This document shows positions 1 through 64,000 of a stretch of 64,000 bases of DNA, piece after piece. The notes under the pieces are model-generated. The model saw only the letters and a program-made list of their open reading frames with translations, did no database searches and was not told the origin of the DNA. The number at the start of each line of letters is the position of its first letter. Position 1 is the stretch's first letter. Where the stretch lies: the IMG/VR virus record IMGVR_UViG_3300022752_000015, positions 124,001 through 188,000 of that record; one strand, given 5' to 3'. The translations under genes were made by a program, and so were the position numbers.

Positions 1-987
1 ATTATCCCCTGTACGAGCAGTAGTGGGTAGAGAACTCTTACAATCTAGGTTTCGTAAACTTTGCCTAGGCAATATTCTTCGTTTATTTAACGGAGGTTGG
101 AATACCAAAGTTGATCCAAAGTTTTTTTGACCTGGCCAATTAAGCAACGGGCGGAGACCTATAGAATAACTAGCTACGTTTAAAGCTGTATCTGTGTCAG
201 AATAGGATGAATCATATTCTGCTCCACCATAAGTAGATAATTTTCTTACGGACTTAGAATAATCTAGTTCAGTAGCAAAATCTCTCATTTGATAATAACC
301 GTCAAGGAAGACTCCTACGGTCGCATTATCGTTTGATCCGCCAGTGTATAATCTCCAACCAGAACGAGGCGAGTATCTAAATTCAACGCGTCCGTTCTCA
401 TAAACTATACATTCAAAAATTAAAACGTTGTCTTCGGCTAAGGAAATTGAATGCCATCTAATGACAAGTCTTTTTCCTAAAGGAGAATTTTTGTCGATGC
501 AATACATCACTCCATTTGCTGTAGGGTGGTAGGCATCAGTGAGGGGGAAAAGCCCTTTGTTCACGGAGTCTTGTTGGACTGTCGTGAAGAGAGAAGCTAG
601 ATCGTATTTGTTTTTTAAATCATCAAACCATGGGGCAAGCAAGAGATGTTGCTTACCTCCAAAGCTTGAATTTATAGACCAATTTTCTCCAGAAGTTGAA
701 GATAAAATATCACCCAAAGAAAATGCGAACGAAGGATCAACAAGAAGCATCCATCCGTTTGTCGAAACGACGAATTTATTGTATGTGATGCCGTTGATCT
801 GAAATCCAAATCCGATGTCCAGCTCAGAAGAAACTGCATCATCAGCGCTTGGTTGTCCAACTGAACCTGGGATTGGCACGAATAACGATGCATCGACCCC
901 CGAAAGACCTCTACCTATTTCTTTGGTTAAAATATAATCTTTGAATAACCTCTGCGGAGGCGTTCTAGAAGATCTTGCGGAAGGCAT
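1..987 (-). CDS. Putative virion structural protein with N-terminal nidogen(NIDO)-like domain; partial, runs off the left edge (not in ORF track)
   Basis: Manual translation from ATG at 987 (overlapping the TAA of the upstream gene) is open to base 1: MPSARSSRTPPQRLFKDY...LDIGFGFQINGITYNKFVVSTNGWMLL...LLAPWFDDL...LVIRWH...FECIVYENGRVEFRY, which resembles the GF.F.FYG..Y...VSTNG...APFW.DL pattern of NIDO-like extracellular domains. Confidence 0.6.
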   Translation of the reverse strand, partial: MPSARSSRTPPQRLFKDYILTKEIGRGLSGVDASLFVPIPGSVGQPSADDAVSSELDIGFGFQINGITYNKFVVSTNGWMLLVDPSFAFSLGDILSSTSGENWSINSSFGGKQHLLLAPWFDDLKNKYDLASLFTTVQQDSVNKGLFPLTDAYHPTANGVMYCIDKNSPLGKRLVIRWHSISLAEDNVLIFECIVYENGRVEFRYSPRSGWRLYTGGSNDNATVGVFLDGYYQMRDFATELDYSKSVRKLSTYGGAEYDSSYSDTDTALNVASYSIGLRPLLNWPGQKNFGSTLVFQPPLNKRRILPRQSLRNLDCKSSLPTTARTGDN

Positions 988-1883
988 TAGTATCCAAACC
1001 CTCCAAATGCAATCGAATCAGTTCCATGAACCGTCACGTCATCGTACGTCCACCCTGCCGTTGCAGATATGTACCCGTCAGCAACGTAGTTATCGGTTGA
1101 CCCATTCAACAGTCTTGCGGCTAAAAGCATTGTACCTTCTAAGTTTGATGATAATTCTAACTTATACTTTTGATCGTTAAACGGAGCAATAAAAGTACGA
1201 TCGTCGTTAAAATATCCCATCGTTGGGATTTTCTTGACTTCTCCCACCATATCTATCATGTCCAACCAAGGAACAATCCTGTTCTCATTTCTTTCTCGAA
1301 CAGTCTTAATTCTATCATTAGATCGAATTATGGTGCTGTTGCCGTCCTCTAGATTGGCTTTCACGTCATGAGCTTCGAAAGGAACGTCAATGCTAAAAAA
1401 CGAAACTAGTGCTCTTATGGTTAAAGGCTCAATTACGCCGTTGAAGTTATAATTTTCAGTTTCATCATTATCGCCAGTAATAATAGGATATGAAAAAACT
1501 CGAGTTGACGTCAGGTAGTCAACAGGATCAAAATAATCAATATCGCTATAAAAATTATCTTTTCTAAAATTACGATCATATCCATAAGAATTTTTTCTGA
1601 CGACCCCTCCGGGTTCACCTGCGTGAATTTTTAAAGAAGTTCCCGCGTCAAAATGTCGAGACCTTGTGATCTCTACGCCTTGTCTAAAAGCGTCGATGGC
1701 AGATGTATCCATCGAACCAGTTAAAACGAATTCAGTTGACGAAGGCTTGAGTTTTAGATCGTTGCTTTCACCCTGACCATCATCAAAATATTCTTTGTTA
1801 ATTCTAGGTAAGAAACCATAGAAAAAATTAGTATTTTTTTTGGGTGTCAATAGCTGTAAAGCTTTGCTAACTTCATTTCCCAT
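987..1883 (-). CDS. Hypothetical virion/baseplate-associated protein
   Basis: 298-aa ORF, stop/start overlaps with both neighbours inside the baseplate operon; no recognisable motif. Confidence 0.55.
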   Translation of the reverse strand: MGNEVSKALQLLTPKKNTNFFYGFLPRINKEYFDDGQGESNDLKLKPSSTEFVLTGSMDTSAIDAFRQGVEITRSRHFDAGTSLKIHAGEPGGVVRKNSYGYDRNFRKDNFYSDIDYFDPVDYLTSTRVFSYPIITGDNDETENYNFNGVIEPLTIRALVSFFSIDVPFEAHDVKANLEDGNSTIIRSNDRIKTVRERNENRIVPWLDMIDMVGEVKKIPTMGYFNDDRTFIAPFNDQKYKLELSSNLEGTMLLAARLLNGSTDNYVADGYISATAGWTYDDVTVHGTDSIAFGGFGY

Positions 1884-4800
1884 TAAAATCTCCTTATCGT
1901 TCCAGCGATTTGTTGAAGCAACAAATTGTCTCTAATTCTATTACGATCATTTTCGCCTAGATATATCTCGCTAGAATAATACTCTTGCTTATGCCTTTCA
2001 AGCATGTGAGACTCTACGATAAAGTTAGTACCTTTATACACTGTCTTTCTAGGTATCAACTGTTCTATAAAATTGCTTATTGAATTATCAAACCAACTAT
2101 AGAACTCGAAAAAAGCCTTGAAATTTAGTTTTTCTTTCAAACGATTAAAGTACACGTTTCTCAAAGTTTCTAGATCTGGATAATCGGGGGAATAGACTAA
2201 ATCAGGATTTCCTATGGCGTTCTCTAGTGCTTCAAAAGTTGAGAACATGTTTACTATGTCGTTGTTTAAAGAATCAACCAAAGAAAAATCGATTGAAAAT
2301 CTAGTATCATCTGTTGGGCTTTCCGATCTAGATATCTGATGAACGGGCGCTCTCGAAGCCCAAGGGTTTGCATCAATCAAAGAATCTTCTAGATATCCAC
2401 GAACTCTTATCTTATCGTTAGATAGCGCTTCATCATAGTACGAAGACAAGTGTGAATACCTAATAATTTCAGGTAAGAAAAAGTCAGTGGCCGTTGGAAA
2501 TCCCGTTCCCAACATGTGCATGTTATTTTCGCTGAAATCCAAGAACGTGATGCTTCCGTCAGGAGCAGAAGCCGTTCTATTCGATTGTTTAGATAAAGAA
2601 TCTAGTCTTAGCTTTTCGAAAGAACCTGATACTGTGTACACGTAATTGTAGTTTTTGGATGGATCAGACACACCCAAAGACTGATAGTTTCGTATGTGTT
2701 CCGACCATTCTTTGGTGGTAAATGACTTTGACCAAAATCTTGTCTTAGCTAACCTTCCTTCAAAGTCAGTGCTTCTAGCTGCTTCGTCAGTAACAACTGA
2801 CGAGTTATTAAGGTAAAGATAAGTCGAAGTAGTTCCATCTGGAATTACTTGATTGGATCCTAAGCTCAAAAAAGTTCCAGATGCATTTAACGTTGAATTA
2901 AGACTTCTGAAAGCATTTTCATCAGGAGATCCCATTCCTGCTAGTTCAAAAAAGTAAGACGACGTCGTGTAATATGCTTGAATTTCTCCTTCATTTTGAA
3001 ATCCTGCTCGAATGTAGTAAGAAGATGAAGCTAAAGATTCTATCTCATCATTCCTTATGCATCCGAACGAAACGTTCCAAACATCTCCATTGAAAATAGA
3101 AGACTTATCTAGATTCAAACGTAATTTGAAAAGAGGAGCAGAAGTCGAATTACCAGGTCGCAAAAACAAATCAATTCTTGGATCGTTGTCGTCGTTGTAA
3201 GTAACCAAATTTGCAACCAATCCAGGATTTTGTATGCCAGAACCAGTCACACACAATCTAGCTAAAGATTGTGTCGTCGATAATATAACTCCAGAATTGA
3301 TTGATCCGTATTTGACAGCGGTCTCAAAAGTCCAAGAACCTGAAGTAAAGAGCCCATCATTCGGGTCATCAGAAATTCCATGAAATCCGTATGAAGGATC
3401 TTGAACATAATTTCCTGCAATTTTTGGTTTTCCTGCCTCTATTCTAGAGCCTGAAAGGTATTGAGACGTTACTAATGAAGAAGAGGTAAAGTTAATCATC
3501 GTAGTTACGTCAGACTTCAGCTCTCTAGATTTTGATAGAACTTTGTAAGTAGGTCCACCATACTCTCTAAATCTCATGCTGCTGTCTGGATCTATTCCTA
3601 CTGCTCTGAGAAATGATTTTATGCTATGTTGAGTCCCTTTTGAACGTATGACCGACGGTAAATTGACTAGAACTCTACGTAGTATTGAATTTTGAACTTG
3701 CTGTAAAGACAGAGATTCATTGCTCTTAAATAGAGGATCGATATTTTCTCCCTGCAAGTATTGTTCGACTGTAGAATTGGCAAACAGCGGAGGAATATAG
3801 AATCCATAGCTTTTCGCTATGTCAAAAAGAAAATTATCAGGAGCACTTTCTCTAGTATCATAAGAGACGTACTTGATTGTGCTAAATGTGTCAAGAAACA
3901 ACTTAATTTCATCAAAAAACTTTGCCCAAATATAAAGCAAAGACAGCAACAATTGAACGTTATTTAACTTACCTTGTCCAGGAATTCCTGTACCTGAATA
4001 CTGAGAACCGTTATTTTGTAACGCAGTATTGAACCCTTCTAACGCAGCACCTTCTAAAAGATAGTGTCTGGGAATTAACTTCGTTATCAAATTGGGATTT
4101 TCTGCATCAAAATCAGCAGCTTCGTTTAAAAGATCATTATTTAAAGCAACGACTCCTGCATAGGCTGGGAATAGAACCGGACAAGTCGACAGCTTTTCAT
4201 ATGTCATGTTGCTTGCTGTATCAGCAGCAGCGTCAATCCTTAAAGAATCTTCGAAATTTCTAACGTAGGAATGTAAAGAGTTTCCTGAGCTATCAAGAAC
4301 AATCGTGTTCGTTACGTCATTGTTGATTGGTGACAGCGGAGGGGCTGGTTCATTGAATCGATAATATAACTTTAAATCAGGAGTAGAAAAAATTGATTTT
4401 TTTGCATAAGAAGTTTGTTGGAGCACGCTTCTAACGCTATGAAAAACTCTTAACTCATCAAGAACCCCTGATAACGTCTGTTGCGGGGTGACTATAGTAG
4501 AAGCTACCTTGTAAGAAGTTCCGCTACCTATGACAAAATCATTATAGTCGATATCAAGATTGGTTAAATACATGCTATCAGAAGTAGCTTTTAAAATTTC
4601 ATTATTATAAAATCTTAAAACATTGTTGTTAGATTCTTTATCCAACACCACGCATAAATGATTAAATTCGCCTTTTTTAATCTGCGATGAAACCGTCATT
4701 GCAGCTGATCCTGAAAACACGTCAAACTGTGCCTCAACTTCATCTGTCGAAGTTGTAGGATTCAATCGCAAAGATATTCCGTGGTTGTTACTGGCATTTA

Positions 4801-5383
4801 TTTTTTGAAAGACTATTTGCGTTCCTGCAGTTTGTATGCTTGGAATGAAAAGCTGCATTTCTACGCTTAGTGACTTATCATTCTTTGGATTAAGAACTGA
4901 AGACTTTACTAACGCATCAGGGTTAAGTGATGGAAACATCGATCCCGGGATGTCTTTTACGACTATATAAGTTCCTTTGTCAGGAGTCGTTTCGGATAGC
5001 TGGGTTCCTGAAAAAAGCAACTCTCCTTTGTACTTCGGAATTTGATCAAAAACCCATTTTTCAAATCCAGTCAAGTTCGAAAAAAATGAATCTATTTCTT
5101 CTTTACTACCGTCAAAAGGATAAGAGTTAATTATCAACTCAAAAGCTAAGTTAACTTTAGCTTCCGCTGACATAAAGAAAGTATGATTTTCAAATTTTGA
5201 CCAGTCTATGTCGAGCTGCTGAGTAGATTTTAATCCTGTTCCCTGAATGTCGTTTGCAAATGAGTTTTCGTTGCTGGAGTCAGACTCAGGTAAATCTGCA
5301 AACTTCAATACGTAAGATCTGTTGTTATCTCCAACTGCCTTTATAAAAGAAGGTACGTACTGAGTGAAACTGTAATTAGCCAT
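1883..5383 (-). CDS. Large baseplate wedge-like protein with LamG/concanavalin-A-like domains
   Basis: 1166 aa; LamG-type motifs (FNHLCVV...LRFYNN...FVIGSG...LSGVLDELRVF; second domain SWTFE...WNVSF...FEGRLAKTRFW) and a baseplate-wedge-like NLPSVIRSKGTQHSIKSFLRAVG segment; lies in an operon with the gp6/gp25-like genes. Confidence 0.6.
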   Translation of the reverse strand: MANYSFTQYVPSFIKAVGDNNRSYVLKFADLPESDSSNENSFANDIQGTGLKSTQQLDIDWSKFENHTFFMSAEAKVNLAFELIINSYPFDGSKEEIDSFFSNLTGFEKWVFDQIPKYKGELLFSGTQLSETTPDKGTYIVVKDIPGSMFPSLNPDALVKSSVLNPKNDKSLSVEMQLFIPSIQTAGTQIVFQKINASNNHGISLRLNPTTSTDEVEAQFDVFSGSAAMTVSSQIKKGEFNHLCVVLDKESNNNVLRFYNNEILKATSDSMYLTNLDIDYNDFVIGSGTSYKVASTIVTPQQTLSGVLDELRVFHSVRSVLQQTSYAKKSIFSTPDLKLYYRFNEPAPPLSPINNDVTNTIVLDSSGNSLHSYVRNFEDSLRIDAAADTASNMTYEKLSTCPVLFPAYAGVVALNNDLLNEAADFDAENPNLITKLIPRHYLLEGAALEGFNTALQNNGSQYSGTGIPGQGKLNNVQLLLSLLYIWAKFFDEIKLFLDTFSTIKYVSYDTRESAPDNFLFDIAKSYGFYIPPLFANSTVEQYLQGENIDPLFKSNESLSLQQVQNSILRRVLVNLPSVIRSKGTQHSIKSFLRAVGIDPDSSMRFREYGGPTYKVLSKSRELKSDVTTMINFTSSSLVTSQYLSGSRIEAGKPKIAGNYVQDPSYGFHGISDDPNDGLFTSGSWTFETAVKYGSINSGVILSTTQSLARLCVTGSGIQNPGLVANLVTYNDDNDPRIDLFLRPGNSTSAPLFKLRLNLDKSSIFNGDVWNVSFGCIRNDEIESLASSSYYIRAGFQNEGEIQAYYTTSSYFFELAGMGSPDENAFRSLNSTLNASGTFLSLGSNQVIPDGTTSTYLYLNNSSVVTDEAARSTDFEGRLAKTRFWSKSFTTKEWSEHIRNYQSLGVSDPSKNYNYVYTVSGSFEKLRLDSLSKQSNRTASAPDGSITFLDFSENNMHMLGTGFPTATDFFLPEIIRYSHLSSYYDEALSNDKIRVRGYLEDSLIDANPWASRAPVHQISRSESPTDDTRFSIDFSLVDSLNNDIVNMFSTFEALENAIGNPDLVYSPDYPDLETLRNVYFNRLKEKLNFKAFFEFYSWFDNSISNFIEQLIPRKTVYKGTNFIVESHMLERHKQEYYSSEIYLGENDRNRIRDNLLLQQIAGTIRRF

Positions 5384-5397
5384 TTGTTTGCCTTACA

Positions 5398-6942
5398 TCA
5401 CGAAACTTGAGAGTTGCTAACGTTAAATACATTTGAGACAGCCTTATAGATTTTTTTGTACCCTATCACGTTAACCATTATATCAACTACATAACTTCTA
5501 TCTAGCGGTAAACTAGACATATCCAAGTTAAAGTACATGCCGTCTGTGTCACTAGACACTCTTGTTGAGTTATAAACTTCGTCAAACGGAATTATTACTT
5601 CGTTTGTCGAAAAATCTCTTACTTGATAATAAGTTCTTTTTAACACTATCCCAGGCAAGTTAATTGGTTTTTTAACTAACTTGATAAAAGGTGCAGTATA
5701 ATCGAATATATTAAGACGAACTATCACGTCTTCATTCGACCTATGCAAGTTTTGTAATCCAGTCGTCGTAATCACATATTCTTTTCCATCAAGTATAGCA
5801 GAACTTCTGTTAGGCGGATAAGCATATAAGTCAGATCCTGTGTAATAAACTACAGATTCATCTAACGAACTCCAGACAGGAGTGAAAAGAACAGAACCTG
5901 ATTTAGCTAGTTCAGCGTATAAAATTGAGTCCGATTGCGGAAGCACGAATGATGCAGAATATAATCCTGCAAAATAATTCAAGCCGTCGAAATGTTGAGA
6001 TCCTGTCGCGTATATTGAATAAGATCCGCTACCGTCAGACCTCGTTGTCTTTAACTTTAACAATAAACAATTGCTACCAGTAACTTGTGATAAGGAAGAT
6101 CCACTCAAGATGTTAGAAAGTTGATCATCTCGATAATTTCTTAAAAACATTGTTGATGTTGTGTCGAATCTTAATATCCTCGAATCATCAATAATCGAGT
6201 CATTATATCTTACAATCATTCGTGGGTGTTTTGAAGAATTGTAAGCCGTTCTAGCAGCGAACCTTTTAACAAAGTAAGAATAAGCGTTGTTTTCTTCAAC
6301 GTTAGAGAAAGAAATTCTAAATCCGTTATCAGGCAAATCACCTGAAAGAGTAGCTGACACGATGGTTGTAACATCTAAATCTAGATTTTCTTCTCCAGAA
6401 GCAAAATGTTGTTTAGACTCAAAGCTAGAAATAGATAACAAATTTGACGATGTTATATAATCGCAGCTTGATTCAGCATAACCCGCTAACGAACATCCTG
6501 TAACAAACCATGATCCTTCAGAGAAAGATGAAGATAAGAAATTGCAATAATCAATATCAGAGTAATAAACTACGTCCCTTCCTTCTCCTTCATCAAAAGA
6601 TCTGGACAAAGGATAAGCTGATACGTCGAAATTATTTGGAGTTGTTTGCCCTCCGTACACATCAAATAGTTGCAATTTGCAATTGAAAGACGAATGATTA
6701 ATGTTTATCTTATTTTGCGATATTAGGTCTTTTAAAGGTTGCAGATCAAAATGAATGAGAATTCTTGAGAGTTCTTTTCTTGGATTGCCATTCTCATCAA
6801 GATTAGATCCGTACAATTTAAAAAGATCTAAAGTAGAAGCCGCGCCAACATTTGAACTAGTTTTTATGGACGAAGTACTTGCGTTTCTAACAAATCTGTT
6901 AGTAATATAAGCGTCTTTATCCGCTAACAATACTTTATACAT
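5398..6942 (-). CDS. Virion structural protein with N-terminal DNRLRE/CBM96-like domain
   Basis: 514 aa; ADKDAYIT...NVGAASTL...SRILIHFDL...CKLQLFD...AYPLSRSFDEGEG resembles the DNRLRE-domain pattern; coupled to the gp6-like gene. Confidence 0.5.
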   Translation of the reverse strand: MYKVLLADKDAYITNRFVRNASTSSIKTSSNVGAASTLDLFKLYGSNLDENGNPRKELSRILIHFDLQPLKDLISQNKININHSSFNCKLQLFDVYGGQTTPNNFDVSAYPLSRSFDEGEGRDVVYYSDIDYCNFLSSSFSEGSWFVTGCSLAGYAESSCDYITSSNLLSISSFESKQHFASGEENLDLDVTTIVSATLSGDLPDNGFRISFSNVEENNAYSYFVKRFAARTAYNSSKHPRMIVRYNDSIIDDSRILRFDTTSTMFLRNYRDDQLSNILSGSSLSQVTGSNCLLLKLKTTRSDGSGSYSIYATGSQHFDGLNYFAGLYSASFVLPQSDSILYAELAKSGSVLFTPVWSSLDESVVYYTGSDLYAYPPNRSSAILDGKEYVITTTGLQNLHRSNEDVIVRLNIFDYTAPFIKLVKKPINLPGIVLKRTYYQVRDFSTNEVIIPFDEVYNSTRVSSDTDGMYFNLDMSSLPLDRSYVVDIMVNVIGYKKIYKAVSNVFNVSNSQVS

Positions 6943-8777
6943 TATATGCTAGTCCTTCCAATTATGTCTACGTTGGGAAATTTGAATTCGAATATTCCAC
7001 CCTCTGGTGGATATAACATACCTTTTCTAAGATGCATTTTTACGTCAAAAGAATTTTCGCTGTATTGAAGATTGTTTATCTTTCCGTTTAAATTAAAGAA
7101 TTCTATATTAGTAACAGCGATAACACCAGGGGTGTTATATATCAAATTTTGCAAATCGTTGATGACAATTGGTTGATCTATAGAAAAATTCTTAATATTG
7201 AGACGATCGATCAACTTTACCAAGATTTCTTGCAGTAAAATTTGTTTATTCAAGGAAGGATCGGCAACGACCTCGAAAATCATCGATAGATTGACTATGT
7301 AAGCGTCTAATATATCGATTGCATCATTCACCAGACGATAAGGGGCAATATATTTTCGAAGATTTTCTTTCAACGTATCAGGACTATTTATTAAAGTAGA
7401 ATTTGCAGATCTTGAAACAACGTAAAGTTGAGTCGCTAGAGGGTTGTTGGGATTTGAACGAACTGCAGCTCTAAATACTCGACCAAAGTTAGAAGGTATA
7501 GAATAGATCCTAGCAAGCAAATCTTCTCTTGTCACAATTCTTTCTTGAGCATTTCTTGCTGAAGGAATTAAGGATTTCAACTCGTCGACGCCTGGTGCTT
7601 CTTCTCCTCCTGAAGCCACCTTCTTGTTCGTGACGACCATGCCATTTCTAACTGCGTTTATAACTGAAAGCTTTGGATTTAGCGGAAAATCCACTGTCAT
7701 ACTAGTGATAGTGTTGATAGTCTTTGCAGGAACGTTGTGAGATAGTCCACCGCCATATCTATAAACCACTGTTAATTGAGACTCTGGCGCATACACTCCC
7801 AAAGTCCTCGTCTTCAACATTTGAAGAGGGTTAACTGTTGTTCTAGAGAACGTTTTTGAATAAGGAAAGCTAATTGCAAACTCAGATGGATCAGGAACCG
7901 CATCGTCTTCAAGACTGGTGTCTGAACCTCCACCCATGATCATATAGGTTTTTCTGGTGCTTAGATCAACATTGGTGATGTACCGATACGGAGCTGGAAT
8001 TACTTTTATAGCTTCAGATATTTCTTGAGAATCTCTAGCTAAATTCAATACGTTACGATAGACAACATCATCTGTCAACGAACTAACTTCGTAATAAACG
8101 TTACCTTTGCTATCAAACACCGATAATATTTCCGTGACATTGCTTCTTGATAATTCAATCGTCCTAAATGGTAATTCTCCGCTTAACGAAAAAGATTCTT
8201 TTTCTTGTTTACCAGAAATGCATTGTCCATCTAAAACCATGACAAAGCTAAGAGGAGTACCATCCCCAGATATCTTTCCAACTTGAACATCAGCTAAAAA
8301 AGTACCATCTGATCTTTTTCTGGAAAAATCTACGTCTGAAAGCAACGTAAAGTCTATTCCTGAGTTAGAAGTAAAGATAGAATTTGCCCTTACGATCGGT
8401 AGAGCTTCAGCAGAAGGAACTATGGCGTTAGAAACTATCGATGATGGAACTTCGATAACAAAAGTTAAATCAACTATTGAAGGAGAAGCTCCCGTTATTT
8501 TAACTCCCGAAGACCTGATAGCTCGTTCTATGTTTTGCGGTTCAATCGCAGCGTTGTAATCTAATTCGTTGTATTGATGATCCAAATAAAAAGACATCAC
8601 ATCGCCTGTATAGGCGGCTAAGTCTAATAACATTCCTCCCATAGAAGATTCAGAAAAATCTTGTATCTTATCAGGGTAATAAGTCCTTGCGTATTGAACA
8701 AGCTGAGCTCGAAGAGAATCAAAATCTTTTGCTAGATAAGTCCTAATACGATAGTTCTTTAAATCATTTATTGCCAT
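6942..8777 (-). CDS. Baseplate wedge subunit (T4 gp6 / baseplate J-like)
   Basis: 611 aa; YLAKDFDSLRAQL...DFSESSMGGMLLDLAAYTGDVMSFYLD, GGEEAP...AQERIVTREDL are typical gp6/gpJ motifs. Confidence 0.85.
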   Translation of the reverse strand: MAINDLKNYRIRTYLAKDFDSLRAQLVQYARTYYPDKIQDFSESSMGGMLLDLAAYTGDVMSFYLDHQYNELDYNAAIEPQNIERAIRSSGVKITGASPSIVDLTFVIEVPSSIVSNAIVPSAEALPIVRANSIFTSNSGIDFTLLSDVDFSRKRSDGTFLADVQVGKISGDGTPLSFVMVLDGQCISGKQEKESFSLSGELPFRTIELSRSNVTEILSVFDSKGNVYYEVSSLTDDVVYRNVLNLARDSQEISEAIKVIPAPYRYITNVDLSTRKTYMIMGGGSDTSLEDDAVPDPSEFAISFPYSKTFSRTTVNPLQMLKTRTLGVYAPESQLTVVYRYGGGLSHNVPAKTINTITSMTVDFPLNPKLSVINAVRNGMVVTNKKVASGGEEAPGVDELKSLIPSARNAQERIVTREDLLARIYSIPSNFGRVFRAAVRSNPNNPLATQLYVVSRSANSTLINSPDTLKENLRKYIAPYRLVNDAIDILDAYIVNLSMIFEVVADPSLNKQILLQEILVKLIDRLNIKNFSIDQPIVINDLQNLIYNTPGVIAVTNIEFFNLNGKINNLQYSENSFDVKMHLRKGMLYPPEGGIFEFKFPNVDIIGRTSI

Positions 8778-8795
8778 AATAGTTCCACCATTACA

Positions 8796-9260
8796 TTATA
8801 TTGCATACAAGACTATCTGCAATGATCTAATTTCAGTGCTAATCTTAGGGACAGTATAAGTTATCGTAATCTTAACAATAGCTGTAGAAAAATTGTTGAC
8901 ATTATCGGCAGAAGAAGAAAAATCTTTCAAAGAAACGAAAGGCATCCATTTTTCAACAGCGCTTCTTATTCTTGTGATAGCTAGTTCATCGAATGCATCG
9001 AGATTTGATATCTCTGATGTCAATTCTCTTAAATTTGCGCCAAAATAATACGAACCTAAACGCTCACCCCAGTTAGTCAAAAGCAAATTCTTCAAATTAT
9101 CATGTATCTGATCAGCTAAGCTATAATGCATAGCATATATGTCTTTATCGCTGACCTGCAAGGGGGTCTTTATACCTATGGGTTGCAAAAAAGTCTGCTC
9201 AACAGCCGTAGCGGGTTGTGAAGCAAGCTTTCCAGAACTCTTGAAATTAAAGCTACCCAT
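8796..9260 (-). CDS. Baseplate wedge / sheath initiator protein (T4 gp25-like)
   Basis: QIHDNLKNLLLTNWGERLGSYYFGANL...IRSAVEKWMPFV matches the GPW/gp25 family; adjacent to the gp6-like gene. Confidence 0.85.
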   Translation of the reverse strand: MGSFNFKSSGKLASQPATAVEQTFLQPIGIKTPLQVSDKDIYAMHYSLADQIHDNLKNLLLTNWGERLGSYYFGANLRELTSEISNLDAFDELAITRIRSAVEKWMPFVSLKDFSSSADNVNNFSTAIVKITITYTVPKISTEIRSLQIVLYAI

Positions 9261-9342
9261 GCCAAATATCTTTGCAAGAGTAAATATCTAAAGAAAAAAA
9301 TAAGACCACTTGTCTTTTGCTGGTAATTTTATCAGAAATAGT

Positions 9343-11853
9343 TTACTTTTTATTAGCAGCCTCGGCCTCGGCTTTTTTAGCAGCTTCAGCTTTATATTTT
9401 TTAGCGCCGAGAGTTGGAAAACACTTATACACACGTTCAAAGTCGCCACCGTTGTATTCAATGCGTCGTCTCCAAAGAAAAGCCGTCAATTCATCTTGAG
9501 CAGCTGCCGCAATCCCAGCTTCAGGATTTTCTTGACTATTCTCTTTCTCATCTAACATTAATTCAGCTCTCGCTATGTAATCTATTCTTCTAGTTTCGTT
9601 ATATGCCATACGTTGACCGTTCGACAAGATAATCTCTTCAGAACCTAACGAAAATCCGTTGACGGCGTCACGACCACCCAGATTTCTATTTACTCGTAAG
9701 ATCCCAGTGGGTTTACCGACCTTTAAATCTTCGGTAATATCTTGCGTCGAAAAGTTGACTTGCTTTTTTACTTTTTGACCATTTTCTATGACGGTCACGT
9801 CGCGAGGAGGATCATAATATCCCGTAATTTGTCTAACCTTATCTCCAACTACGAAGCGAGTTCCTACAGGAAATAAGGCTTGCTGCCAACCAGGAATTAT
9901 ATTTTTTTCATAAGGAAATCTAACAATAGTACTATAATCTCCTAAATTTACATCCGCTTTGTTGTCCGGATCGACTTGTCCTCCATCAATCGTGATAAAA
10001 GGTTCTTTGAGTTTTCTGTTTTCAATCAGCTCAAACCCTGCAGCACGGGGTTCTTCTAACACTGAAACGTGGTCGTTGTTTGCTTTTCCTATGACGTATA
10101 TTAGATCTCCTGGTTTTAATGCTGGAAAATCGGGACAATCAGGATGGTTTCTTTTAGCTATTGCCAATAGCTCACGACTTCCTATGTAGGGTCTTTGATT
10201 AAATGGTTTTAAATACTGTGATAGAAGATTTGCATTGTTAACCGGTTTTGCTCTATACCCGCCTGTTCCGTCTGGGACTATTTCTACTTCTAATCCGCCG
10301 ATCGTGTTAATCGCAACGCTGTTAATAGCGTCCTCATCCTGAGCCGCATTAACATTTGCAAATATTTTTTGCATAATATCGTAAAGTTCTACATTAAAAG
10401 TCCCATCGTCTTTCAACCATTTGTAATTTCTCAATACGAAAGACATTTTTAGACCTGCTGGGGCTGTCGACGTTGGGTACAAGGACGTAAAAAATCCTGC
10501 GTTGAATCCTCCTGCATAGTAGCAAGATCTTGCAAACAAAGCGCAGGAAGATTGTTCTAACGATAAACTTTTAGCATATTGATATTGACCGTTAGCGTTC
10601 TCAACAGGAGCAAATTTAGAATAATCCGACGACCAATCTGTAATTTCTTTTACGTTAATTCTTTTTGTTTCTTGCGCTTCTGGATCAATGGGTTCACCTA
10701 TCAGGTTCACGGTTCCATCATTCATCTGAGCTAGCGCAGCTTCTGCAAAATACAGAGAAGATATGTAGGGTTCTCCGTCATTTTGTCCTGCGCTTACTCC
10801 GGCAAGGCTGCGAGCATAACGACGAACCCTTTCTGACGGTGTGTCTGGTCCTTTCTTCGCGGGTTTCTTTTTAACGACATCATACCCTGAGATTTGCTGG
10901 TTGATAGCGCAACCTGCGCTTCCTGGTGCCATACCAATCGTTGAGGCAAAAGCAGCATTTAACAAACATTCGGCTGTTTTTCTCGCCAACACCACTGTTG
11001 CTGCAGCCTGAACAGAAGACGTGGGTTTAATGTTACCAAAAATACCAGAGTCTCTCACCATGCCGCATATTTCTGCTAATATCGCTTTTATATCTCCTAA
11101 TTTAGGCAAAAAACCAGGTATCTTCGCGATCATCTCAACCAACAAGTTAGGAATGCCTGTAACTAAAGCAACCTGTAAATCCACAAAGTCTAAAAATGCC
11201 TCAAGCGGATTCGGAATTCCAGGAATTGGAGGAATCTCTAAGCCTGGTATAGGAGGGAGAGCTGGTAATTCCGGGATTGGAGGGCTAGGTATTCCAGGAA
11301 TTGGCGGCGGAAAAGGTACATCAGGCGGCAAAGGTAATGAAGGTATTGATGGGACCTTGACTAGTTCAAGGAGCTTTGGTACCAATAAAACTGGAGGGAA
11401 AAAATCTGGGACTCCTGCTGCTAACAAATCTATGGCAAACTTGGGAACAAGCAATCCTGTAAAATACGGTATAAAACCGCTAGGGAATGATAATTCTGGC
11501 ATTTCAATGCCAAAAGATCCAGCTAGTGCTATGGGGTCAGCCAAGGCAGGTAATAAGCTGAAGGTCGACTCTAGATTGAGAGACTTGGCTATCTTTTCAT
11601 ACTGACCTTTCACTGTGTTCTTGTGAAAATCTGAAAAGATTGACTCGACTTCTAAATTAAATGCCTGCGGATCCATATTCGGATTCGGTGGAATAGGATC
11701 GCCACAGGGAAAAGGGGATGGTATAGTGAGGTTCTCTGATCCATTTATGACAATGTCCTTGACCTCTTCTATGAATTTGTTTTTTGCTTTTTCAGTCAAA
11801 GTCAAGTCATCTTCTTTTAAGATGCCAGCAGCAACTTGACAACCCATTCCCAT
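9343..11853 (-). CDS. Proline-rich virion protein with putative CHAP/NlpC-P60-like amidase domain
   Basis: 836 aa; Pro-rich PIPG repeats in the N-terminal part; SSCALFARSCY...LKPGDLIYV...DHVSVL...ITIDGGQ resembles the CHAP C...PGD...H...TIEGN motif series; lies between the gp5-like and gp25-like genes. Confidence 0.5.
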   Translation of the reverse strand: MGMGCQVAAGILKEDDLTLTEKAKNKFIEEVKDIVINGSENLTIPSPFPCGDPIPPNPNMDPQAFNLEVESIFSDFHKNTVKGQYEKIAKSLNLESTFSLLPALADPIALAGSFGIEMPELSFPSGFIPYFTGLLVPKFAIDLLAAGVPDFFPPVLLVPKLLELVKVPSIPSLPLPPDVPFPPPIPGIPSPPIPELPALPPIPGLEIPPIPGIPNPLEAFLDFVDLQVALVTGIPNLLVEMIAKIPGFLPKLGDIKAILAEICGMVRDSGIFGNIKPTSSVQAAATVVLARKTAECLLNAAFASTIGMAPGSAGCAINQQISGYDVVKKKPAKKGPDTPSERVRRYARSLAGVSAGQNDGEPYISSLYFAEAALAQMNDGTVNLIGEPIDPEAQETKRINVKEITDWSSDYSKFAPVENANGQYQYAKSLSLEQSSCALFARSCYYAGGFNAGFFTSLYPTSTAPAGLKMSFVLRNYKWLKDDGTFNVELYDIMQKIFANVNAAQDEDAINSVAINTIGGLEVEIVPDGTGGYRAKPVNNANLLSQYLKPFNQRPYIGSRELLAIAKRNHPDCPDFPALKPGDLIYVIGKANNDHVSVLEEPRAAGFELIENRKLKEPFITIDGGQVDPDNKADVNLGDYSTIVRFPYEKNIIPGWQQALFPVGTRFVVGDKVRQITGYYDPPRDVTVIENGQKVKKQVNFSTQDITEDLKVGKPTGILRVNRNLGGRDAVNGFSLGSEEIILSNGQRMAYNETRRIDYIARAELMLDEKENSQENPEAGIAAAAQDELTAFLWRRRIEYNGGDFERVYKCFPTLGAKKYKAEAAKKAEAEAANKK
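11205..11356 (-). repeat. Low-complexity Pro-rich coding repeat (PPIPG-like units)
   Basis: Encodes VPSIPSLPLPPDVPFPPPIPGIPSPPIPELPALPPIPGLEIPPIPGIPNP; recurring ggaattgg/ccaggaat words on the plus strand. Confidence 0.7.
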
Positions 11854-11862
11854 GTTAAGACC

Positions 11863-13428
11863 TCACTTAATTAGTACTTTGTTTGCATAGGTTCCTAAAG
11901 AAGGTGCGATAGCCCCTAGGTTACCGGCTGAATTTGCACTCTTTGCTCCTGCAAATTGACCACCCATGGTCGTCAGCAACGGTCCTCCCACGATGCCACC
12001 TCCCGTAGGTGTTACAGGAAAATCTGAACAAACTATTCCTCTATTTGCGTCATCTCCTCCTAACTTTATATAACCTAGCTTGGAAGGAGTAAACACTATG
12101 TCACCATTAGATTTTATAGTGATAGATGCGTATTTCGTAGAGTCATCACTCTCATCTTTTATCGGGTTCCCGTTAGCATCTTCATCATTAGAAAATCCTT
12201 TCACCAACAACTGAATGTCAGATCTGGCCACTATTCTAACTTTATCAGTTTTTAGAACTATAGCAGCATCTCCTTCTACGTTATCTCCAGTTGCAGGACC
12301 AAAGTTGGATTTGTTATACAAGTTCAATCCTAAAGCTGCATCAGGCGATGTTCTTTGAGAAATCATGATGCGGCTGCGGTCATTACGCGTGTCAGGATCA
12401 CCTTCAAGAGGCTCTAGATTTGTTATAAATTTATCTAACTCTTGTTCTCCTAAATCATTATTTACGATTTTTCCTGATGTCCCTTGTTCGTTCTTTACGA
12501 TTTCTTCATCAGCAGATTTTTTTCCTGATCCTCGGCCGACGACTATGTCTATTGCTCCCGCTGCAGTTTCAGCAGAAAAATTTCCTGAAGACAAAGGGTT
12601 AGGTCCATAGTTTTCGAACCTATCTCTGCCCAACACAATTAGAGAATTATTGCTTCCTTCAAGGGCTAAATCTCCTGGTCTCTTCTTGAAACGAGGAATT
12701 GGTTCTCTTACCTCTAGTGACGCGGCATTAGAATTTAAAATAATGTTCTCGTAAGCATTTGCGAAATCTTGTTTTGTCAAAATATATTGACTGTCCGCAT
12801 TTACGATTTGATCAGGTTCTTCATTTTCGTTTAAAACGTTGATAAAAATTCCGTTCTTAAAATGAAAACGAGGTTTGGTAGGTTCCTGAAGTTCATTTAT
12901 TACTTGGATTGTTTCAGGAGAAAACGTAGGATTAAAACTGTTATCGTACTCTCGAGGAGCATGACTGTGGTTGACATCATCTATGTGTTGTGAACCGACG
13001 ATTCGGCATATCCAATAGCCTATGCTTTTCTTCTCAGTCAAAGATTCAAAAACAACCCAGACATGCTCACCTGCCTTACATGGAATGGCTAAGTGAGATG
13101 GGAAAAAAGGATACAATATCATCGTTGTAGCTGCATCAGCTCGATTTGCCAAAACGTCTGATAAAACAGGCTTAGCAATAATCGAATTACGAGGCATAGA
13201 TCTAGAAAATTCAAAGTTTGTCAACTCGCCGTAGGCACTTTGAATCGAATCTAATGATTCAGTCGTCAATTCAGAAGGAGAATTAAAAACTTCAAGAACT
13301 ACAAACTTTTGGAAAACAGGGAATAGGCTAATGTCGCTGTTAGAAAACTCATTATAAGCAGCACGAATTGCAGAGTTAGTCTTAAAGGTACCTTCAGCTA
13401 TCTCAGATTGTAATCTGGAATTACCCAT
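11863..13428 (-). CDS. Baseplate hub/central spike protein (gp5/VgrG-like OB-fold)
   Basis: 521 aa; YPFFPSHLAIPCKAGEHVWVVFE (gp5 OB-fold-like P..GE.V.V.F), RPGDLALEGSNNSLIVLG and short beta-repeat-like AIVLKTDKVRIVARSDI / SITIKSNGDIVF segments; position upstream of the gp25/gp6-like genes. Confidence 0.6.
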   Translation of the reverse strand: MGNSRLQSEIAEGTFKTNSAIRAAYNEFSNSDISLFPVFQKFVVLEVFNSPSELTTESLDSIQSAYGELTNFEFSRSMPRNSIIAKPVLSDVLANRADAATTMILYPFFPSHLAIPCKAGEHVWVVFESLTEKKSIGYWICRIVGSQHIDDVNHSHAPREYDNSFNPTFSPETIQVINELQEPTKPRFHFKNGIFINVLNENEEPDQIVNADSQYILTKQDFANAYENIILNSNAASLEVREPIPRFKKRPGDLALEGSNNSLIVLGRDRFENYGPNPLSSGNFSAETAAGAIDIVVGRGSGKKSADEEIVKNEQGTSGKIVNNDLGEQELDKFITNLEPLEGDPDTRNDRSRIMISQRTSPDAALGLNLYNKSNFGPATGDNVEGDAAIVLKTDKVRIVARSDIQLLVKGFSNDEDANGNPIKDESDDSTKYASITIKSNGDIVFTPSKLGYIKLGGDDANRGIVCSDFPVTPTGGGIVGGPLLTTMGGQFAGAKSANSAGNLGAIAPSLGTYANKVLIK

Positions 13429-13431
13429 TCT

Positions 13432-13803
13432 TCAGTTGTCCCTTATTTTACTAAACACTTCATCAGGATCTATGGTCTCAGAAGCTGTCTCAGCCTTTGC
13501 TACGAGTTCAGCTAGCTTGATAAGCTGATCGTTCGCCTTGCTCATTCTTTCAATGTATGACGAAATGTTTCTTCCATGCACTGCATGTTCTGTGCTCTTA
13601 TCATGCACAATCATCACCAATTTTGTGAACATTATGTACGCATTTTGTCGATCACAAATGGCGTTTTCGTATATCTCTTTCCATAGTTGCTTTTTCTTAT
13701 CAGTCAAAGATTCTATTTGATTTAGTAGCGTGCTAAAATCTTTTACTTTTTCCTGTATGGTCTTGTCGCTCAACTCCAAAGCATCATGTAGATCTGTAGT
13801 CAT
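13432..13803 (-). CDS. Hypothetical helical protein
   Basis: 123-aa all-helical-looking ORF between the sigma-like gene and the baseplate hub. Confidence 0.55.
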   Translation of the reverse strand: MTTDLHDALELSDKTIQEKVKDFSTLLNQIESLTDKKKQLWKEIYENAICDRQNAYIMFTKLVMIVHDKSTEHAVHGRNISSYIERMSKANDQLIKLAELVAKAETASETIDPDEVFSKIRDN

Positions 13804-13811
13804 AATTGAAA

Positions 13812-14597
13812 TTATTCGAAGATATCGTTTAAGGAATTAAATTTTAGCTTGTTATAATGCTTTTTTATCGATTGTATTGATGTCGTCAGTTGTTTAGGGC
13901 TTAAACCTGATAACTCACGCATGTAAATAAAAATTGCGCTTTTATTCAATATGTCAATATCATCAATATTTTCAAAGATTGTTATAACCGAATTGATACA
14001 TGCTAGTTCATTCTCAACTTTTACCTTGGCGCGGATATCATACAACATCTTAAGTATCTTAGCGGTATATGCGGCCTTATCCAGATCATGATCTTGAGAA
14101 GGTACCATGTTGTACTCTTCTATTATTTGTATTTCACTGTTTGAAAGCATCTCGACATCGCTCAAACTAACCATTCTCTTTGTTTTTTGAGCTTTTTGTT
14201 TCGTTTTTATGATCAACCAGTTCTTTGCGACAACGTTAAAGTAAGAAAATGCATTGGTACCCATTGATTGGTTGAACTTATGAATTGTTTCAAACAAAAA
14301 ATTTACGCAATCACTCTTTAAGTCCTCATAAGAATCATACATGCTGCTAAACTTATGAATGTTAATAAGGTTTTCAACCAGCTTTTCAAAAGCTGGCATT
14401 ATTTCATCTACATACAATCTTTCTCTTTCAATCTTATCCACCGAACTTTGAAACTTGCAGATAGCTTCTTGAGTGTTGGAAGTGAAATAAAATTTAGGAT
14501 TTTGTTGCGTTCCTTCTTCATTGGGTGAATCAGTTTGCGCACTTTTTCTCTTTTTTCTAGTTTTTTTTGTTTTTGTTTCTTCCACAATTTTACTCAT
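13812..14597 (-). CDS. Phage sigma factor, T4 gp55-like (late transcription)
   Basis: 261 aa; YFT...FEKLVENLI...YEDLKSDCVNFLFETIHKFN...NAFSYFNVVAKNWL resembles sigma region 2 as in gp55 (NPFAYFT-like); C-terminal HTH-like AIFIYMRELSGLSPKQLT. Confidence 0.7.
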   Translation of the reverse strand: MSKIVEETKTKKTRKKRKSAQTDSPNEEGTQQNPKFYFTSNTQEAICKFQSSVDKIERERLYVDEIMPAFEKLVENLINIHKFSSMYDSYEDLKSDCVNFLFETIHKFNQSMGTNAFSYFNVVAKNWLIIKTKQKAQKTKRMVSLSDVEMLSNSEIQIIEEYNMVPSQDHDLDKAAYTAKILKMLYDIRAKVKVENELACINSVITIFENIDDIDILNKSAIFIYMRELSGLSPKQLTTSIQSIKKHYNKLKFNSLNDIFE

Positions 14598-14883
14598 TGT
14601 TCGGTTGTAATTTTTCGTTTACTATGTTGTTAGCTACTAAAAGCATGGCATCGCGGGCGTTCTTTGCGCTTTGTACTAATTCGACAGCAATTGGATCATC
14701 AAATGCAACTGGTGTTTCTAACAACTTTGTCATTCTTCCATAAGAAAAATCAAGCACGTCTAAAGATTCTTCAATTCTTTCAGTCAAATCTTCAAACTGT
14801 TCTAACGTCTGCATGTGCCTCTTTACTAAGAGAAACAAACATGAAAATGTTAAAAGATTAGAAAATATCAAAAAATAAATCAT
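14590..14883 (-). CDS. Small membrane-anchored coiled-coil protein
   Basis: 97 aa; hydrophobic N-terminus MIYFLIFSNLLTFSCLFLLV followed by a heptad-like helix; overlaps both neighbours. Confidence 0.55.
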   Translation of the reverse strand: MIYFLIFSNLLTFSCLFLLVKRHMQTLEQFEDLTERIEESLDVLDFSYGRMTKLLETPVAFDDPIAVELVQSAKNARDAMLLVANNIVNEKLQPNNE

Positions 14884-16040
14884 TTTAAGAAATGTCCTAA
14901 TTGATCATCATAAATTTTCGCAACTTCTGAAAACCGATATTTCTCTTTAATCACATTAGCTCCTTCTAATGCCCATTCTTTAGGCAAAGTAGGAGATGAT
15001 CTAAACTTTGCAATTTTTTTCTTAAAATCTGACTCTAGGGGTTCAGCCCATTTAGCTCCTGCTACAAAGATCTTATCATCTATGCGCGACGGATGGACTG
15101 GGACGATCTTACTATCAATCTTAGTAAATTTGGTGTGCTTCAAAAAATCTAAGTGTCCTGACCAATTTGTAGCAATGACTGGTAATCCAGAAGCGGCGGC
15201 TTCTAAAATTGGTAATCCATATCCTTCTCCCCTAGTCAAAGTTACCAAAGCTTTAATTTTAGGATTCGTGTAAAGACCAGCTACATCTTTATTACTTAGT
15301 TCGCCATGCAAAAGATGTAATTTAGGATATGGACCTTTTCTAACTTCAGATAAAACATTTTTTAGAATCTTAATGATAAGATTTCTATCAATTTTAGTAT
15401 TTCTTCCTGAATTAGTCTTTAGAACTATTCCAACATCAGGATCATCCTTAAAAACTTCGCACAACCATTTAATGGTAAACAGAATATTCTTTCGATCATT
15501 GTGCGGGTTATTTCCTGTAAGTTGTCCGAACACTAAAAAATTAAATTTGGTGTCAACTTCTGGCAAATCTAAACTGTGATCATTACCTAATATTTCTTCG
15601 CAAAAAGATTCTGGTATTACGTGAACTGGTTTTATTACTTCGCCTATTGAAGTAATGCTTTCTTTTGCATGATTAGAAGGAAAAACAACTGCATCCATGC
15701 TGTTACAAGCGGTTACCCAAGACGTATGAGCCTTGTCTGTTTCTACTGATGCTGTCAAACCTACGTTTTTTGAAGATAATTTTGGATCCCATTCGTTAGG
15801 AAGCTGAAGTTGAAAAGAAACGTCTGCCTTGTAATCAGGACCAACCGTTCTTTCCATTATTTTTCCGACCAATCCATCATCAAAATCTTTATCTAAAATC
15901 CATGGAGTATCTCCCCAAGGAGTTGCCATAAATTTCACGGAAATATCAGGTTGATTAATTAACCACTTTGCTACCTGTCTACTATGAACTCCGTATCCAG
16001 ATTGCGTCATCACAGGACCCCTGAGAACTACAGTTTTCAT
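14880..16040 (-). CDS. Glycosyltransferase, GT4 family (GT-B)
   Basis: RGPVMTQSGYG...DRKN...GEGYGLPILEAAASGLPVIATNWSGHLDF (EX7E motif); start moved to ATG 16040 (ATGA overlap with upstream stop). Confidence 0.85.
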   Translation of the reverse strand: MKTVVLRGPVMTQSGYGVHSRQVAKWLINQPDISVKFMATPWGDTPWILDKDFDDGLVGKIMERTVGPDYKADVSFQLQLPNEWDPKLSSKNVGLTASVETDKAHTSWVTACNSMDAVVFPSNHAKESITSIGEVIKPVHVIPESFCEEILGNDHSLDLPEVDTKFNFLVFGQLTGNNPHNDRKNILFTIKWLCEVFKDDPDVGIVLKTNSGRNTKIDRNLIIKILKNVLSEVRKGPYPKLHLLHGELSNKDVAGLYTNPKIKALVTLTRGEGYGLPILEAAASGLPVIATNWSGHLDFLKHTKFTKIDSKIVPVHPSRIDDKIFVAGAKWAEPLESDFKKKIAKFRSSPTLPKEWALEGANVIKEKYRFSEVAKIYDDQLGHFLK

Positions 16041-17281
16041 AGAGAATTTACCTCCCAAGCTTTTCTTTGGTCTTTCCAAGTTTCAATCAGTTTCATCAAT
16101 GAAATATCCCAATCAGAAACAATCTTCTTTAGATCATAATCTTTGTGAGCGTGTTCTAATGCTCTCATTCCGACTTGCTTTCTCTTATCAGGACCCCATT
16201 CATACATTTCTAAAAATGCATTTGCTAATTTTTCATGAGTAACTAAATCTTCGTAAATGAAAGGTACCATTTGATTGCCAACCAAAGATTTAACGTCAGG
16301 TTCTAATGCAATCCCATATTGTTCACCAGTCTCTAGATCTTCAACTTGTCTAGTTAACCCGCCGGTTTTAATAGCAATAATGGGCTTTCCACACATCATA
16401 GCTTCTAAAGTGGGTAAACCAAATCCTTCATTAGAACTTCTATTAACGATTGTATCGCATGCCGAATAAACTTCTCTCATTTCATCGAAATCAACTCTCT
16501 TTTTAGAGAATTTTACATGATCTTCAATCTGAAGCATCTCTATGACATGATAAAGATTAGGACCTTCATGATCAAGAGGATCTGTATGCATCAAAAGCGT
16601 AGCTTTTTTATGACCATGCTTTTCTTGCAAAGCATCTAAAAATTGCTTCCAAGACACTAAAATATCACTTGGCATTTTTCTTCTAGCATTTCTAGAGACA
16701 TAAAGAGCCACAAAGTGATCTGCTCTATCGGAACCTAAAATCTTAACTTTATTTTTTCTAGAATTATCTTCAGATAAAGGATAATAGATTTCTTTTGGAA
16801 CTCCATGAGGAATATAGTTGGTTTTTTCTGGAAATCTTTCCTTAACCATTTGATAGGTGGGCCAATTTATACAATTGACTAAATCAGTAGATTCATATAG
16901 CACTTTATTGAATTCTGGCCAAGGACCGTTATCCCATAGATGATTGTATGCGATTGGACATATTTGATGTATTTCATCCTCCATTTCCCAAACCCAAATA
17001 AAAAATCTAGGATCGGTAAATAGCATTAGAGCGTCTGGTCGTTCAGTCGCAAGGACTTGTCGCAAAAGATTTCTGTCACCAAATCCGTTAGTCGGTTTGA
17101 TAATGAAATCTTCATTTACTACAATCGTTCTATAGTCTTCATGCTTCATTGCACCACCAAAGCACTTAAACTTATATTTCCCTGTAGAAATTAGTCCATT
17201 AATCAACCATCTAGCTTGAGTTCCTACTCCGCTCGTAGAAAGTGGGTGATCTGAAAGTAACAATATTGTCTTTTTCTGCAT
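16037..17281 (-). CDS. Glycosyltransferase, GT4 family (GT-B)
   Basis: LSDHPLSTSGVG...VSRNARRK...NEGFGLPTLEAMMCGKPIIA (EX7E motif). Confidence 0.85.
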   Translation of the reverse strand: MQKKTILLLSDHPLSTSGVGTQARWLINGLISTGKYKFKCFGGAMKHEDYRTIVVNEDFIIKPTNGFGDRNLLRQVLATERPDALMLFTDPRFFIWVWEMEDEIHQICPIAYNHLWDNGPWPEFNKVLYESTDLVNCINWPTYQMVKERFPEKTNYIPHGVPKEIYYPLSEDNSRKNKVKILGSDRADHFVALYVSRNARRKMPSDILVSWKQFLDALQEKHGHKKATLLMHTDPLDHEGPNLYHVIEMLQIEDHVKFSKKRVDFDEMREVYSACDTIVNRSSNEGFGLPTLEAMMCGKPIIAIKTGGLTRQVEDLETGEQYGIALEPDVKSLVGNQMVPFIYEDLVTHEKLANAFLEMYEWGPDKRKQVGMRALEHAHKDYDLKKIVSDWDISLMKLIETWKDQRKAWEVNSL

Positions 17282-17341
17282 CAACGATATATTACCTACT
17301 TTTCAAAAGTTGTAATAAAAATTCATCAAACTAACAAAAAA

Positions 17342-18160
17342 TTATGTGCAATGCTCAGTGCCTTTATACTCACAGTATGTGCATGCATCTCTATTTTTGA
17401 TGGCAATGCCTCGTTTGACGGAAGTCAACATGTTTCCAACAACCTTAAGAGATTTCTTAATTGGTACCTCACCAAGAGAAACAGAAAATAACTCGCAATG
17501 TTCTCCTGGTTTTGCTGACTTTTTCAAAAGCACAAAACCGCATCTAACATCCTTGAATGGAACATTAGGATTTTTTTGGCACCAATAGTTTTTGTAAAGA
17601 GCCAGCTGGGCTTTTACCATGTCGTCTGATCTTTTTTCTCGAAACCACCCTCTTATAGTAGTTTTCCAATCGAGAATCCAATAGACTGTTTCTCCTCTTT
17701 TACCCTTGGCTTTAATGACTCCATCAATAAAACCTTTGAATGCATGAGGATGACCTTCAACGGCTTCATAAAGTTGATGCTCTGCATCAACGACTTGCCA
17801 TTCAGGAAACTCTTTATCTAAAAATGCAGGAACCTCAGATAGAATTTGAGATACTTCAACCTTAGCTTTCTCTAAAGCAGATTTAGAAAAATCAGGATTG
17901 TCTTCATGCTTCTTCCAAGCATTGTCTAGATGACTAAACGCGACCTGCTGATCCATCTCTCGAGTCAACAGATATTTTTCGCAAGATGCATGGACAGCGG
18001 TTCCAAAGTCTAAAACAGGAGAAGGTTTAGACAAATCAATCTTTTTAATATGAATTAGATGATGTCTAAAAGAACATTCCTTCCATAACTTTACCTCAGA
18101 AAAAGAAACGTGCGGTTTTCCAGTAGGTAAAGTTTGGAAGGAACTATTATTTTCTTGCAT
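17342..18160 (-). CDS. Cas4/AddB-like PD-(D/E)XK nuclease with 4-Cys Fe-S motif
   Basis: HVSFSEV...C...FGTAVH...AEHQL...FKGFIDGV...ILDWKT...QLALY...CTYCEYKGTEHC. Confidence 0.8.
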   Translation of the reverse strand: MQENNSSFQTLPTGKPHVSFSEVKLWKECSFRHHLIHIKKIDLSKPSPVLDFGTAVHASCEKYLLTREMDQQVAFSHLDNAWKKHEDNPDFSKSALEKAKVEVSQILSEVPAFLDKEFPEWQVVDAEHQLYEAVEGHPHAFKGFIDGVIKAKGKRGETVYWILDWKTTIRGWFREKRSDDMVKAQLALYKNYWCQKNPNVPFKDVRCGFVLLKKSAKPGEHCELFSVSLGEVPIKKSLKVVGNMLTSVKRGIAIKNRDACTYCEYKGTEHCT

Positions 18161-18196
18161 TGTTATAAGGTAATTTACATTACCTTATTAGTTCAA
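18161..18196 (-). promoter_or_regulatory. Sigma70-like promoter, leaderless type, overlapped by a perfect 10-bp inverted repeat
   Basis: TTGAAC-N18-TACCTT-N6-ATG(18160); IR ataaggtaat-ttac-attaccttat at 18165-18188. Confidence 0.55.
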
Positions 18197-19125
18197 TCTT
18201 TGGGTTTTTTAGAAACTGCACGGCCAGACATGCGTTCCCAATCTCTGTCTTTTCTAACCTCAAGATTCTTTTCCCACGCAGCTTTAAGAACAGTCGGTTT
18301 AACCTCAAGATTTTTTGCAACGTCGATCATAGCATTGATGTCCTTAGGGAAACAGTGACCCCCGCTGCCAAAGTCACCATCAGGTCCAGGTACACTCCAG
18401 TGGCTTGATCCTAACCTAGAATCATACTTTGCATATTCAATTACCTTATCATAATCCACATTTAATCCGGATTTATCTAGGGCATTACAAACCTGATACA
18501 TCTCGTTTGCAAACGAAACCTTAACTGTCAGGAAGTTATTAGTGACATATTTCACCATCTCAGCTGTCGTTGACGAAGTTTTGATGAGTGGAACTTTTGG
18601 AAACGCTGTTTGAAAAACTTGTTTCACGGTATTAATCCACGGGCGAGGTCCACCAAGAATAATACGATTTTGATTTCTCATGTCATCTAGAGCGTTGGCC
18701 TCTGTGAGAAATTCTGGATTAAAAACTACATGAAGGCCTTGTTCCGAGAACATCTTGTTCCATCTCTCAGTAGAGCCAGGAGGAACCGTGGATTTTACTA
18801 CAGCAATTCTCTCGCCAGGTAAAGTTGCCAATTGCGAAAGAACACCTTCTACGATAGACAGATCCGCAGATCCGTCATCATACATCGGAGTCGGTAGACA
18901 CACAAAATACACTTTTGAGAAGTTTTCAGATGCTTCACATGACTTTACGAACTCATTTACATTAGTCGGGTGTAATCCTTCTGGTGTTGTTGGTTGCTTT
19001 CCTCCAGTACAGACTTTTCCTGTCTTGTCATGCACCAAGACGTCGAATCCTCTTTCAGCAAAGACAGTAGTAAGAGAGCCGCCAACAAACCCTTGACCTA
19101 CAACAGCAATAGATTGTTTCTTCAT
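18193..19125 (-). CDS. ugd: UDP-glucose/GDP-mannose 6-dehydrogenase family protein (short form)
   Basis: GQGFVG Rossmann motif, CLPTP, KSTVPPG, FNPEFL, AEMVKY, GGHCFPKD (catalytic Cys); only 310 aa. Confidence 0.9.
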   Translation of the reverse strand: MKKQSIAVVGQGFVGGSLTTVFAERGFDVLVHDKTGKVCTGGKQPTTPEGLHPTNVNEFVKSCEASENFSKVYFVCLPTPMYDDGSADLSIVEGVLSQLATLPGERIAVVKSTVPPGSTERWNKMFSEQGLHVVFNPEFLTEANALDDMRNQNRIILGGPRPWINTVKQVFQTAFPKVPLIKTSSTTAEMVKYVTNNFLTVKVSFANEMYQVCNALDKSGLNVDYDKVIEYAKYDSRLGSSHWSVPGPDGDFGSGGHCFPKDINAMIDVAKNLEVKPTVLKAAWEKNLEVRKDRDWERMSGRAVSKKPKD

Positions 19126-19160
19126 ACAAAGATTATAAGAAAAAATAAAAAAATGATCAA
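19126..19160 (-). promoter_or_regulatory. Sigma70-like promoter, leaderless type
   Basis: TTGATC-N17-TATAAT-N6-ATG(19125). Confidence 0.65.
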
Positions 19161-19162
19161 GA

Positions 19163-20068
19163 TTATTCTAACGCCTTAATAACAGTTTTCCATCCAACAT
19201 CATTCTTTATTACGTTCACTGATTCAATTATTTTGTCTTGAAGTTGATTCGCTTCTTTCAAGTTTCTTCTTATCACTTCAATTGCATTCTCAAATGAATC
19301 ATAAGTCATTATCGTAGAGATATTATTTTTAGGAACATAATTTTCTAATTCTTCTTCATAATCTCTAATGCTTATACAACCTCTAGCTGCGGCCTCAACA
19401 TCTTTAATCCACAGTGCATTTGCTGAGATGTTTTTTCCATTCACTTGCCAATTGACTTGCTCATTATGCACATAGATTTTTATATTTGACAAATTTTGCA
19501 AAAATTCTTGGTAAGGAGCAGGTTTCAGCACCTCGACAACAATTCCTTCACTTTTAAGATAATCAAAGAATTTTTTCCTATAAGGATGTAGTTGGCCACA
19601 AAAGCCTAAATCTATTTGTCGTGAAGATAATTCAGGAACAGCAGAACAATATTCTGGCAACATCCACATCTTCACAAATTTAGACCTTATTCCTTGAGAG
19701 TTGATAAAGTCGCTCCACCACTTCGACGTATTTAAGAAGGATAAAACATTCAACTCGTTATAAATCTTATGATATGAACCCTTGTATTGCGAATCATCTT
19801 TGAAAGATTCCCAAGGATCCTGTTCATAGATATAAATTTCTCTATTATCTAAAAACCTCTTAATTGTATGAACGTTGTTGTTTATTGTCCTAAGCTTTAA
19901 ACATGACAATATCCTATCATGGTTTGAAGATATTTTTTTATTCTTCAATATGTCATCAATTGTGCTAAAGGTCAATTCACACTCTTGACTTAAGGTTTTG
20001 AATAACTGATGTTGATAACAGTTAGACTGAATGTAAGACAAGTTGTCAATCAATACATGCAATTTCAT
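19163..20068 (-). CDS. Putative GT-B glycosyltransferase-like protein
   Basis: DLGFCGQLHPYRKKF...YQEFL...IYVHNE...KDVEAAARGC resembles CgeB/Glyco_trans_1_2-type C-termini; glyco-cluster context. Confidence 0.55.
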   Translation of the reverse strand: MKLHVLIDNLSYIQSNCYQHQLFKTLSQECELTFSTIDDILKNKKISSNHDRILSCLKLRTINNNVHTIKRFLDNREIYIYEQDPWESFKDDSQYKGSYHKIYNELNVLSFLNTSKWWSDFINSQGIRSKFVKMWMLPEYCSAVPELSSRQIDLGFCGQLHPYRKKFFDYLKSEGIVVEVLKPAPYQEFLQNLSNIKIYVHNEQVNWQVNGKNISANALWIKDVEAAARGCISIRDYEEELENYVPKNNISTIMTYDSFENAIEVIRRNLKEANQLQDKIIESVNVIKNDVGWKTVIKALE

Positions 20069-20769
20069 CTTTTTACTTTTTCTTTTGAGTAAGTTCTCTT
20101 AGCAATTTCAAAAGCATTTTGAAAATCTTCATCTCTATAATCAACATTTTCGTACGATAAAGACAACTTAAATCCCATTAGACACATGCCTCTGATTCTG
20201 TCAAAATCGTTTTTTTCCCAAGCAGAATAGACCTTATTAAGAATGTCTGATTGGTTCTTTTTACCTCTATGAAAGCCGTAATGAAATGCTTGAGATTCTG
20301 AAGAGTACCAGCAATGCTTCCCGGCAGGTATTAACTTTTCAGGTAATTGATTTCCGCGTAAAACGATATCATGACCCGTGTCTGCTCGATCAGGATACAA
20401 CTTATCAACTTTTGTTGCAACATTGACAGTGTTTTTTAAGCAAGTTAGTCCATATATCAAGCTGTCTGTCAAATAATCGTGTAACCAAGCTTGCGCACCT
20501 GTTACTCTAGAGTTACTTTCAAAAACTTCAACAAAGTTTTTTATAACTTCATTATGAGACAAGACAGTATCGGCATCAACCTTCAAGAAAAGTTGATGAT
20601 CTTTTTTAGCTTCATTCCACGCGGAAAATAATTTTTCATGAGCTTCTTTTTCTGGAAGATTAGAAACAACGTAATGTGTCAGTTCTACGCCTACTTGATT
20701 TTTTATTGATTCTTTACAAGTTTGAAAATCTAACTCTCCATGTTCCATGGTTCCAACAAAAATTTTCAT
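20065..20769 (-). CDS. Putative GT-A (GT2-like) glycosyltransferase
   Basis: FLKVDADTVL DxD motif after a hydrophobic strand; cluster context. Confidence 0.55.
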   Translation of the reverse strand: MKIFVGTMEHGELDFQTCKESIKNQVGVELTHYVVSNLPEKEAHEKLFSAWNEAKKDHQLFLKVDADTVLSHNEVIKNFVEVFESNSRVTGAQAWLHDYLTDSLIYGLTCLKNTVNVATKVDKLYPDRADTGHDIVLRGNQLPEKLIPAGKHCWYSSESQAFHYGFHRGKKNQSDILNKVYSAWEKNDFDRIRGMCLMGFKLSLSYENVDYRDEDFQNAFEIAKRTYSKEKVKR

Positions 20770-22076
20770 TTATCATTCCAATCTTGTCTTAACAAATACA
20801 TACAAATAGAATCATGATATTTTTCTTCTCTATACAACGATTCAACTTGTTTACCTTCTTTTTTGAACCCTAGATTCTTATAGACTTTTTGTCCCACCAC
20901 GTTGTATGATGCTGTTGTCAGCGAAACTCTATGTAAATTTAACGCGTTGAAACATACCTGAAGCATCAGCTTCCACATGAATTTTGCGTATCCTTTTCCT
21001 CTATGATTTTTGTGTATGTCCGCTCCTAACACACAATTGTTATTATTACGATCTATCGAATAGATCTTACAAAAGCCTACTTTTTCTTCATTAACGCAAA
21101 AAATATATCTTTTTTCTTTTTCTTTATGTAAAGAATTCCACCACCTCAAATGAGATTCTAAAGTAATAGGTTGTGGATTTGTCAAATTTTTTAGGACTTC
21201 AGGATCATTGTGCAGATCTACTAACCAATCATGATCATCGTCACAAACTTCTCTTAAAGAAAACAAGTCTTCTTTCTCACAAAAATGAGAATCTACAACT
21301 GAATAGAATTGACTAGAGATTTCAGAATTTTTAAACTTATGACTCATTGAACCTCTTTGATGTCCTACAAAGGGTAAATTATCTAATTGATACTCTTCAT
21401 GATAATCGTTGTTAGTTTTTATTATTTTTGCGTTTTTTGTAGGCTTTTCGTGAGTCAATATTTTATAAGAAATACTGTTTTCGTGTAGGAAACTAGGTAT
21501 TTGCCAGCCTGTATCTCTTAAAACTCGAAAGCCTATAGGTAATTGATATATTTCTGCTTCTAAATCGTTAGATATATCTAAATGAGATCCTTTATGAGGG
21601 GTAACGTCTATGCCAGAAAAATCTACGTTTTTTGACATAGCAAACCAAGTAAAGTTTGGTTTATTTTTATAAGTTTGAACGTTTCCAGAACCAGATGAAA
21701 ATCCGCCATAAGCTTCATATGATGAACCTAAAATATCAACTTTTGATAATTCATCTACAAGTAATTTATCCCATTCTTTAACTAACATGACTGTATCTGA
21801 ATCAGCAATCACATTAATTGAATTATTTTTTGATTTTATTTTAGAAAGAGCTAATTTAATTGCCTCACAATGTCCTCTAGTCCCTCTTTCGTTGTTAACA
21901 AAATGAGAAACTATTGATTTTGAGCTATGAAATTTGTTAAAAGAATATTCATCTAAACAGTAAGCATGAAATTTTAACTTGTTCTTATTACTAAGAAGTT
22001 GACTATAGTTTTTTTGCATATATTCAAAATAAGCAATTGAATTTTCGCTGACTGTAACATGAATATTAATTTTCAT
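20766..22076 (-). CDS. Fusion: GT-A-like N-terminal domain + GNAT (PseH/RimL-like) N-acetyltransferase
   Basis: N-part VIADSDTVML (DxD); C-part LREV...HNDPEV...HLRWW...VGFC...HRGKGYAK...LNLHRVSL...YKNLGFKKEG, a typical GNAT acetyl-CoA motif. Confidence 0.7.
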   Translation of the reverse strand: MKINIHVTVSENSIAYFEYMQKNYSQLLSNKNKLKFHAYCLDEYSFNKFHSSKSIVSHFVNNERGTRGHCEAIKLALSKIKSKNNSINVIADSDTVMLVKEWDKLLVDELSKVDILGSSYEAYGGFSSGSGNVQTYKNKPNFTWFAMSKNVDFSGIDVTPHKGSHLDISNDLEAEIYQLPIGFRVLRDTGWQIPSFLHENSISYKILTHEKPTKNAKIIKTNNDYHEEYQLDNLPFVGHQRGSMSHKFKNSEISSQFYSVVDSHFCEKEDLFSLREVCDDDHDWLVDLHNDPEVLKNLTNPQPITLESHLRWWNSLHKEKEKRYIFCVNEEKVGFCKIYSIDRNNNNCVLGADIHKNHRGKGYAKFMWKLMLQVCFNALNLHRVSLTTASYNVVGQKVYKNLGFKKEGKQVESLYREEKYHDSICMYLLRQDWNDK

Positions 22077-23211
22077 TAATAATTTCTTTCACTTTTGTTG
22101 CTATTTGCAATATGTCATTTTCATCAAGCCACCATCCACAAGGCAAAGAAAATTGATTTTTTGAAAATTCTTCTACGCCAGGTAAATCAACGTTATGATC
22201 TTTAAATGCAGTATATTCATGATTAGGAACGTGTACTACTCCCGCATGTATTCCTGATTCATTCAACAACTTCAATAGTTGATCTCTTGTAATTTTAGGA
22301 TGTTTTAATTTCATAGTATAAACCCAAAATGTAGAGTTCGATCCTTCTGGAACTAATACTGGGCATAAAAACTTTTCTTGTTCAAAGATAGAATTATACA
22401 ATTTAGCATTTTTTACATGAGATGTCACAATTTTATCAAGATATTCAATCTGTGACAATCCAATTGCAGCTGACACATTATTCATGTTAAATTTGTAACC
22501 AGCTTCAAGTATATCTACGTCCCACTGCTGGCCTTTCCAATTTCCTGAAGCATCTTTTGCTACATCTCTATCTAACCCAAACCATTTCATAGACTTAGAT
22601 CGTTTATAATCTTCGTCAGACTTACTTATCAAAGCTCCACCGTCGCCTGTTGTGACGTGTTTAATAGCTTGAAAGCTGTAACAAACAAAATCGCACCAGT
22701 CATGTAACGGTAAATTCTCGTAAGATGCTCCAAAAGCATGGGCGGCATCCAAAATAAGCTTGATATTTTTTTCTTGGCAAATTTTGCTTAATTCTCTAAG
22801 TCTTGGAGGCGTGCCTGCCCAGGCAACAGCAATAACAGCTTTAGTTTTTGAAGTAATCTTATTGATAACGTCATCTGGATTTATCATTCCATTTTCAGGA
22901 TCTACGTCGGCCCAAACTACTTTTGCTCCTAAATTATCAATAGGAGTATTTGTAGCAACACAGGTCATAGAAGTAGAAATAACTTCATCATCTTTTGTTA
23001 CGTTTGAAAGACGTAGAGCCATCGTTAAGGCTGAAGTGCAACTGTTGACTAATATCAAATTTTTTGATTTTAGATATAATTTTAATTTTTCTGTCAGTTC
23101 AGTTACTTGGACACCTTCATTTATAAATCCTGACTCAAAAACTTTCTTAATTTCTTCTAAGGCTTTATCGACAGGTATATGAACTTTAAAAAGATGATAT
23201 TGTTTATTCAT
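22066..23211 (-). CDS. DegT/DnrJ/EryC1/StrS PLP-dependent sugar aminotransferase
   Basis: VNSCTSAL...DAAHAFGA...YSFQAIKHVTTGDGGAL...GYKFNMNNVSAAIG; start moved to ATG 23211. Confidence 0.9.
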   Translation of the reverse strand: MNKQYHLFKVHIPVDKALEEIKKVFESGFINEGVQVTELTEKLKLYLKSKNLILVNSCTSALTMALRLSNVTKDDEVISTSMTCVATNTPIDNLGAKVVWADVDPENGMINPDDVINKITSKTKAVIAVAWAGTPPRLRELSKICQEKNIKLILDAAHAFGASYENLPLHDWCDFVCYSFQAIKHVTTGDGGALISKSDEDYKRSKSMKWFGLDRDVAKDASGNWKGQQWDVDILEAGYKFNMNNVSAAIGLSQIEYLDKIVTSHVKNAKLYNSIFEQEKFLCPVLVPEGSNSTFWVYTMKLKHPKITRDQLLKLLNESGIHAGVVHVPNHEYTAFKDHNVDLPGVEEFSKNQFSLPCGWWLDENDILQIATKVKEIINEN

Positions 23212-23212
23212 T

Positions 23213-24238
23213 TTAGTTCTTTCTATTAGTTGCAATCTCTTCTATCTTTAACCCTTGAAAATTATCTAAAGACATGTCAATAATTCCAAGCTCATTAAGT
23301 TTGGCAAAAAGTTGTTCTTTAGTCATGACATCGTCGGCACTAGTGTAAGTGAATCTGTTATTAGTTCCAGACTGATATGCAGGTCCTATTACGTAGTGAG
23401 TTTCTACATCTTTTGTCCTGACGGATTCAGATTCGTTAACAAGATCTTCATGTTTTTTCTCGCCTGGTCTCAAACCAATTATTTTAATTGGTTTTTTATA
23501 TAAGCTTGAAAAAATTTCTGCCAAATCTCCTATTTTCATCGCTGGTATTTTAGGGATCCAAGTTTCACCACTCTCTCCTCTTTTTAAAGCTTCTAAAATT
23601 AGATCTACACTGTCATCTAAAGTCATAACAAATCTAGTCATGTTTGGATCTGTTACTGTCAAATTTTCAGAATACTCAGCTTGATACTTAAAAAGAGGAA
23701 TTATACTTCCTCTAGATTCTAGAACATTTCCATACCTAGTGCACAAAAACTTAACGCCAGTTGAGTCATTCTTTGATTGACTAGTTACAAGACGTTCAGA
23801 TATCCCTTTACACATTCCGTAAACATTTACAGGAGAGCAAGCCTTGTCTGTACTGACAAATAAAACTTTTTCAACTTTCCAGTCTGATGCCCAAGATTGA
23901 GAAATATCTTTCACGGATTTAACGACATTTTGAGTTCCTAACAAATTTGTCATTACGCTTTCAAAAGGGCTAAGCTCACAAGTGTCAACTTGTTTTAGAG
24001 CAGCCGCAACAATTATGATTTCAGGTTTGTAATGAAGTATGACTTCTTTTACTCGATTATAATCTCTAATGTCTCCAACAAAAAACTCTACATCCGTAGA
24101 AGAATTAAGTTCATTCTTTATGGTCCAATGTTTGGCTTCATCTCTAGAATAAACTGCGATTTTATCTCCGTTTATCAAAAATCTAGAAATTAATTTTTTT
24201 CCTAATGAACCTGTTCCACCAAATATAAGATATTTCAT
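23213..24238 (-). CDS. UDP-GlcNAc 4,6-dehydratase (PseB/FnlA/CapD-like, Polysacc_synt_2 family)
   Basis: FGGTGSLG, YSRDEAK, GDIRD, AAALKQV, STDKACSPVNVYGMCK, RYGNVLESRGSIIP, GLRPGEK. Confidence 0.9.
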   Translation of the reverse strand: MKYLIFGGTGSLGKKLISRFLINGDKIAVYSRDEAKHWTIKNELNSSTDVEFFVGDIRDYNRVKEVILHYKPEIIIVAAALKQVDTCELSPFESVMTNLLGTQNVVKSVKDISQSWASDWKVEKVLFVSTDKACSPVNVYGMCKGISERLVTSQSKNDSTGVKFLCTRYGNVLESRGSIIPLFKYQAEYSENLTVTDPNMTRFVMTLDDSVDLILEALKRGESGETWIPKIPAMKIGDLAEIFSSLYKKPIKIIGLRPGEKKHEDLVNESESVRTKDVETHYVIGPAYQSGTNNRFTYTSADDVMTKEQLFAKLNELGIIDMSLDNFQGLKIEEIATNRKN

Positions 24239-24275
24239 CGTTCAAATTATAACTTTTGCAAAAAAAACTGTTCAA
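24239..24275 (-). promoter_or_regulatory. Sigma70-like promoter, leaderless type
   Basis: TTGAAC-N18-TATAAT-N7-ATG(24238). Confidence 0.65.
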
Positions 24276-25099
24276 AGTTTAGTAACATCATTTAAAGAAA
24301 TTTCAGATATTGTATCAGATCTAGTAGGTCTATAATCAATTTCTAAATTGTAATTTCTGCTTCCGTTTACAACAACATTGACATTTTCATTTCCTAGCTT
24401 AGAATGAAATACTCCGCCATCTAAAAGTGCTGAAATCTTGTATCTATCGTAGTATAACTTTTGATAATCAGTTTCGCTAAATTTTTTTAAAGAAGAAAGA
24501 TCTAAAAAAACTTCTTTTATAGCTTGAATTCTACTTAAAGCTGGTAGTTTTGCTAAAAAATTGCATTTATAAATTCCTTCATAATTTGTCTTATGAAACT
24601 CTACTCTTTTGTTTTGAATAAAATTATTTTGAGTCACCCATGCATATTTCCTTGAATTTTTTTTTGGACTTCCTTTATCATAAAGATGTCTTTCTGCAAC
24701 AAAAAATTCTTCTGTTCTTACAAACCCTACATCATCATTAGAATCTAAAAATGACTCACACATCTCTAGCTTTTTTAAAGAATCATCAAAATGGATTAAA
24801 TCAGATTCAATTATGTAAAGATATTTGTAATCTCTACTCATTAACGTTTGATAATTTTTCAAACACCAATGTATTGCACTCCAAAGTCCTACGTTTAGTT
24901 TAGATTGATAAACATTATTAAAGTTGTCTGTCAGCAATTTTACGCTACCTGTATAAGAAGAAGCGTTGTCAAATACCAACATGTTATGTAACGTTTTTTT
25001 ATCAAATACATTACACAAATTATTAACAACTTGATTCAAAATTTCAAATCTTGTAATATCTTTCGTACAAGTAACCAAAAGAAATAAAGTATCTTTCAT
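24272..25099 (-). CDS. Putative GT2-like glycosyltransferase
   Basis: LVFDNAS...NVGL...YLYIIESD; start moved to ATG 25099 (ATGA overlap). Confidence 0.55.
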   Translation of the reverse strand: MKDTLFLLVTCTKDITRFEILNQVVNNLCNVFDKKTLHNMLVFDNASSYTGSVKLLTDNFNNVYQSKLNVGLWSAIHWCLKNYQTLMSRDYKYLYIIESDLIHFDDSLKKLEMCESFLDSNDDVGFVRTEEFFVAERHLYDKGSPKKNSRKYAWVTQNNFIQNKRVEFHKTNYEGIYKCNFLAKLPALSRIQAIKEVFLDLSSLKKFSETDYQKLYYDRYKISALLDGGVFHSKLGNENVNVVVNGSRNYNLEIDYRPTRSDTISEISLNDVTKL

Positions 25100-26229
25100 G
25101 TTAGTTCTCCAATAAAATTTTCCCAATTTTCCCAATAAGAATTATTAAGAATCTCTTTTTGAAGTTCTAACATCCCATTTCTTAATTTTTTAACGTAAGA
25201 ATCATCAAATAACAATTTTTCAATCGAGTTTGTTGCTTTAATTGCATCATCAACAAGAATACAATTAATGTTATCTATAAGATATTTTGAAGCATTTGAA
25301 GAATTAACGTATCTATTAGTCGTAATAATAGGAGTTCCAGAATTTAAGCAGTAATAAAAAACTCCTCCGCCCCAATCAGTCTGTTTAAAATGAACAGCCG
25401 CTTTTAATCCAGAAGTAATCTTATAAGATTGCCTAGGCGTGATTGTAGGAAATTTACCAGTTACGCCATTTTCTTTTGAATATCTGATGTCAGCTCCTGC
25501 GCTACGGACGTTTCCGCCAAAGTTTATTACTTCTGGAAGATTGATTTCCTTAAGTAAGGAATTCATTTTTTTGAAAATCTTATAGTCGTCTGGTTGTCTT
25601 ACTTCAAAGTTGTGATTAAACGAAGCAAAAGAAACGTTTTCGTAACCTGAAATAGAGACATTCGTGATATCTAGTAATGACTTTTCGAATGGTAGGCAAA
25701 AGACATTAACGTTGTTTACGTCTACATTTTTATTTTCATAGTTTGCAGGAATAAATTTGGCGGCATTTCTTGTTTTATAATTTCCAGGCGAACTATCCCA
25801 AGCATTCATCGTTGAAGATACCCATTTTGCATTTGGGAAATATTCTGAAGCTATTTTGAAATATTGGTATAAAGAACTCTCGCCGCCTCGTAAAGTGTGG
25901 AATACATCAATTGAACATTTTTGTTTTGTCAAATCTATGATTTGACAAGAGATGTCTTCTTCATAAAGATTATGAGATTTAAAATCTTTCAAAAAGTAAT
26001 CTTCTCCAAAAAAAGAAAAATTTTCTTCAAATGGATAAATTTCTAAATTTCTTTTTGTTTTGTCTTCAAAAGATTTACAAAGCATAGCAGGCCAAGTTGC
26101 TATTCTTTGCCAGTTTAGACCAAGAGTTCCTTTTTTAGGAACAAAAACCTTATGTCCCAATTTTGAATAGTGGTAGATCATAGAAGCTAGTCCACTTCTA
26201 TCATCTGTAGGAAATATTAAGACGTTCAT
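25096..26229 (-). CDS. Putative GT-B glycosyltransferase-like protein
   Basis: C-terminal HFKQTDWGGGVFYYCLNSGTPIIT...YLIDNINCILVD resembles a degenerate GT4 donor-binding region; cluster context. Confidence 0.5.
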   Translation of the reverse strand: MNVLIFPTDDRSGLASMIYHYSKLGHKVFVPKKGTLGLNWQRIATWPAMLCKSFEDKTKRNLEIYPFEENFSFFGEDYFLKDFKSHNLYEEDISCQIIDLTKQKCSIDVFHTLRGGESSLYQYFKIASEYFPNAKWVSSTMNAWDSSPGNYKTRNAAKFIPANYENKNVDVNNVNVFCLPFEKSLLDITNVSISGYENVSFASFNHNFEVRQPDDYKIFKKMNSLLKEINLPEVINFGGNVRSAGADIRYSKENGVTGKFPTITPRQSYKITSGLKAAVHFKQTDWGGGVFYYCLNSGTPIITTNRYVNSSNASKYLIDNINCILVDDAIKATNSIEKLLFDDSYVKKLRNGMLELQKEILNNSYWENWENFIGELT

Positions 26230-27143
26230 CAAAATTCCTCTTCAGGTCCTTCTAAAAGAATTTTATTTTGTGGATATTTTACCTGGTCTTTATTAACCAC
26301 TTTGTATTCCCACCCGTCTGATTTACAGACATCAGTAAACCCTAATGGAATCCTAGAATTTTGCTTTTGTTGATATTGTTCATCAGACAATCTTTCATAG
26401 TACATACCAGAAGCAGATGGAGCATCTAAATAATAACCATATCTCTTATTGCCTCTAATGAAAGCGTATCCTCCTCTAGGATCATTCCATACTGGGGCGA
26501 ACAGTGGAACCCAGCTAGAATAGTTCGTTTGATCTTTTAACTTCAATTTTACTTCATTGTCGTACCAGTCTTCTGATCTTCCCCAATAATCTTGAGTCTG
26601 AGGCCAATCGACTGGGTACTTTCCGATTAAGTCAAAGACTTCTTTTTTGAAAAATCCCATCGTAGGGAAATGATTATCTGTTGGTTTGTAATATTTGTAA
26701 TTTTCAAGCTTAAAAACTTCACATCTATCAGCATCATACCTGTTTGATACAGTCGAGTTTCTAACAGCATTTACTTCTAATGCTTTCGCCTCATCAAAGT
26801 TGACAAAATCTTGAACTGTTTTTTCAAAAACTTCATTATTAACAATCAATTGCAAATCATCTTGTAAGAATAAAATCACATCATTTTTTGCGGTCTCGAT
26901 GATCATGTTCTTAGCGACGTATTCATCATTTACCCAATTTCTTTCTTTGGGATCTCTCAAAAATAAATCGTCTATCAAATTAGATTTTTTAAGATTAAAA
27001 AGATAATCTTGCAAACCTTTTTCAGTGCTACAATTATCAATAACAATAATTTGATTGTTGCTTTTTACATTTTCTAAAGACTTTAAAAGAGACTTAGCAT
27101 ACTTTAGTCTATTAAAAGTTGTAACTGCAATAGTAATTGACAT
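26229..27143 (-). CDS. Glycosyltransferase, GT2 family
   Basis: ITIAVTTFNRL...IIVIDNCSTE...AKN...ILFLQDD...YWGRSED. Confidence 0.8.
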   Translation of the reverse strand: MSITIAVTTFNRLKYAKSLLKSLENVKSNNQIIVIDNCSTEKGLQDYLFNLKKSNLIDDLFLRDPKERNWVNDEYVAKNMIIETAKNDVILFLQDDLQLIVNNEVFEKTVQDFVNFDEAKALEVNAVRNSTVSNRYDADRCEVFKLENYKYYKPTDNHFPTMGFFKKEVFDLIGKYPVDWPQTQDYWGRSEDWYDNEVKLKLKDQTNYSSWVPLFAPVWNDPRGGYAFIRGNKRYGYYLDAPSASGMYYERLSDEQYQQKQNSRIPLGFTDVCKSDGWEYKVVNKDQVKYPQNKILLEGPEEEF

Positions 27144-27164
27144 ATTTGCCTCCTTATCTACTCT

Positions 27165-28067
27165 TCAAATAATGGATATTAAATTTCTATATCCTTGATA
27201 TCCTTGTGGTAATTTCCAGGATTCAACGTTGGGGATTGAAGGAATAGCTAAGCTAACATCGTCTTGAATAGAATGAAGAGGAAGAACTTGAGTAGCTATT
27301 CCTATGTTTCTTGAAACTACTGGAACATTTAATAATCCACATTCTATCAAAGATTGAGGACCTCCTTCACACCTTGCTGTCACAGGATATAAATCAAGAG
27401 TTTGATATAACTCGTTTATTACATCGTGAGGTGGTCGTTCGACATATGTGAATGGTATTCCAGATTTTTTTAGTCTAGAGATTATATACTGTCTTCTCCA
27501 TCCAGCCAAAACAACATGCAAGTCAGGATTCTTTTTAACGACTTTTTCTAGATAATCGGCCAGCAAATCTGGACCTTTTTCTAATTTAGGACTTATCAAA
27601 TCAGATCCTTCTGTGTCTCTTTGAAAAGATCCTATCAAGTATGAATTCAACGGCAAATTATATTTTTTTCTTAAATCGTTTTTACTTCCAGTTGCTTTCC
27701 ATATCTTTTGATTTGCCCAATATGGTACCACGAATACTTCTTTTTTTGTTAATCTACTTATAAAGTCTTTAGTCTGTTCATTGTAAACGTGATACGCTGT
27801 CGTTAACTTATCTCTAAACATAAATTCTTGATAAGCTAAAGAATTAAATTTTTCAGGAACAATGTGGTGAACGGTGGTCAAAACTTTTTTCCCGTTTAAC
27901 CAACCTGATTGATACAGATTTTGCCAAGCCCAATCAGCTAATAACCAAACTACATTTGCGTCTTTTGGGTGATTAACACTTATGTCTGAATTATCTTCAT
28001 TCCATTCTTTGACAAATCTATCGACTATCCAATCCTCAGATGGAGGTAAGACAAACACCTTATTCAT
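27165..28067 (-). CDS. Glycosyltransferase, GT4-like
   Basis: GSFQRD...EKGPDLL...YPVTARCEGGPQSLIECGLLNVPVVS; start moved to ATG 28067 (ATGA overlap). Confidence 0.8.
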   Translation of the reverse strand: MNKVFVLPPSEDWIVDRFVKEWNEDNSDISVNHPKDANVVWLLADWAWQNLYQSGWLNGKKVLTTVHHIVPEKFNSLAYQEFMFRDKLTTAYHVYNEQTKDFISRLTKKEVFVVPYWANQKIWKATGSKNDLRKKYNLPLNSYLIGSFQRDTEGSDLISPKLEKGPDLLADYLEKVVKKNPDLHVVLAGWRRQYIISRLKKSGIPFTYVERPPHDVINELYQTLDLYPVTARCEGGPQSLIECGLLNVPVVSRNIGIATQVLPLHSIQDDVSLAIPSIPNVESWKLPQGYQGYRNLISII

Positions 28068-28963
28068 TGAAAAATTATATTCCAAAAATGTTTCATTGAA
28101 TCGGACCATCTTAAAATATCATAAGAATTATTCTTCAAATCTCTGCTAAGCAACAACTTTTCAATTTCAAAAAAATTCTTATAGACATGATCTATGCCTG
28201 CGAATTCTACAGATCCGCCACCTTCAACATGAACGTATGTTGGCAAACCTACAGCAATAGATTCTAAAACATGATTAGGTCCTGGGTCATGTCTTGATCC
28301 ACTTATATAAACATCATGTTTTGCTAACTCTTTTGCTAACTCTTCTCCGTGAATTGGAGGAATTATTTTTGTATTGTTAAAGGTACCTCTTTCTCTTCCG
28401 ATGTAAGTAAATTCAATATTTCTTTCTTTCGTGGTCAAATAATCAATAAACTCGTATACGTCAAATCCCTTTAAAGAATTGTTAGACCAATGATGAGTTA
28501 CTACTTTGAGTTTATTATCTGAACGAGTATATGAGTTGTTCTTTCTATTTTCAATGAAAGTGTCATCTACTCCGTTGTGCACAACGTATTGTTTCTTACA
28601 ATTCCACCCTTTTTTATTGAAGTAATCTTTCATCCAGTTACTAACAAAAATTGTTTTTGTATTTAAGATGCTACATTGTAAGAGCAAACTATCCATGTGT
28701 TCAGTACCTTTTCTAGCATCACATTCATTGATTCTTTGAACAACTGGAATTTTTTTAACAGAAGACACAAATTTGTAGACGTCATTTGCGTCAAACATTC
28801 CATTTTCTTTTCTAGGATCCATTAGAAATATGGAATCAACATCTTCTGACAGATTATTAGTAATGGTTATGCCAGAAGGAACAGTTGCATATACTGCTCT
28901 AACAAAATTGTTTCCGCCGCCCCAAGGTCCGTCTATTGGCTTTCTATTTATGGCTATTTTCAT
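28064..28963 (-). CDS. Glycosyltransferase, GT4-like
   Basis: GPWGGGNNF...FVSNW...VVHNGVD...KGFD...DPGPNHVLESIAVGLP. Confidence 0.8.
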   Translation of the reverse strand: MKIAINRKPIDGPWGGGNNFVRAVYATVPSGITITNNLSEDVDSIFLMDPRKENGMFDANDVYKFVSSVKKIPVVQRINECDARKGTEHMDSLLLQCSILNTKTIFVSNWMKDYFNKKGWNCKKQYVVHNGVDDTFIENRKNNSYTRSDNKLKVVTHHWSNNSLKGFDVYEFIDYLTTKERNIEFTYIGRERGTFNNTKIIPPIHGEELAKELAKHDVYISGSRHDPGPNHVLESIAVGLPTYVHVEGGGSVEFAGIDHVYKNFFEIEKLLLSRDLKNNSYDILRWSDSMKHFWNIIFQ

Positions 28964-29889
28964 AATAGTTCTTTAAAAAATGTTAGATAATCATTCATGA
29001 CTCTATTCATTGAGACGTCTGTGTCAGGCTTTTTGTCTTTTAGGTCTGGAAGTTTTTCTTTTATTTGGCTCACGTCTATTTTTGGAGGATTATCATAGTT
29101 GACTAGTTCGTAATCATATGGTTGATTCTCTTTTAAAATCACTCCAAAATTCTTAACTAGTTCTTTTGTGCCTCCTTGCTCCGAACAAATAACAGGAGTA
29201 AATTGAGATAAAGATTCTACCACCGTATTAGGACAATGATCTAACCAAGCAAGGTGAATCATCCAATTTGAAGCAGAGAATACTTCTAGACAAACTTCAT
29301 GAGGTTGAGGTCCTGTGTAGAATATGTCTACATCAGGAATCATTTTTGGATTTGAACCCATCACTATGAGCGCGGCTGAACTATAAAAACTTTGTAAATG
29401 CTTGAATAACTCAACGTTAGATTCAAGCCTTTTTTGTGAGTGCCAATTTGCTGAACAGACAAAAAGCATTTCATACTTTTGTCTAATTTGTTCTAATGAA
29501 GAAATTTTAAACTGTTTAACGGGTTCAGCATTTATGCCATTCAATATGATCTTTCCATTTTTTGGAATTCCCCACCATTTCGACGCCATATTCTTATCAA
29601 ATTCAGATTGCCAGATCACGCCATCAGCTTTTTGATATAATGATTTTATATTGAAGTTTTTTACGTGAAATTCAGATGGAGAAAACCAAATTCCATCAAG
29701 TCTTTGAACGACTTTCTTTGCCAAGGGTCTACCGCTAGGTTCAATAAAAACCAAAGAAACATCTGAATTTCTTCCATCATAAATTTCTACCTCATGCCCA
29801 GATTCTATAAGACCTTTTGCAAATCTCTTTGCAAAAGAATTTGGACCTGAATTAGATCCCATATTCACATTGTCTAAATGTATTTTCAC
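28960..29889 (-). CDS. Glycosyltransferase, GT4-like
   Basis: SGPNSF...VQRLDG...WQSEF...ILNGI...KRL...DHCPNTVVESLSQFTPVICSEQGGTKELV. Confidence 0.8.
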   Translation of the reverse strand: MKIHLDNVNMGSNSGPNSFAKRFAKGLIESGHEVEIYDGRNSDVSLVFIEPSGRPLAKKVVQRLDGIWFSPSEFHVKNFNIKSLYQKADGVIWQSEFDKNMASKWWGIPKNGKIILNGINAEPVKQFKISSLEQIRQKYEMLFVCSANWHSQKRLESNVELFKHLQSFYSSAALIVMGSNPKMIPDVDIFYTGPQPHEVCLEVFSASNWMIHLAWLDHCPNTVVESLSQFTPVICSEQGGTKELVKNFGVILKENQPYDYELVNYDNPPKIDVSQIKEKLPDLKDKKPDTDVSMNRVMNDYLTFFKELL

Positions 29890-30248
29890 GATCTTCGTTT
29901 TACCTCTGAAATAAAAGGTGTGGCAAATTCAGTACCATTTAGCATAACGGCCATTAAAGCAATTTCTTTAGTTTCAATATTTTTTAAACTAGCTCTTTGC
30001 GTAAAGATGTTGGGATCTAATTCTTGGGTCTCGTTTATGTTTATAGAATCATAGTACATTTGAGCTAGAAAATTAACTGATTCATTTGATAGAGGGGTTG
30101 CAGCCGTTTTTATCACTTCAGACAATGTAAAAAATACATCGTTATAAATCTCTATGCAAGTTGCTTTATTTAAAATTTGATTCTTTCTTTTTGAAAGTCT
30201 TTCCACTAACAGCTTAGTAATAGAATCATGAAAATTTTGCTTTTTCAT
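29886..30248 (-). CDS. Hypothetical protein within the glycosylation island
   Basis: 120 aa, ATGA-coupled to GT genes on both sides; no motif recognised. Confidence 0.55.
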   Translation of the reverse strand: MKKQNFHDSITKLLVERLSKRKNQILNKATCIEIYNDVFFTLSEVIKTAATPLSNESVNFLAQMYYDSININETQELDPNIFTQRASLKNIETKEIALMAVMLNGTEFATPFISEVKRRS

Positions 30249-30979
30249 TTTACAAACCCACGTTTTCTTAAAAATACAGCTTCATCTCTTTGAAATTTAG
30301 CGTCATCTGTTTGATACGTCTCAGGAACATCTTTAATGGTATAATGATACATTATACGAGGCAAAAATAGCCTTTTTTTAGACTTATGAAGAACTGGTAA
30401 GTAAATCGCTTGATCTCCTGCTCTTCTTATATAGTTGCCGTCCTCTCCTCTAAAGTTTTCATCTTTTACTTCATTTATTAAAATTTTTCTAAACGTTTTT
30501 AGATGACTTGAAACCCAAGGATAAGCGTAAACATCTGCGTCGTTAGGCATAGTGTTGCTAATATTTTTATCAGAAAAACTCCATCGATGAGCTGTCCAAA
30601 GAGCTTCGCAACCTGTTTCAACATACGCATGGTTAATGATAGATAACGCATCAAGATCTGTCAACCAATCATCTGCATCTATTCTACAAACAATATCATT
30701 GTCATCGCACTTAGATATTCCTGTTAATACATTAGCTACTTCCCATTTTTTTTCAACATTCCATACAAAATCAATTTTTTTCTTGTAAGCTTGATCTAAC
30801 ATGTTAGAAAAATCATTTTCTATTTTTTTACATTTTCTAACATGTTCGTCTGAAGATACGTCATCGATCAAAATTACTCGCCAATTTTCATATGATTGAC
30901 CACAAATAGAATGAAGCATCCGAGGCAAGGTCTCGGATGCGTTATACATTGGAGCAACAAAAACGAATCTATTTTGCAT
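30245..30979 (-). CDS. Glycosyltransferase, GT2 family
   Basis: FVAPMYNAS...SICGQSYENW...LIDDVSSD...RIDADDWL...AGDQAIY. Confidence 0.85.
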   Translation of the reverse strand: MQNRFVFVAPMYNASETLPRMLHSICGQSYENWRVILIDDVSSDEHVRKCKKIENDFSNMLDQAYKKKIDFVWNVEKKWEVANVLTGISKCDDNDIVCRIDADDWLTDLDALSIINHAYVETGCEALWTAHRWSFSDKNISNTMPNDADVYAYPWVSSHLKTFRKILINEVKDENFRGEDGNYIRRAGDQAIYLPVLHKSKKRLFLPRIMYHYTIKDVPETYQTDDAKFQRDEAVFLRKRGFVK

Positions 30980-30983
30980 TAGA

Positions 30984-32906
30984 TTATAACATAATTTTGG
31001 GCTGAGATTTGTTCACAACAATATGATAAGTTTTTGTCTTACCATCCCATTTTTTATGCCAAATCCAACCGCCTAAACTTTCCGAAAGTTCAGTAGCTTT
31101 AGAAGCTATCATTTCATCTGTTACTTGCGACCAAGGGACATCAAACATCATATTTGATTCTGCTGTGTCTTCATAAGATTTTCCTGACAAAGATTCCCAA
31201 TGTTTGGTCCAATATTTTTTGTAAAGCTTAATCTTTCTATTCAAATCAAACCAACTATAATGAAACACACCAGGTAAATTATCAACGACTTTATTGAACC
31301 ACTCTTGATAATTTTTTATTGCGTCAGGATCTCCTAAAACAGCTTTATTACGAACATCATCAACTTCAGAAGTGTAAAAAGTTACGTGAGGTATTCTTTC
31401 GTAAGATGATGAATCTATCATGTCACATCCATCTCCATAAGCCGCATAAAGATTTCCATTTTCATCAGTTCGACGAGCATCTAAAGGTATTCCGTGAGTG
31501 ATATTTTTCTTATTTTTACTTAATCTCCACTTCCAAGGAAGAACATCGGCTCTAACTTTCTCAGGGCCTCCCCAATATTCAACAACTGGCAATGATATAA
31601 TATCTACGCTAGTTGGGAACTTAGCACATAAATTTAATATTTTTTCACAATCTTCTTCATGCACTATTTCGTCTGAATCCATTTGCCAACAAAAATCTCC
31701 TGTGCACATGGATCTTGCTTCGGCTTTTTGCATTCCGTCAAAAACAGCAAATCTAGGATGACTCCAATCTCTTATCACTTGTTTCAGTTTGATCTTTGTT
31801 TCAGTAGATGACAATTCTTGAAGCTTCTCCCAAGTGCCGTCTGTAGAACCTCCATCAACAATACAAACCTCCTCACAAAAAGGAAGCATAGACTTAACAC
31901 ACTGTATAAATGGATATTCTTGAGACAATGCATTATAAACCGTCACATATCCGCTGATATTAGGACGATATTCCATCATCTTTTTTATGTAATTCCAAAA
32001 TAGAGTTGGCGCTCCAAATAAGTACTCTTCAATCTCTTCAACGTTATTTGTAGAGAACCAATCTTCATTTTTATGTTGTACGTTTTCATTCAAATGAAGT
32101 TTGCATCCCAGAAGCTTCGCTTCTATGACCATTCTTGGGCAGGTATCAGCGCCTGCTGGAAGATATACAAAACCTTCTGCATTAGCTAACTTTTCCAACA
32201 TGACTTCGTAAGCTACATTCCAGACAACTTCATATTCTACTTTGTTGTCTAAGCACCACTTTTCTGCAGCTTGAGCTCCTTTTACCCATGATTCTGATCC
32301 TAAGACTATCCACCTTTTTCGATCTGATGTTGATAAAGAAACAGCTTCTCTGAGCCACTTGATGGTACCTAGAGTTTTTTTCGAAAATACGCTTGATAAG
32401 ACAACATTATCTTTTTCAGATAAAAATGGGAACATTCTATGATAACGATCTTTTTGCGCCTCTGACATCCACCATAGAACTTTTGCTCCATAATAAAAAG
32501 CAGAAATTAATTTTCCATTGAATTGGTTGTGACAATCACATGGAGATCCGGTTTTCTCAGAATGTTTTTCAGGAGATCTGTACTTGCAATATTTGTAATC
32601 ATATTCTAAAATAGAATAATTCAAATTTCCAATTATGCTTGGAACTAGTTCCATGTTCATTTGAGCAAAATTGCCAAAGATCCAAAACTTATTGGTTCCT
32701 TGAGCTAACAAATGCATAGTCAGCTCTTTTGAACGAATTTTCATGTAAGGCAAAGGACATTCATCAATCAAAGCCTGCGTGGTTAGTTCTGCTCCGCCGA
32801 CATAATCTTCTGAAAAAAGATCAGCTACAAAAATAACCTTAACTTCATCAGGGATGATGAGAGGTCTAGAACTATTTTCGAATACGCTTTTATTGAATGT
32901 TTGCAA
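30984..32906 (-). CDS. Two-domain glycosyltransferase (GT-B + GT2 fusion)
   Basis: N-part GGAELT...KGA...DTCPRMVIEAKLLGCKL (GT-B); C-part ISGYVTVYNA...CIVDGGSTDGT...WQMDSDEIV (GT2); TTG start with GAGG upstream. Confidence 0.8.
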   Translation of the reverse strand: MQTFNKSVFENSSRPLIIPDEVKVIFVADLFSEDYVGGAELTTQALIDECPLPYMKIRSKELTMHLLAQGTNKFWIFGNFAQMNMELVPSIIGNLNYSILEYDYKYCKYRSPEKHSEKTGSPCDCHNQFNGKLISAFYYGAKVLWWMSEAQKDRYHRMFPFLSEKDNVVLSSVFSKKTLGTIKWLREAVSLSTSDRKRWIVLGSESWVKGAQAAEKWCLDNKVEYEVVWNVAYEVMLEKLANAEGFVYLPAGADTCPRMVIEAKLLGCKLHLNENVQHKNEDWFSTNNVEEIEEYLFGAPTLFWNYIKKMMEYRPNISGYVTVYNALSQEYPFIQCVKSMLPFCEEVCIVDGGSTDGTWEKLQELSSTETKIKLKQVIRDWSHPRFAVFDGMQKAEARSMCTGDFCWQMDSDEIVHEEDCEKILNLCAKFPTSVDIISLPVVEYWGGPEKVRADVLPWKWRLSKNKKNITHGIPLDARRTDENGNLYAAYGDGCDMIDSSSYERIPHVTFYTSEVDDVRNKAVLGDPDAIKNYQEWFNKVVDNLPGVFHYSWFDLNRKIKLYKKYWTKHWESLSGKSYEDTAESNMMFDVPWSQVTDEMIASKATELSESLGGWIWHKKWDGKTKTYHIVVNKSQPKIML

Positions 32907-33030
32907 GATTTACCTCTTTAAATTCTCTGAAGAATTATAATTAATTCTATAAGTAAATTGATCTAAATTTATAGATTTAGAACTAAGATTTAGTAAATTA
33001 TAAATCTTAATCTTAGAAAAAATAATAACG
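32907..33030. other. A/T-rich divergent intergenic region at the major strand switch, with short direct and inverted repeats
   Basis: IRs agaatta/taattct (32931-32948) and taagattta/taaatctta (32984-33009); AGATTTAG at 32973 and 32986; genes diverge on either side. Confidence 0.5.
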
Positions 33031-33045
33031 TTTAGGAGGATGTAT

Positions 33046-33648
33046 ATGTCGAGAAAAAAATCTAACACTCAAGTAAGTTCTCCAAATTTTCCTGATAAAC
33101 ATCTTGACATCAAAGATTCTCCTGACAGCATTGAAACAAAAAAGACGTTGGATGCTATTGAAAGCAATAGACAGCAGATTTTAGAGATGCAAAAAAGAAT
33201 CTTATCGGCTCCTGCTATGAATGGTGGCTTCTCTAATTTAATGTACAAAATTGAAAAAATAGAGCAATCGCAAACGCAGTTGGTTGTGAAAGTCGATGAG
33301 ATAAGAGAAGTCTTATATGATCCTGATAATGGTTTATACGCAAGAATAAAAAACGTTGAAAATAGTTCAGCTGAAATTGAAAGAGTTGAAGAGTTGGAAG
33401 AACAACTACATTCCATACAAAGCTGGAAAATTCATGAAGAAAAATTAGCTCAAAAAGAAGAGCTCAATGATGAAAATCTTGCAAAGATTATAAATCAACA
33501 TTCTGAGGTAATTAAAGAATTACAGTCTTGGTACCAAAAACAAGCAGCTTTTACTAGATGGCTTTCAATTGCAGTAGGTACAGCAATCTTAGGTGCTATT
33601 GGTAAGATAATACATGCTTACATCAATTCTCATGTTCAAATTATTTGA
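33046..33648 (+). CDS. Coiled-coil protein with C-terminal transmembrane helix (XhlA/holin-like architecture)
   Basis: Heptad-rich body, then WLSIAVGTAILGAIGKII; AGGAGG at 33034-33039 favours the ATG at 33046. Confidence 0.55.
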   Translation: MSRKKSNTQVSSPNFPDKHLDIKDSPDSIETKKTLDAIESNRQQILEMQKRILSAPAMNGGFSNLMYKIEKIEQSQTQLVVKVDEIREVLYDPDNGLYARIKNVENSSAEIERVEELEEQLHSIQSWKIHEEKLAQKEELNDENLAKIINQHSEVIKELQSWYQKQAAFTRWLSIAVGTAILGAIGKIIHAYINSHVQII

Positions 33649-33680
33649 ACATTAAACAAATAATTGGCTACATTGATTTT
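33645..33680 (+). promoter_or_regulatory. Sigma70-like promoter, leaderless type
   Basis: TTGAAC-N18-TACATT-N6-GTG(33681). Confidence 0.6.
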
Positions 33681-34874
33681 GTGGCAATTTTTCTAAAAAA
33701 AGAAATACTTGAATCATTTAAAGAAGTCTGTAATGATTTAAGAAATTTTTCAAATACAGAAAAAGTATTATTCCTTGAAAAAGATCAAGTTTTGATTAAA
33801 ACTTCATTTCAAGGAATTTTTAATTTAAAATATTCTAATCAGCTAAAATTAGCTATTCATAGGTTGATAGTAGAACACTGCATTTTATCAGAAAAAATAT
33901 CTCCTGGAGGGTTTGACTTAACATTACATAAAATTGTAAGTTCTGATTTAAACAATCTAGATAAAGCTTCAAATAAAGCTACTTTGAATGATTTAAAAAA
34001 TATAATTGTTTCTCAAACTAAAGACGATGACTTTCTGAACAAAATGTTATTTGATGCCGTGCTTTTAGCTGGATTTGGCGGTAGAATATCTGTAGAAAAA
34101 TCCAGTAATAATTTTGCTTCGATTGAAGTGATTGATGGTTTCACATTTAAAGTAAAAACTTTTGAAGAAAAACCTATCAAAATAGCAAATCCTAAAATCA
34201 TTGTTATTGATGGATTTGTTGAATCTGTTTCTGAAATTAATTTATTGCTTGAAGGTGCAAGTGTAACAAAGCATCCTGTAGTCTTAATAACTAGAGGACT
34301 TCATGAAGAAGTACTAAATACGATAAAAGTTAATAAAATTAGAGGAGTTATTGAAGTTTATCCTATCGTAGTAGAGTTTAATCTAGAAGGTATAAATAAG
34401 CTTAACGACATCTCAATAGCTTGTTCTACATCTTTGTTTTCTAGCAATTTAGGCCAGCTAATTTCTAACATTTCTATAGATGATGCAAAAAAAATAGATG
34501 AAATTTCTATTTATGTTAATTCAATTTGCATAAAGAATCAAGCATCAAAATCTGATGTTAATTCTCATATAAAATTCTTATTGTCTAAAAGAGAAGAATC
34601 AAAAAATGTAGAAGAAATTTACGAAGATAGAATAAGATCTTTATCTTCCAATAATGTACTCATTAGACTTCCAGATACTAACGATTTTGTTGTAAAAAGA
34701 CAATCAATTGACTATTGTCTTAGGTCGATAAAATCTATGATAGAATTTGGAGTATTAAATGATTCTAAACCTTATGGATCTTATGTCTCTTCTAATTTAT
34801 ATTCTAAATTGTTTTTTGAAAAATTAAGTTCATTAGGTGCAGTAATACATAACTCTGCCATTATGTCATACTAG
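33681..34874 (+). CDS. Degenerate GroEL/Cpn60-like chaperonin
   Basis: AGFGGRISVEKS...IEVIDGF...IANPKIIVIDGFVESVSEINLLLE...HPVVLITRG...LNTIKVNKIRG...EDRIRSLS...KRQSIDYCLRSIKSMIEFGV aligns by eye with the GroEL intermediate and apical regions; no GDGTTT motif; start moved to GTG 33681. Confidence 0.7.
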   Translation: MAIFLKKEILESFKEVCNDLRNFSNTEKVLFLEKDQVLIKTSFQGIFNLKYSNQLKLAIHRLIVEHCILSEKISPGGFDLTLHKIVSSDLNNLDKASNKATLNDLKNIIVSQTKDDDFLNKMLFDAVLLAGFGGRISVEKSSNNFASIEVIDGFTFKVKTFEEKPIKIANPKIIVIDGFVESVSEINLLLEGASVTKHPVVLITRGLHEEVLNTIKVNKIRGVIEVYPIVVEFNLEGINKLNDISIACSTSLFSSNLGQLISNISIDDAKKIDEISIYVNSICIKNQASKSDVNSHIKFLLSKREESKNVEEIYEDRIRSLSSNNVLIRLPDTNDFVVKRQSIDYCLRSIKSMIEFGVLNDSKPYGSYVSSNLYSKLFFEKLSSLGAVIHNSAIMSY

Positions 34875-35676
34875 CAAGTATTGCAGCTAGATCATCTTTA
34901 TCAGAAAGTTCAAACCCAAATTTTTCTTTGAATTTTTCATTAAACTTTCTTATATCTTGTTCGTTTGCTCCCTTAAAGATATCTTTAATCTTTACATCAG
35001 GTGTGGCAGGTGTTGGTGGACCACCAGGGGGTGTTGGTGGAGCTGGCGGTTCACTTTCTTGTACTTTTCCTGCAAAAGCGTTTAATGACTTAACTGGCAT
35101 GTTTACAAACTCATCAACTAGACGAGTTATATCAAAAGGAATTTCTAGCTTTTCAGGATTAAGAACTTTAATTTCAGAATTAAAAGAAGAAGTTAAAGCA
35201 GATTTGAACTTTTTATATTCATTAGGAAAAAGTTCTGTCATCTTTTTGCTAACTCTGTTACCGGTTTTACTGTCTTCTAATTCTTTTTTTAGAATATCTT
35301 CATAATCTCTTATAGATGCTCCTGCCTCTGAAATATCTTTTATTACATTATGAAATCCCACAAAAATTCTTTGTAGTTTTTTTATGCCTTCTATTGCTGC
35401 CGCTTCATCCTTAGGTTTTAAAGAACCTGATTGAATTTTTTCTAGATACTCAAATTGTTTGTCTCGAGCTTTTTCTAAAAAACCTTTGATGGCAGTAGAA
35501 CTTATACCTTCGCTGGTTAAAGCATCCAGATATATTTTTGATTGTTTATTAACAGCTCCAGCGAATTTTATAAATTGTTTTTTTTCTTTTTCAGATATCT
35601 CTTTTAGAACCTTAGATTCTAATAAAGCGATTTTTAACGCTACGATATCTTCATTAACTTTGTTTACTTCACTCAT
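34861..35676 (-). CDS. Hypothetical Lys/Glu-rich protein with Pro-rich linker (possible internal virion protein)
   Basis: 271 aa, counter-oriented; EPPAPPTPPGGPPTPATP linker; preceded by the late-type motif ATAATTTATT. Confidence 0.55.
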   Translation of the reverse strand: MSEVNKVNEDIVALKIALLESKVLKEISEKEKKQFIKFAGAVNKQSKIYLDALTSEGISSTAIKGFLEKARDKQFEYLEKIQSGSLKPKDEAAAIEGIKKLQRIFVGFHNVIKDISEAGASIRDYEDILKKELEDSKTGNRVSKKMTELFPNEYKKFKSALTSSFNSEIKVLNPEKLEIPFDITRLVDEFVNMPVKSLNAFAGKVQESEPPAPPTPPGGPPTPATPDVKIKDIFKGANEQDIRKFNEKFKEKFGFELSDKDDLAAILASMT

Positions 35677-35697
35677 GTAATAAATTATATCTTACTT

Positions 35698-35940
35698 ATG
35701 TTAAACAAGAATAAAGTAAGCAAATTAACTTGGGATTTTTTTGAAGTTACAAAAGAAATCGCCAAGAGAAATTTAGTCACGGCTGTCAACACAAAGCAAA
35801 TTGACGTAAATGAAAGCTTACTACCTGCTATTTTAGGGCTTATTGATGCGTCAGTTAATGAAGGATTCAATAAAGGCCACAATAATTTCTTAAATGCTTT
35901 ATCAAACATGACTGAAGAACAGCCAAAGAAAAAAAAATAG
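35698..35940 (+). CDS. Hypothetical protein
   Basis: 80-aa ORF at the head of a tightly packed plus-strand run. Confidence 0.55.
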   Translation: MLNKNKVSKLTWDFFEVTKEIAKRNLVTAVNTKQIDVNESLLPAILGLIDASVNEGFNKGHNNFLNALSNMTEEQPKKKK

Positions 35941-35946
35941 TAGATC

Positions 35947-36462
35947 ATGAAGAAAAGAAAAGCCCAAATCCAGGATTCTGGAACAAGCTTAAAAGAATCT
36001 TTTGGACAAAAGCATCTAATAAAATGTAGATGCATTTTGCCGCAAATGAAAAACACTGCAAATCCTGCTCCTCATTGTTTTGTGGTTTTTTCTGAAGTAT
36101 TTGAAGGTCAAATAAAACCTAAATTTTCTCAATGTAATAACTGCGGAGTGGTTCACAAGGTTGTTGACATATGCTCTTCGGAAATAATGAGTGGAAAAGA
36201 TGCAATGAGTTCTATTATGACTATAGACGACATTAGATCTTCCATGAACAAAAGCTTATCTTCGATATTAGATAGACACAATTGTGATTTACCTACTTGG
36301 GAGTTTGCTCAATACGTTGTTGAGAATAAAAGATGGGGAGAAATTGTCGTATTATCTACTGACGTAGAAAAAGAAGATAAAATTATAAAATACGTTAGAA
36401 TTTTAGGCGATTCATTGTTCAAAGTAGATTCTCACATAAGAAAAGAAACATTAGGTGAGTAA
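35947..36462 (+). CDS. Hypothetical Zn-finger protein
   Basis: HLIKCRC...HC...QCNNCGVVH...DIC Cys/His clusters. Confidence 0.55.
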   Translation: MKKRKAQIQDSGTSLKESFGQKHLIKCRCILPQMKNTANPAPHCFVVFSEVFEGQIKPKFSQCNNCGVVHKVVDICSSEIMSGKDAMSSIMTIDDIRSSMNKSLSSILDRHNCDLPTWEFAQYVVENKRWGEIVVLSTDVEKEDKIIKYVRILGDSLFKVDSHIRKETLGE

Positions 36463-36703
36463 TATGCAAACTTTTGGTAAGCTTTCTTCTGAAAAATTAG
36501 CAGAGGAAAATGAAGAATGTCGAAAGATCGTAAAAGAAATTTTGAATGTAGGTCTTACGCAAAGGCAACAAATGTTCCTTATTTATTTACTTTCTCTTGA
36601 ATTAGAGAATATAGAATATGTAAAAGACCTGACAGAAGTGATTAAAGAAATTGCAGGAGACGATATTTTTGTCTCAAGGAGCGATGATGGGAAGATCAAT
36701 TAA
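36455..36703 (+). CDS. Hypothetical protein
   Basis: 82-aa ORF overlapping both neighbours. Confidence 0.5.
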   Translation: MSNMQTFGKLSSEKLAEENEECRKIVKEILNVGLTQRQQMFLIYLLSLELENIEYVKDLTEVIKEIAGDDIFVSRSDDGKIN

Positions 36704-37301
36704 CGTAAAAACTCCGTTTACAACAAAAAATAAAACCGGCGATCATGATGAAGCTGAATTAGCAGCTTTGCTCCCTCATCCAAAACATGGAGAAGATTCT
36801 AGAATCGTAGTATTATACGGAGGGGTCAGCGAACAATCAATTTCCGCAGTAATCTATCAGCTCTTGTATTTAGCAAATCAAAACCACAAACCAATTCATC
36901 TAGTGGTTTCTACTTACGGAGGATCTGTAGATGAAATGTTTTCGCTTTATGATACCATCAGATTTTTGCCATGTCCTGTCCATACCATAGCGTTGGGCAA
37001 AGTAATGTCAGCAGGCGTGCTACTATTAGCTTCTGGTGTGAAAGGTAAACGTTTAATCGGGTCATCAGCAAGACTTATGATGCATCCTATATCAGGTGGT
37101 TTTTACGGTAACGTTTTTGAATCTATGAGTGAAACTAACGAATTCAAAAGGTTGCAAGAATTGATGGTTTCATCTCTTCAAAAAGAATCCAACATGACAA
37201 AGGAGCAAGTCGAAAAAATCATGAAATCTGGACATGATTTTTATGTGACTCCTGAAGAAGCAATCAAATTAGGCATCGTGGATAAAATTATTGGTGCATA
37301 A
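36687..37301 (+). CDS. clpP: ClpP-family serine protease (peptidase S14)
   Basis: VSTYGGSV...LYDTIR...GKVMSAG (Ser)...KGKR...MMHP (His)...HDFY (Asp)...EEAIKLGIVDKI; AAGGAG at 36676-36681 supports a start at 36684/36687. Confidence 0.9.
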   Translation: MGRSINVKTPFTTKNKTGDHDEAELAALLPHPKHGEDSRIVVLYGGVSEQSISAVIYQLLYLANQNHKPIHLVVSTYGGSVDEMFSLYDTIRFLPCPVHTIALGKVMSAGVLLLASGVKGKRLIGSSARLMMHPISGGFYGNVFESMSETNEFKRLQELMVSSLQKESNMTKEQVEKIMKSGHDFYVTPEEAIKLGIVDKIIGA

Positions 37302-37304
37302 ATT

Positions 37305-37363
37305 TTGTAATTGATCGATAGTTTGCTTTATGATCGTCTGGGGAGAATAAATCCTCAGACGAT
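37305..37363 (+). promoter_or_regulatory. Sigma70-like promoter plus leader hairpin upstream of the helicase
   Basis: TTGTAA-N18-TATGAT (37305-37334); stem atcgtctgggga/tcctcagacgat (37333-37363, one G-U pair). Confidence 0.45.
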
Positions 37364-37371
37364 TATCATTT

Positions 37372-39027
37372 ATGAAAAAAATCTCTATTGAAGATTGGAA
37401 AATGTATTTTCCATTCGATAAGATTCGCAAAGAGCAAGAAGTCGCAATTAACTTTGCTTTAAACTCTTTCTTAAACGAAAATAAGAAGTATGTAATCTTA
37501 GAGCTAGGCACTGGCGTGGGTAAATCCGCAACAGGAATTACAATTGCTAGATACATGGAAAATCATGCTCCGATTTCAATTGGAGAGAATGGTGATCGTT
37601 TGGTTGGTTCTTACGTGGTTACAACGCAAAAAATTCTTCAAGAGCAGTATCTAAGAGACTTTGGCCCAAGTTGTGGGAAGAACCTTGTCAAATCTATAAA
37701 ATCTTCCAGCAACTATATGTGTTCTTTTTATTCAGATCAAACGTGCGCTGAATCTAAAAGAATCTTGATGAATTTAGGAAAACAGTTAAATGGAACTGAT
37801 TTTCAAAAAAACTGTAAAACTAATTGCAAGTATTCTATAGAAAAGCAAGAATTTATAGATTCTTCTATCGCTGTTACTAATTTTCCTTATCTTCTTGCAG
37901 AATCTACTTATGCAGGGAAATTAGAACCTAGAGCTATGCTTATCGTAGACGAAGCTCACAATGCTGAAACTGAGCTCGGAAAATTCATTGAGATTACTTT
38001 TTCAGAAAAATTTGCTAGAGACATTCTAAAGTGTAAGTCTCCAAAATCAGAATCTCAATCTGCTATTTTTGAATGGATTAATTCAACTTACAAAAAAGCT
38101 TTGTTGAAACATATTAAAGAAGTAGAAAAGGCTCTAGAAAAACTTAGTAATGATATTGAAGGATATGGCAATTTTTCAAAGCAATATGAGATTTTAGATA
38201 AACATGTGTGTAAAATCAATCGATTTACAGAAGTCTATAAACCTGAAAATTGGATCATGAACGTAGCTTTACCTTCATACGATAACAAGAAGGCAGGTAA
38301 AAAATTCGAATTTAAACCAATTGATGTTTCACCTTATGCATATTCAAGTTTTTTTAGATTAGGAAATAGAGTGTTGCTAATGTCTGCAACAATTGTCAAC
38401 AAAGAGATTTTTTCTCGATCTATAGGCATCGAAGAGAAAGATGTTTCTTATCTTTCTATACCTTCTCCATTTCCTGTAGAAAACAGACCTGTTCATTTTT
38501 TGCCTGTAGGATCTATGTCAAAATCGACGATTGATTCTACGCTACCAAAAATGGTAGAAGTTGTAAAATTGTTGCTAGAAAAGCATCCTCAAGAAAAAGG
38601 AATCATTCATTGTACTAATTTCAAAGTAGCAAAATACATCAAAGAGAATGTAGATTCTAATAGGTTAGTGCTTCATGATTCAAGCAATAGAGAAGAAATG
38701 CTAAAGTTTCATGTCAATAGCAAAGATCCAACTGTATTAGTCAGCCCTTCTATGATGGAAGGAGTAGACTTACATGATGATTTAAGTCGTTTTCAAATTA
38801 TATGCAAGATTCCTTTCCCTTATCTAGGAGACTTGGTCGTAAAAAAGAGAATGGAAAAAAACAAGTTTTGGTATCCTTATATGACAGCCAAATCAATAAT
38901 CCAATCTTTAGGTAGATCAATTAGGAATGAAAGTGACCATGCAATCTCTTACATATTAGATTCTGATTGGGAAAAGTTTTTTCGAATGAACAGAACGTTA
39001 TTTGACGAGACATTTAAAATTTTTTAA
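37372..39027 (+). CDS. DinG/Rad3/XPD-family SF2 helicase
   Basis: Q motif RKEQ, ELGTGVGKS, four Fe-S-like Cys, DEAHN, MSAT, SPF, EGVDL, KIPFP, QSLGRSIR. Confidence 0.85.
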   Translation: MKKISIEDWKMYFPFDKIRKEQEVAINFALNSFLNENKKYVILELGTGVGKSATGITIARYMENHAPISIGENGDRLVGSYVVTTQKILQEQYLRDFGPSCGKNLVKSIKSSSNYMCSFYSDQTCAESKRILMNLGKQLNGTDFQKNCKTNCKYSIEKQEFIDSSIAVTNFPYLLAESTYAGKLEPRAMLIVDEAHNAETELGKFIEITFSEKFARDILKCKSPKSESQSAIFEWINSTYKKALLKHIKEVEKALEKLSNDIEGYGNFSKQYEILDKHVCKINRFTEVYKPENWIMNVALPSYDNKKAGKKFEFKPIDVSPYAYSSFFRLGNRVLLMSATIVNKEIFSRSIGIEEKDVSYLSIPSPFPVENRPVHFLPVGSMSKSTIDSTLPKMVEVVKLLLEKHPQEKGIIHCTNFKVAKYIKENVDSNRLVLHDSSNREEMLKFHVNSKDPTVLVSPSMMEGVDLHDDLSRFQIICKIPFPYLGDLVVKKRMEKNKFWYPYMTAKSIIQSLGRSIRNESDHAISYILDSDWEKFFRMNRTLFDETFKIF

Positions 39028-39080
39028 GATATTTACCTGCAAACGTGATTCCGTATATTAATTCTGGAGGTAACAATCAA

Positions 39081-39284
39081 ATGTCCGATAATGAAGTTTT
39101 AGCAAAATGGAATGAAGTTAAATCTTTAGTTGAATCTCTTGAACATGACGTTGCAAAGTCAGCTAGAGGCGTCGCGGCGGCAGGCGTCAGAGTTAGAAAA
39201 GGATTAAGAGAATTAAAGACAAAAGCATCCGACATGGTGAAAACAACGATTGCTTTTGAAAAAAGTTCAAAAGATTCAAAGTGA
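39081..39284 (+). CDS. Histone H1-like (Hc1-type) small DNA-binding protein
   Basis: 67 aa; LVESLEHDVAKSARGVAAAGVRVRKGLRELK resembles the G(N)KAAG.R.RK core of Hc1-like proteins; GGAGG at 39066-39070. Confidence 0.7.
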   Translation: MSDNEVLAKWNEVKSLVESLEHDVAKSARGVAAAGVRVRKGLRELKTKASDMVKTTIAFEKSSKDSK

Positions 39285-39293
39285 ATAATTATT

Positions 39294-39317
39294 AAACGGG
39301 TGCTGAAGCACCCGTTT
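39294..39317 (+). terminator. Intrinsic terminator-like hairpin
   Basis: aaacgggtgct-ga-agcacccgttt perfect stem just after the Hc1-like stop; the U-tract is short. Confidence 0.55.
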
Positions 39318-39355
39318 GAATTAATATTCAAATTTTAATTGAATAAGAGGAAAAA

Positions 39356-39769
39356 ATGCCAGCACCTAGAGCAGTCCTAGCAGATATCTTAAACTTGGGA
39401 TTAGATCCAAAAAAATCCCATAGATCTTTGTCTAAAGATGGAAAGCTTAAGAATGCTTCTTTAGAAAAGAAGAAAGATCTTAAACCAGGTTTTGTTTTTG
39501 TACCGACGCAAGAAGAATCCGCCAAGGTGGAAACTCTAAAGCAAGAAAAGCATACCGAAATTATGGACGTTAGTCCTAACGTTGAAAACGAAAAAGTTAC
39601 CATTACTACTGATGCTTCCTTAAAAGAAAAAGAAGCTGACACTACATCCACAATTATTAAAGAAAAAGTGGAAGTTAATTTTTCAACTGATAAAAGTGTT
39701 GATGAACAGTCAGAAAAGCAAAAGAAAAAGCAATTATTTCAAAAGAAATCATTATCAAACAACAGCTGA
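39356..39769 (+). CDS. Hypothetical Lys/Glu-rich protein
   Basis: 137 aa; GAGG RBS; MPAPRAVLADI head followed by a low-complexity tail. Confidence 0.55.
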   Translation: MPAPRAVLADILNLGLDPKKSHRSLSKDGKLKNASLEKKKDLKPGFVFVPTQEESAKVETLKQEKHTEIMDVSPNVENEKVTITTDASLKEKEADTTSTIIKEKVEVNFSTDKSVDEQSEKQKKKQLFQKKSLSNNS

Positions 39770-40017
39770 AACTTTAACTTTTGAATGATGTTTTTTTCTA
39801 TTTGACAAATTCTCATTCTTGTCAATCCATATATTTTTCCTATATTTTGTAGGGTATATGGTCCTTTTTGAGCTGCAATGATTACACAGTTTTGATTATT
39901 TTTATCATTCATGTAATTTTTGCAGCTGTCTTTATTGCAGTTGACGTTGTATTTAGCATGCGTCTCAAAGCAAGTAGCTGATTGTTTTAGTATTGGTAAA
40001 CTTTTGCCTTTTGTCAT
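39739..40017 (-). CDS. Stand-alone sigma70 region-4 HTH protein with Cys-rich N-terminus
   Basis: PYTLQNIGKIYGLTRMRICQIEKNIIQKLK matches sigma region 4.2 (TL.EIG..F..TRERIRQIE..AL.KL); C..C...C...C N-part. Confidence 0.7.
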   Translation of the reverse strand: MTKGKSLPILKQSATCFETHAKYNVNCNKDSCKNYMNDKNNQNCVIIAAQKGPYTLQNIGKIYGLTRMRICQIEKNIIQKLKFQLLFDNDFF

Positions 40018-40080
40018 TAGAATTTGTTTATACTTTAGGCAAAAAAAGGTACATTGTTCAAAGAAGATATTGAAATCAAC

Positions 40081-41472
40081 ATGAAAAAAACATACGTCCT
40101 TGACACGAACGTTCTTTTAAGCGATCCTAATGCTATATTTTCATTTCAAGATAATGATGTCATTATTCCAATGGTGGTTTTAGAGGAATTAGACCACCAT
40201 AAAAGCAGAATGGATGAAGTAGGACACAACGCCAGAAGCGTGAGCAGAACGTTGGATGGTATGAGATCATCTAATGATAGTTTGATAGACGGAGTTGCAT
40301 TGCCTGAAGGCGGAATTTTACGAGTAGTATCAGTTGATTCTACAGTTGTAAAAGAAAAACTACCAGTAGAACTAGATCCAACGAAGGCAGACAACGTAAT
40401 CATAAGCTTAATGTTAGGATTACCAAGAGATTACATACTGGTTTCTAAAGATATTAACGTAAGAATTAAGTGTGATGCTTTAGGAATAGTATCTGAAGAT
40501 TATTTGAAATTAAGAATTACTAATGATCCAAAAACTTTTTACAAAGGAGTAGAAGTTGTAGAGCTATCTGAAGATGAAATAGACAATTTTTATCATCAGG
40601 AAAAATTAGTAATCGATGTTCCTCAAGTCAGATATCCAAACCAAGTCGTCATAATCAAGCACGTAGAGAACGAAAAGACAGTAAAATCAGCAATAACGAA
40701 GTTAAAAGTTGTTGACGGAGTTAAAACACTTGTTCCAATCGAGAAGTTTGAAAGTGTTTTTGGGTTAAAACCTAGAAACAAAGAACAAGCATTTTCTTTA
40801 GATTTGCTTTTTGATCCTGACGTTAAACTTTTAACCTTGGTCGGGTTAAGTGGAAGTGGAAAAACCCTATTAGCGTTAGCCGCAGCATTAGAACAGCTAA
40901 AAGGAATAGGAAGTCCAGAAGTAGCCAGATATTCAAAGTTGATAGTAACTAAGCCAGTTCAACCCGTAGGAAAAGATATCGGATTTTTGCCTGGAACTTT
41001 ACAGGAAAAAATGGAACCCTGGATATCTCCTATCAAAGACAATTTAAATTTCTTAATGGGAAGTAAGAGAGGCAACGCAGCAAAAGTCAGAGGCGGAACA
41101 AAAGCAGATAGCGGGTGGAACAAGACCGATAGCAACGCGTATTTGTCTTTAATGCAAGAAAAAGGGTTAATTGAGATTGAAGCGATCACCTTCATCAGAG
41201 GAAGATCTATACCTAATTCTTTTATAGTCATTGATGAAGCGCAAAATCTTACTATGCATGAATTAAAGACGATTATAACCAGAGTAGGAGACGGAACAAA
41301 AATAGTTCTTACTGGAGATATTGAGCAGATCGACAATGTGCATGTTGATGCATACACATGCGGTTTAACATACGCAATTGAAAAATTTAAAGAGTATGAT
41401 ATAGCTGGACACGTTACTATGCTAAAAGGAGAAAGAAGCGAACTTGCTACATTGGCTTCTCAAATATTGTAA
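40081..41472 (+). CDS. phoH: PIN-PhoH (PhoH2/YlaK-like) protein
   Basis: YVLDTNVLL...VLEELD...ADNVII...LVSKDINVRIK (PIN); PRNKEQ, GLSGSGKT, IGFLPG, FIRGRS, IDEAQN, TGDIEQID (PhoH). Confidence 0.9.
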   Translation: MKKTYVLDTNVLLSDPNAIFSFQDNDVIIPMVVLEELDHHKSRMDEVGHNARSVSRTLDGMRSSNDSLIDGVALPEGGILRVVSVDSTVVKEKLPVELDPTKADNVIISLMLGLPRDYILVSKDINVRIKCDALGIVSEDYLKLRITNDPKTFYKGVEVVELSEDEIDNFYHQEKLVIDVPQVRYPNQVVIIKHVENEKTVKSAITKLKVVDGVKTLVPIEKFESVFGLKPRNKEQAFSLDLLFDPDVKLLTLVGLSGSGKTLLALAAALEQLKGIGSPEVARYSKLIVTKPVQPVGKDIGFLPGTLQEKMEPWISPIKDNLNFLMGSKRGNAAKVRGGTKADSGWNKTDSNAYLSLMQEKGLIEIEAITFIRGRSIPNSFIVIDEAQNLTMHELKTIITRVGDGTKIVLTGDIEQIDNVHVDAYTCGLTYAIEKFKEYDIAGHVTMLKGERSELATLASQIL

Positions 41473-41502
41473 ATTGTTTGGTTGCATATAATGACATCAA
41501 AC

Positions 41503-41512
41503 ATAATTTATT
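41503..41512 (+). promoter_or_regulatory. Putative late-promoter motif ATAATTTATT
   Basis: Three nt before the ATG of the structural module; the identical 10-mer precedes 35676(-) at 35679-35688. Confidence 0.45.
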
Positions 41513-41515
41513 GCT

Positions 41516-42499
41516 ATGAGTGGTATATTAGACAGCCGAAAACGTATCATGGATACCATCGTTACGTTGGAAGGCAGGAAGCAAATTGCTGATGGAAAAT
41601 TAAAGATAGAATACATCAGCTTTACTGATAGTTCCACTTTTTATAGTGCGGATGTCGTTAGCGGATCTGCTGATGTAACCAAAAGATTGTATTTTGAGCA
41701 ATGTCATTTACCTCAAGATCAAATCACTTTTGAAGCAGATGATTCAGGAAAATTAAAACCGTTCAAAAACGCTAACGAAATTGACGTATTGAATGGAAAA
41801 TTATCCAAAAAAGTCATTAATCAAGTCTTTGAAGGTTCTTCTAGAGAAGAGACTGTTTATTTGACAGGCTCTCAGTTTGCTTCAACAGCAGAGAGCTTGT
41901 TGAACTCTTCAATAGATAACTACAAAAAGCTTTATGTCTTAGGAACTAGAGATTATTTGTTTGAAGATGATGGATTTGGTATTGGAAATAACGAGATAGA
42001 ATTTAAGATATTGAAAGACAATCCAATTTCTAGCCCGCAATTTTATGAAAAAAACTTGAATGACATACCAAGTTTATTCAACGATAAGCTACTAAGTAAT
42101 GTATTAAATTTCAAATTTTTGCCGCCAATAAACAAGGTGCAAAACGATTTGGTGGACAAATCTTCAAAAGAAATAATCGAATCTAACAAGATCGGCGATT
42201 ATCAACCTTTAAATCAAGCTGAAAAGTATAATTTTGTTCAACTAGAAGACGATTTAGCAAACTTTGAAAAATTAGGATACAAAAAAACTATAGTTTTTGA
42301 TCCGACGTCTTTAAATAACAAATTAGTTTCTCAATTCTTTGAAGTGAACGAAGAAGAAATGAAAAAACTAGACGTGATAGATTACGGATCTTATCGTTAC
42401 AAAAATAAGATGAAACAAGCATTTTTCGTAGGAAAAGTGTTGTTGGATGATAATGGTACTAACACGTTCGTTAGACTTTTTACAGTGGTTTTTGAATAG
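41516..42499 (+). CDS. Putative tail/baseplate structural protein
   Basis: N-terminus GILDSRKRIMDTIVTLEGRKQIADG...ISFTD is paralogous to 50942..51661 (GFLD...LDAVLTDTGRQFLS...FALGD). Confidence 0.5.
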   Translation: MSGILDSRKRIMDTIVTLEGRKQIADGKLKIEYISFTDSSTFYSADVVSGSADVTKRLYFEQCHLPQDQITFEADDSGKLKPFKNANEIDVLNGKLSKKVINQVFEGSSREETVYLTGSQFASTAESLLNSSIDNYKKLYVLGTRDYLFEDDGFGIGNNEIEFKILKDNPISSPQFYEKNLNDIPSLFNDKLLSNVLNFKFLPPINKVQNDLVDKSSKEIIESNKIGDYQPLNQAEKYNFVQLEDDLANFEKLGYKKTIVFDPTSLNNKLVSQFFEVNEEEMKKLDVIDYGSYRYKNKMKQAFFVGKVLLDDNGTNTFVRLFTVVFE

Positions 42500-42517
42500 C
42501 AAAGGTAAATAACTGTT

Positions 42518-45007
42518 ATGTACTTTAATCCAGCAAATAACGTAAAAGGATTATTAGAAATAGATGATAATTTTGCCGAGTTGGTAGAAATTACAGGACC
42601 ACCAGCTTCTTCTAGTTCTGATTTTAAAAGCCAACGTATTGATTCATGTTTAAAGTTTAAATTTACTTACAAGGTTTCTCAAATAAAAGTCACGCAAGAG
42701 AATGCGTTGTTAGTTAGAATCACAGTAAAAAAGAAAAACAAAACAAAAAATAGCATTACTCAATCTACTAAAGTAGGATCAGTTGATACTAAAAAGTTAG
42801 TAGAAAATATCTTAATGCAAAAGATAAACATTGTCAATTCAAACAAAGAAGAGAAAGATTCTATAATACTGGTCAAAGAATCTGATATTGGTTCAAGAGT
42901 AAACAACCAAATCTTAAATGCTCTAAAAAATGGTGACGACATAAGCGAGCTTAAAGGATTAAAAAAATCCAAGCTAGTGTTCTTAGCAAAAAACGAAATA
43001 AATAATTTTTCAAAGAACTCCATTTTAGAAGCTCAAGTAGGGCATAACTCTGTAGAAATAAAAGACAATGATACATTGTTGAAAAACAATCTTTCTACAT
43101 TCGTTAATGTCAAGAATGAAAGACTAAAGCTAATCTTCAATAAAGAAAATTCGCCATCTCAGATAACTCAACTCTCAGATAGATCTTTATCAATTCATAA
43201 TGCATCTTCAGGAACTTCTAGAAAACAAAAAACAGAAGAATATGCAGGAGACATAAAAACAAAATTACTTAATGCTCATCTTTTTGAGGGTCAAAGAAAT
43301 CTTGAAACAAAAAAAGATTTTTTTGCATCTATTCAAGATATTTTTGACGATAAAATTTTGATAGATACTGAAATTAACATAAAAGAATCAGTTGCAAAAG
43401 ATCAGTCTACGGTTTTGGTCAGCTTCGAACTTCTAAAGTCAACAACAAAAAAATCTGGCGTTAAAGAAGTCAAGGTTATCGAAAAAATAGAAAAAGATCT
43501 AAACATACAGTCTTACATTTCGAATCTTTTTCGTCCTACGACTCCGCCTCTTGTTAGATTTTCAAAGACAAATCAAAACATCACTTTCAAAATAAAACAA
43601 TTGGATGCAAACGCTAATTTTGTTTCGGTGTATAAACGAACAATAAACAATGGAAATTTAAGAGAGAAATATGTAAAACTAGCTTCTGTTCCTGTTACAA
43701 CGAAAGAAGGAGAAGCTAGTTTCAACATTATTAATTTAAAAGACAACATAGCGATTTTTCGATTTGTGCCTTTTAACGGGATAACAAAAATTCAATCTTA
43801 TGAATTTACTGATGTGGTGATAAGAGATAATCCTAGAGTAAATGAAAGAAAATTAATCATTATTCCTTCCTTATCGAAACAAGGAGGAGAAGGAATAGAG
43901 ATAACAGCACATAACGATTATTTGCCAGACGTCGTCGCCGCTAAACTCTTAGTAAGAAACGCAACCACTGGAAAGAAAAACTTTGAAGTTGTAAATAATT
44001 TTAATTTTTCTGATAAACAAAACAGCTCTAGATTAATTGTAAAAAATTTAATCCCATATAACCTTTACGAATTTAAGACGATTTTAATTACCGAAATGGG
44101 AGATGAAATACCATCAAATTATTCTGCTTGTCTAGAGTATATTCCGCCCGTTGGAACTCCGCTAAACGTTGTTATATCTAAACCGTTAACTGTTTCTAAC
44201 AGTGGAAATACCATAGACGTTCAATTTTCTGTGGCTGCTAACGTAGTTGATGATCAAACCAAGATGCTGAGGACTATGTTGGATCAATTGCAGATTTCAG
44301 ATCCCGTAGGTAGAAGCACGCTTTCTGAATTAATAGCATTCAGCATAACCAGATACAACACGTTAACGGGCGATGTCGATGACATGGGAATCATTTCCAA
44401 TGATTCTACTTTTTCTGATTCTATAGAATCAGGTAAAAGAGGAATAAAGACAGTAGAAATCGGCCAATCTTACAAGTACATAATATATCCGTTGGTCAGA
44501 GATCCAAATACCGTCGTTGACAAAGTCATCGACATGGTTGATACTGAAACAAAGAAAAGTTACAAAATAACCCCACAAAAACACCACCATCCAGCGACCT
44601 TGTTAAAAGGAAATGTTGTATCAGATCACTTTATAAAAAACGACCCAAGACCAGAGATGATGAAAGGTATGCTTGGAATTAGTTATGAAGTTCCTATCTC
44701 ATTTGCCAATAAAAATCCGCGGATAAATGGTCTTTCAATTAGACAAACGAATAGCAAAAATTATCTAACTTGGAAAATTGATGGAGATCCTAATTTAATT
44801 GATCATATACTTGTAATGAAAACAACTGATGACGTTAGAACCTTGGTGGGCAAGTCGGCTAGCTTTTCTGATTTGCATAATTTTATTCATAACTTAACAA
44901 AAGATGATATAGGACTTGTTTCTTACCTTTTGACGCCCGTTTATTTAGATTATACTTCAGGTAATACTGTAGAATCTTCTAAGATTTTAATAGAACAGGC
45001 AAATTAA
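42518..45007 (+). CDS. Large hypothetical protein, C-terminal Ig/FN3-like beta-sandwich repeats (putative virion)
   Basis: 829 aa; VKNLIPYNLYEFK, VEIGQSYKYIIYP, YLTWKID FN3-like patterns. Confidence 0.45.
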   Translation: MYFNPANNVKGLLEIDDNFAELVEITGPPASSSSDFKSQRIDSCLKFKFTYKVSQIKVTQENALLVRITVKKKNKTKNSITQSTKVGSVDTKKLVENILMQKINIVNSNKEEKDSIILVKESDIGSRVNNQILNALKNGDDISELKGLKKSKLVFLAKNEINNFSKNSILEAQVGHNSVEIKDNDTLLKNNLSTFVNVKNERLKLIFNKENSPSQITQLSDRSLSIHNASSGTSRKQKTEEYAGDIKTKLLNAHLFEGQRNLETKKDFFASIQDIFDDKILIDTEINIKESVAKDQSTVLVSFELLKSTTKKSGVKEVKVIEKIEKDLNIQSYISNLFRPTTPPLVRFSKTNQNITFKIKQLDANANFVSVYKRTINNGNLREKYVKLASVPVTTKEGEASFNIINLKDNIAIFRFVPFNGITKIQSYEFTDVVIRDNPRVNERKLIIIPSLSKQGGEGIEITAHNDYLPDVVAAKLLVRNATTGKKNFEVVNNFNFSDKQNSSRLIVKNLIPYNLYEFKTILITEMGDEIPSNYSACLEYIPPVGTPLNVVISKPLTVSNSGNTIDVQFSVAANVVDDQTKMLRTMLDQLQISDPVGRSTLSELIAFSITRYNTLTGDVDDMGIISNDSTFSDSIESGKRGIKTVEIGQSYKYIIYPLVRDPNTVVDKVIDMVDTETKKSYKITPQKHHHPATLLKGNVVSDHFIKNDPRPEMMKGMLGISYEVPISFANKNPRINGLSIRQTNSKNYLTWKIDGDPNLIDHILVMKTTDDVRTLVGKSASFSDLHNFIHNLTKDDIGLVSYLLTPVYLDYTSGNTVESSKILIEQAN

Positions 45008-45036
45008 AAGCGCAATAAATTAAAGAAGGATCAAAG

Positions 45037-48000
45037 ATGTTTAGATTCCCTAAGTCAAGCAATGGAACGTTTCTTAAGTCAGGAAACATGCAAACAAGAG
45101 TTGTTAGTTCTGATTCAAACAACTCTAGAAAAACATCTACCGTTTATATACCAAAAAAAGACCTAGATCCGTCTTCTGATCCGTCTGCAACTTCTACAAA
45201 TTCTCATAAACGTAAGTTAACAAAATATGAAGAACTAGCAAATCTTTCAGAAGACAGACCTGAAATGATTGCGCTAACTAATTTTTCTCCTATCTTGACT
45301 GATTCTCAAACAAAGACTGCATATGGAGAATTATTCGATCTATACGTAGAAACATTAAGGCAGATTGATGCTTCAACTCAATCTGCCATGAACTCAGAAA
45401 AAAATAAGAAGTTAATAAAAGACAACAACAAACAGTTCAAACAACAAATTTCCATTTTGAGAAACAGATTGAGCGAACTCAATAACATTCTTAAAATGTT
45501 AGCAACAGCCAACAAGAACATTAATTCTCACAACTCAATATACAGATTTTCTCCAACTGAGTTTGTTTCTAGAATGTTTGAAGGCTCGCAAAGAAAAACT
45601 AAAAAAGAAGATTTAGATGCCATAGCAGAAAAGCTACCTGAAACATTAACCCTAGAAACATCTCTGGCAGATGCTATCATCTCTACGCCTTCAACTGCAA
45701 AAAATTATTCTTCTACAAAGCTATGGTTGATGTGTGTAGGTGAATTAGCAAAATTAATAAAAACTCACTCAAAGAAGTCTTTGAATGTAAATCCGCTTGA
45801 AGAAAAGCAGTCATCTATTAAAGGGCAGATTCCTCCTCTCGATGGTGGAAAAAACAGGATATCATTAAGTAGTATTCAAAAAAATGCTAATGTACCTTCA
45901 AATTTAGTGATTGCTCCCACTTTTCAAACTTCTCTTACTGATTCAGAACAAAAAAAATTAGAGCAAGCACAAAAAGACTTAAAAAATCTTGGAGTTTCTT
46001 TCGAAATTCCAACAGGAGTAAAAGATCAAAAAGTAAATCAACAGAAGTTAAATTCCGACTTAACATCTCTTGCTTCTAATTTAAAAGTATCTATGTTAGA
46101 AATAGATACAGCTCTTAACAATAATTTAAAAAGCGAAAATTATATAGCTCCTGTATTGATTCACTTGTTGTCAAAAGAGTTGAGACATTCTGCTTGTTTC
46201 GATCAAAACTTCCAATTTTTAAGAAATTTTCGTTCAACTGGGACAGGAGTCGTTAACTCTACAAATTACATTGAAAAAATATTTGGACAAGACCCAGGCG
46301 GTTTTGATGTTTTTCAGGCACCCAGTAAAAATGTTAACGTAAATTCATTTTCTTTATTTGATCTTACTTACTCTAGACATGTAGAAGATAGCTCTAAAAT
46401 AGTGTTAACTCTTGAAGAGAATGAATCTTCTAACATGTCTACAACATTGGTTCCTGGAGGTCGTTATTTTTTTGATTCACAAGCGCTATTCAATAACATA
46501 TCTCAAAATAGCATAAATCTATCTAGAATGTTTGAAATTTCTAGAGAAATTGAAAGATTAGATTCTGGCTTTTTTGAAATTATTTCAAACTTTGGATTTT
46601 TGCCGATAGATGACAGCATGTTTGAGACCATGAAAAATGACAGTTCTCAAAAACCTTCATTTACATCCTTTAATCCAGCAACTTTTGCTAAAAATATTCT
46701 TAATGTTCTTGTCGATGGAGAAGGAAACTCTAAAACGTATGATTTTGCCGATAGAGAATCAGATCTTGAGATATTTGCTCAAAAAGACAGGGGAATAGTT
46801 GCTATTTTAGCAAAAGCTGGAGAAAACAGTGATTTTGGTAGAGAACTAAGAGCTTCTCTATTAATTTCTTTGATTGAATTAGTGGAAGATTCTGTTAACG
46901 CAGGTAATAATGATGAAAATCTAAAGATGCTCTTGATTAATGAATCCAAAAACGTTCCTCCTGAGTTATTATCTCAAATAATCGCCGACCGCGCCGCATT
47001 TTCAGCTTTTTTTGGCGTGAGCAATTATAATGATATCTTTCAAAAGACTGCAGAAGTTCTTAAAACATCATTGACAGCTAATTACGAAAGCAAAAATATA
47101 ATCAATAGAATTCCTTGCAAATATGATAACACTGCAGATTTAGGAAATTCTCTAAGAAGTAACAAGTTATTTCTTTCAATTGTTAACATAATAAAAGATA
47201 TCAAGGCTGCATTCTCTAACTATGCGACTTCAAGTTCTACCAATAACACTATTTTCTCTGAATTAAACATTAATACAATAATTGTGCTAGCTTTTACTGT
47301 TATTTGCTCGTTAGTCAAGAAATTCTCAGACAACAATTTTGCTGCTACTAATGCATTTCAAGATTTTTTAACGCCATACTCAAATGGCATAAATCTTTCA
47401 ACGGCCAATGGAAATTTTTCATTAACCCCTGAAGACAAAAAATTTCTCGTAAGCGTAGGAGCTTCCTTTTACGAACTTGTCGTATATGTTGATTCTAATC
47501 CAACAAATCATTCTATAGGCCAACAAGAAATTATCTCCATAATTGAAGACGAAATGAAAACTTTGACTTCAATGATATTTTCTGTAACCAATTTTTTGGA
47601 TACCTTGAATGGAAAAATTCAAACGATATACAACACGATTAACAAATTCAATAAAGAAGCAATAGCTTATTTGCTAGGATATCTGGAAACTACTGAAAAG
47701 TTGTCAATTTTGATGAGAGAGCAACAACTTATGATGTTGCTCTCATCAGTAGAAGATGTGTATCAAAATTTTCAAACTTTTACTGAAAACTTTTCGACGG
47801 AAGAAACTGATCCTGATATGATCTTAGCGACCAAGTATCTTAAAAGCTTGCATTATTCTCCACAAATGGTATCAGTTTTACAAAGATTCTTTTCAGACTC
47901 AGAATTCACTGAGACAAAAGGATACAATAAAAAAATTGCCACAATTGGAATTCCGCAAGGGTTGCTTAAAGGTTTGTTAAAAAATCCCTTGATGGCTGAC

Positions 48001-49017
48001 AGTAATAAACATAATGATATTATAAAGATCTTAATCTATAAGATAGACGTCTTTAATAGTGATATTGTGTATAAACCAAAGGAATTTTTGTTTGAAGCTT
48101 CTAGATTTCCAACTCGTGTTTATTCATCAGTAAAGCCAATCAACACAGACGTGAGAGGAATCAGTGACATAGCTAATGCAATTCCAACTAGAAATTACTC
48201 TTTATTTACAAGCTTGAACTTGATAGACACAGGAGCATCTACGTATTGGGACGATAAAACCAGCTCTTTTGGAGAAGAATATAATTTTCTAACATCAAGA
48301 GAAAAAAATGAAATTATAGAAAATCACATAACTAGTTTTCTTTTGGAAAATTACATAAAAATCTTGACAGGTTTTGATGTTGGAGATGTTCAATTTAATC
48401 TATCGAATATAGAAGCAGATGCTCTTGCTGAAGCTGGTAATTCAACTAACGATGACGTAACTAAGAATTTGCAAAGTTCTACTTCGACCACTAAAGATTC
48501 TAAATCTTCTAACTCTTTATCTAAAGGATTAGGAAATGCAGGAAAATCTGTTTTAAATTCTTCTGGTCTCAATAAGATACCGAAGATAAAGAATGAAGCT
48601 TTAAAAAATTTGATAGTTGCAGATGTTTTGATTCCAAGACAAGATTTGTATATTAAGAACTTGGTTCAGCCTAAAAAATTTGATAGAGTCTTTAACATTA
48701 TATTCGATCCTGAGTTTGAAATAGATTATGAAAAATCAACATCAACCCAAAGTAGTTCTTCTAAATTAGAATTTTTAATAAAAACTGCAAAATCTATTAA
48801 ACAAAAAAGTAATCCCAATGTCTATGTTGATGTAGATAAATCTTTTGAAAATCCATCCCTAGACGCTTTTTTTGCGGTCGTAGAAACTCATGCAGAGCCT
48901 TTTGTTGCGGATCCAAAATTGTTAACTTCAATTCAAAAGAGCGAAAATGCGCAGGAATCAGCAAGAAAGCAACAAGACAAAAAATCCATAACGAAAAAAA
49001 GCGTTGGTAAGCTATAA
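45037..49017 (+). CDS. Very large hypothetical protein (putative virion)
   Basis: 1326-aa open frame inside the structural module; coiled-coil and helical segments; no motif recognised. Confidence 0.5.
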   Translation: MFRFPKSSNGTFLKSGNMQTRVVSSDSNNSRKTSTVYIPKKDLDPSSDPSATSTNSHKRKLTKYEELANLSEDRPEMIALTNFSPILTDSQTKTAYGELFDLYVETLRQIDASTQSAMNSEKNKKLIKDNNKQFKQQISILRNRLSELNNILKMLATANKNINSHNSIYRFSPTEFVSRMFEGSQRKTKKEDLDAIAEKLPETLTLETSLADAIISTPSTAKNYSSTKLWLMCVGELAKLIKTHSKKSLNVNPLEEKQSSIKGQIPPLDGGKNRISLSSIQKNANVPSNLVIAPTFQTSLTDSEQKKLEQAQKDLKNLGVSFEIPTGVKDQKVNQQKLNSDLTSLASNLKVSMLEIDTALNNNLKSENYIAPVLIHLLSKELRHSACFDQNFQFLRNFRSTGTGVVNSTNYIEKIFGQDPGGFDVFQAPSKNVNVNSFSLFDLTYSRHVEDSSKIVLTLEENESSNMSTTLVPGGRYFFDSQALFNNISQNSINLSRMFEISREIERLDSGFFEIISNFGFLPIDDSMFETMKNDSSQKPSFTSFNPATFAKNILNVLVDGEGNSKTYDFADRESDLEIFAQKDRGIVAILAKAGENSDFGRELRASLLISLIELVEDSVNAGNNDENLKMLLINESKNVPPELLSQIIADRAAFSAFFGVSNYNDIFQKTAEVLKTSLTANYESKNIINRIPCKYDNTADLGNSLRSNKLFLSIVNIIKDIKAAFSNYATSSSTNNTIFSELNINTIIVLAFTVICSLVKKFSDNNFAATNAFQDFLTPYSNGINLSTANGNFSLTPEDKKFLVSVGASFYELVVYVDSNPTNHSIGQQEIISIIEDEMKTLTSMIFSVTNFLDTLNGKIQTIYNTINKFNKEAIAYLLGYLETTEKLSILMREQQLMMLLSSVEDVYQNFQTFTENFSTEETDPDMILATKYLKSLHYSPQMVSVLQRFFSDSEFTETKGYNKKIATIGIPQGLLKGLLKNPLMADSNKHNDIIKILIYKIDVFNSDIVYKPKEFLFEASRFPTRVYSSVKPINTDVRGISDIANAIPTRNYSLFTSLNLIDTGASTYWDDKTSSFGEEYNFLTSREKNEIIENHITSFLLENYIKILTGFDVGDVQFNLSNIEADALAEAGNSTNDDVTKNLQSSTSTTKDSKSSNSLSKGLGNAGKSVLNSSGLNKIPKIKNEALKNLIVADVLIPRQDLYIKNLVQPKKFDRVFNIIFDPEFEIDYEKSTSTQSSSSKLEFLIKTAKSIKQKSNPNVYVDVDKSFENPSLDAFFAVVETHAEPFVADPKLLTSIQKSENAQESARKQQDKKSITKKSVGKL

Positions 49018-49029
49018 AGAGAAACGAAC

Positions 49030-50859
49030 ATGGGAATAAAATCAATACCGACAAGAATCATCTATTCAGTAGACGTACCTGAAGTCACTGAGTTGAAGAC
49101 AGAATTTGTTTACAATTATTATGTTCCTAATGAAGCTGTCAGAGACAAAGATATCTTAACCGATGACGCGATAAAAAATATGAATTTATCGCAAAATATC
49201 ATCTCTAAACCACGTACTGAGTTAGCAGAATCTTATTTGGATTATGGTAGCAGAAAATTCCCAAGGTACGTAAAAATTACATTCAAAGGTCCTAAAAAGA
49301 TACCTTACATAGAATCTGGAGAAGAGAACGACATAATTGCTCAAAATTTTGACAAGATTGTGTCAGAAAGTCAGTTTGCTACCAGCTATTACACTGCTGT
49401 AAATTTAAAAAATAATGAAATAGACAAACAGACTGCTTCGATTTTTAAAAATGCTTCAATGCTGCTTCATGATACTGAAGAAATTGATTCTTCAAAGTCT
49501 GTACAGTCTGTAAAAAATTTGGTAGGAAGTTCTAATGAAAAAGTAGTAGGAAATGTGCTAAGCCAGCAAGAATACATTTCTAACACTATCTATAAAAAAA
49601 ATGATGGTAAAAAAACAATAAACAACTACTTGAATAGTTTAAAGAATGTTTCGACCAACATGCAGATTAGTAATAATTTGCTATACGACTTGGTTCAAAG
49701 AGCATCCAATGATTCATTGAATTTAAACAAGGACTCTTTTAAAAAATTAAAAAATTCGGTTGGTAATAAAAGAAATAGCAACAGCAATTTTGACCTGACC
49801 GAAGATGAATTTAAGACGAACGTACAATATATCAATGTAGTATCTTCAGCGGATGATGCGAATGTTCCAACCACCTACAAGCTTGTTGGTTATGTTATAG
49901 AAAAAACAGAAATCTTCCCCGATGGAACCCAAAGAGATTTTAATCCAATTATTATAGAGGATCCAAGATCAACTAGCTATGCAGATTTTGATGTACGGTA
50001 TGGTACTGTCTACATTTACCAAGTTAAATCAATAATGGAAGCAACCTTTGCCGCTGTCGATAACGTCGGACTAGGAATATCGATGATCAGCTCTTTGATC
50101 AGTTCAAAACCTGTGATTTCTTATGTAGAAACGACAGAGGATATAGCTCCTCCTCCGCCTACAGGATTAAAGTTTGTTTGGGATTTTGACAGGATAAATC
50201 CTGTAACCGCAGAATTTGATCATATCTCGAACAGCATTATACCCGGAACTGGTGTTAGAGGAAGTTTATTAATTTGCTGGTCATTCCCAGTAAATTCGCA
50301 AATGGACATCAAAAAATTTCAAGTATTTAGAAGAAAAAATCTGGAACACCCATTTGAGTTATTAAAAGTTTTTGACTTTAACGATGCATCTATCAAATTC
50401 CCAGATGATGAAAAAAAGATTGATCAAAAGTTGGTAGAAATAGTTACACCAAATCCAGAATCTTCTTATTATGATGATGATTTTTTTAAGAATTCAGAGT
50501 ACATTTACGCAGTTGCGTCTGTAGATGCTCACGGAATTAGCTCCAATTACTCTGAACAGTTTCAAGTGAAATTTGATCAATATGCAAATAAACTAATAAT
50601 AAGATTAGTTTCTACTCAAAATGCTCCTAAGAGTTATCCTAACATGTATCTTGAAAAAGATCTATTCTTGGATTCAGTAAAAACAAGCAACAAAAATACG
50701 ATGCATGTTTATTTCACACCAACCTGTTATTCCGTCAACAACGATAACGTCAAAACTGATGTAGTCGTGACAGAAAATGGAAGATACAAGATAAATTTTA
50801 TAAACATAGAGAATCAAGCTTCTACGCAACTCACTATTAACTTGAAAGATTTTCGATAG
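49030..50859 (+). CDS. FN3-domain-containing putative virion protein
   Basis: GYVIEK...SYADFDVRYGTVYIYQVKS; DIAPPPPTGL...ICWS...FQVFRR...YIYAVASVDAHGISSNYS are fibronectin type III patterns. Confidence 0.6.
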   Translation: MGIKSIPTRIIYSVDVPEVTELKTEFVYNYYVPNEAVRDKDILTDDAIKNMNLSQNIISKPRTELAESYLDYGSRKFPRYVKITFKGPKKIPYIESGEENDIIAQNFDKIVSESQFATSYYTAVNLKNNEIDKQTASIFKNASMLLHDTEEIDSSKSVQSVKNLVGSSNEKVVGNVLSQQEYISNTIYKKNDGKKTINNYLNSLKNVSTNMQISNNLLYDLVQRASNDSLNLNKDSFKKLKNSVGNKRNSNSNFDLTEDEFKTNVQYINVVSSADDANVPTTYKLVGYVIEKTEIFPDGTQRDFNPIIIEDPRSTSYADFDVRYGTVYIYQVKSIMEATFAAVDNVGLGISMISSLISSKPVISYVETTEDIAPPPPTGLKFVWDFDRINPVTAEFDHISNSIIPGTGVRGSLLICWSFPVNSQMDIKKFQVFRRKNLEHPFELLKVFDFNDASIKFPDDEKKIDQKLVEIVTPNPESSYYDDDFFKNSEYIYAVASVDAHGISSNYSEQFQVKFDQYANKLIIRLVSTQNAPKSYPNMYLEKDLFLDSVKTSNKNTMHVYFTPTCYSVNNDNVKTDVVVTENGRYKINFINIENQASTQLTINLKDFR

Positions 50860-50941
50860 GCGTTAATCAATTCTTGGCAAATAAAGGAAAGCAATATTTA
50901 ACTAACTAATACTTACGTGTAGATTTAAGAGTAGAGGAATT

Positions 50942-51661
50942 ATGGGTTTTCTTGATCATTCGACCAATAACATCATCCTTGATGCTGTTTTAACGGACAC
51001 GGGCCGACAATTTTTGTCAAGAAATAATGGCGATTTTACTTTGACTAAGTTCGCTCTGGGAGATGATGAAGTAAACTACAGCATTATACAAAAATACGGT
51101 AGAACGGTAGGCAGAGAAAAAATCGAAAAAAACACTCCTATTTTTGAAGCATTAACGAATCAAGCTCATTCTCAGAAATATAGGCTCATAAGTGTATCTA
51201 ATCCTAATTTAGTTAGATTACCGAGCTTCACATACACTGGAGATGCAGCTTCATCTGGAAGTGTTATAACCTTATACACCGTGTCTACTTCTGGAAAAGC
51301 TACATCTTCTAAGATTAATTTAGAACAGACAGTGCTGAATGAAACGTTGATTGATGTCGAATTAAGAGATCAAACTTTTATTGTTGACGTACCAAATTTG
51401 TTCTTGTTGGTAGATTCTGGTAACAAATCTCCAAACAATATAGACAATCAGCAAAGAGCGTATTATACTCTTACCAAATCAGGAACTAATAGCATAGCTG
51501 GATCTACTTTAATGTTTACTGTTAATGCAAAATCTTTAACGCAAACTGTATTTGATGTGTACGGAACAGGTACACAAAAAAATACAATAAAGACCTATGT
51601 TCGCGTGACAGGTATGCAATCAGGCGCTGTGAAAGACATAGCCGTTGAACTCAAACGTTGA
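50942..51661 (+). CDS. Putative baseplate/tail-fibre attachment protein
   Basis: MGFLD...LDAVLTDTGRQFLSR...FTLTKFALGDDEVNY resembles the N-terminal half of P2 gpH-type (DUF3751) collar domains (LT..G...LA...I..MA.GD). Confidence 0.55.
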   Translation: MGFLDHSTNNIILDAVLTDTGRQFLSRNNGDFTLTKFALGDDEVNYSIIQKYGRTVGREKIEKNTPIFEALTNQAHSQKYRLISVSNPNLVRLPSFTYTGDAASSGSVITLYTVSTSGKATSSKINLEQTVLNETLIDVELRDQTFIVDVPNLFLLVDSGNKSPNNIDNQQRAYYTLTKSGTNSIAGSTLMFTVNAKSLTQTVFDVYGTGTQKNTIKTYVRVTGMQSGAVKDIAVELKR

Positions 51662-51673
51662 AAAAAGAAATAT

Positions 51674-52882
51674 ATGGCCACCTATAAAAACTTAGATCCA
51701 TCAGACGTAAAAACTGCTCGTTCTTTTTTAAGTCAATTGATTGACGTAATTCAAGAAGACATCAGCGGATCAACTTCAAGAAGAAAATATCAAGTTTTCG
51801 TAACTGGAGGTGTTGGTCCCGGAATTACGTCTTCATTATTTCAAACCGTCTATGATCAAGATTTTACGTTACAAACGGCTAACCCTGTTTTTGACTGTAC
51901 TGTTGGAATTTATCCCAACTCGGATATTACTTCATCTTCTTTATCATCAGTAGATTCCGCAGGAAAAGAAATTTTTCCTTCATCTTCATTGATGATGAGA
52001 GAAAAGCTTGACAACTATCGTCAGTTTGCGCAACTTTTGTTAGGAGATGCTAATTCTCAATTTGTCGCTCCATATGGATCAGTTAGCGCAAATGATAAAA
52101 TTGATGCCGCGTTCTTTATAGCATTTAAGAGATTATTCGCTCGTGATGCGATAAAGAGAGAATCATTTGCAATGAGATTCTTTCAATCAGCTTCTCTTTG
52201 CAGATACGACGGAGCTCCTAACATTCCTAATCTTTATAAAACATCAGAGATTGGAATGTCGATTTACACTGATATCGGAGCTTCCACCAACAAACTAACT
52301 GAGTTTGGTGGTCAATTAGGCAACATAGTTGATGCCGCTGACACGAATAGAACTGTCGGTCTGCTGTTCTATGACAGAGGAATTGCCGTGATGGATCTAG
52401 AAAAGATCACATCAGCTAGCCAATTCGTGTCTGGAAATATTGATGCCATGTCTCCAACAGGATTGGCTGTGTTAGGTGGACCTGGGACCGAAACTTCAGG
52501 AATCTCTAAATTTATTCCTGACTTTATAGTTTCAGCTTCTATTGACAATGTAGTAGATCACATTTGTGCCACCAGATTTAGTTCGGGATCGCAGACGGCA
52601 ATTACTTTTCAAAACACGACAAATATTAACAGCACGTTAGTCTTTTGCAGAGCAGCGGCTGATGAGTTCAACTATTCTTCGAATCCTACTTTTACAGATT
52701 CACAAAACAGAATAGTTGTAATTGATTCGGGGCAAGAAGACACGCAACAGACTTTCACTTTCGTGACGTCGGTTGGGCTTTATGATCCGAATGATAACTT
52801 GCTCGCAGTTGCTAAGTTAAGTAGACCAGTAGAGAAGAGTCCAGAAAGAGACTTGACCTTTAGAGTACGTCTAGATTTCTGA
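51674..52882 (+). CDS. Putative tail/baseplate structural protein
   Basis: C-terminal EFNYSSNPTF...FVTSVGLYDPNDNLLAVAKLSRPVEK...FRVRLDF, paralogous to the C-terminus of 52905..55400. Confidence 0.6.
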   Translation: MATYKNLDPSDVKTARSFLSQLIDVIQEDISGSTSRRKYQVFVTGGVGPGITSSLFQTVYDQDFTLQTANPVFDCTVGIYPNSDITSSSLSSVDSAGKEIFPSSSLMMREKLDNYRQFAQLLLGDANSQFVAPYGSVSANDKIDAAFFIAFKRLFARDAIKRESFAMRFFQSASLCRYDGAPNIPNLYKTSEIGMSIYTDIGASTNKLTEFGGQLGNIVDAADTNRTVGLLFYDRGIAVMDLEKITSASQFVSGNIDAMSPTGLAVLGGPGTETSGISKFIPDFIVSASIDNVVDHICATRFSSGSQTAITFQNTTNINSTLVFCRAAADEFNYSSNPTFTDSQNRIVVIDSGQEDTQQTFTFVTSVGLYDPNDNLLAVAKLSRPVEKSPERDLTFRVRLDF

Positions 52883-52904
52883 TCCTTAACGAGTTGAAGC
52901 GTGA

Positions 52905-55400
52905 ATGTCAATATACAAAGTAAACCCGACCGACTTTCAAAGCATCACTGTCGCCACTAATCCTAGTAGATATTATTCTTCAAGCTCAAGTGGCGTCACG
53001 GGATCCGTTCACGTTTTTGCGCGCAGATCAAAAATAGAAAAAGAGACAGCGCCTTTATCTTCCTTCATTGAAGCGACACACAATGACGTTGACATCGCTT
53101 CGACGATACAGGGAATAAAGCAACAGATAAAAAGTAAAAAGAATTCGACGACAGGCTCAATAGATGTAAAAAATGCAGTCGAATCTTTTTTAAATTTTGT
53201 AAATGATCAGGGAGTATCTGCAAAGAAGAAAAAAGTTCTTGACGTAATAAGATTCACACCTTCTTTTAACTTCACTTCGAATACAGTGCGAAAGATGGTG
53301 ATAAAAGAGAACTTATCTTCTTATTACAGAGGTGCATACCCATCATCTCACTGGGCTTATGTTAACTATAATTCTTTAAATTTTTTTTCTTCTTCCGATA
53401 TCCCATCTTCATCGGTCCTGTTGTATCCTAACTATGACAATGGGACAATCCACGAAGGTTACTCCTACGGCGCTTACATGCCAAGTGGAGCCATCAGTTT
53501 TGATTTTTACATAAATCCCAGATATAACAATATAGATGAAGGATTTAAAGCAGGAACCATTTTTCATCTTTCATCAACGTATGCGTTATCTTTGGTGTCA
53601 GGTAGCTTAAAAGATGGTCGAGGACGACCCCTGGGGTTTAAGATGCTGTTACAGCTAAGTCACAGCGCCGATATTCCTCCATCAATTGCTACGCAAGGTT
53701 CTTACCCAAATAATTTAGTATTTGAGTCTCAGGACAATGCATTGACATTTAATAAATGGCATCATGTTGTCGTCAGGTGGGGTACAAGTGAAATTAATGC
53801 AGGTACCGGTTCATTCAATGTTGACGGAGTTGACAAAGGTTACTTTGTAGTTCCTTCCGGAACAATAGCTCCGTTGGTATTTCCAGACAACGGAACCGAT
53901 CCAACAAATCCAGATGTTTTGTGCATCGGAAATTATTACGAAGGCAGTAATAGTGGGTTTAATACTCTTAAAAGTTTTTTTGCAAGAGACACGTCTAACA
54001 GAGAAGGTCTGTTAGAACTAGATCCAGCGACGGGCGTAGATGAACCTGACAAATATGCTTTTAATCACCCTCTTAGAGCAGAGGTCCATGATTTATCAAT
54101 AAAAAACTACTATATGTCAGAAGCCGACTTACAAGTTTCTAGCTCGATAGGTCCTTCAAGCATTGATTCTAGAGTGGCTTTTTATGTTCCTCCTTTCTTT
54201 GTCGAAGCAACGCCTGTTAGAAAATTCGTAAATACGTGGGGAGGAATACTACAAACTCCTTTTATTGAAGTCGATGGAACCACGGCTGATCCATTCAACA
54301 TTGCAATGGCATTTGGTGTGGCAGGCCATTACATCAACACTGAAAACTTTTTAAAAGATTTTGCCACCAACAACTTTCCTAGGCAACATCACCTTTCAGC
54401 ATCAGCATTAAACAGCACAACGACAGCTAGATCAGCGAATGAATTTCTTTACGATCAACCTATGGTCAGAAAAAGAAACTTGTTGATCATGCCATGTGAT
54501 GATGGAAATTTCTATCCTGATTACGATTTGCTTAAGAATGAAGAATTGCAAAACCTCTATTCAGATGATTTAGATAACTTCACTCCTGGATTTATCAGCC
54601 TTAATAACATGCTTTTGACATCTTCATTAGTGTTTAACACCTCTTTTGAAGATTCTGAATCTACTAATAAAGCAGAAAAAGACCCAGATTTCTTCATAAA
54701 AGAGACGATCGGCGTCACGCCTGAAAATCCCGCTTCATCTGGTGGGCCTGCTTACAAGAATTATTTGAGAAATACCAACAAAGCAATTTATGCAGGACAA
54801 TCAGGACAAGGTCTTCAAGAAAATGCTCCATTGACGATATATCAAAGAACAGGAGATTCTAGCTCTAATCAAGTAACTTTCTTTGATATCAGCAATCTGT
54901 ACTATGGGATGAGTATTTTACCCGGCAGTTTCATGATAAAAGATGTTTCTCTTTCAGGCTCTAACGGAGAAATGAAGATTACCATTAGAGACAACGGCAA
55001 CGGAGGGTTGTATAGAGCAGATAGCGATTCGCCTACTTGCAAGTGGAACACTGTAGGAACAATCTATTACAATGAAGGAATCATTGCAATAAAGAGTCCG
55101 CATCTGTACTTCTTTGGTAAGGAAAACTTTGAAGTTTCATTTAAAGGTGAACAAAACATTCACGTTTTGAAGTTAGACATGTCAGCACCAGTCAATCATC
55201 TAAATTCATCTTCAAATCCCACATTCGTGAAGGTTCCATCCACGCTGAATCCTAATGAATATGACTCTGACTTCGTGTATATTTCAGGCATAAATTTTCA
55301 TGATGATAATCTAAACGTGATCATGAAAACTCAGCTTGCACAGCCCATCATGAAACGACACTCTGATAAGATAGCTTTCAGAGTGAAATACGATTGGTAA
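52905..55400 (+). CDS. Putative tail/baseplate structural protein with LamG-like domain
   Basis: SFDFYINP...NKWHHVVVRW...FNVDG...LCIGN (LamG-like); C-terminal LNSSSNPTF...YISGINFHDDNLNVIMKTQLAQPIMKR...FRVKYDW. Confidence 0.6.
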   Translation: MSIYKVNPTDFQSITVATNPSRYYSSSSSGVTGSVHVFARRSKIEKETAPLSSFIEATHNDVDIASTIQGIKQQIKSKKNSTTGSIDVKNAVESFLNFVNDQGVSAKKKKVLDVIRFTPSFNFTSNTVRKMVIKENLSSYYRGAYPSSHWAYVNYNSLNFFSSSDIPSSSVLLYPNYDNGTIHEGYSYGAYMPSGAISFDFYINPRYNNIDEGFKAGTIFHLSSTYALSLVSGSLKDGRGRPLGFKMLLQLSHSADIPPSIATQGSYPNNLVFESQDNALTFNKWHHVVVRWGTSEINAGTGSFNVDGVDKGYFVVPSGTIAPLVFPDNGTDPTNPDVLCIGNYYEGSNSGFNTLKSFFARDTSNREGLLELDPATGVDEPDKYAFNHPLRAEVHDLSIKNYYMSEADLQVSSSIGPSSIDSRVAFYVPPFFVEATPVRKFVNTWGGILQTPFIEVDGTTADPFNIAMAFGVAGHYINTENFLKDFATNNFPRQHHLSASALNSTTTARSANEFLYDQPMVRKRNLLIMPCDDGNFYPDYDLLKNEELQNLYSDDLDNFTPGFISLNNMLLTSSLVFNTSFEDSESTNKAEKDPDFFIKETIGVTPENPASSGGPAYKNYLRNTNKAIYAGQSGQGLQENAPLTIYQRTGDSSSNQVTFFDISNLYYGMSILPGSFMIKDVSLSGSNGEMKITIRDNGNGGLYRADSDSPTCKWNTVGTIYYNEGIIAIKSPHLYFFGKENFEVSFKGEQNIHVLKLDMSAPVNHLNSSSNPTFVKVPSTLNPNEYDSDFVYISGINFHDDNLNVIMKTQLAQPIMKRHSDKIAFRVKYDW

Positions 55401-55412
55401 CAGATCTAGTTC

Positions 55413-55805
55413 ATGACAGTAAAAAAGAGAAAGAAAAAAGGAAGGTATCATAGAGGTACTCATAATTCTCCTCTGGCTGGCGAGTGTAAATTTCGTTCAG
55501 GATGGGAGCAAAAGTACATGGAGTATTTAGATGCTGACCCGAACGTAGAATCTTGGTCTTACGAAAAGATCGTTATCAAATACATCTCTAATAAGTCTTC
55601 AGGAAAAATTCGAAAGTACTATCCTGATTTTTTTGTGAAGATGAAAAATGGCGATCTACTCGTCGTGGAGATCAAACAAAAAAGGAAGTTAGATTCCTCG
55701 GCCGTCAAGAAAAAATCGGCAGCGGCACAACAGTGGTGCATGATCAACAATGCCTCTTTCTTAATTCTTACTGAATTAGAATTAAAAGATATGGGAATCT
55801 TATAA
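55413..55805 (+). CDS. Head completion nuclease (T4 gp4 / TnsA-N-like)
   Basis: FRSGWEQKYMEYLD...WSYE..VIKY...YYPDFFV...VVEIK...K..AAQQWC....FLILTE. Confidence 0.8.
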   Translation: MTVKKRKKKGRYHRGTHNSPLAGECKFRSGWEQKYMEYLDADPNVESWSYEKIVIKYISNKSSGKIRKYYPDFFVKMKNGDLLVVEIKQKRKLDSSAVKKKSAAAQQWCMINNASFLILTELELKDMGIL

Positions 55806-55845
55806 AAAGATTTTACCTGATGTCACCTGATGATGATAATCAGAT

Positions 55846-56403
55846 GTGTCAAAAATTGTTTTAGGTCTTGACGTTTCAACTTCAGTGACAGGTGTTTGCG
55901 TTATAGATAAAGATGTTCAACCTGATGACAAGGGTTCTCACATCCTTCTCCTCGACAAAGTAGAGTTCAAGAAGTGTAAAACATTTTGGGAGAAGTCTGA
56001 TGTTATTGAATCAGTTTTATCAGACATATTCCATCGACAGAAACTAGCACCAGTCGTATTCGCTCTTGAGGAACCGTTGTTGGGATTTCAAAAAGGAATG
56101 TCATCAGCAACAACCATCACCACCCTCATGAGGTTTAATGGTATAGTTTCTTATATCGGTAGAAGAATATTTCAGGTGGACCCAACCTACATCTCATCCT
56201 CGCACGCCAGAAAACTATGCGGAATAAAGATGCAACGAACATCTATCGCCGGAATGAATGGTAAGGAGCAGGTCTTCAAACACATGTCTGAAAACGACCT
56301 GAAGCATGTGGATTGGCCGAAGAAGAAAAATGGTCAACCCGTCGATTGGAGCCGTGATGCTACAGATGCATATGTAATAGCTCGAGCTGCATGTCTCTTA
56401 TAA
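55846..56403 (+). CDS. RuvC-like Holliday junction resolvase
   Basis: VLGLDVSTSVTG...ALEEP...L.RFNG...ARK...DATDAYVIA acidic catalytic residues; upstream TTTACC-N17-GATAAT-N5-GTG. Confidence 0.75.
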   Translation: MSKIVLGLDVSTSVTGVCVIDKDVQPDDKGSHILLLDKVEFKKCKTFWEKSDVIESVLSDIFHRQKLAPVVFALEEPLLGFQKGMSSATTITTLMRFNGIVSYIGRRIFQVDPTYISSSHARKLCGIKMQRTSIAGMNGKEQVFKHMSENDLKHVDWPKKKNGQPVDWSRDATDAYVIARAACLL

Positions 56404-56433
56404 TTTTTGTAAATGATATTTCTTAACTATAAT

Positions 56434-56444
56434 ATAATTAGTTA
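56434..56444 (+). promoter_or_regulatory. Putative late-promoter motif ATAATTAGTTA
   Basis: Identical 11-mer at 57788-57798 and variant ATACATAGTTA at 62190-62200, each in a short intergenic gap before a gene. Confidence 0.5.
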
Positions 56445-56465
56445 CATCCCAAAGGAGTATTTCAC

Positions 56466-56765
56466 ATGAAGATTACCCCTTCGCAATTACGTAAAATCAT
56501 AAAAGAAGAAGTCAAAAGATTGTCAGAAGGTCCTGAAGAGGAACAAAAGGTTTTTTATGACGCTTTACGTCAAGCAGAAGATGCCTTAATGAAAGTCGTA
56601 GAGATCGTAGAAAAATCCGGAAAGGGAAGCCCTGAAAAATTTGGAGGACAAGGTTCTCAACAGGTTAATCTAAAGGCGGTCCTTGCACAGATTTCCAACC
56701 AAAGAGAAATTGAACAAGACGCACCAGATTATGGCGGCGGTTTATTCGATCTGCCTGGCAAATAA
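56466..56765 (+). CDS. Hypothetical protein with IIKEE-type N-terminal leader (possible internal head protein)
   Basis: MKITPSQLRKIIKEEVKRLSE; AAGGAG RBS. Confidence 0.55.
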   Translation: MKITPSQLRKIIKEEVKRLSEGPEEEQKVFYDALRQAEDALMKVVEIVEKSGKGSPEKFGGQGSQQVNLKAVLAQISNQREIEQDAPDYGGGLFDLPGK

Positions 56766-56801
56766 TTGAACATATAACTCTACAAGTATTACGATGCTAT
56801 C
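56766..56801 (+). promoter_or_regulatory. Sigma70-like promoter, leaderless type
   Basis: TTGAAC-N18-TACGAT-N6-GTG(56802). Confidence 0.6.
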
Positions 56802-57785
56802 GTGGCCATTCGTTCGGTCTCCGATAGCATTAATTTTTTTGAATCTGTTTTTGGTAAGGGGCGTATATCTTCCAACGGTATCAACTTTGACGTTCGTTGT
56901 CCAATATGCGCCTCGGCAGATCCAACGAAAAAGAAACTTTCTATTCGCACTGACACCACCGCAAATCATTGTTGGGTTTGTGGGTGGAAGTCTCGTACCA
57001 TAGTTCCTCTAATAAGAAAATTTGGAACTCAAAATCAACTAGCAGAATTCAAAGAGTTGTTTGGACTGTTCGATAACTCTTTTCATCTGGTTACTGGTGA
57101 AAAAGAAGAAAAACAAAAGCTCGAACTTCCAAAAGATTTTAGGCTTTTGACGTTAGCAAATAGTATGGATCCTGACGTAAAGGCCGCCTGGCGCTATGTG
57201 TACTCTCGAGGACTTACTGACAGAGATGCTTGGTACTTCAAACTAGGAGTTTCTGATGAGCCTAGATGGAAGAGAAGAATCATCATGCCTTCATTTGATG
57301 CGCAAGGAAATTTAAATTTTTTTGTAGCTAGAGCGATCGATAAGGACAAAAAGCCAAAGTATGATAGCCCAGACGTAGATAAAAATCCTATCGTCTTTAA
57401 CGATCTAAACATAGATTGGTCAAAGAGATTGGTGCTAGTAGAAGGTTCATTCGATCTAGTAAAGTGCCCAGAAAACTCTACTGCAATATTAGGATCGGAT
57501 CTTGACGAGAGACACGAAATCTTTAATAAAATCTTACTACACAACACACCAATTGCGTTATCTTTAGATGGAGACATGTGGGACAAAAAGACTCCTAAAA
57601 TAGCGAAAAAGTTGCAGGAATATAATGTAGACGTCATCGTAGTTGATGTTCGTCCGTGGGGAGACCCAGGTAGCATGTCTAAAATCGAATTTGAAGAAGC
57701 GTTAAAAGAAGCAAAGCAAATTAGCTGGGACGATAACTTTAGTAGAAAGTTAAAAAAAGCTACTGCAGTAAGTTTTGCATTTTAG
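56802..57785 (+). CDS. DNA primase (DnaG/T4 gp61-like)
   Basis: Zn finger CPIC...HCWVC; YVYSRGL...RRIIMPS...FFVAR...PKY; TOPRIM LVEGSFD...LDGD...GDPG. Confidence 0.85.
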   Translation: MAIRSVSDSINFFESVFGKGRISSNGINFDVRCPICASADPTKKKLSIRTDTTANHCWVCGWKSRTIVPLIRKFGTQNQLAEFKELFGLFDNSFHLVTGEKEEKQKLELPKDFRLLTLANSMDPDVKAAWRYVYSRGLTDRDAWYFKLGVSDEPRWKRRIIMPSFDAQGNLNFFVARAIDKDKKPKYDSPDVDKNPIVFNDLNIDWSKRLVLVEGSFDLVKCPENSTAILGSDLDERHEIFNKILLHNTPIALSLDGDMWDKKTPKIAKKLQEYNVDVIVVDVRPWGDPGSMSKIEFEEALKEAKQISWDDNFSRKLKKATAVSFAF

Positions 57786-57800
57786 TGATAATTAGTTATT

Positions 57801-58715
57801 GTGAGAAAGCACGTAATTACAGAAGCCAGGATTAGAGAAATAATCCAAGAAGAAATAGCAATTCAACAGCTCCTTGAAGAAGGATTTTTAGATTCTGCTA
57901 AAGATGCAATAAAAAAATTGTCAGTTGCAGTTACTAATAGATTTAAGGAAGCAGCAGACAAGTGGGCAAACGTTATCTCTGAAAAGATAAACATGATGCA
58001 GACGATCCCTCCAGAGATATTGACAATCGTCAATGCACTCGAAGAAGGAAAGAAGTCGACAGGAGAATCAATAGAGTTAGATGAAACGTTAAAGCTAGCT
58101 CAGTCTCTCAGTAAAGAAAATCCTCTTGCTTCTGCTGAAGAAGAATTATCTGGTCCTATCTACGCAAAAGCAAAAGAATTAAAAGAAATGTATGTTGTAT
58201 TGTCCGATAATTCTTACGTCAAACAAAGAAAAAACTTACACGAAGCAGGAATAATAACTGGAGCAGGTATTGGATTAGCGATCATCGGAGGTTTACCTTT
58301 GTTATTTAAAGGGTTAACTAAGCTGGCTGTCTATTTGAAAGCTGAAAAATTAGCTTCAATCTTTGAAAAAGCTGAACATGTTACTCACGCTTTTGAGCAA
58401 AAATTTATAAAATTTGTAATCCCTAGCAAACTTTCATATTTCGTATATAAGTTTTTAGCTGAAAAAGGATTTCATACGGCTGGTGAAAAAGAAGTTTTAT
58501 CTTACGAAAGATATAAATCTTCGAAATCAGAGCAAAAAACAGCAGAATTAATCTATAAGGCTTTATTGATATATTTTGCTTTTCAAGGACTAGCAGGCGC
58601 TCTCAAGGCTGGTGCATCCTTGTTAGGATTTGTTGAAGGAACTGCAACAACAGTGAAAGGCATCGAACTAGCAAAAGGATTTGCTGACGTTCGAAAAATT
58701 GTCAGCGGAGCATGA
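57801..58715 (+). CDS. Hypothetical protein with IIQEE-type leader and hydrophobic helices (possible internal/ejected virion protein)
   Basis: MRKHVITEARIREIIQEEIAIQQLLEEG...NLHEAG then GIITGAGIGLAIIGGLPLLF and ALLIYFAFQGLAGAL hydrophobic segments. Confidence 0.55.
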   Translation: MRKHVITEARIREIIQEEIAIQQLLEEGFLDSAKDAIKKLSVAVTNRFKEAADKWANVISEKINMMQTIPPEILTIVNALEEGKKSTGESIELDETLKLAQSLSKENPLASAEEELSGPIYAKAKELKEMYVVLSDNSYVKQRKNLHEAGIITGAGIGLAIIGGLPLLFKGLTKLAVYLKAEKLASIFEKAEHVTHAFEQKFIKFVIPSKLSYFVYKFLAEKGFHTAGEKEVLSYERYKSSKSEQKTAELIYKALLIYFAFQGLAGALKAGASLLGFVEGTATTVKGIELAKGFADVRKIVSGA

Positions 58716-58718
58716 GAT

Positions 58719-58753
58719 ATGAACATACGCATTATCTACGTTACATTTAGATA
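58719..58753 (+). promoter_or_regulatory. Sigma70-like promoter, leaderless type
   Basis: ATGAAC-N17-TACATT-N6-ATG(58754). Confidence 0.55.
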
Positions 58754-61700
58754 ATGCTACGAATTGCGCATACAGCAGACGTGCACTGGCGTGGGCTTAG
58801 TCGACATGATGAATATCGAGAGATATTTTCTGCTTTTATAAATGACTGTAAGAAGAGCCGCGTCGACCACATCTTCATTGGTGGTGATATCTTTCATACA
58901 AAAACATCAGGAATTTCTCCTGAATACATCAACCAACTAACGTGGTGGCTAAATGCCATGTCTGAAGTTGCAGTGGTGCACATCATATTGGGTAACCATG
59001 ATGGTAACCTAACTAATCTTTCTAGGCAAGACGCAGTTTCTCCGATTGTTGATGCAATGAAAAATGATCGGATAAAGCTCTACAAGAAAAGTGGTACTTA
59101 CGAATTTTCTCCTGGATACAATTGGTGTGTTTTTAGTCTCTTTGACGAAGAAGGTTGGAAAGATGTAAAACCAGTCCCAGGAATGATCAACATCGCGTGT
59201 TTCCATGGATCAGTAAGAGGATGCGTAACGGAAACAGGATGGGACATAACAGAAGGCATCAGCACTGATTTTTTCAATGAATATGACTTTGTATTTCTAG
59301 GTGACATACACAAACGACAAATGTTAGCCTACAGAGATGGAAAGCCTTGGATAGGATTTCCAGGTACACCCATTCAGCAAAACTACGCAGAAGAGTTAGA
59401 TCATGGATATTTGCTTTGGGATATTGGTTCAGCATCCAACTGGGATGTTAAGTTTTGTCAACTTCCTAATGTTAAGCCTTACGTAACGATTGATTGGCAA
59501 GAGAATCATGAAAAGTTAATCAACGAAGCTTTGCTTTATCCAAAGCAGTCAAGATTTCGTATTAGATCTAACGTACCAATGTCACAAGGTGACATTCAGA
59601 CGATTTCTAATCAACTGAAAACTACATTTCAAGCAACGGAAGTTACTTTTAAAACAGACTGTAAAGTAGAGACGAAAAAAATCTCAACGTCAGATGTTGT
59701 AATAGAGAAATCTGATATTAGATCTAATGAAGTGATCTTATCTCTTTTGCGTTCTTATGCAAAAGAAAACAAATATTCTAACGTAAACTGGGAAGCGGTA
59801 GAAAATGATGTAAAAAAGTATCTTTCTTTGGTCACAACGACGGATGATTTAGCTAGAGGATCTTCATGGTCTCTTAAACAGTTGAAATGGGATAACATTT
59901 TTGCTTATGGCGAAGGCAATGAGATAGATTTTTCAAACTTGAATGGAATAGTAGGAATTTTTGGTCCCAACAGGATTGGAAAATCTTCGATTATAGGCAC
60001 AATCATGTATTCTTTATTCAACACGACCGATAGAGGATCCATGAAGAACATTTACGTTTGTAACGTAAGAAAGCCTTACTGTTCATCCAGGGCAATATTT
60101 GAACACAACGGTAAATCTTATGTTGTAGAAAGGCAAACGACAAAACAGCTGAATAAAAAAGGCGGAGTAAGTGCTTCAACAGCTCTTAACCTTTTTAAGA
60201 TTAATGACGATGAAGCAGAAGATCTAGGCGGCGAGCAAAGAACAGACACTGAAAAGATCATTAGATCGTTGTTAGGATCTCCTGATGACTTCTTGCTGAC
60301 TTCTTTTTCTGCACAAGGAGAAACCAACGCATTCATTGCATTATCATCAGCCAAAAGAAGATCATTGTTGTCTAGATTTCTAGATTTAGATGTCTTTGAT
60401 AAAATGTACGAAAATTGCAACAAAGAGCTAAATGGATTTAAAGCAAGGTTAAAGAATTACCCAGAAAAAGATTGGGATGCCTTGAAGAAACAAGGAGAAG
60501 ATCTTTGTATAGACCTTCAAAAAAAGATTGAAGATCTGCAGATCAAAATATCTGATACTCAAAATTTGCTAACGGACGTCAAGTACAAGCTGTCTTTGCA
60601 TAAAGATCTAAAGCCAGTAACAAAAATTCAGCTTGAAGCTCAAGAGAAAAAAGTTTCTTCGCTAGAAAAGCAAGCGCAAGAATGTTCTTCTTATATCGAT
60701 TCATTAAAAGCAGAAATATCATCTTTAACTTCAAAACTTGAAACTGTCAATTCTTTTATTGAAAGTGAAGACATTGATGAACTTAAAACCAAACTTACCG
60801 CAATAGATTCTATCGAAAAATCTATCACAAGTCTAAAACATTCTTACGAGTTAGAAACTGCTACTTTAAAACAACAACAAAAATCTCTTGCGTTGTTGGA
60901 TGAAGTCCCTTGTGGTGATGAATACCCCACTTGCAAATTCATCAAAGATGCTCACTTAGATAAGTCAAAATTTCAAAATCAAAAAGAAAAAGAAGCCAAT
61001 ATAAAAGCATCTCTTGACAAGGCAATCAACTCTTTAAATTTGTTAGATAAAAATTCCATAATTTCAAAAATCTCTAAATATGAAAAAGCTGTTGGTTTAT
61101 TGTCTAACATCAAATTGGAAATCTCTAAGAAAGAAACAGAAATTGAAAAGTGCAAATCTTCCTGCGAGATTTGTTTAGAGAACTTAAAAGAAGCAAAGAC
61201 CAAGTTAGTTGACATTCAAAAGGCTTTAAAAAATAATGAAAATTATGAGGTTGTTGCCTTACGTTCAAAATTAGAAGAATTATCTAGTATTGCTAGAGAT
61301 CATGACGATGAAAAGATACGATTAGCGACTCAGCATGGAAGAGCTTTATCTGATCTAGAAAAATTGAAATCTGAAAAAGATTCTAGAGAGAGTTTGATTC
61401 GTGAGATGAAATCGACGGAAATGATATGCGATGCCTTTTCAAAAAAAGGTCTTCCTTTAATGATCACGAAAACTCAGCTTCCTGTCATCAATCAAGAGAT
61501 TTCAAAAATTTTACAAGGTATCGTAGATTTTACAGTAGAACTTGAAAATGATGATGAAACAGACTCTACGGAAATATACATCAACTATGGAGACAGCAGG
61601 AGGATAATTGAGCTATGTTCAGGAATGGAAAAAACTATCTCATCAATTGCAATTAGAGTAGCCTTAGTTAATATTTCAACTCTTCCAAAATTGGATATGT

Positions 61701-61891
61701 TTATAATCGACGAAGGATTTGGAACGTTAGACGAATCTGGAGTGGAAGCATGTAGTAGATTGCTCAATAGCCTGAAGAGGTATTTTAAGACAATTTTGAT
61801 GATTACCCATGTGGATGGAATAAAAGATATGGCAGATCATATTATCGAAATAACCAAGCAAGAAAAAGATTCTAAGGTGGTTGTCACATGA
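58754..61891 (+). CDS. Fused Mre11/SbcD nuclease - Rad50/SbcC ATPase (T4 gp47-gp46-like)
   Basis: HTADVH, GGDIFH, GNHD, FHG, GDIH (metallophosphoesterase); GPNRIGKSS (Walker A), SAQG (Q-loop), long coiled coil, LCSGMEK (signature), IIDEGFG (Walker B), ITH, all in one frame. Confidence 0.9.
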   Translation: MLRIAHTADVHWRGLSRHDEYREIFSAFINDCKKSRVDHIFIGGDIFHTKTSGISPEYINQLTWWLNAMSEVAVVHIILGNHDGNLTNLSRQDAVSPIVDAMKNDRIKLYKKSGTYEFSPGYNWCVFSLFDEEGWKDVKPVPGMINIACFHGSVRGCVTETGWDITEGISTDFFNEYDFVFLGDIHKRQMLAYRDGKPWIGFPGTPIQQNYAEELDHGYLLWDIGSASNWDVKFCQLPNVKPYVTIDWQENHEKLINEALLYPKQSRFRIRSNVPMSQGDIQTISNQLKTTFQATEVTFKTDCKVETKKISTSDVVIEKSDIRSNEVILSLLRSYAKENKYSNVNWEAVENDVKKYLSLVTTTDDLARGSSWSLKQLKWDNIFAYGEGNEIDFSNLNGIVGIFGPNRIGKSSIIGTIMYSLFNTTDRGSMKNIYVCNVRKPYCSSRAIFEHNGKSYVVERQTTKQLNKKGGVSASTALNLFKINDDEAEDLGGEQRTDTEKIIRSLLGSPDDFLLTSFSAQGETNAFIALSSAKRRSLLSRFLDLDVFDKMYENCNKELNGFKARLKNYPEKDWDALKKQGEDLCIDLQKKIEDLQIKISDTQNLLTDVKYKLSLHKDLKPVTKIQLEAQEKKVSSLEKQAQECSSYIDSLKAEISSLTSKLETVNSFIESEDIDELKTKLTAIDSIEKSITSLKHSYELETATLKQQQKSLALLDEVPCGDEYPTCKFIKDAHLDKSKFQNQKEKEANIKASLDKAINSLNLLDKNSIISKISKYEKAVGLLSNIKLEISKKETEIEKCKSSCEICLENLKEAKTKLVDIQKALKNNENYEVVALRSKLEELSSIARDHDDEKIRLATQHGRALSDLEKLKSEKDSRESLIREMKSTEMICDAFSKKGLPLMITKTQLPVINQEISKILQGIVDFTVELENDDETDSTEIYINYGDSRRIIELCSGMEKTISSIAIRVALVNISTLPKLDMFIIDEGFGTLDESGVEACSRLLNSLKRYFKTILMITHVDGIKDMADHIIEITKQEKDSKVVVT

Positions 61892-62181
61892 CGTGGAAAG
61901 ATTATTCGCACGAAAGATTGATTAAAGAATGTTCAGGTTACTACGTGATCAAACCAAAAATTGCAAGAGAAATTGTACCATTGATTTGTCCAGTCTGCGA
62001 ATGTATTTTTAGATCTTCAGAAGATGAAAAATCTTATAAAAGCTTTGGATGCTGTGAAAGCTGTGAGACGTTATGGGCAAGACCCAACCAAGAAAAATGG
62101 AAAAATGGGTGGAGACCTGAAAAAGAGATTGTTCTTTTGAAAGCAGAACAAAAAAAGTTAGATATTCATTTAGAATTTTAA
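61888..62181 (+). CDS. Small Zn-finger hypothetical protein
   Basis: CPVC...GCCESC...W..GWRP. Confidence 0.6.
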   Translation: MTWKDYSHERLIKECSGYYVIKPKIAREIVPLICPVCECIFRSSEDEKSYKSFGCCESCETLWARPNQEKWKNGWRPEKEIVLLKAEQKKLDIHLEF

Positions 62182-62223
62182 ATGTGATGATACATAGTTA
62201 TCTTTGTTTTTGAAGAGGAAAAA

Positions 62224-62604
62224 ATGGCTGATATTGATCTTAGTTCTCTTGGAGAAGCAATCGATACATCATGGGGTAGATCTTCCATGCCTTTGACTTC
62301 AGGTTTTTCAGCAAAAATGTCGCTTGCTGGTCAAAATCAACTTCACTTGGTTTATCAGACTGTGATTAACTTTGCTTCAGAGCGAGAAATGCTTAGAGTA
62401 AAATTATTTGAGTCTGAGCAAGCTGTAAAAAATGTGAAATCGATAGTTGATAACGTTAAAAGCAAATATAAAGATCTGTCTGGACAGTCTTTAAAAGTTA
62501 AAGAAGTTTCTTCAGGCGAATCTGTTGAAATAATTGGTCTTAATGTTCACAATCCAAAAAGAACTGCTTTGTACAGAAGAAAGTGTATATTTGAACTAGC
62601 ATAA
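62224..62604 (+). CDS. Hypothetical protein upstream of the terminase
   Basis: 126 aa; GAGG RBS; its TAA overlaps the terminase ATG. Confidence 0.6.
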   Translation: MADIDLSSLGEAIDTSWGRSSMPLTSGFSAKMSLAGQNQLHLVYQTVINFASEREMLRVKLFESEQAVKNVKSIVDNVKSKYKDLSGQSLKVKEVSSGESVEIIGLNVHNPKRTALYRRKCIFELA

Positions 62605-64000
62605 TGTCTGAAAAAACGTTAACAAAACAGCAACAAGTCAACGAGATAATTCGTTGTGGCAAAGATCCGTCGTATTTTATAAAGCACTACGCAAGAATCC
62701 AGCATCCATTAAAAGGTACGATTCCATTTGAGTTGTATCCTTTTCAAGATGAATGCTTAGAAAACTTTCAAAAGCATAGATTTAACATTGTGCTAAAATC
62801 CAGACAGCTGGGTTTATCAACGGTTTCAGCTGCATATGCCACTTGGTTAGCTATTTTTTACAAAGATAAAAACGTATTAGTTATTGCAACAAAACTTGCT
62901 ACTGCTCAGAACTTTATTAAGAAAGTAGCTGTTTTACTACAATCTTTGCCAAAATGGCTTTTGATGCCCAAGTTTGAGCCATCAAAGCAACAAATATCTT
63001 TTAGCAATGGATCTCAGATAAAGGCTGTACCTACGTCGGAAGATGCAGGCCGTTCTGAAGCTCTATCTTTGCTAATTGTAGACGAGTGTGCATTTATTAG
63101 AGATTTTGACACGATATGGACAGGTCTCTATCCCACGCTTACGACAGGTGGTAACGCTATTCTAATTTCTTCTCCTAATGGAGTAGGTGGTTTATATTAC
63201 AGATTATGGGTTGAAGCAGAAGCTGGGGCTAACGAATTTAATCCGATAAGACTTCCGTGGACTGTTCACCCAGAGCACGATGAAATTTGGTTTGCAAAAG
63301 AAACTAGAAATCTACCAAAAAGAAAAGTTAGTCAAGAATATCTTTGCGATTTTATCACGTCTGGAGATACGTTCTTACAGTCAGAAGATCTAGAAGATTT
63401 AAGATCCAAAATATCTCCTCCTATTGAAAAATCAGGATTTGATAGAAACGTTTGGATATGGGATCACCCTTCACCAGAAAAATCATATGTAATTTCTGCA
63501 GATGTTGCTAGAGGCGATGCATCAGATTATTCTGCGTTTCATGTAATAGATCAATCTGCTTGTGAGATTGTAGCAGAATACATGGGTAAAATACCTCCAG
63601 AAAAGTTTGCAGAGTTATTGGCTGAATGGGGTAAAAAATATAATAATGCTTTCATCTGTCCAGAGAATAACACATTTGGATATTTCGTGAATGTTAAGCT
63701 TAGAGACTCCGGATATCCACGATTGTATTACCACAACAATAAAGGTGATCCGTTTTCTTACTCTTCAGTAGATCCTTCAGAACTACCAGGGTTCCCAACG
63801 AATCAAAAAACGAGAGTTCAAGTTTTAACAAAGCTTGAAGAACTTATAAGAAATAAGGTTTTAAGGTGCCATTCTCAACGCCTGTACGATCAACTTCAGG
63901 CTTTTATTTGGAATGGTAATAAGCCTATGGCTTCTAAAGATAGTCATGATGATTTAATCATGAGTCTTGCTATTGGTGCGTGGCTAGTTGAAGACGGAAG
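62604..64000 (+). CDS. terL: Terminase large subunit (T4 gp17-like); partial, runs off the right edge (not in ORF track)
   Basis: Manual translation open to the end: MSEKTLTKQQQVNEIIRCGKDPSYF...FELYPFQ...IVLKSRQLGLST (Walker A)...GRSEALSLLIVDECAF (Walker B)...ISSPNG...QEYLCDF...ISADVARGDASDYS...PENN...HDDLIMSLAI (RNase H-like nuclease). Confidence 0.92.
   Translation, partial: MSEKTLTKQQQVNEIIRCGKDPSYFIKHYARIQHPLKGTIPFELYPFQDECLENFQKHRFNIVLKSRQLGLSTVSAAYATWLAIFYKDKNVLVIATKLATAQNFIKKVAVLLQSLPKWLLMPKFEPSKQQISFSNGSQIKAVPTSEDAGRSEALSLLIVDECAFIRDFDTIWTGLYPTLTTGGNAILISSPNGVGGLYYRLWVEAEAGANEFNPIRLPWTVHPEHDEIWFAKETRNLPKRKVSQEYLCDFITSGDTFLQSEDLEDLRSKISPPIEKSGFDRNVWIWDHPSPEKSYVISADVARGDASDYSAFHVIDQSACEIVAEYMGKIPPEKFAELLAEWGKKYNNAFICPENNTFGYFVNVKLRDSGYPRLYYHNNKGDPFSYSSVDPSELPGFPTNQKTRVQVLTKLEELIRNKVLRCHSQRLYDQLQAFIWNGNKPMASKDSHDDLIMSLAIGAWLVEDG

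What the first reader, a model, noticed from the sequence alone, without database searches (positions are those of the whole stretch)
20766..24238. Three-gene acetamido-dideoxysugar pathway ending in a GT-acetyltransferase fusion, with its own promoter
Seen: a PseB/FnlA-like UDP-GlcNAc 4,6-dehydratase, then a DegT-type aminotransferase, then a protein with an N-terminal DxD GT-like domain fused to a PseH-like GNAT; a TTGAAC/TATAAT promoter sits at 24239-24275. Known: dehydratase + aminotransferase + acetyltransferase makes 4-acetamido-4,6-dideoxy sugars (bacillosamine or the pseudaminic acid precursor), and Mimivirus uses an analogous viosamine route with an acetyltransferase-GT fusion. No PseG/I/F-like genes are seen here. 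Inference: the di-N-acetyl-6-deoxy sugar is itself the donor, made and transferred by one fused enzyme.
Basis: partly seen in the sequence, partly recalled or inferred. Interest (0 to 1): 0.7.

Follow-up and report, generated by a model that had tools for sequence, protein, structure and literature searches.

The report
Phage amino-sugar pathway with fused glycosyltransferase
A large uncultured freshwater phage carries a set of genes that most likely makes a rare doubly N-acetylated 6-deoxy sugar and attaches it to something, and in this phage alone the last sugar-making enzyme has recently merged with a neighbouring sugar-transferring enzyme.

Summary
On the minus strand lie a PseB/Mg534-type UDP-GlcNAc 4,6-dehydratase (23213-24238), a DegT C4-aminotransferase (22066-23211) and a 436-aa protein. 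Residues 1-268 of that protein are a true GT-A glycosyltransferase fold (AF2 pLDDT 95.5, Z 13.6, invariant DxD). Residues 274-430 are a PseH-like GNAT. The fusion is real: contigs from four other studies cross the junction without indels. It is also recent and unique. The closest syntenic relatives have the same two genes side by side but separate, in one case in the same frame. No PseG/I/F is encoded in this record or in an 86%-complete relative, so the UDP-diacetamido-trideoxyhexose is probably used directly as a donor. The promoter call is supported. TATAAT sits 6-8 nt before the ATG of 9 of 180 genes (0.19 expected), which suggests leaderless transcripts.

The three genes are not a stand-alone unit. 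They open a five-gene block that holds two more glycosyltransferases, inside an 18-kb island of 20 co-directional genes with 9-11 glycosyltransferases in all. Apart from one 97-aa ORF, all 20 products are soluble, and the island lies next to baseplate genes. So "made and transferred by one fused enzyme" is plausible but unproven. The acceptor, possibly virion protein, is inferred only.

The parts
24246..24275 (-). Promoter-like element TTGAAC-18 nt-TATAAT. The -10 box ends 7 nt before the dehydratase ATG (leaderless-type).
   Evidence: Read directly and found by the scan. It is one of 9 TATAAT boxes lying 6-8 nt before a gene ATG in the 212.8-kb record, against 0.19 expected. Relatives keep TAnAAT 6-10 nt before their dehydratase ATG.
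23213..24238 (-). UDP-GlcNAc 4,6-dehydratase of the short soluble, inverting (PseB/FlaA1/Mg534) type, 341 aa.
   Evidence: Polysacc_synt_2 2e-82. PseB model 276 bits, under its 408-bit cut-off. Best solved relative is 4TQG (Megavirus Mg534), 5e-80. It keeps the TDK motif and the Tyr of YxxxK, where CapE/FnlA-type enzymes have Met. PglF (retaining type) scores only 134 bits.
22066..23211 (-). PLP-dependent NDP-4-keto-sugar C4 aminotransferase, 381 aa from ATG 23211.
   Evidence: DegT_DnrJ_EryC1 3e-81. PseC model is the best NCBIfam hit at 232 bits, under its 423-bit cut-off; ArnB 190 bits, LegC 183 bits. PDB: AtmS13 2e-55, ArnB 2e-39, PseC 3e-32, PglE 4e-32. The SFQAIK...GDGG lysine motif is present.
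21273..22076 (-). Residues 1-268 of the fusion: GT-A fold glycosyltransferase domain of a family not in any catalogue searched.
   Evidence: No Pfam, NCBIfam or PHROG hit. AF2 pLDDT 95.5, pTM 0.93. All top Foldseek and VIA matches are GT-A glycosyltransferases, Z up to 13.6. Invariant H69, D92xD94, W102, D103, E228, H239, R241, G242. The family is small: 199 clusters in 1.8 billion representatives.
20766..21272 (-). Residues 269-436 of the fusion: GNAT N-acetyltransferase domain (PseH-like).
   Evidence: Acetyltransf_3 1e-18. PseH model 65.8 bits, under its 93.1-bit cut-off. RGKGYA acetyl-CoA motif. It is 55-69% identical, end to end, to the stand-alone GNATs that lie just downstream of the aminotransferase in relatives. 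The junction at about 21250-21295 is crossed without gaps by contigs of runs X3, X5, X8 and X10.
20065..20769 (-). p234: second GT-A (GT2-like) glycosyltransferase. Its ATG overlaps the fusion's stop codon.
   Evidence: No family hit. AF2 pLDDT 93.9. Foldseek top hits are SunS/ThuS, WrtF and TarP, all GT-A. Invariant D65-A-D67. It lies downstream of the GNAT gene in most phage relatives, directly after it in most of those.
19163..20068 (-). p301: probable GT-B (Glyco_trans_1_2-like) glycosyltransferase, overlapping p234's stop codon.
   Evidence: Language-model feature search only, score 0.97 with Glyco_trans_1_2 clusters. This is a lead, not a test. Conserved in relatives.
19132..19160 (-). 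Second promoter-like element TTGATC-17 nt-TATAAT, 6 nt before the next gene's ATG. It marks the end of the five-gene block.
18193..19125 (-). Short UDP-glucose-dehydrogenase-like protein: N-terminal and central domains only.
   Evidence: Conserved in this short form in relatives.
14880..32906 (-). The surrounding glycosylation island: 20 co-directional ORFs. Nine are well-supported glycosyltransferases and two more are weaker candidates. The only transmembrane-like segment is in the 97-aa ORF 14590-14883 beside it, which is not counted among the 20.

Best explanation
The window comes from an uncultured freshwater jumbo phage: a 212.8-kb record estimated 59% complete. The finding is the head of a five-gene block that follows a promoter-like site, inside an 18-kb island of soluble glycosylation enzymes.

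Proposed pathway:
1. The dehydratase converts host UDP-GlcNAc to a UDP-2-acetamido-2,6-dideoxy-hex-4-ulose. It probably inverts C5, as Mg534 and PseB do.
2. The DegT enzyme aminates C4.
3. The GNAT domain N-acetylates that amine. The product is a UDP-2,4-diacetamido-2,4,6-trideoxyhexose, most likely in the L-altro configuration. The stereochemistry is not shown.
4. Neither this record nor an 86%-complete relative encodes PseG, PseI or PseF. The UDP-sugar is therefore not turned into a nonulosonic acid. It is used as a glycosyl donor by one of the co-transcribed soluble GT-A enzymes.
5. The best single candidate is the GT-A domain covalently joined to the GNAT.
6. The glycan is built in the cytoplasm without a lipid carrier, on a soluble acceptor. 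Virion (tail or baseplate or capsid) protein is the leading guess.

The GT-A::GNAT protein arose recently by in-frame merger of two neighbouring genes.

Shown: gene identities, folds, motifs, reality and recency of the fusion, synteny, absence of PseG/I/F, and positional promoter enrichment.

Inferred: substrate, stereochemistry, which transferase uses the sugar, and the acceptor.
For: Enzyme families and motifs.

GT-A fold of the N-domain.

Start/stop overlaps link the aminotransferase, the fusion, p234 and p301, and one base separates the dehydratase stop from the aminotransferase ATG.

In 11 distinct phage contexts, the GT-A gene lies inside or beside the dehydratase-aminotransferase-GNAT set (the two L024/L025 loci have no GNAT match). 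The gene order varies among them, which argues for a functional link rather than frozen synteny. Two bacterial-looking clusters that carry the GT-A family also carry related genes: L004 has a Polysacc_synt_2 dehydratase and a GNAT, and L008 has a dehydratase and a DegT aminotransferase.

The fusion junction is intact in four non-source runs from four studies.

NeuB, CTP_transf_3 and PseG models find nothing in this record, and NeuB and CTP_transf_3 find nothing in five relatives, including one 86% complete.

No transmembrane-like segment in any island enzyme.

The island abuts a gp25-like protein, a wedge-like baseplate protein and a lectin-domain protein on the same strand.

Promoter class.
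Against: - All three Pse equivalog models score below their curated cut-offs.
- By single-sequence comparison the GNAT is as close to SpeG-type polyamine acetyltransferases (7e-16) as to anything. No solved PseH appears at 1e-5.
- The aminotransferase's nearest solved relatives act on 4-keto pentoses or dTDP sugars.
- The fusion is unique to this lineage. It needs only the loss of a stop codon and a 15-nt spacer, so it may be neutral.
- Two more glycosyltransferases share the block.
- The GT-A family also occurs in eight viral loci with no dehydratase, aminotransferase or GNAT within 8 kb.
- Complex prediction for the split pair gave no answer.
- The record is only 59% complete.
- No evidence on expression or on the acceptor.
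Confidence: 0.5

Rival explanations
1. The fusion is a neutral accident. The GNAT domain does the same job as its stand-alone orthologues, acetylating the UDP-4-amino sugar. The fused GT-A domain transfers some other sugar. The diacetamido sugar is transferred by p234 or another island transferase.
For: In all relatives the two genes are separate, and in L006 they are in frame and 15 nt apart. p234 is a GT-A with a DxD motif and follows the GNAT gene in most relatives. In four relatives the GT-A gene sits before the aminotransferase, not next to the GNAT. The GT-A family also occurs without the pathway, and is fused to a methyltransferase in L005.
Against: The fused form persists unchanged in populations sampled by four other studies. 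The GT-A gene keeps company with the pathway through several rearrangements. None of this tells which transferase uses which donor.
Confidence: 0.3
2. The three enzymes are an auxiliary metabolic booster. They feed the early steps of the host's own pseudaminic acid (or related nonulosonic acid) pathway, and the host supplies PseG/I/F.
For: PseB, PseC and PseH are the best-scoring NCBIfam models for the three proteins. The record is 59% complete, and the host is unknown.
Against: All three scores are below the equivalog cut-offs. No NeuB or CTP_transf_3 in this record or in five relatives, one of them 86% complete. The genes are embedded among 9-11 glycosyltransferases and translationally coupled to three of them. 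One relative pairs the same dehydratase with an RmlD-like 4-reductase, as in the Megavirus RhaNAc route, which is not a Pse context (PMC10117803).
Confidence: 0.07
3. The GNAT acts after transfer or on a non-sugar amine. Either the GT-A domain transfers the 4-amino sugar and the GNAT then acetylates the glycan, or the GNAT acetylates a polyamine or a protein.
For: The closest solved sequences are SpeG/diamine acetyltransferases. Fusions of a glycosyltransferase with a modifying domain, such as the methyltransferase fusion in L005, often modify the transferred residue (general knowledge).
Against: The orthologous stand-alone GNAT lies just downstream of the aminotransferase gene in most of the phage relatives. 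The PseH model outscores the SpeG model (65.8 against 52.5 bits).
Confidence: 0.06
4. The island hypermodifies the phage DNA with a glycan rather than decorating protein.
For: A conserved PD-(D/E)XK exonuclease-like gene sits inside the island. Phage glycosyltransferases that build glycans on DNA bases are known (bioRxiv 10.1101/2023.12.21.572611, seen).
Against: Nine to eleven transferases plus an amino-sugar pathway is far more than the few glycosyltransferases I recall in described DNA systems (from memory, not checked against the preprint). The island adjoins baseplate genes on the same strand. I did not search the record for 5-hydroxymethyl-pyrimidine-forming enzymes.
Confidence: 0.05

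Closest known systems
First three steps of the CMP-pseudaminic acid pathway (PseB, PseC, PseH of Campylobacter jejuni and Helicobacter pylori)
   Same: The same three enzyme superfamilies in the same chemical order: a short soluble Polysacc_synt_2 dehydratase with TDK and YxxxK, a DegT C4-aminotransferase, and a GNAT N-acetyltransferase. The PseB, PseC and PseH models are the top NCBIfam hits.
   Different: All three scores are below the equivalog cut-offs (276 vs 408, 232 vs 423, 66 vs 93). PseG, PseI and PseF are absent. The GNAT is fused to a glycosyltransferase. The setting is a phage glycosyltransferase island, not a flagellin glycosylation locus.
Megavirus chilensis Mg534 (PDB 4TQG) and the fibril glycosylation clusters of Megavirinae giant viruses
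   Same: [quoted passage not shown] It is the closest solved relative of the dehydratase (5e-80; PMC10117803). Both are virus-encoded clusters that combine nucleotide-sugar enzymes with many glycosyltransferases. One giant-virus cluster even lists a short UGDH (PMC10117803).
   Different: In Megavirus the 4-keto sugar is reduced (Mg535) to RhaNAc/QuiNAc, not aminated. This virus is a tailed phage. The dehydratase clade is large in metagenomes, with many members more similar than Mg534, so no special phage-giant virus link is implied.
Mimivirus L142 (bifunctional N-acetyltransferase plus putative glycosyltransferase of the Vio4NAc route)
   Same: One polypeptide joins the last sugar-making step, 4-N-acetylation of a UDP-4-amino-6-deoxy sugar, to a predicted GT. 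The GT is speculated to transfer that sugar. L142 is also found split into two genes in some strains (PMC10117803, PMC9614988).
   Different: The domain order is reversed: the acetyltransferase is N-terminal in L142. The L142 acetyltransferase was modelled on Neisseria PglB and predicted to be a homotrimer with a catalytic His (PMC9614988). I take that to be a hexapeptide-repeat fold, from memory; it is not a GNAT. The substrate comes from UDP-Glc, not UDP-GlcNAc. The resemblance is analogous, not homologous.
Neisseria PglB (bifunctional bacillosamine acetyltransferase / phosphoglycosyltransferase) and the C. jejuni PglF/E/D bacillosamine pathway
   Same: Both make a UDP-2,4-diacetamido-2,4,6-trideoxyhexose that is used directly as a donor. 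In Neisseria the acetylating and transferring activities sit on one protein. That architecture is from my own knowledge; PMC9614988 confirms only that PglB acetylates C4 of bacillosamine.
   Different: PglF is the long membrane-anchored retaining dehydratase and scores only 134 bits here. The Pgl acetyltransferases are hexapeptide-repeat proteins, by my recollection. The Pgl transferase is a membrane phosphoglycosyltransferase acting on undecaprenyl phosphate. Here everything is soluble, and no Bac_transf family appeared in the Pfam scan of the island's proteins.
Virion glycosylation in mycobacteriophages (Freeman et al. 2023, as cited in PMC12619734)
   Same: Phage-encoded glycosyltransferases that decorate capsid and tail proteins in the cytoplasm. 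This is the nearest known precedent for the acceptor I propose.
   Different: As far as I recall, those phages carry few transferases and no nucleotide-sugar pathway of their own. The acceptor here is not demonstrated.

Membership tests
[quoted passage not shown] | Score at or above the curated equivalog cut-off (407.75 bits) | tested here: not met
   276.5 bits.
PseB/Mg534-type short soluble Polysacc_synt_2 dehydratases | Polysacc_synt_2 domain, N-terminal GxxGxxG, TDK motif, and Tyr (not Met) in YxxxK | tested here: met
   PF02719 2e-82. The alignment to 4TQG shows STDKAC and VYGMCK, whereas CapE/4J2O have Met at the Tyr position.
PseB/Mg534-type dehydratases | Inversion at C5 of the 4-keto-6-deoxy product | not testable with these tools
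   Inferred only from closer similarity to Mg534, CapE and PseB (272-199 bits) than to retaining PglF (134 bits).
PseC (TIGR03588) | Score at or above the curated cut-off (423.5 bits) | tested here: not met
   232.5 bits. Still the best NCBIfam model, ahead of ArnB at 190 and LegC at 183.
DegT/DnrJ/EryC1 sugar aminotransferases | Full-length fold-type I domain with the PLP-binding lysine | tested here: met
   PF01041 3e-81 over residues 25-382. The SFQAIKH...GDGG motif is present. Assigning this lysine as the PLP lysine rests on my knowledge of the family.
PseH (TIGR03585) | Score at or above the curated cut-off (93.1 bits) | tested here: not met
   65.8 bits. Stand-alone orthologues in relatives score 53-73 bits. 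No solved PseH among PDB hits at 1e-5.
GNAT superfamily | GNAT domain with the R/Q-x-x-G-x-G/A acetyl-CoA motif | tested here: met
   Acetyltransf_3 1e-18 and Acetyltransf_1 3e-12. RGKGYA in the sequence.
Complete pseudaminic acid pathway | PseG (UDP-sugar hydrolase), PseI/NeuB (synthase) and PseF (CMP-transferase) present | tested here: not met
   No match in this record. No NeuB or CTP_transf_3 match in five relatives, one of them 86% complete. Caveat: this record is 59% complete.
GT-A fold glycosyltransferases | Single Rossmann-like alpha/beta/alpha domain with a DxD motif at the end of a central strand | tested here: met
   AF2 pLDDT 95.5. VIA Z 13.6-11.9, all GT-A transferases (GT6, GT8, GT24, GT31, GT2). 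Foldseek probability 1.00. D92-S-D94 follows strand 86-91 and is invariant in 40 sequences.
GT-A fold glycosyltransferases | Glycosyl transfer activity and donor identity | not testable with these tools
   No CAZy, Pfam, NCBIfam or PHROG family match. The top structural neighbours mix retaining and inverting families.
Bacillosamine (Pgl) pathway | PglF-type retaining dehydratase, hexapeptide-repeat acetyltransferase PglD, and membrane phosphoglycosyltransferase PglC | tested here: not met
   PglF is a distant hit. The acetyltransferase is a GNAT. No Hexapep or Bac_transf family appeared in the Pfam scan of the island's proteins, and there are no transmembrane segments.
Mimivirus L142-type bifunctional enzyme | N-terminal PglB-like acetyltransferase plus C-terminal GT | tested here: not met
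   The order here is GT then acetyltransferase, and the acetyltransferase is a GNAT (PMC9614988). Functional analogy only.

The most novel reading that the evidence does not exclude
A lineage of freshwater jumbo phages carries a giant-virus-style, lipid-carrier-independent glycan assembly line: about 10 soluble glycosyltransferases plus its own amino-sugar pathway. It decorates virion proteins with a glycan containing an L-configured 2,4-diacetamido-2,4,6-trideoxyhexose. To my knowledge that sugar is otherwise known only as a transient intermediate on the way to pseudaminic acid. In this phage, the newly formed GT-A::GNAT enzyme channels the sugar straight from synthesis to transfer.
Probability: 0.2. 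Interest if true: 0.7.

Novelty: new variant of a known kind. Interest (0 to 1): 0.45.

Why it matters
Tailed phages are only beginning to be recognised as making their own glycans. Large autonomous glycosylation clusters have so far been a hallmark of giant viruses. This island would extend that to a widespread freshwater phage: at least 18 DNA runs hold 37-100% of the sampled words of this 4.4-kb stretch. It also offers three practical things.
1. A GT-A family absent from Pfam, NCBIfam and PHROGs, for which there is now a high-confidence model and a conserved motif set.
2. A natural fused/split pair (this phage against L006-type relatives) for testing whether joining the last biosynthetic step to a transferase gives substrate channelling.
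3. A candidate enzymatic route to a rare diacetamido-trideoxy sugar donor.
The three pathway enzymes themselves are ordinary members of well-known families.

Tried and rejected
- Generic sigma-70 scan of 13.5-33.4 kb: 69 sites against 76.5 expected. I first took this to mean the promoter was chance. A position-specific analysis reversed that reading. The longer composite motif AACA-N15-18-TAnAAT-N3-12-ATG is not recurrent in the genome (3 found, 4.6 expected).
- Megablast of the island against 50,697 GenBank phages: no match. A protein search with the fusion found only unrelated GNATs. The dehydratase has one real phage hit, a 635-kb uncultured phage at 42% identity.
- Search for other long proteins with this GNAT, meaning other fusions: none.
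- hhalign of p234 against the GT-A family: no similarity. The two GT-A proteins are not recent paralogues.
- Complex prediction for the split GT-A and GNAT of L006: 'no answer'. This is not evidence either way.
- Runs labelled RNA (X19, X20) were judged probably DNA and cover little of the stretch. There are no expression or 5'-end data.
- The 'moraphage' paper (PMC12619734) describes aquatic jumbo phages with core glycosyltransferases. I could not show that this phage belongs to that lineage. SD-like motifs peak 4-10 nt before ATGs and the promoters look sigma-70-like. As far as I know, both features fit poorly with the Bacteroidota hosts predicted for most moraphages.
- tRNA scan of the window: none.
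- I did not model the full-length fusion.

Full report
**What the window is.** The window is bases 124001-188000 of a single 212,804-bp IMG/VR virus record with an estimated completeness of 59%. Several proteins mark it as a tailed jumbo phage:
- a baseplate wedge protein, a phrog_2488 helicase and a PhoH-like protein;
- a gp25-like protein;
- helicase relatives in 300-640-kb phages.

GC content is about 30-37% over most of the window. No GenBank phage shares DNA with the region. At least 18 DNA runs, mostly freshwater (also aquaculture, reservoir, lagoon and sediment), hold 37-100% of its sampled words.

**The observation.** The three ORFs are on the minus strand at the stated coordinates.

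*Dehydratase (23213-24238, 341 aa).*
- It matches Polysacc_synt_2 at 2e-82.
- The PseB model gives 276 bits and the FnlA model 221 bits, both under their cut-offs.
- Its nearest solved relative is 4TQG (5e-80). [quoted passage not shown]
- The alignment shows the TDK motif and the Tyr of YxxxK. CapE/FnlA-type enzymes have Met at that position.
- Retaining PglF scores far lower, at 134 bits.
- The clade is very large in metagenomes: more than 7000 proteins at E<=1e-40, many 64-70% identical. Mg534 is therefore only the nearest solved structure, not a sign of a special link to giant viruses.

*Aminotransferase.*
- It matches DegT_DnrJ_EryC1 at 3e-81. The PseC model is the best NCBIfam model at 232 bits, under its cut-off.
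- It most likely starts at ATG 23211, one base after the dehydratase stop. That gives 381 aa, as in relatives.

*The 436-aa protein (20766-22076).*
- Its C-terminal part (274-430) is a GNAT domain. Acetyltransf_3 scores 1e-18 and the PseH model 65.8 bits, under the 93.1-bit cut-off. An RGKGYA acetyl-CoA motif is present.
- Its first 268 residues match nothing in Pfam, NCBIfam or PHROGs.

**The N-terminal domain is a glycosyltransferase fold.**
- An exhaustive HMMER search found a small family: 199 clusters among 1.8 billion representatives.
- Most members are stand-alone proteins of 260-310 aa. Some are fused to Methyltransf_24 or to an unknown C-terminal domain.
- Forty sequences share invariant H69, D92-x-D94, W102, D103, E228, H239, R241 and G242.
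- AlphaFold2 on that alignment gave pLDDT 95.5 and pTM 0.93. The DxD motif sits directly after strand 86-91.
- Every top match is a GT-A glycosyltransferase, in Foldseek against the PDB, AlphaFold DB clusters and BFVD, and in VIA-align (Z 13.6-11.9). Matches include BoGT6a, LARGE1, WrtF, UGGT, ColGalT1, LgtC, B3GNT2 and SpsA.
- The neighbours mix retaining and inverting families, so mechanism and donor cannot be read from the fold.

**The fusion is real, recent and unique.**
- The junction lies at residues about 262-275 (window about 21250-21295).
- Logan contigs of four runs from four other studies (X3, X5, X8, X10) cross it without any gap or mismatch. No indel was seen anywhere in 18900-24500.
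- The closest syntenic relatives (L006, L010, L023, L009) have the same order: dehydratase, aminotransferase, GT-A, GNAT, p234, p301, short UGDH, PD-(D/E)XK, two GT4 genes. In them, GT-A (about 270 aa) and GNAT (about 160 aa) are separate genes 15-41 nt apart.
- In L006 the two genes are in the same frame, so loss of the stop codon and spacer is enough to fuse them.
- The GNAT domain here is 55-69% identical, end to end, to those stand-alone GNATs.
- A search for other long proteins with this GNAT found none.

**Context across relatives.**
- In 11 distinct phage contexts the GT-A gene lies within or beside the dehydratase-aminotransferase-GNAT set, but at different places.
  - It sits between the aminotransferase and the GNAT in this window, L006, L009, L010, L019 and L023.
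  - It sits between the dehydratase and the aminotransferase in L002, L005, L007 and L015.
  - It sits a few genes away in L018 and in ERZ1426827.
  - In L024/L025 it is divergently oriented next to the dehydratase and aminotransferase, and no GNAT match was found there.
- Persistent company through rearrangement supports a functional link.
- Two bacterial-type polysaccharide clusters with the family also hold related genes. L004 has a Polysacc_synt_2 dehydratase and a GNAT, and L008 has a dehydratase and a DegT aminotransferase.
- Against a strict link, eight viral loci carry a 442-aa variant of the family with no such genes within 8 kb.

**The unit is larger than three genes.**
- The fusion's stop codon overlaps the ATG of a 234-aa protein, whose stop overlaps the ATG of a 301-aa protein.
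- p234 has no family hit. It folds with pLDDT 93.9 into a GT-A fold with an invariant D65-A-D67. Its top matches are the SunS/ThuS peptide S-glycosyltransferases, WrtF and TarP.
- p301 resembles Glyco_trans_1_2 (GT-B) proteins. This rests on a language-model feature search only and is a lead, not a test.
- The surrounding 18 kb (14880-32906) holds 20 co-directional ORFs.
  - Seven have clear GT2 or GT1/GT4 domains and one has a weak hit.
  - With the two fold-assigned GT-A proteins, that makes nine well-supported glycosyltransferases. The weak hit and p301 would bring the total to eleven.
- None of these 20 ORFs has a transmembrane-like segment. The only such segment is in the 97-aa ORF (14590-14883) just downstream of the island.
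- No polyprenyl-phosphate transferase family appeared in the Pfam scan. This points to cytoplasmic assembly on a soluble acceptor.
- Directly downstream on the same strand lie a weak late-sigma-like gene, gp25-like and wedge-like baseplate genes, and an 1166-aa protein with a ConA-like lectin domain.
- Virion protein is therefore my leading guess for the acceptor. This is inference only.

**No route to a nonulosonic acid.**
- The NeuB/PseI, CTP_transf_3/PseF and PseG models find nothing in the record.
- NeuB and CTP_transf_3 also find nothing in five related records, including one of 324 kb that is 86% complete.
- One relative (L005) adds an RmlD-like 4-reductase after the dehydratase, as in the Megavirus RhaNAc route. 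This fits an L-configured 4-keto intermediate (PMC10117803).
- The most economical reading is that the UDP-2,4-diacetamido-2,4,6-trideoxyhexose is itself a glycosyl donor.

**The promoter.**
- The TTGAAC-18-TATAAT site exists.
- A generic scan finds no excess of such sites (69 against 76.5 expected).
- A positional analysis changes the picture.
  - TATAAT occurs only 149 times on both strands of the record.
  - Nine of those copies lie 6-8 nt before the ATG of one of 180 called genes, against 0.19 expected (P about 7e-13). The bin was chosen after I had seen the data.
- The dehydratase site and the site before the UGDH-like gene (19132-19160) both belong to this class.
- Relatives at 57-85% dehydratase identity keep TAnAAT 6-10 nt before their dehydratase ATG.
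- This geometry implies leaderless or near-leaderless transcripts.
- The transcription unit would run from 24238 to 19163, which is five genes.
- No 5'-end data exist. The runs labelled RNA appear to be DNA.

**Comparison with known systems.**
- The chemistry matches PseB/PseC/PseH, but all three equivalog cut-offs are missed and the rest of the pathway is absent. These are Pse-like enzymes, not members of a Pse pathway.
- The Pgl bacillosamine pathway differs in three ways. Its dehydratase is the retaining type. Its acetyltransferase fold differs, by my recollection. Its transferase is membrane-bound.
- Mimivirus L142 is a true functional analogue and, like this case, exists both fused and split (PMC10117803). 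Its domain order is reversed. Its acetyltransferase was modelled on Neisseria PglB and predicted to be a trimer (PMC9614988). It is not a GNAT.
- Neisseria PglB, as I recall it, is another precedent for acetylation and transfer on one protein.

**Verdict.**
- The pathway assignment is solid at the family level.
- The product's stereochemistry, the transferase that uses it and the acceptor are inferred.
- The fusion is a recent in-frame merger that may or may not bring channelling.
- The novelty lies in three things: an uncatalogued GT-A family, its lineage-specific fusion to the GNAT, and a large island of soluble glycosylation enzymes in a widespread freshwater jumbo phage.
- Complex prediction for the split pair gave no answer and is not used as evidence.

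Noticed in passing
window 18193-19125 (-): UDP-glucose-dehydrogenase-like protein of 310 aa. It has only the NAD-binding and central domains. It keeps the catalytic-Cys motif GGHCFPKD but lacks the C-terminal UDP-sugar-binding domain. The same short form (310-349 aa) is conserved in the phage relatives whose gene calls were read. A giant-virus cluster also lists a 268-aa UGDH (PMC10117803). How it could bind its substrate is unexplained.
   Followed up: partly
window 17342-18160 (-): A PD-(D/E)XK (Cas4/RecB-like exonuclease) gene sits in the middle of the glycosylation island. It is kept at the same place, at 78-83% identity, in L006, L009, L010 and L023. Its role among sugar enzymes is unknown.
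   Followed up: partly
whole record; in the window 24246-24251, 19132-19137 and 30983-30988 (-): TATAAT lies 6-8 nt before the ATG of 9 of 180 genes, against 0.19 expected. This suggests a class of promoters that give leaderless mRNAs. SD-like motifs peak 4-10 nt before other genes' ATGs, so both modes of translation initiation seem to be in use.
   Followed up: partly
window 13812-14597 (-): A 261-aa protein with a weak match (1.3e-5) to T4 gp55-like late sigma factors (phrog_234). It lies between the glycosylation island and the baseplate genes. It could be the factor that reads the TATAAT-only sites.
   Followed up: no
window 1883-5383 (-): An 1166-aa protein with a ConA-like lectin/glucanase domain (Laminin_G_3, 3e-10), next to gp25-like and wedge-like baseplate genes. 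It is a candidate receptor-binding or glycan-binding tail protein.
   Followed up: no
L012-L014, L016, L017, L020-L022 (match at about 8001-8820 in each): The same GT-A family occurs in other IMG/VR contigs with no dehydratase, aminotransferase or GNAT within 8 kb. In the two loci whose ORFs were listed (L014, L017) it is the N-terminal part of a 442-aa ORF, so it has an unassigned C-terminal extension of about 170 aa. Proteins P0035, P0038 and P0039 have a similar extension.
   Followed up: partly
L005 8970-17337: A relative's island has the GT-A domain fused to Methyltransf_24 instead. It adds an RmlD-like 4-reductase, a UDP-galactopyranose mutase (GLF) and a Fringe-like GT31. The island's sugar repertoire varies between lineages, much as in giant-virus clades.
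   Followed up: partly
window 20560-20632 (p234 gene): The variants that run X5 shows against the window are nearly all spaced by multiples of three bases. This is the pattern expected for third-position (synonymous) differences under purifying selection.
   Followed up: no

What the first reader, a model, noticed from the sequence alone, without database searches (positions are those of the whole stretch)
33681..34874. ATPase-dead-looking, truncated GroEL homolog
Seen: ~397 aa that follow the GroEL intermediate and apical domains, but the position expected for the GDGTTT nucleotide-binding motif reads SEKISPGGFD and most of the C-terminal equatorial region is missing. No GroES is nearby. Known: jumbo-phage chaperonins (EL gp146, OBP gp246) are full length and keep the ATP site. 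Inference: this may be an ATP-independent holdase/mini-chaperone, a hetero-oligomer subunit, or a modulator of host GroEL. The long intact frame and its own promoter argue against simple decay.
Basis: partly seen in the sequence, partly recalled or inferred. Interest (0 to 1): 0.6.

Follow-up and report, generated by a model that had tools for sequence, protein, structure and literature searches.

The report
Phage mini-GroEL without an ATP pocket
A freshwater jumbo phage carries a conserved, selected, 397-residue relative of the GroEL folding machine in which the ATP pocket and the ring-to-ring contacts have been cut out, and close relatives of the phage also carry a normal full-length GroEL, so this looks like a natural ATP-free spin-off of a chaperonin.

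Summary
The gene is real (window 33681-34874, +, GTG start, 397 aa). It belongs to a viral-only family of about 70 protein clusters and 50 IMG/VR loci. Members are 370-450 aa and under purifying selection (dN/dS 0.07-0.13). Sequence similarity to GroEL covers only the intermediate and apical domains (GroEL ~140-411). A confident AlphaFold2 model (pLDDT 88.8) nevertheless superposes on GroEL end to end (Z 24.5, 394 residues). About 130 residues have been lost from inside the equatorial domain. GroEL ~414-492 is replaced by about five residues. The TLGPKG loop is gone. There is no GDGTTT motif. D52 is Thr and D398 is variable. The N- and C-terminal strands, the stem-loop hairpin and the last helix are kept. 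The ATP pocket therefore cannot be intact. The apical groove is partly polar (L234 to N/H, V263 to K/R).

The more complete relatives also encode a canonical full-length GroEL with all ATP motifs, and no GroES. The window's contig breaks off before that region. A matching contig exists in the likely source sample.

Best reading: a nucleotide-independent, probably single-ring GroEL derivative that works beside the phage's own GroEL. The function is inferred, not shown. It is a new variant of a known kind.

The parts
33681..34874 (+). CDS of the short GroEL-like protein (397 aa, GTG start; the frame is open from TTG 33645, but homologues begin at the 33681 position)
   Evidence: dN/dS 0.13 against L001
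33681..33983 (+). Reduced N-terminal equatorial part: N-terminal strand, helix A, stem-loop hairpin, helix B and two helices. The TLGPKG loop is absent and the 'KD' of GroEL 51-52 reads 'KT'.
   Evidence: AF2 secondary structure; end-to-end superposition on GroEL; column frequencies
33891..33914 (+). Family motif E-x-x-S-P-G-G-F (invariant Glu, P0001 residues 83-90). It is the only Gly-rich conserved motif of the N-terminal part and may occupy the former P-loop position.
   Evidence: register unresolved
33984..34133 (+). Intermediate domain, first segment (helices F and G and the hinge motif AGFGGxIxxEKS, which matches GroEL VGKEGVITVE). The TISAN nucleotide contact is not conserved.
34134..34649 (+). 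Apical domain, the best conserved part. Helices H and I are recognisable (N265 and R268 equivalents invariant), but L234 is N/H, V263 is K/R and the Y199-F204 loop is deleted.
   Evidence: hhalign; frequencies; apical-domain structures Z 22-24, rmsd ~2 A; region dN/dS 0.04-0.16
34650..34751 (+). Intermediate domain, second segment (equivalent of helix M). D356, R360 and G369 are invariant. The position of the catalytic D398 is variable (Y/Q/F/H/K).
34752..34871 (+). C-terminal equatorial remnant: a loop of about five residues replaces GroEL ~414-492, followed by the last helix and the C-terminal strand. There is no Gly-Met tail.
33040..33648 (+). Upstream neighbour: 202-aa coiled-coil protein with a C-terminal hydrophobic segment, probably co-transcribed. 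It sits directly upstream in at least 35 of 50 loci. Context only; no functional link is shown.
35947..36462 (+). Downstream neighbour: 171-aa Cys-rich protein found with the short GroEL gene in 49 of 50 loci. Context only.

Best explanation
The gene encodes a functional member of a viral-only family of 'mini-GroELs'. These are old, strongly diverged paralogues of group I chaperonin. Their apical and intermediate domains and the ring-forming elements of the equatorial domain are kept: the N- and C-terminal strands, the stem-loop hairpin and the last helix. The sub-domain that holds the nucleotide and makes the ring-to-ring contacts has been excised (shown). It therefore cannot bind and hydrolyse ATP the way GroEL does (shown at the level of sequence and model). 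The phage lineage also carries a canonical full-length GroEL elsewhere in the genome, so the short protein is an added component and not the phage's only chaperonin (shown for relatives; inferred for this phage from collinearity and a contig in the likely source sample). Inferred mechanism: it assembles into a single ring, or a smaller oligomer, through the retained strand and hairpin contacts. It acts without nucleotide as a specialised binding or holding platform for a restricted set of phage proteins, with its partly polar apical groove selecting the client or partner. It probably sits in a fixed 'open' conformation like GroES-bound GroEL, in which conserved residues of helix M (D356, R360) and the E-x-x-SPGGF loop take the place of the nucleotide.
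For: Family and selection:
- About 70 protein clusters of 388-426 aa and 50 IMG/VR loci with members of 370-450 aa.
- dN/dS is 0.07-0.13 on unsaturated pairs and below 0.41 in each domain.
- Near-identical DNA occurs in freshwater metagenomes from 12 studies, one of which may be the source of this DNA.

Fold:
- AF2 model has pLDDT 88.8.
- All Foldseek top hits are GroEL, E 1e-27.
- VIA aligns model 12-406 to GroEL 3-528, Z 24.5, rmsd 3.8 A over 394 residues. The best fits are to GroES-bound cis conformers (rmsd 3.6-3.8 A) against 9-10 A for apo rings.

ATP site:
- No GDGTTT or TLGPKG motif in the family.
- D398 is variable and the K51/D52 equivalent reads 'KT'.
- Only 25-57 residues follow the G410 equivalent, against 138 in GroEL.
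- In phage EL chaperonin the nucleotide is held by the P-loop, the alphaA-beta2 loop, helices N and O and the beta17-beta18 hairpin, and that pocket is the only highly conserved part compared with GroEL (PMC7185714).

Second chaperonin:
- Full-length GroEL of 532-546 aa occurs in four relatives, including a 100%-complete one. The three aligned are 43-46% identical to E. coli GroEL with all ATP motifs intact.
- G000 is collinear with G001 and lacks G001 ~5-68 kb, which holds that gene.
- The likely source sample has a 13.8-kb contig that covers the region at about 89-97% identity.

Apical groove changes.
Against: No oligomer evidence: the homodimer prediction gave no answer (score 0.00). No biochemical or expression data exist, and no RNA run holds the gene. 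The equatorial remnants are unrecognisable by sequence, so their assignment rests on one predicted model. AF2's choice of conformer may reflect its training rather than biology. Strong conservation of the hinges and of helix M would also fit a protein that still undergoes a driven conformational cycle. Conserved synteny reflects common descent of these phages and says little about partners.
Confidence: 0.55

Rival explanations
1. It is a partner of the phage's own full-length GroEL. Either it is a non-catalytic subunit that co-assembles into mixed rings through the retained strand and hairpin contacts, or it forms a ring that docks on the GroEL and substitutes for the missing GroES.
For: A full-length GroEL co-occurs in the same genomes. 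No Cpn10 was found in any of six records. The ring-forming elements are retained in the model. Hinge residues (G192 and G410 equivalents) and helix M are conserved.
Against: The two genes are 87-145 kb apart. The short protein shares only 19% identity with the co-resident GroEL, and no similarity in the interface elements. The full-length gene has its own conserved small upstream ORF, which could be its co-factor. Host GroES may serve. No complex test of this pair was run.
Confidence: 0.2
2. It has a non-chaperone ring or scaffold role in virion assembly or another phage process, and reuses the GroEL fold only as an oligomerisation and binding platform.
For: Key hydrophobic groove residues are lost (L234 to N/H, V263 to K/R, the 199-204 loop deleted). 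The gene lies in a conserved block with a ClpP-type protease that matches head-maturation protease families.
Against: The block also holds a helicase, PhoH and glycosyltransferases, so it is not a structural module. The apical helices H and I are the best conserved part, as in true chaperonins.
Confidence: 0.1
3. It modulates or acts as a decoy for the host chaperonin system, by sequestering host GroES or poisoning host GroEL rings.
For: It has a GroEL-like apical domain with conserved N265 and R268 equivalents. The phage encodes no GroES.
Against: The residues that hold the GroES mobile loop are partly polar or deleted. A phage that brings its own GroEL needs a working co-chaperonin supply. 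The host is unknown.
Confidence: 0.07
4. It still uses a nucleotide or phosphate ligand through a remodelled site, with SPGGF as a modified P-loop working with K52/T53, Q56, D356 and R360. It would then be a minimal, non-canonical NTP-driven chaperonin.
For: These residues are invariant or nearly so. The motif resembles D83-x-x-G86-x-G88-x4-T93-V94 of GroEL. Conserved hinges suggest domain movement.
Against: The Mg-binding Asp87 position would be Pro, and D52 is Thr. All base and ribose contacts (GroEL 414-416, 479-481, 493-495) and the alphaA-beta2 loop are deleted. The register of the motif is unproven.
Confidence: 0.07
5. It is a decaying remnant of a GroEL gene, that is, a pseudogene.
For: It is shorter than GroEL and has no Pfam hit.
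Against: The frame is intact in 48 loci at 30-88% identity and with a uniform architecture. dN/dS is 0.07-0.13. The predicted fold is confident.
Confidence: 0.01

Closest known systems
Bacterial GroEL (E. coli GroL, group I chaperonin)
   Same: Same three-domain fold from the N-terminal to the C-terminal strand (Z 22-24.5). Apical and intermediate domains are recognisable by sequence. Hinge glycines and the N265 and R268 equivalents are conserved.
   Different: 397 against 548 aa. GroEL ~414-492 (helices N-Q, the GGG motif, the hairpin and the inter-ring contacts) is excised. The TLGPKG loop is gone, there is no GDGTTT, D398 is not conserved and there is no Gly-Met tail. The apical groove is partly polar. 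It fails the Pfam and NCBIfam thresholds.
Full-length GroEL of the same phage lineage (L058:1408-3030, L057:1483-3114, L059:1483-3123)
   Same: Encoded by the same genomes and of group I type. It shares the apical and intermediate domains with the short protein at 19% identity.
   Different: 532-546 aa. The three aligned copies are 43-46% identical to E. coli GroEL, with all ATP motifs and hydrophobic groove residues intact. The gene is unlinked, 87-145 kb away.
Jumbo-phage chaperonins (EL gp146, OBP gp246, AR9 gp228)
   Same: Phage-encoded GroEL relatives without an encoded GroES. They form single rings or cycle between single and double rings (PMC7185714, PMC9598537). EL gp146 structures match the model at Z 21-22.
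   Different: They are full length, and their nucleotide pocket is the best conserved part (PMC7185714). Here that pocket is removed.
GroEL apical-domain 'minichaperones' (engineered fragments ~191-345/376, e.g. PDB 1kid, 1fy9, 3vz6)
   Same: They are chaperonin pieces without an ATPase. The apical domain of the model superposes on them at Z ~22, rmsd 2.0-2.5 A. Their ATP-independent activity is from my own knowledge of the literature.
   Different: They are laboratory constructs of one domain with the native hydrophobic groove. This is a natural protein that keeps the intermediate domain and a ring-forming equatorial core, and its groove is altered.
Degenerate GroEL paralogues of bacteria (Chlamydia GroEL2/GroEL3, mycobacterial Cpn60.1)
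   Same: They are extra chaperonin copies beside a canonical one, with weakened ATP-site or oligomerisation features. The short protein gives weak NCBIfam hits to NF038369 and NF038370. Cpn60.1 shows impaired oligomerisation (PMC13673040 abstract).
   Different: Those paralogues are full length. The scores here are 31-44 bits against cut-offs of 600, so this is not a member.

Membership tests
Group I chaperonin GroEL/Cpn60 (Pfam PF00118, TIGR02348) | Scores above the curated family thresholds | tested here: not met
   No Pfam family at E<=1. NCBIfam GroEL models score 45-66 bits against cut-offs of 352-1041. PF00118 finds nothing in the whole record.
Group I chaperonin GroEL/Cpn60 (Pfam PF00118, TIGR02348) | Equatorial-intermediate-apical three-domain fold | tested here: met
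   AF2 pLDDT 88.8. VIA Z 24.5, 394 residues, model 12-406 against GroEL 3-528. The equatorial domain is reduced by about 130 residues.
Group I chaperonin GroEL/Cpn60 (Pfam PF00118, TIGR02348) | Nucleotide pocket: TLGPKG loop, K51/D52, GDGTTT, D398, G414-G416, N479-A481, I493-D495 | tested here: not met
   The motifs are absent from the family consensus. D398 is Y/Q/F/H and D52 is T. Only 25-57 residues follow the G410 equivalent.
Group I chaperonin GroEL/Cpn60 (Pfam PF00118, TIGR02348) | Hydrophobic apical groove (Y199, Y203, F204, L234, L237, L259, V263, V264) that binds substrate and GroES | tested here: inconclusive
   L237, L259 and V264 stay hydrophobic. L234 is N/H, V263 is K/R and the 199-204 loop is deleted.
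Group I chaperonin GroEL/Cpn60 (Pfam PF00118, TIGR02348) | Heptameric rings, stacked back to back through equatorial contacts (K105, A109, E434, R452, E461-V464) | tested here: inconclusive
   The intra-ring strands and hairpin are present in the model. The segment that holds E434-V464 is deleted. The homodimer prediction gave no answer.
Group I chaperonin GroEL/Cpn60 (Pfam PF00118, TIGR02348) | Works with a Cpn10 co-chaperonin, usually encoded next to it | tested here: not met
   No PF00166 match in G000 or in five relatives. Use of host GroES is not testable here.
Jumbo-phage chaperonins of the EL gp146 type | Full-length subunit with a conserved nucleotide pocket and ATP-driven cycle | tested here: not met
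   See the pocket row above. PMC7185714 states that the pocket is the only highly conserved part compared with GroEL.
Chlamydia-type variant GroEL2/GroEL3 (NF038370, NF038369) | Scores above the model cut-off (600 bits) | tested here: not met
   31.5 and 44.4 bits.
Short viral GroEL-like family defined here (alignment A1) | 370-450 aa; E-x-x-SPGGF motif; AGFGG hinge; DG[YF][IV]ESVSE and NTIKVN..RG apical motifs; invariant D356, R360 and G369; short C-terminal tail | tested here: met
   P0001 is the query of A1 and carries all invariant columns.

The most novel reading that the evidence does not exclude
The mini-GroEL is a nucleotide-free ring locked in the 'GroES-bound-like' open state. In this reading it works as a built-in partner of the phage's canonical GroEL: a passive second chamber, lid or client-delivery ring in a phage that encodes no GroES. 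That would make a two-component chaperonin system of a kind not described before.
Probability: 0.15. Interest if true: 0.85.

Novelty: new variant of a known kind. Interest (0 to 1): 0.62.

Why it matters
ATP binding and hydrolysis in the equatorial domain are regarded as the core of every chaperonin, and even the most divergent phage chaperonins keep that pocket. This family has removed the pocket and the ring-to-ring interface but has kept the apical and intermediate domains under strong selection, and it is widespread in freshwater. It offers a natural test of what a GroEL body can do without its motor. It also asks why a phage that already has a canonical GroEL keeps a second, motorless one. 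It may further give a compact scaffold for ATP-independent chaperone engineering.

Tried and rejected
- Homodimer prediction with complex prediction: no answer, score 0.00. It is not evidence either way.
- Profile-profile comparison of the N- and C-terminal segments with GroEL (hhalign local and global): not significant.
- GroEL HMM against each family member: the SPGGF motif falls outside any alignment in 68 of 70.
- Folding the fragment P0001 58-146 alone and aligning it to the PDB, to fix the register of SPGGF: only Z 2.9 to one chaperonin, and the reported ranges fit both registers.
- HMMER extensions into this region give inconsistent offsets, so I discarded them as evidence.
- P0069 (476 aa) as a bridging sequence: it is even further from GroEL.
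- Promoter scan: fewer hits than in shuffled sequence, so the 'own promoter' claim is rejected.
- The 94-110 aa ORF upstream of the relatives' full-length groEL compared with GroES: no similarity.
- Literature searches for a ~400-aa phage GroEL-like protein: none found. Marine et al. 2017 analysed only sequences that span GroEL residues 8-514.
- The large representative search (search of protein representatives) was not run. The word search, family scans, IMG/VR scan and Atlas look-up had already placed the protein, and the operators flagged the search as costly.
Full report
**1. What is at the coordinates**

The + strand holds an open frame from TTG 33645 to the stop at 34872-34874 (409 codons). 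I kept this translation as P0001. Forty-eight homologues begin with M-[SA]-[VI]-[FY]-L at the position of GTG 33681. The closest loci have a 397-codon ORF with no earlier start. Residue numbers below are P0001 numbers, which are the true numbers plus 12.

The window is part of an IMG/VR virus record of 212,804 bp, G000, estimated 59% complete. Near-identical DNA is held by lake and freshwater metagenomes from 12 studies, one of which may be the source of this DNA. No phage in the GenBank collection is close. The short protein finds only full-length phage GroELs at 24% identity or less. The neighbouring helicase finds huge and jumbo phages at about 30% identity.

**2. Is it GroEL-like**

Yes, but by sequence only in the middle of the protein.
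- Pfam gives no hit at E<=1.
- PHROG 5725 'chaperonin groEL' matches residues 90-371 (E 1e-20).
- NCBIfam GroEL models give 45-66 bits against cut-offs of 352-1041.
- PDB GroEL chains match residues 102/124-371 to GroEL 129/150-411 (E 1e-13 to 1e-8). A profile of the family reaches E 3e-26.
- hhalign against a GroEL alignment (E. coli plus four phage GroELs) aligns 127-373 to GroEL 154-417 with 99.3% probability.
- The first ~110 and last ~40 residues have no detectable similarity to GroEL.

**3. It is a family, not an accident**

The word-based protein search returned about 70 clusters, nearly all of 388-426 aa, at 88% down to 30% identity, on contigs of up to 282 kb. An IMG/VR scan returned 50 loci. 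In 48 of them the gene is 370-450 aa. Every one has only 25-57 residues after the invariant Gly that matches GroEL G410, where GroEL has 138. No intermediate-length form was seen.

Nei-Gojobori dN/dS on unsaturated pairs is 0.07-0.13. For the window against L001, dS is 0.46 and dN is 0.059. Each domain taken alone stays below 0.41, and the apical and second intermediate segments are the most constrained.

ESM Atlas neighbours are viral 'hypothetical protein' clusters without Pfam families. Some JGI records auto-name members 'chaperonin GroEL'. I found no paper on such a protein. The virioplankton chaperonin survey kept only sequences that span GroEL residues 8-514 (PMC5649160).

**4. Anatomy**

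AlphaFold2 with the 49-sequence alignment gives pLDDT 88.8 and pTM 0.72. All top Foldseek matches are GroEL (E 1e-27). VIA-align puts model residues 11/12-405/406 on GroEL 2/3-525/528. The best match is Z 24.5, rmsd 3.8 A over 394 residues, with T. thermophilus Cpn60 in its Cpn10-bound ring. A similar match is Z 24.4, rmsd 3.6 A, with GroEL-GroES-ADP-BeF. Apo or T-state rings fit at 9-10 A.

The protein therefore runs through the whole GroEL fold, and the missing ~130 residues are internal to the equatorial domain. The predicted secondary structure shows the following.
- Kept: the N-terminal strand (11-16), helix A (18-36), the stem-loop hairpin (40-45 and 48-53), helix B (54-59), two further helices (66-85 and 89-99), helices F and G, the apical domain, helix M (348-368), one last helix (377-396) and the C-terminal strand (400-405).
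- Lost: the eight-residue loop between helix A and the hairpin, which is the TLGPKG loop. It is three residues here.
- Lost: one helix-equivalent between helix B and helix F.
- Lost: everything between the strand after G410 and the last helix (GroEL ~414-492). That covers the GGG motif, helices N-Q and the beta hairpin.
- Lost: the Gly-Met tail.

From established structural work on GroEL, the lost C-terminal sub-domain carries the base and ribose contacts of the nucleotide (G415, N479-A481, I493, D495) and most ring-to-ring contacts (E434, R452, E461-V464). The retained terminal strands and the stem loop form the inter-subunit sheet within a ring. The phage EL chaperonin paper lists the same pocket elements: the P-loop, the alphaA-beta2 loop, helices N and O and the beta17-beta18 hairpin. 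It states that the nucleotide pocket is the only highly conserved part of that protein compared with GroEL (PMC7185714).

**5. ATP-site residues**

No GDGTTT- or TLGPKG-like motif occurs in the family.
- The K51/D52 equivalent reads K-T (K in 30 of 49, T in 36 of 49).
- The TISAN contact of helix F is not conserved.
- The position matching catalytic D398 is Y/Q/F/H/K.
- Its neighbour (matching E397) is an invariant Asp, and the H401 equivalent is an invariant Arg.

The only Gly-rich conserved motif is E83-x-x-S86-P87-G88-G89-F90-x-x-T93-[LI]94. I could not settle this.
- In favour: the helix boundaries of the model (66-85, loop 86-88, helix from 89) coincide with GroEL helix C, the P-loop and helix D. 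The pattern also mirrors D83-x-x-G86-x-G88-x4-T93-V94.
- Alternative: one profile alignment puts the motif on the AAGMNP turn between helices D and E at about 50% posterior. Other HMMER extensions use different offsets. 68 of 70 members do not align there at all.
- A fold of residues 58-146 alone gave only Z 2.9, and its ranges fit both registers.

Either way, the Mg- and phosphate-binding Asp87 is absent. The pocket cannot be intact.

**6. Apical domain**

This is the best conserved region, with 37% mean pairwise identity against 17-20% for the equatorial remnants. Helices H and I are recognisable and the N265 and R268 equivalents are invariant or nearly so. Of the hydrophobic residues that hold substrate and the GroES mobile loop:
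- L237, L259 and V264 stay hydrophobic;
- L234 is Asn or His;
- V263 is Lys or Arg;
- the Y199-F204 loop is deleted.

This argues against a broad GroEL-like substrate range and against standard GroES binding. It fits a narrower client or partner.

**7. Context**

The gene order is conserved across loci that share only 30-45% identity in the short protein: a GT2 glycosyltransferase on the opposite strand, a ~200-aa coiled-coil protein with a hydrophobic C-terminus, the short GroEL, a 171-aa Cys-rich protein (49 of 50 loci), an 82-aa protein, a ClpP-type protease, a helicase and PhoH. Because all these phages are related, this shows common descent rather than functional coupling.

The short gene follows the coiled-coil gene after 32 nt. 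A promoter scan found fewer sites than in shuffled sequence, so an own promoter is not supported. No Cpn10 was found in G000 or in five relatives.

**8. A second, canonical GroEL**

PF00118 finds nothing in G000. It finds a full-length gene in four of nine large relatives searched.
- G001: 278 kb, and its short protein is 88% identical to ours.
- G002.
- G004: 298 kb, with terminal repeats, estimated 100% complete.
- G007.

The three aligned proteins (540-546 aa; the fourth, in G007, has a 532-aa ORF) are 43-46% identical to E. coli GroEL. They keep TLGPKG, KDG, GDGTTT, D398, GGG, D495 and the hydrophobic groove, and they lack the Gly-Met tail. They share only 19% identity with the short protein, so the duplication or acquisition is old.

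G000 is collinear with G001 at about 86% nucleotide identity. Its 3' end maps to G001 ~67.9 kb. Its 5' end maps across the joined ends of G001 to about 5 kb. G000 therefore lacks G001 ~5-68 kb, which contains the full-length groEL at 37.4-38.9 kb. Nothing from that region is in G000.

I laid contigs of four runs on the G001 groEL region. The likely source sample (X1) has a 13.8-kb contig that covers it with 30 differences over 909 bases and 380 over 3,493 bases. The same variant occurs in a run of another study that also holds the window's DNA (X2). The window's phage very probably has the full-length gene on an unassembled part. This is an inference.

**9. Interpretation**

Shown:
- The gene is real, conserved and under selection.
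- It has a GroEL fold with the nucleotide sub-domain and the inter-ring surface excised.
- The ring-forming elements, the hinges (G192 and G410 equivalents) and helix M are kept.
- The apical groove is altered.
- The lineage also has a canonical GroEL.

Inferred: the protein forms single rings or smaller oligomers and acts without nucleotide as a specialised binding platform beside the phage GroEL. The model's resemblance to the GroES-bound conformer, together with the cluster of invariant residues around the former pocket (E83, SPGG, K52/T53, Q56, D356, R360), suggests a subunit held permanently in the closed-intermediate, open-apical state. This rests on a predicted model and on an unproven register.

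Rivals are a subunit or lid of the phage GroEL, a non-chaperone ring scaffold, a modulator of the host system, and a cryptic ligand site. Decay is excluded. The one complex prediction I ran (homodimer) returned no answer, and I list it only as tried.

**10. Verdict**

The specific function remains open. This is a new variant of a known kind: a natural, widespread, motorless GroEL derivative that co-exists with a canonical GroEL in an uncultivated freshwater jumbo-phage lineage.

Noticed in passing
L058:1036-1368; L059:3136-3459 (-); L057:3152-3436 (-); L073:1056-1385: A conserved small ORF (94-110 aa, shared motifs CTEF..H[VI]SQ and AW..G.PV..[VI]T) sits directly upstream of the full-length groEL in all four relatives, in the place where groES usually lies. 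It has no Pfam or PHROG hit and does not align with GroES. It may be a novel co-chaperonin.
   Followed up: partly
window 33040-33648 (+): A 202-aa coiled-coil protein with a hydrophobic C-terminal segment lies 32 nt upstream of the short GroEL gene. It is found in that position in at least 35 of 50 related loci and matches no family.
   Followed up: partly
window 35947-36462 (+): A 171-aa Cys-rich protein (CxC ... CxxC, zinc-ribbon-like) lies downstream of the short GroEL in 49 of 50 loci. It matches no family in Pfam, PHROGs or NCBIfam.
   Followed up: partly
window 34861-35676 (-): A 271-aa ORF with a Pro-rich linker (PPAPPTPPGGPPTPATP) overlaps the 3' end of the short GroEL gene by 14 nt. 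It is present only in the two closest relatives (L001, L002), so it is a recent insertion into the conserved block.
   Followed up: no
window ~13800-32900 (-): A long run of minus-strand genes includes several glycosyltransferases (GT2 and others) and an acetyltransferase. The GT2 genes next to the short GroEL are conserved in 32-41 of 50 loci. This suggests a large glycan-modification module in these phages.
   Followed up: no
window 36651-37301 (+): A ClpP-family protease (PF00574, E 4.5e-38) also matches head-maturation protease PHROGs. It is preceded by a conserved 82-aa ORF that overlaps its start.
   Followed up: no
G001 (record of L002), ends; G000:C1:4467-5827: The two ends of the 278-kb relative G001 are contiguous when laid on G000. 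G001 is therefore a circularly permuted and probably complete genome, although it is scored 84% complete.
   Followed up: partly
window 58754-61891 (+): A single 1045-aa ORF matches both SbcD-like (residues 1-349) and SbcC-like (277-1043) nuclease subunits, which suggests a fused SbcCD.
   Followed up: no

What the first reader, a model, noticed from the sequence alone, without database searches (positions are those of the whole stretch)
56466..58715. Two unrelated proteins share an N-terminal 'IT...LR.II.EE...L.E' leader: candidate capsid-targeting/processing signal
Seen: MKITPSQLRKIIKEEVKRLSE (56466) and MRKHVITEARIREIIQEEIAIQQLLEEG (57801), each behind an identical ATAATTAGTTA motif, with unrelated bodies; the second has hydrophobic Gly-rich helices after NLHE. 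34861..35676 has a weaker version (VNE...LLE...LKE). Known: T4 internal proteins carry an N-terminal capsid-targeting sequence removed by the prohead protease after L/I-x-E. Inference: these are packaged cargo proteins ejected into the host, one possibly membrane-active.
Basis: inference. Interest (0 to 1): 0.6.

Follow-up and report, generated by a model that had tools for sequence, protein, structure and literature searches.

The report
Shared capsid-targeting leader in jumbo phage
Two unrelated genes of a freshwater T4-related jumbo phage begin with the same about 22-residue peptide, which also heads at least a dozen other proteins of this phage and thousands in metagenomes, and most likely directs them into the capsid before the head protease cuts it off.

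Summary
The window lies in a 213-kb lake-water phage contig that encodes a T4-type prohead protease (Peptidase_S77) and a gp23-like capsid protein.

- **In this genome:** the leader M-K-[IL]-T-x-x-Q-L-R-x-I-I-K-E-E-x3-[LIV]-x-E starts at Met1 of ORF99, ORF304 and at least 10 further ORFs. Their bodies show no detectable similarity.
- **In the head module:** two of these ORFs lie directly after the protease gene.
- **Leader boundary:** in 118 IMG/VR leader proteins, conservation stops at residue 22. Residues 20-22 or 19-21 form [LIVM]-x-E, the T4 gp21 cleavage motif, in 79 of the 118.
- **ORF304 family:** [LIV]-x-E27-G28 is invariant.
- **Link to the protease:** 18 of 23 leader-bearing contigs carry S77, including all 4 that are at least 90% complete.
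- **Spread:** 11,427 protein clusters carry the leader, with no Pfam family. It is absent from T4, KVP40, Syn9, P-SSM2 and HTVC008M.

Best reading (about 0.6): a sequence-distinct analogue of the T4 capsid-targeting sequence. Packaging, cleavage and ejection are inferred, not shown.

Two parts of the finding fail. The ATAATTAGTTA motif is part of a genome-wide TATAAT-like promoter element and is not specific to leader genes. The third example (34861-35676) has no leader.

The parts
56434..56444 (+). ATAATTAGTTA, overlapping a TATAAT-like -10 element 22-32 nt upstream of the ORF99 start (probably ORF99's own promoter)
   Evidence: the ATAATTA core is the most enriched upstream 7-mer genome-wide (12 against 0.9 expected). 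It is not specific to leader genes.
56451..56457 (+). Shine-Dalgarno-like AAAGGAG, 8 nt before the ORF99 ATG
   Evidence: Read directly from the sequence.
56466..56528 (+). ORF99 leader, aa 1-21 (MKITPSQLRKIIKEEVKRLSE). Candidate protease sites are I-K-E14 and L-S-E21|G22.
56466..56765 (+). ORF99, 99 aa: leader plus a 78-aa soluble body with no family assigned. It is an accessory gene, absent at this position in a relative with 62% identity.
   Evidence: (only 4 close homologues).
57788..57798 (+). Second copy of ATAATTAGTTA. The embedded GATAAT ends 8 nt before the GTG start, which is the geometry of a leaderless mRNA, or coupling to the primase gene.
57801..57881 (+). ORF304 leader, aa 1-27, ending L-E-E27|G28. 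[LIV]-x-E-G is invariant in 25 diverse homologues.
   Evidence: alignment A1: E27 and G28 invariant, R12 and E18 at least 90% conserved.
57801..58715 (+). ORF304, 304 aa, all-helical. It belongs to a conserved family (127 clusters, 300-340 aa) found on contigs up to 351 kb. Its position between the primase and the SbcCD fusion is conserved.
58242..58337 (+). ORF304 aa 148-179, a Gly-rich hydrophobic helix (GIITGAGIGLAIIGGLPLLFKGL), TM-like
   Evidence: 19-residue window Kyte-Doolittle hydropathy 2.09; G156, G163, G171 invariant; P166 in at least 90%; helices 156-178.
58548..58634 (+). ORF304 aa 250-278, a second hydrophobic conserved helix (LLIYFAFQGLAGALKAGASLLGFVEG)

Best explanation
The shared N-terminus is a capsid (prohead-core) targeting propeptide of a T4-related jumbo phage lineage. 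It does the job of the T4 internal-protein CTS but has a different sequence.

Proposed mechanism:
1. The roughly 22-residue leader (M-K-I/L-T-x-x-Q-L-R-x-I-I-K-E-E-x3-L/I/V-x-E) forms an amphipathic helix.
2. The helix docks the attached protein onto the scaffolding core while the prohead assembles.
3. The phage's gp21-type serine protease (Peptidase_S77) cuts after Glu in [L/I/V]-x-E. The sites are E21|G22 in ORF99 and E27|G28 in ORF304, and possibly also I-x-E14.
4. The mature protein is left inside the head, to be ejected with the DNA.

ORF99 would be a small accessory cargo protein. ORF304 would be a conserved internal or ejection protein with membrane-inserting helices.

Shown: the leader family, its strict N-terminal position, the unrelated bodies, the conserved boundary at [LIVM]-x-E, the presence of the T4-type protease and its co-occurrence with the leader, and the leader on head-module ORFs.

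Inferred: docking to the core, cleavage, packaging, ejection and membrane activity.
For: 1. Genome type. The contig is a 212.8-kb virus record. It has a Peptidase_S77 gene (98.7 bits) that is 35% identical to T4 gp21, with His77 and Ser130 at the positions of T4 His85 and Ser140. It has a gp23-like capsid protein (213 bits) whose L58-K59-E60|S61 aligns with T4 L63-T64-E65|A66 (the 65-residue gp23 propeptide is described in PMC5694885).

2. Leader family. 11-14 ORFs in the contig begin with the leader exactly at Met1. All-against-all BLASTP of the bodies gives nothing below E = 0.1.

3. Head module. The two small ORFs after the protease gene (genome 192175-192600 and 192658-192894) start MKMTRNELKDLVKECLVEILSE|G and MKLTSNLLKRIIMQEV. 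In four other genomes, ORFs closely downstream of the protease gene (adjacent in one, after one intervening ORF in the others) start MAKITKRMLKGIVKECLVEILSE|G and similar.

4. Boundary. Among 118 unique IMG/VR leader proteins retrieved by a pattern that fixes only residues 7-15, residues 1-6 and 16-22 are also conserved. Conservation collapses after residue 22. [LIVM]-x-E has its Glu at residue 21 or 22 in 79 of 118, against 1-5 of 118 at positions 27-39. 115 bodies fall into 94 clusters.

5. ORF304 family: [LIV]-x-E27-G28 is invariant over 25 homologues down to 39% identity. In the 317-aa family the leader is invariant while the body drops to 28% identity.

6. Co-occurrence. S77 is found in 18 of 23 leader-bearing contigs and in all 4 that are at least 90% complete. 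There are 12-39 leader ORFs per complete genome, many in tandem arrays like T-even IP loci.

7. Selection acts on the peptide. Identical residues use different codons in 57% of pairs, against 61% expected from codon usage.

8. Precedent. The T4 CTS is 10-19 residues, sits on unrelated internal proteins, and is cut at L/I-x-E (PMC9026906, PMC3012670). The T4 leaders were read from AF158101. SPN3US gp47 is an ejection protein with a propeptide and a TM segment.
Against:
- ORF99, ORF304 and most other leader genes of this contig sit among replication and nucleotide-metabolism genes. ORF99 is preceded by a sigma-70-like TATAAT element, so late expression is not shown. T4 IP genes are also scattered.
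- About a third of leaders lack [LIVM]-x-E at residues 21-22.
- The S77 co-occurrence could reflect shared ancestry only, and no control set was run.
- One of the two head-module ORFs (192175) was matched by eye and not by the independent profile. The other scores only E = 0.01.
- The apparent resemblance to the scaffold protein is not supported.
- ORF304 with two hydrophobic helices might be an assembly factor rather than cargo.
Confidence: 0.6

Rival explanations
1. The leader does target proteins to the prohead core, but the proteins are core, scaffold or inner-body components. They would shape or fill the prohead and be degraded or retained, like T4 gp67/gp68, rather than being ejected effectors. 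ORF304 could be a membrane-anchored assembly factor.
For: - Leader ORFs lie directly after the protease gene in five genomes.
- Several bodies are Ala/Gly/Lys/Glu-rich and helical (for example the 177-aa ORF at genome 66586).
- ORF304 is conserved in sequence and position, unlike typical arms-race cargo.
- T4 core proteins are cut into fragments by gp21.
Against: - Cargo diversity is extreme (94 clusters among 115 bodies). Tandem hypervariable arrays look like T-even IP loci, not structural parts.
- ORF99 is dispensable in a close relative.
Confidence: 0.17
2. The leader is a shared N-terminal interaction or regulatory helix that has nothing to do with the capsid. It might recruit proteins to the replication machinery, a membrane site or a host factor, or act as a degron for timed proteolysis.
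For: - ORF99 and ORF304 flank the primase gene. Other leader genes abut the DNA polymerase and the ribonucleotide reductase.
- In the Flavobacterium phage, one leader gene also lies near the primase.
- The ORF99 promoter is sigma-70-like.
Against: - It does not explain why conservation ends at a gp21-type [LIVM]-x-E.
- It does not explain why leader ORFs follow the protease gene in the head module.
- It does not explain why multi-leader in-frame fusions exist.
- Gene position is a weak clue in T4-like genomes, where IP genes are scattered.
Confidence: 0.15
3. The similarity is a nucleic-acid feature, such as a translation-initiation enhancer or a recombination cassette spreading a promoter plus 5' coding segment, or it is chance or compositional similarity between Lys/Glu-rich helices.
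For: The two genes share an identical 11-mer upstream. The leader is rich in AAA/GAA codons.
Against: - Codon choice at identical residues is as free as genome codon usage predicts (0.57 against 0.61).
- The upstream regions of the other leader genes differ.
- An independent profile gives E = 1e-4 to 1e-13 for N-terminal hits only.
- 11,427 clusters match in a 1.8-billion-protein library.
Confidence: 0.02

Closest known systems
T4 capsid targeting sequence (CTS) of internal proteins IPI, IPII, IPIII and Alt, processed by prohead protease gp21
   Same: - A short N-terminal leader starting at Met1 (MK...), shared by otherwise unrelated proteins.
- It ends in L/I-x-E followed by a small residue.
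- The phage has a gp21-type S77 protease and a gp23-type capsid protein with a conserved L-x-E site.
- Cargo genes are scattered and also arranged in hypervariable tandem arrays (PMC9026906, PMC3012670).
   Different: - No sequence similarity to MKTYQEFIAE. The leader profile finds nothing in T4, KVP40, Syn9, P-SSM2 or HTVC008M.
- It is about twice as long (about 22 aa) and has two candidate sites (E14 and E21/22).
- The repertoire is far larger (12-39 genes per genome against 3-4 in T4).
- In-frame multi-leader fusions occur.
- Function is unproven here.
Long N-terminal propeptides of head and ejection proteins in phiKZ-like giant phages (phiKZ, 201phi2-1, SPN3US), cut by gp175/gp245 proteases
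   Same: - Giant phages with many internal proteins processed after Glu by a gp21-related protease.
- SPN3US gp47 combines a propeptide with a TM segment in the mature part, as proposed for ORF304.
   Different: - Those propeptides are mostly 80-160 residues, are not a single shared sequence, and use S/A-x-E or A-x-E motifs.
- This phage has a canonical S77 protease and gp23-type capsid protein, and a short uniform leader.
PHROG families of unknown function: phrog_7338, phrog_3323, phrog_6906, phrog_660, phrog_134
   Same: Their profiles match the leader at or near their N-termini, so leader proteins already sit unannotated in phage databases.
   Different: They are defined by whole small proteins and carry no functional annotation. 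ORF99 and ORF304 themselves match none of them. No Pfam family covers the leader.

Membership tests
T4-type capsid targeting sequence / internal-protein system | The leader lies at the extreme N-terminus of the precursor | tested here: met
   All strong hits in the genome start at Met1. In 90 of 110 IMG/VR instances, Q7 lies six residues after a Met.
T4-type capsid targeting sequence / internal-protein system | The same leader sits on otherwise unrelated proteins | tested here: met
   Body-only BLASTP gives no pair below E = 0.1 in this genome. There are 94 clusters among 115 IMG/VR bodies.
T4-type capsid targeting sequence / internal-protein system | The leader ends in the gp21 cleavage motif L/I-x-E | tested here: met
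   ORF99 has L-S-E21|G. ORF304 has L-E-E27|G, invariant in 25 homologues. 79 of 118 IMG/VR leaders have [LIVM]-x-E with Glu at residue 21 or 22, where conservation stops. The motif definition comes from PMC9026906.
T4-type capsid targeting sequence / internal-protein system | The phage encodes a gp21-family (Peptidase_S77) prohead protease with catalytic His and Ser | tested here: met
   PF03420 at 98.7 bits. 35% identity to T4 gp21. It aligns to PDB 5JBL with His77 and Ser130 at the two positions that read Ala in 5JBL but His85 and Ser140 in the T4 genome record (that these are the catalytic residues, mutated in the crystal construct, is from my own knowledge of the T4 enzyme).
T4-type capsid targeting sequence / internal-protein system | Sequence homology to the T4 CTS (MKTYQEFIAE / MKTFKEF...ITE) | tested here: not met
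   The leader profile A3 finds nothing in T4, KVP40, Syn9, P-SSM2 or HTVC008M. The T4 leaders read from AF158101 share only the MK start and the I-x-E end.
T4-type capsid targeting sequence / internal-protein system | The protein is physically packaged in the head, processed there and ejected into the host | not testable with these tools
T4-type capsid targeting sequence / internal-protein system | Expression is compatible with head assembly (late or continuous) | tested here: inconclusive
   There is no TATAAATA upstream of any gene. TATATA lies upstream of 4/14 leader genes against 4/248 others (p = 3e-4), but ORF99 has a TATAAT-like element. No RNA run holds the locus.
Holin / membrane-active protein (ORF304 only) | Significant family or fold match plus TM segments | tested here: inconclusive
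   Two hydrophobic helices. The only family hit is phrog_6918 holin at E = 0.0075, with no domain stretch passing. No fold match in PDB or BFVD reaches E <= 0.001; ClyA and SmhA appear at E about 0.6 and TM-score below 0.2.

The most novel reading that the evidence does not exclude
A large, mostly uncultivated lineage of T4-related freshwater and marine (jumbo) phages uses one universal, easily recognisable 22-residue tag to load dozens of different proteins per virion into the capsid, sometimes as polyprotein-like strings of tag-cargo units. If so, a simple sequence search (11,427 clusters so far) would list the injected effector and anti-defence repertoire of this lineage, including membrane-inserting ejection proteins such as ORF304.
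Probability: 0.45. Interest if true: 0.8.

Novelty: new variant of a known kind. Interest (0 to 1): 0.66.

Why it matters
Proteins injected with phage DNA are the first phage products to act in the host. T4 IPI*, for example, blocks a restriction enzyme. They are almost impossible to predict from sequence. If this leader is a capsid-targeting tag, it marks thousands of candidate injected proteins in abundant lake and ocean phages that have no cultured representative. That would make their early host-takeover and anti-defence arsenal directly listable and testable. It would also show that the CTS principle, known from T-even phages, is a general and independently diversified strategy. Finally, it would offer a second, longer packaging tag for protein delivery by phage capsids.

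Tried and rejected
- **Third example.** The ORF at 34861-35676 is not hit by either leader profile, so it was dropped.
- **Upstream 11-mer as a leader-gene signal.** Rejected. It is part of a genome-wide TATAAT(T) element.
- **Scaffold resemblance.** The 646-aa scaffold-like protein (MKMSKQLYEE..., RIRELIEKELLEE) looked similar to the leader by eye, but the leader HMM gives no score.
- **T4 gp68 versus the 141-aa ORF after the protease.** No similarity.
- **Family searches.** Pfam and PHROGs on ORF99 and on nine of the other leader proteins gave nothing (the 78-aa ORF at 192658 and the weak 316-aa case were not scanned). ORF304 gave only a weak phrog_6918 holin match (E = 0.0075).
- **ORF304 structure.** AF2 model with pLDDT 67. 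Foldseek against PDB and BFVD gave no match at E <= 0.001.
- **317-aa leader protein.** AF2 model with pLDDT 49.5, too poor to search with.
- **Cultured phages.** blastn and tblastn of the region, of ORF304, of a 24-aa leader and of a two-leader protein found no match. The short-query tests are weak.
- **The search for related loci with the 24-column leader alignment.** It was replaced by a degenerate DNA pattern search.
- **Complex prediction of the protease with ORF99 residues 1-45.** This is neither support nor evidence against.
- **Read laying.** Not used. No RNA run holds the locus, and contigs cannot show transcript ends.
- No alternative genetic code was used.
Full report
**1. What is in the sequence**

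ORF99 (window 56466-56765, ATG, preceded by AAAGGAG) begins MKITPSQLRKIIKEEVKRLSE. ORF304 (57801-58715, GTG, 15 nt after the primase stop codon) begins (M)RKHVITEARIREIIQEEIAIQQLLEEG. The 11-mer ATAATTAGTTA occurs exactly at 56434-56444 and 57788-57798.

The neighbours are replication and recombination genes:
- a TnsA-like endonuclease (55413-55805);
- a RuvC-like resolvase (55846-56403);
- a primase (56802-57785), lying between ORF99 and ORF304;
- a fused SbcD-SbcC (58754-61891).

ORF99 and ORF304 have no Pfam family. ORF304 has only a weak holin PHROG hit (E = 0.0075).

**2. What genome this is**

The window is bases 124001-188000 of a 212,804-bp IMG/VR virus record, estimated 59% complete. 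It is found in lake and freshwater metagenomes from about 19 studies.

The record encodes a Peptidase_S77 (T4 gp21-type) prohead protease at genome 191536-192144 (98.7 bits). This protease is 35% identical to T4 gp21 and aligns to PDB 5JBL. His77 and Ser130 sit at the positions of T4 His85 and Ser140 (the identity of the catalytic residues is from my own knowledge).

It also encodes a gp20-type portal and a gp23-type major capsid protein. In the BLASTP alignment, the capsid protein's L58-K59-E60|S61 falls on T4 gp23 L63-T64-E65|A66, the known maturation site (the 65-residue propeptide is described in PMC5694885).

The replication genes are T4-like: family-B polymerase, UvsX, gp32-like SSB, ribonucleotide reductase and DnaB. 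This is therefore a T4-related jumbo phage whose protease should cut after Glu in L/I-x-E (PMC9026906).

**3. The leader is a genome-wide family**

A regular-expression scan and two profile searches gave the same picture. One profile was built only from ORF304-family N-termini. The other was built from eight of the genome's own leaders.

Leaders starting exactly at Met1 (genome coordinates):
- 180466 (ORF99)
- 181801 (ORF304)
- 199632 (115 aa)
- 66586 (177 aa)
- 61345 (186 aa)
- 55539 (317 aa)
- 205897 (124 aa)
- 69420 (87 aa)
- 29296 (160 aa)
- 42508 (180 aa)
- 192658 (78 aa)

Weaker cases are 192175 (141 aa), 40077 and 34706. The ORF304-only profile finds ORF99 at E = 1.5e-4 among 3330 ORFs. 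The bodies show no pairwise similarity (all E > 0.1) and no Pfam family above its threshold (one sub-threshold DctP match, 17.2 bits against a 23.4 cut-off).

Codon usage at identical leader residues differs in 57% of pairs, against 61% expected. The constraint is therefore on the peptide and not on DNA or RNA.

**4. Link to the head**

Directly after the protease gene lie a 141-aa ORF (MKMTRNELKDLVKECLVEILSE|G) and a 78-aa ORF (MKLTSNLLKRIIMQEV...). They are followed by a 164-aa ORF, an acidic 646-aa scaffold-like protein and the capsid gene.

In four other leader-bearing genomes, ORFs closely downstream of the protease gene (adjacent in one, after one intervening ORF in the others) begin MAKITKRMLKGIVKECLVEILSE|G, MAKISKSMLKGIVKECLVEILAE|G, MKKSELKNIIKECVKEVIFE|E...KLTPALLKKLVMEEKAKLME|T and similar. 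The same leader architecture therefore sits on conserved proteins at the position where T4 keeps its small prohead-core proteins.

Caveat: the 141-aa ORF of this genome was matched by eye, and the 78-aa ORF scores E = 0.01 with the independent profile.

**5. The boundary of the leader is a protease-type site**

In 90 of 110 instances the Gln is residue 7 after MK[ILV]T.

Among 118 unique proteins, residues 1-6 and 16-22 are conserved even though the pattern did not fix them. The consensus is MKITK(R)QLR(R)IIKEE-x-x-(R/K)-(L/V)-(L)-x-E. Conservation falls to background after residue 22. [LIVM]-x-E has its Glu at residue 21 or 22 in 79 of 118, against 1-5 of 118 at positions 27-39. The 115 bodies form 94 BLAST clusters.

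- In the ORF304 family (127 clusters, contigs up to 351 kb), [LIV]-x-E27-G28 is invariant in 25 homologues down to 39% identity.
- In the 317-aa family, the leader is invariant while the body falls to 28% identity.
- ORF99 has L-S-E21|G22.
- All leaders also contain I-x-E14, so two cuts are possible.

**6. Distribution**

- **Co-occurrence with the protease.** S77 is present in 18 of 23 leader-bearing contigs and in all 4 that are at least 90% complete. The five without it are fragments. No control set was run, so shared ancestry could explain part of this.
- **Leader ORFs per genome**:

| Genome | Size | Leader ORFs |
|---|---|---|
| G004 | 190 kb | 12 |
| G007 | 281 kb | 17 |
| G006 | 293 kb | 25 |
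| G008 | 284 kb | 39 |
| Relative G001 | 278 kb | 24 |
| Huge phage LR756508 | 484 kb | 26 |

- **Tandem arrays.** G008 has at least 13 tandem leader ORFs in 13.5 kb.
- **Global count.** A 78-sequence profile finds 11,427 representative proteins (50% identity clusters, E <= 0.001) in a 1.84-billion-protein library.
- **Multi-leader ORFs.** The top hits hold 2-3 in-frame leader copies, some without an internal Met, which resembles polyproteins.
- **Databases.** No Pfam family covers the leader. Several PHROGs of unknown function match it at or near their N-termini.
- **Cultured phages.** The leader is absent from T4, KVP40, Syn9, P-SSM2, HTVC008M, S-SSM4 and RM378. Among the ten cultured phages tested, only Flavobacterium phage vB_FspM_immuto carries N-terminal copies. 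It has two N-terminal short-variant leaders on hypothetical proteins.

**7. Interpretation**

The best-supported reading is a functional analogue of the T4 capsid-targeting sequence. In T4, unrelated internal proteins share a 10-19-residue N-terminal leader (MKTYQEFIAE|A in IPII and IPIII, read from AF158101). That leader directs them to the scaffolding core and is removed by gp21 at L/I-x-E. The internal-protein repertoire is hypervariable apart from the CTS (PMC3012670, PMC9026906).

Every sequence-testable defining feature is met here except homology to the T4 leader itself. I therefore call it a new variant of a known kind and not a member of the T4 CTS family by descent. Packaging, cleavage and ejection remain inferred (confidence about 0.6).

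Rivals:
- Core or inner-body components rather than ejected cargo (0.17).
- A capsid-unrelated interaction helix or degron, suggested by the replication-gene neighbourhood and the sigma-70-like promoter of ORF99 (0.15).
- A nucleic-acid-level or chance similarity (0.02; refuted).

**8. The two genes themselves**

*ORF99.* It is accessory. It has only 4 close homologues. It is absent between the resolvase and primase genes of a relative with 62% identity, where the ORF304 homologue keeps its place and its GTG start. It appears to have its own promoter and ribosome-binding site.

*ORF304.* It is all-helical (AF2 pLDDT 67). It has two conserved hydrophobic helices: a Gly-rich one at aa 148-179 and a second at aa 250-278. 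There is no fold match. A membrane-inserting ejection protein is plausible, and SPN3US gp47 is a precedent. A membrane-anchored assembly factor is equally possible.

**9. The upstream motif**

ATAATTA is the most enriched 7-mer upstream of genes (12 genes against 0.9 expected). Many genes carry a TATAAT(T) element ending 6-7 nt before the start codon, some with TTGAAC-N17 upstream (read by eye from the upstream sequences printed). ORF304 and the 34861-35676 ORF are among them. The motif is not specific to leader genes.

A different element, TATATA, lies upstream of 4/14 leader genes against 4/248 other genes (p = 3e-4). Its meaning is unknown.

**10. Limits**

There is no RNA or proteomic evidence. 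The counts from the genome search use a profile (A2) that includes the two head-module ORFs. The S77 association has no control.

Noticed in passing
window 33645-35700, 41516, 57788-57801 and many genome sites (genome 23045, 38383, 46653, 55677, 118180, 137815, 148250, 159688, 165503): A TATAAT(T)/ATATTTA element ends 6-7 nt before the ATG or GTG of many genes. Some have TTGAAC-N17 upstream. This is the geometry expected for leaderless mRNAs. ORF304 (GTG) and the 271-aa ORF at window 34861-35676 are of this kind.
   Followed up: partly
window 17342-28109, minus strand: A long phage-borne sugar-nucleotide and polysaccharide pathway: PD-(D/E)XK nuclease, UDP-glucose dehydrogenase, GNAT, DegT-type aminotransferase, Polysacc_synt_2 dehydratase, GT2 and GT1. 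Two more nucleotide-sugar epimerases and a cytidylyltransferase lie at genome 45-60 kb.
   Followed up: partly
outside the window: genome 203000-212804 (L014:15000-20000, L015): The last ~10 kb of the contig have 52-58% GC against about 35% elsewhere. This may be a chimeric join or a foreign island, yet the region carries a leader ORF (205897-205523, MKLTLPRLKQIIREEF). The scaffold and capsid genes are also about 50% GC.
   Followed up: no
proteins P0132, P0133, P0135, P0139, P0144, P0152, P0233 (global library): Single predicted ORFs contain 2-3 in-frame leader copies separating different bodies. Some internal copies lack a Met (P0139, P0144). They look like polyprotein-style strings of leader-cargo units.
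   Followed up: partly
G008:C1:270900-284429 (L155); also G007 238-241 kb and G006 48-56 kb: Dense tandem arrays of small leader ORFs, at least 13 in 13.5 kb at the genome end. They are reminiscent of the hypervariable internal-protein loci of T-even phages.
   Followed up: partly
window 58754-61891: The SbcD-like nuclease and the SbcC/Rad50-like ATPase (T4 gp47 and gp46 equivalents) are fused in one 1045-aa ORF. The fusion is conserved in a relative with 62% identity.
   Followed up: no
genome 54586-55539, 66053-66586, 192658-192894, 205523-205897 (outside the window): A (G/T)ATATATA element lies 25-35 nt upstream of four leader genes, one of them in the head module. TATATA is found upstream of 4/14 leader genes against 4/248 others (p = 3e-4). 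The T4 late promoter TATAAATA is found upstream of no gene.
   Followed up: partly
window 42518-55400, plus strand: A run of large ORFs (829, 1326, 609, 239, 402 and 831 aa) has no PHROG match. The 831-aa ORF, the only one also scanned against Pfam, has no Pfam match either; it is conserved in the 62% relative. They are possibly tail or baseplate proteins of a lineage with no annotated relatives.
   Followed up: no
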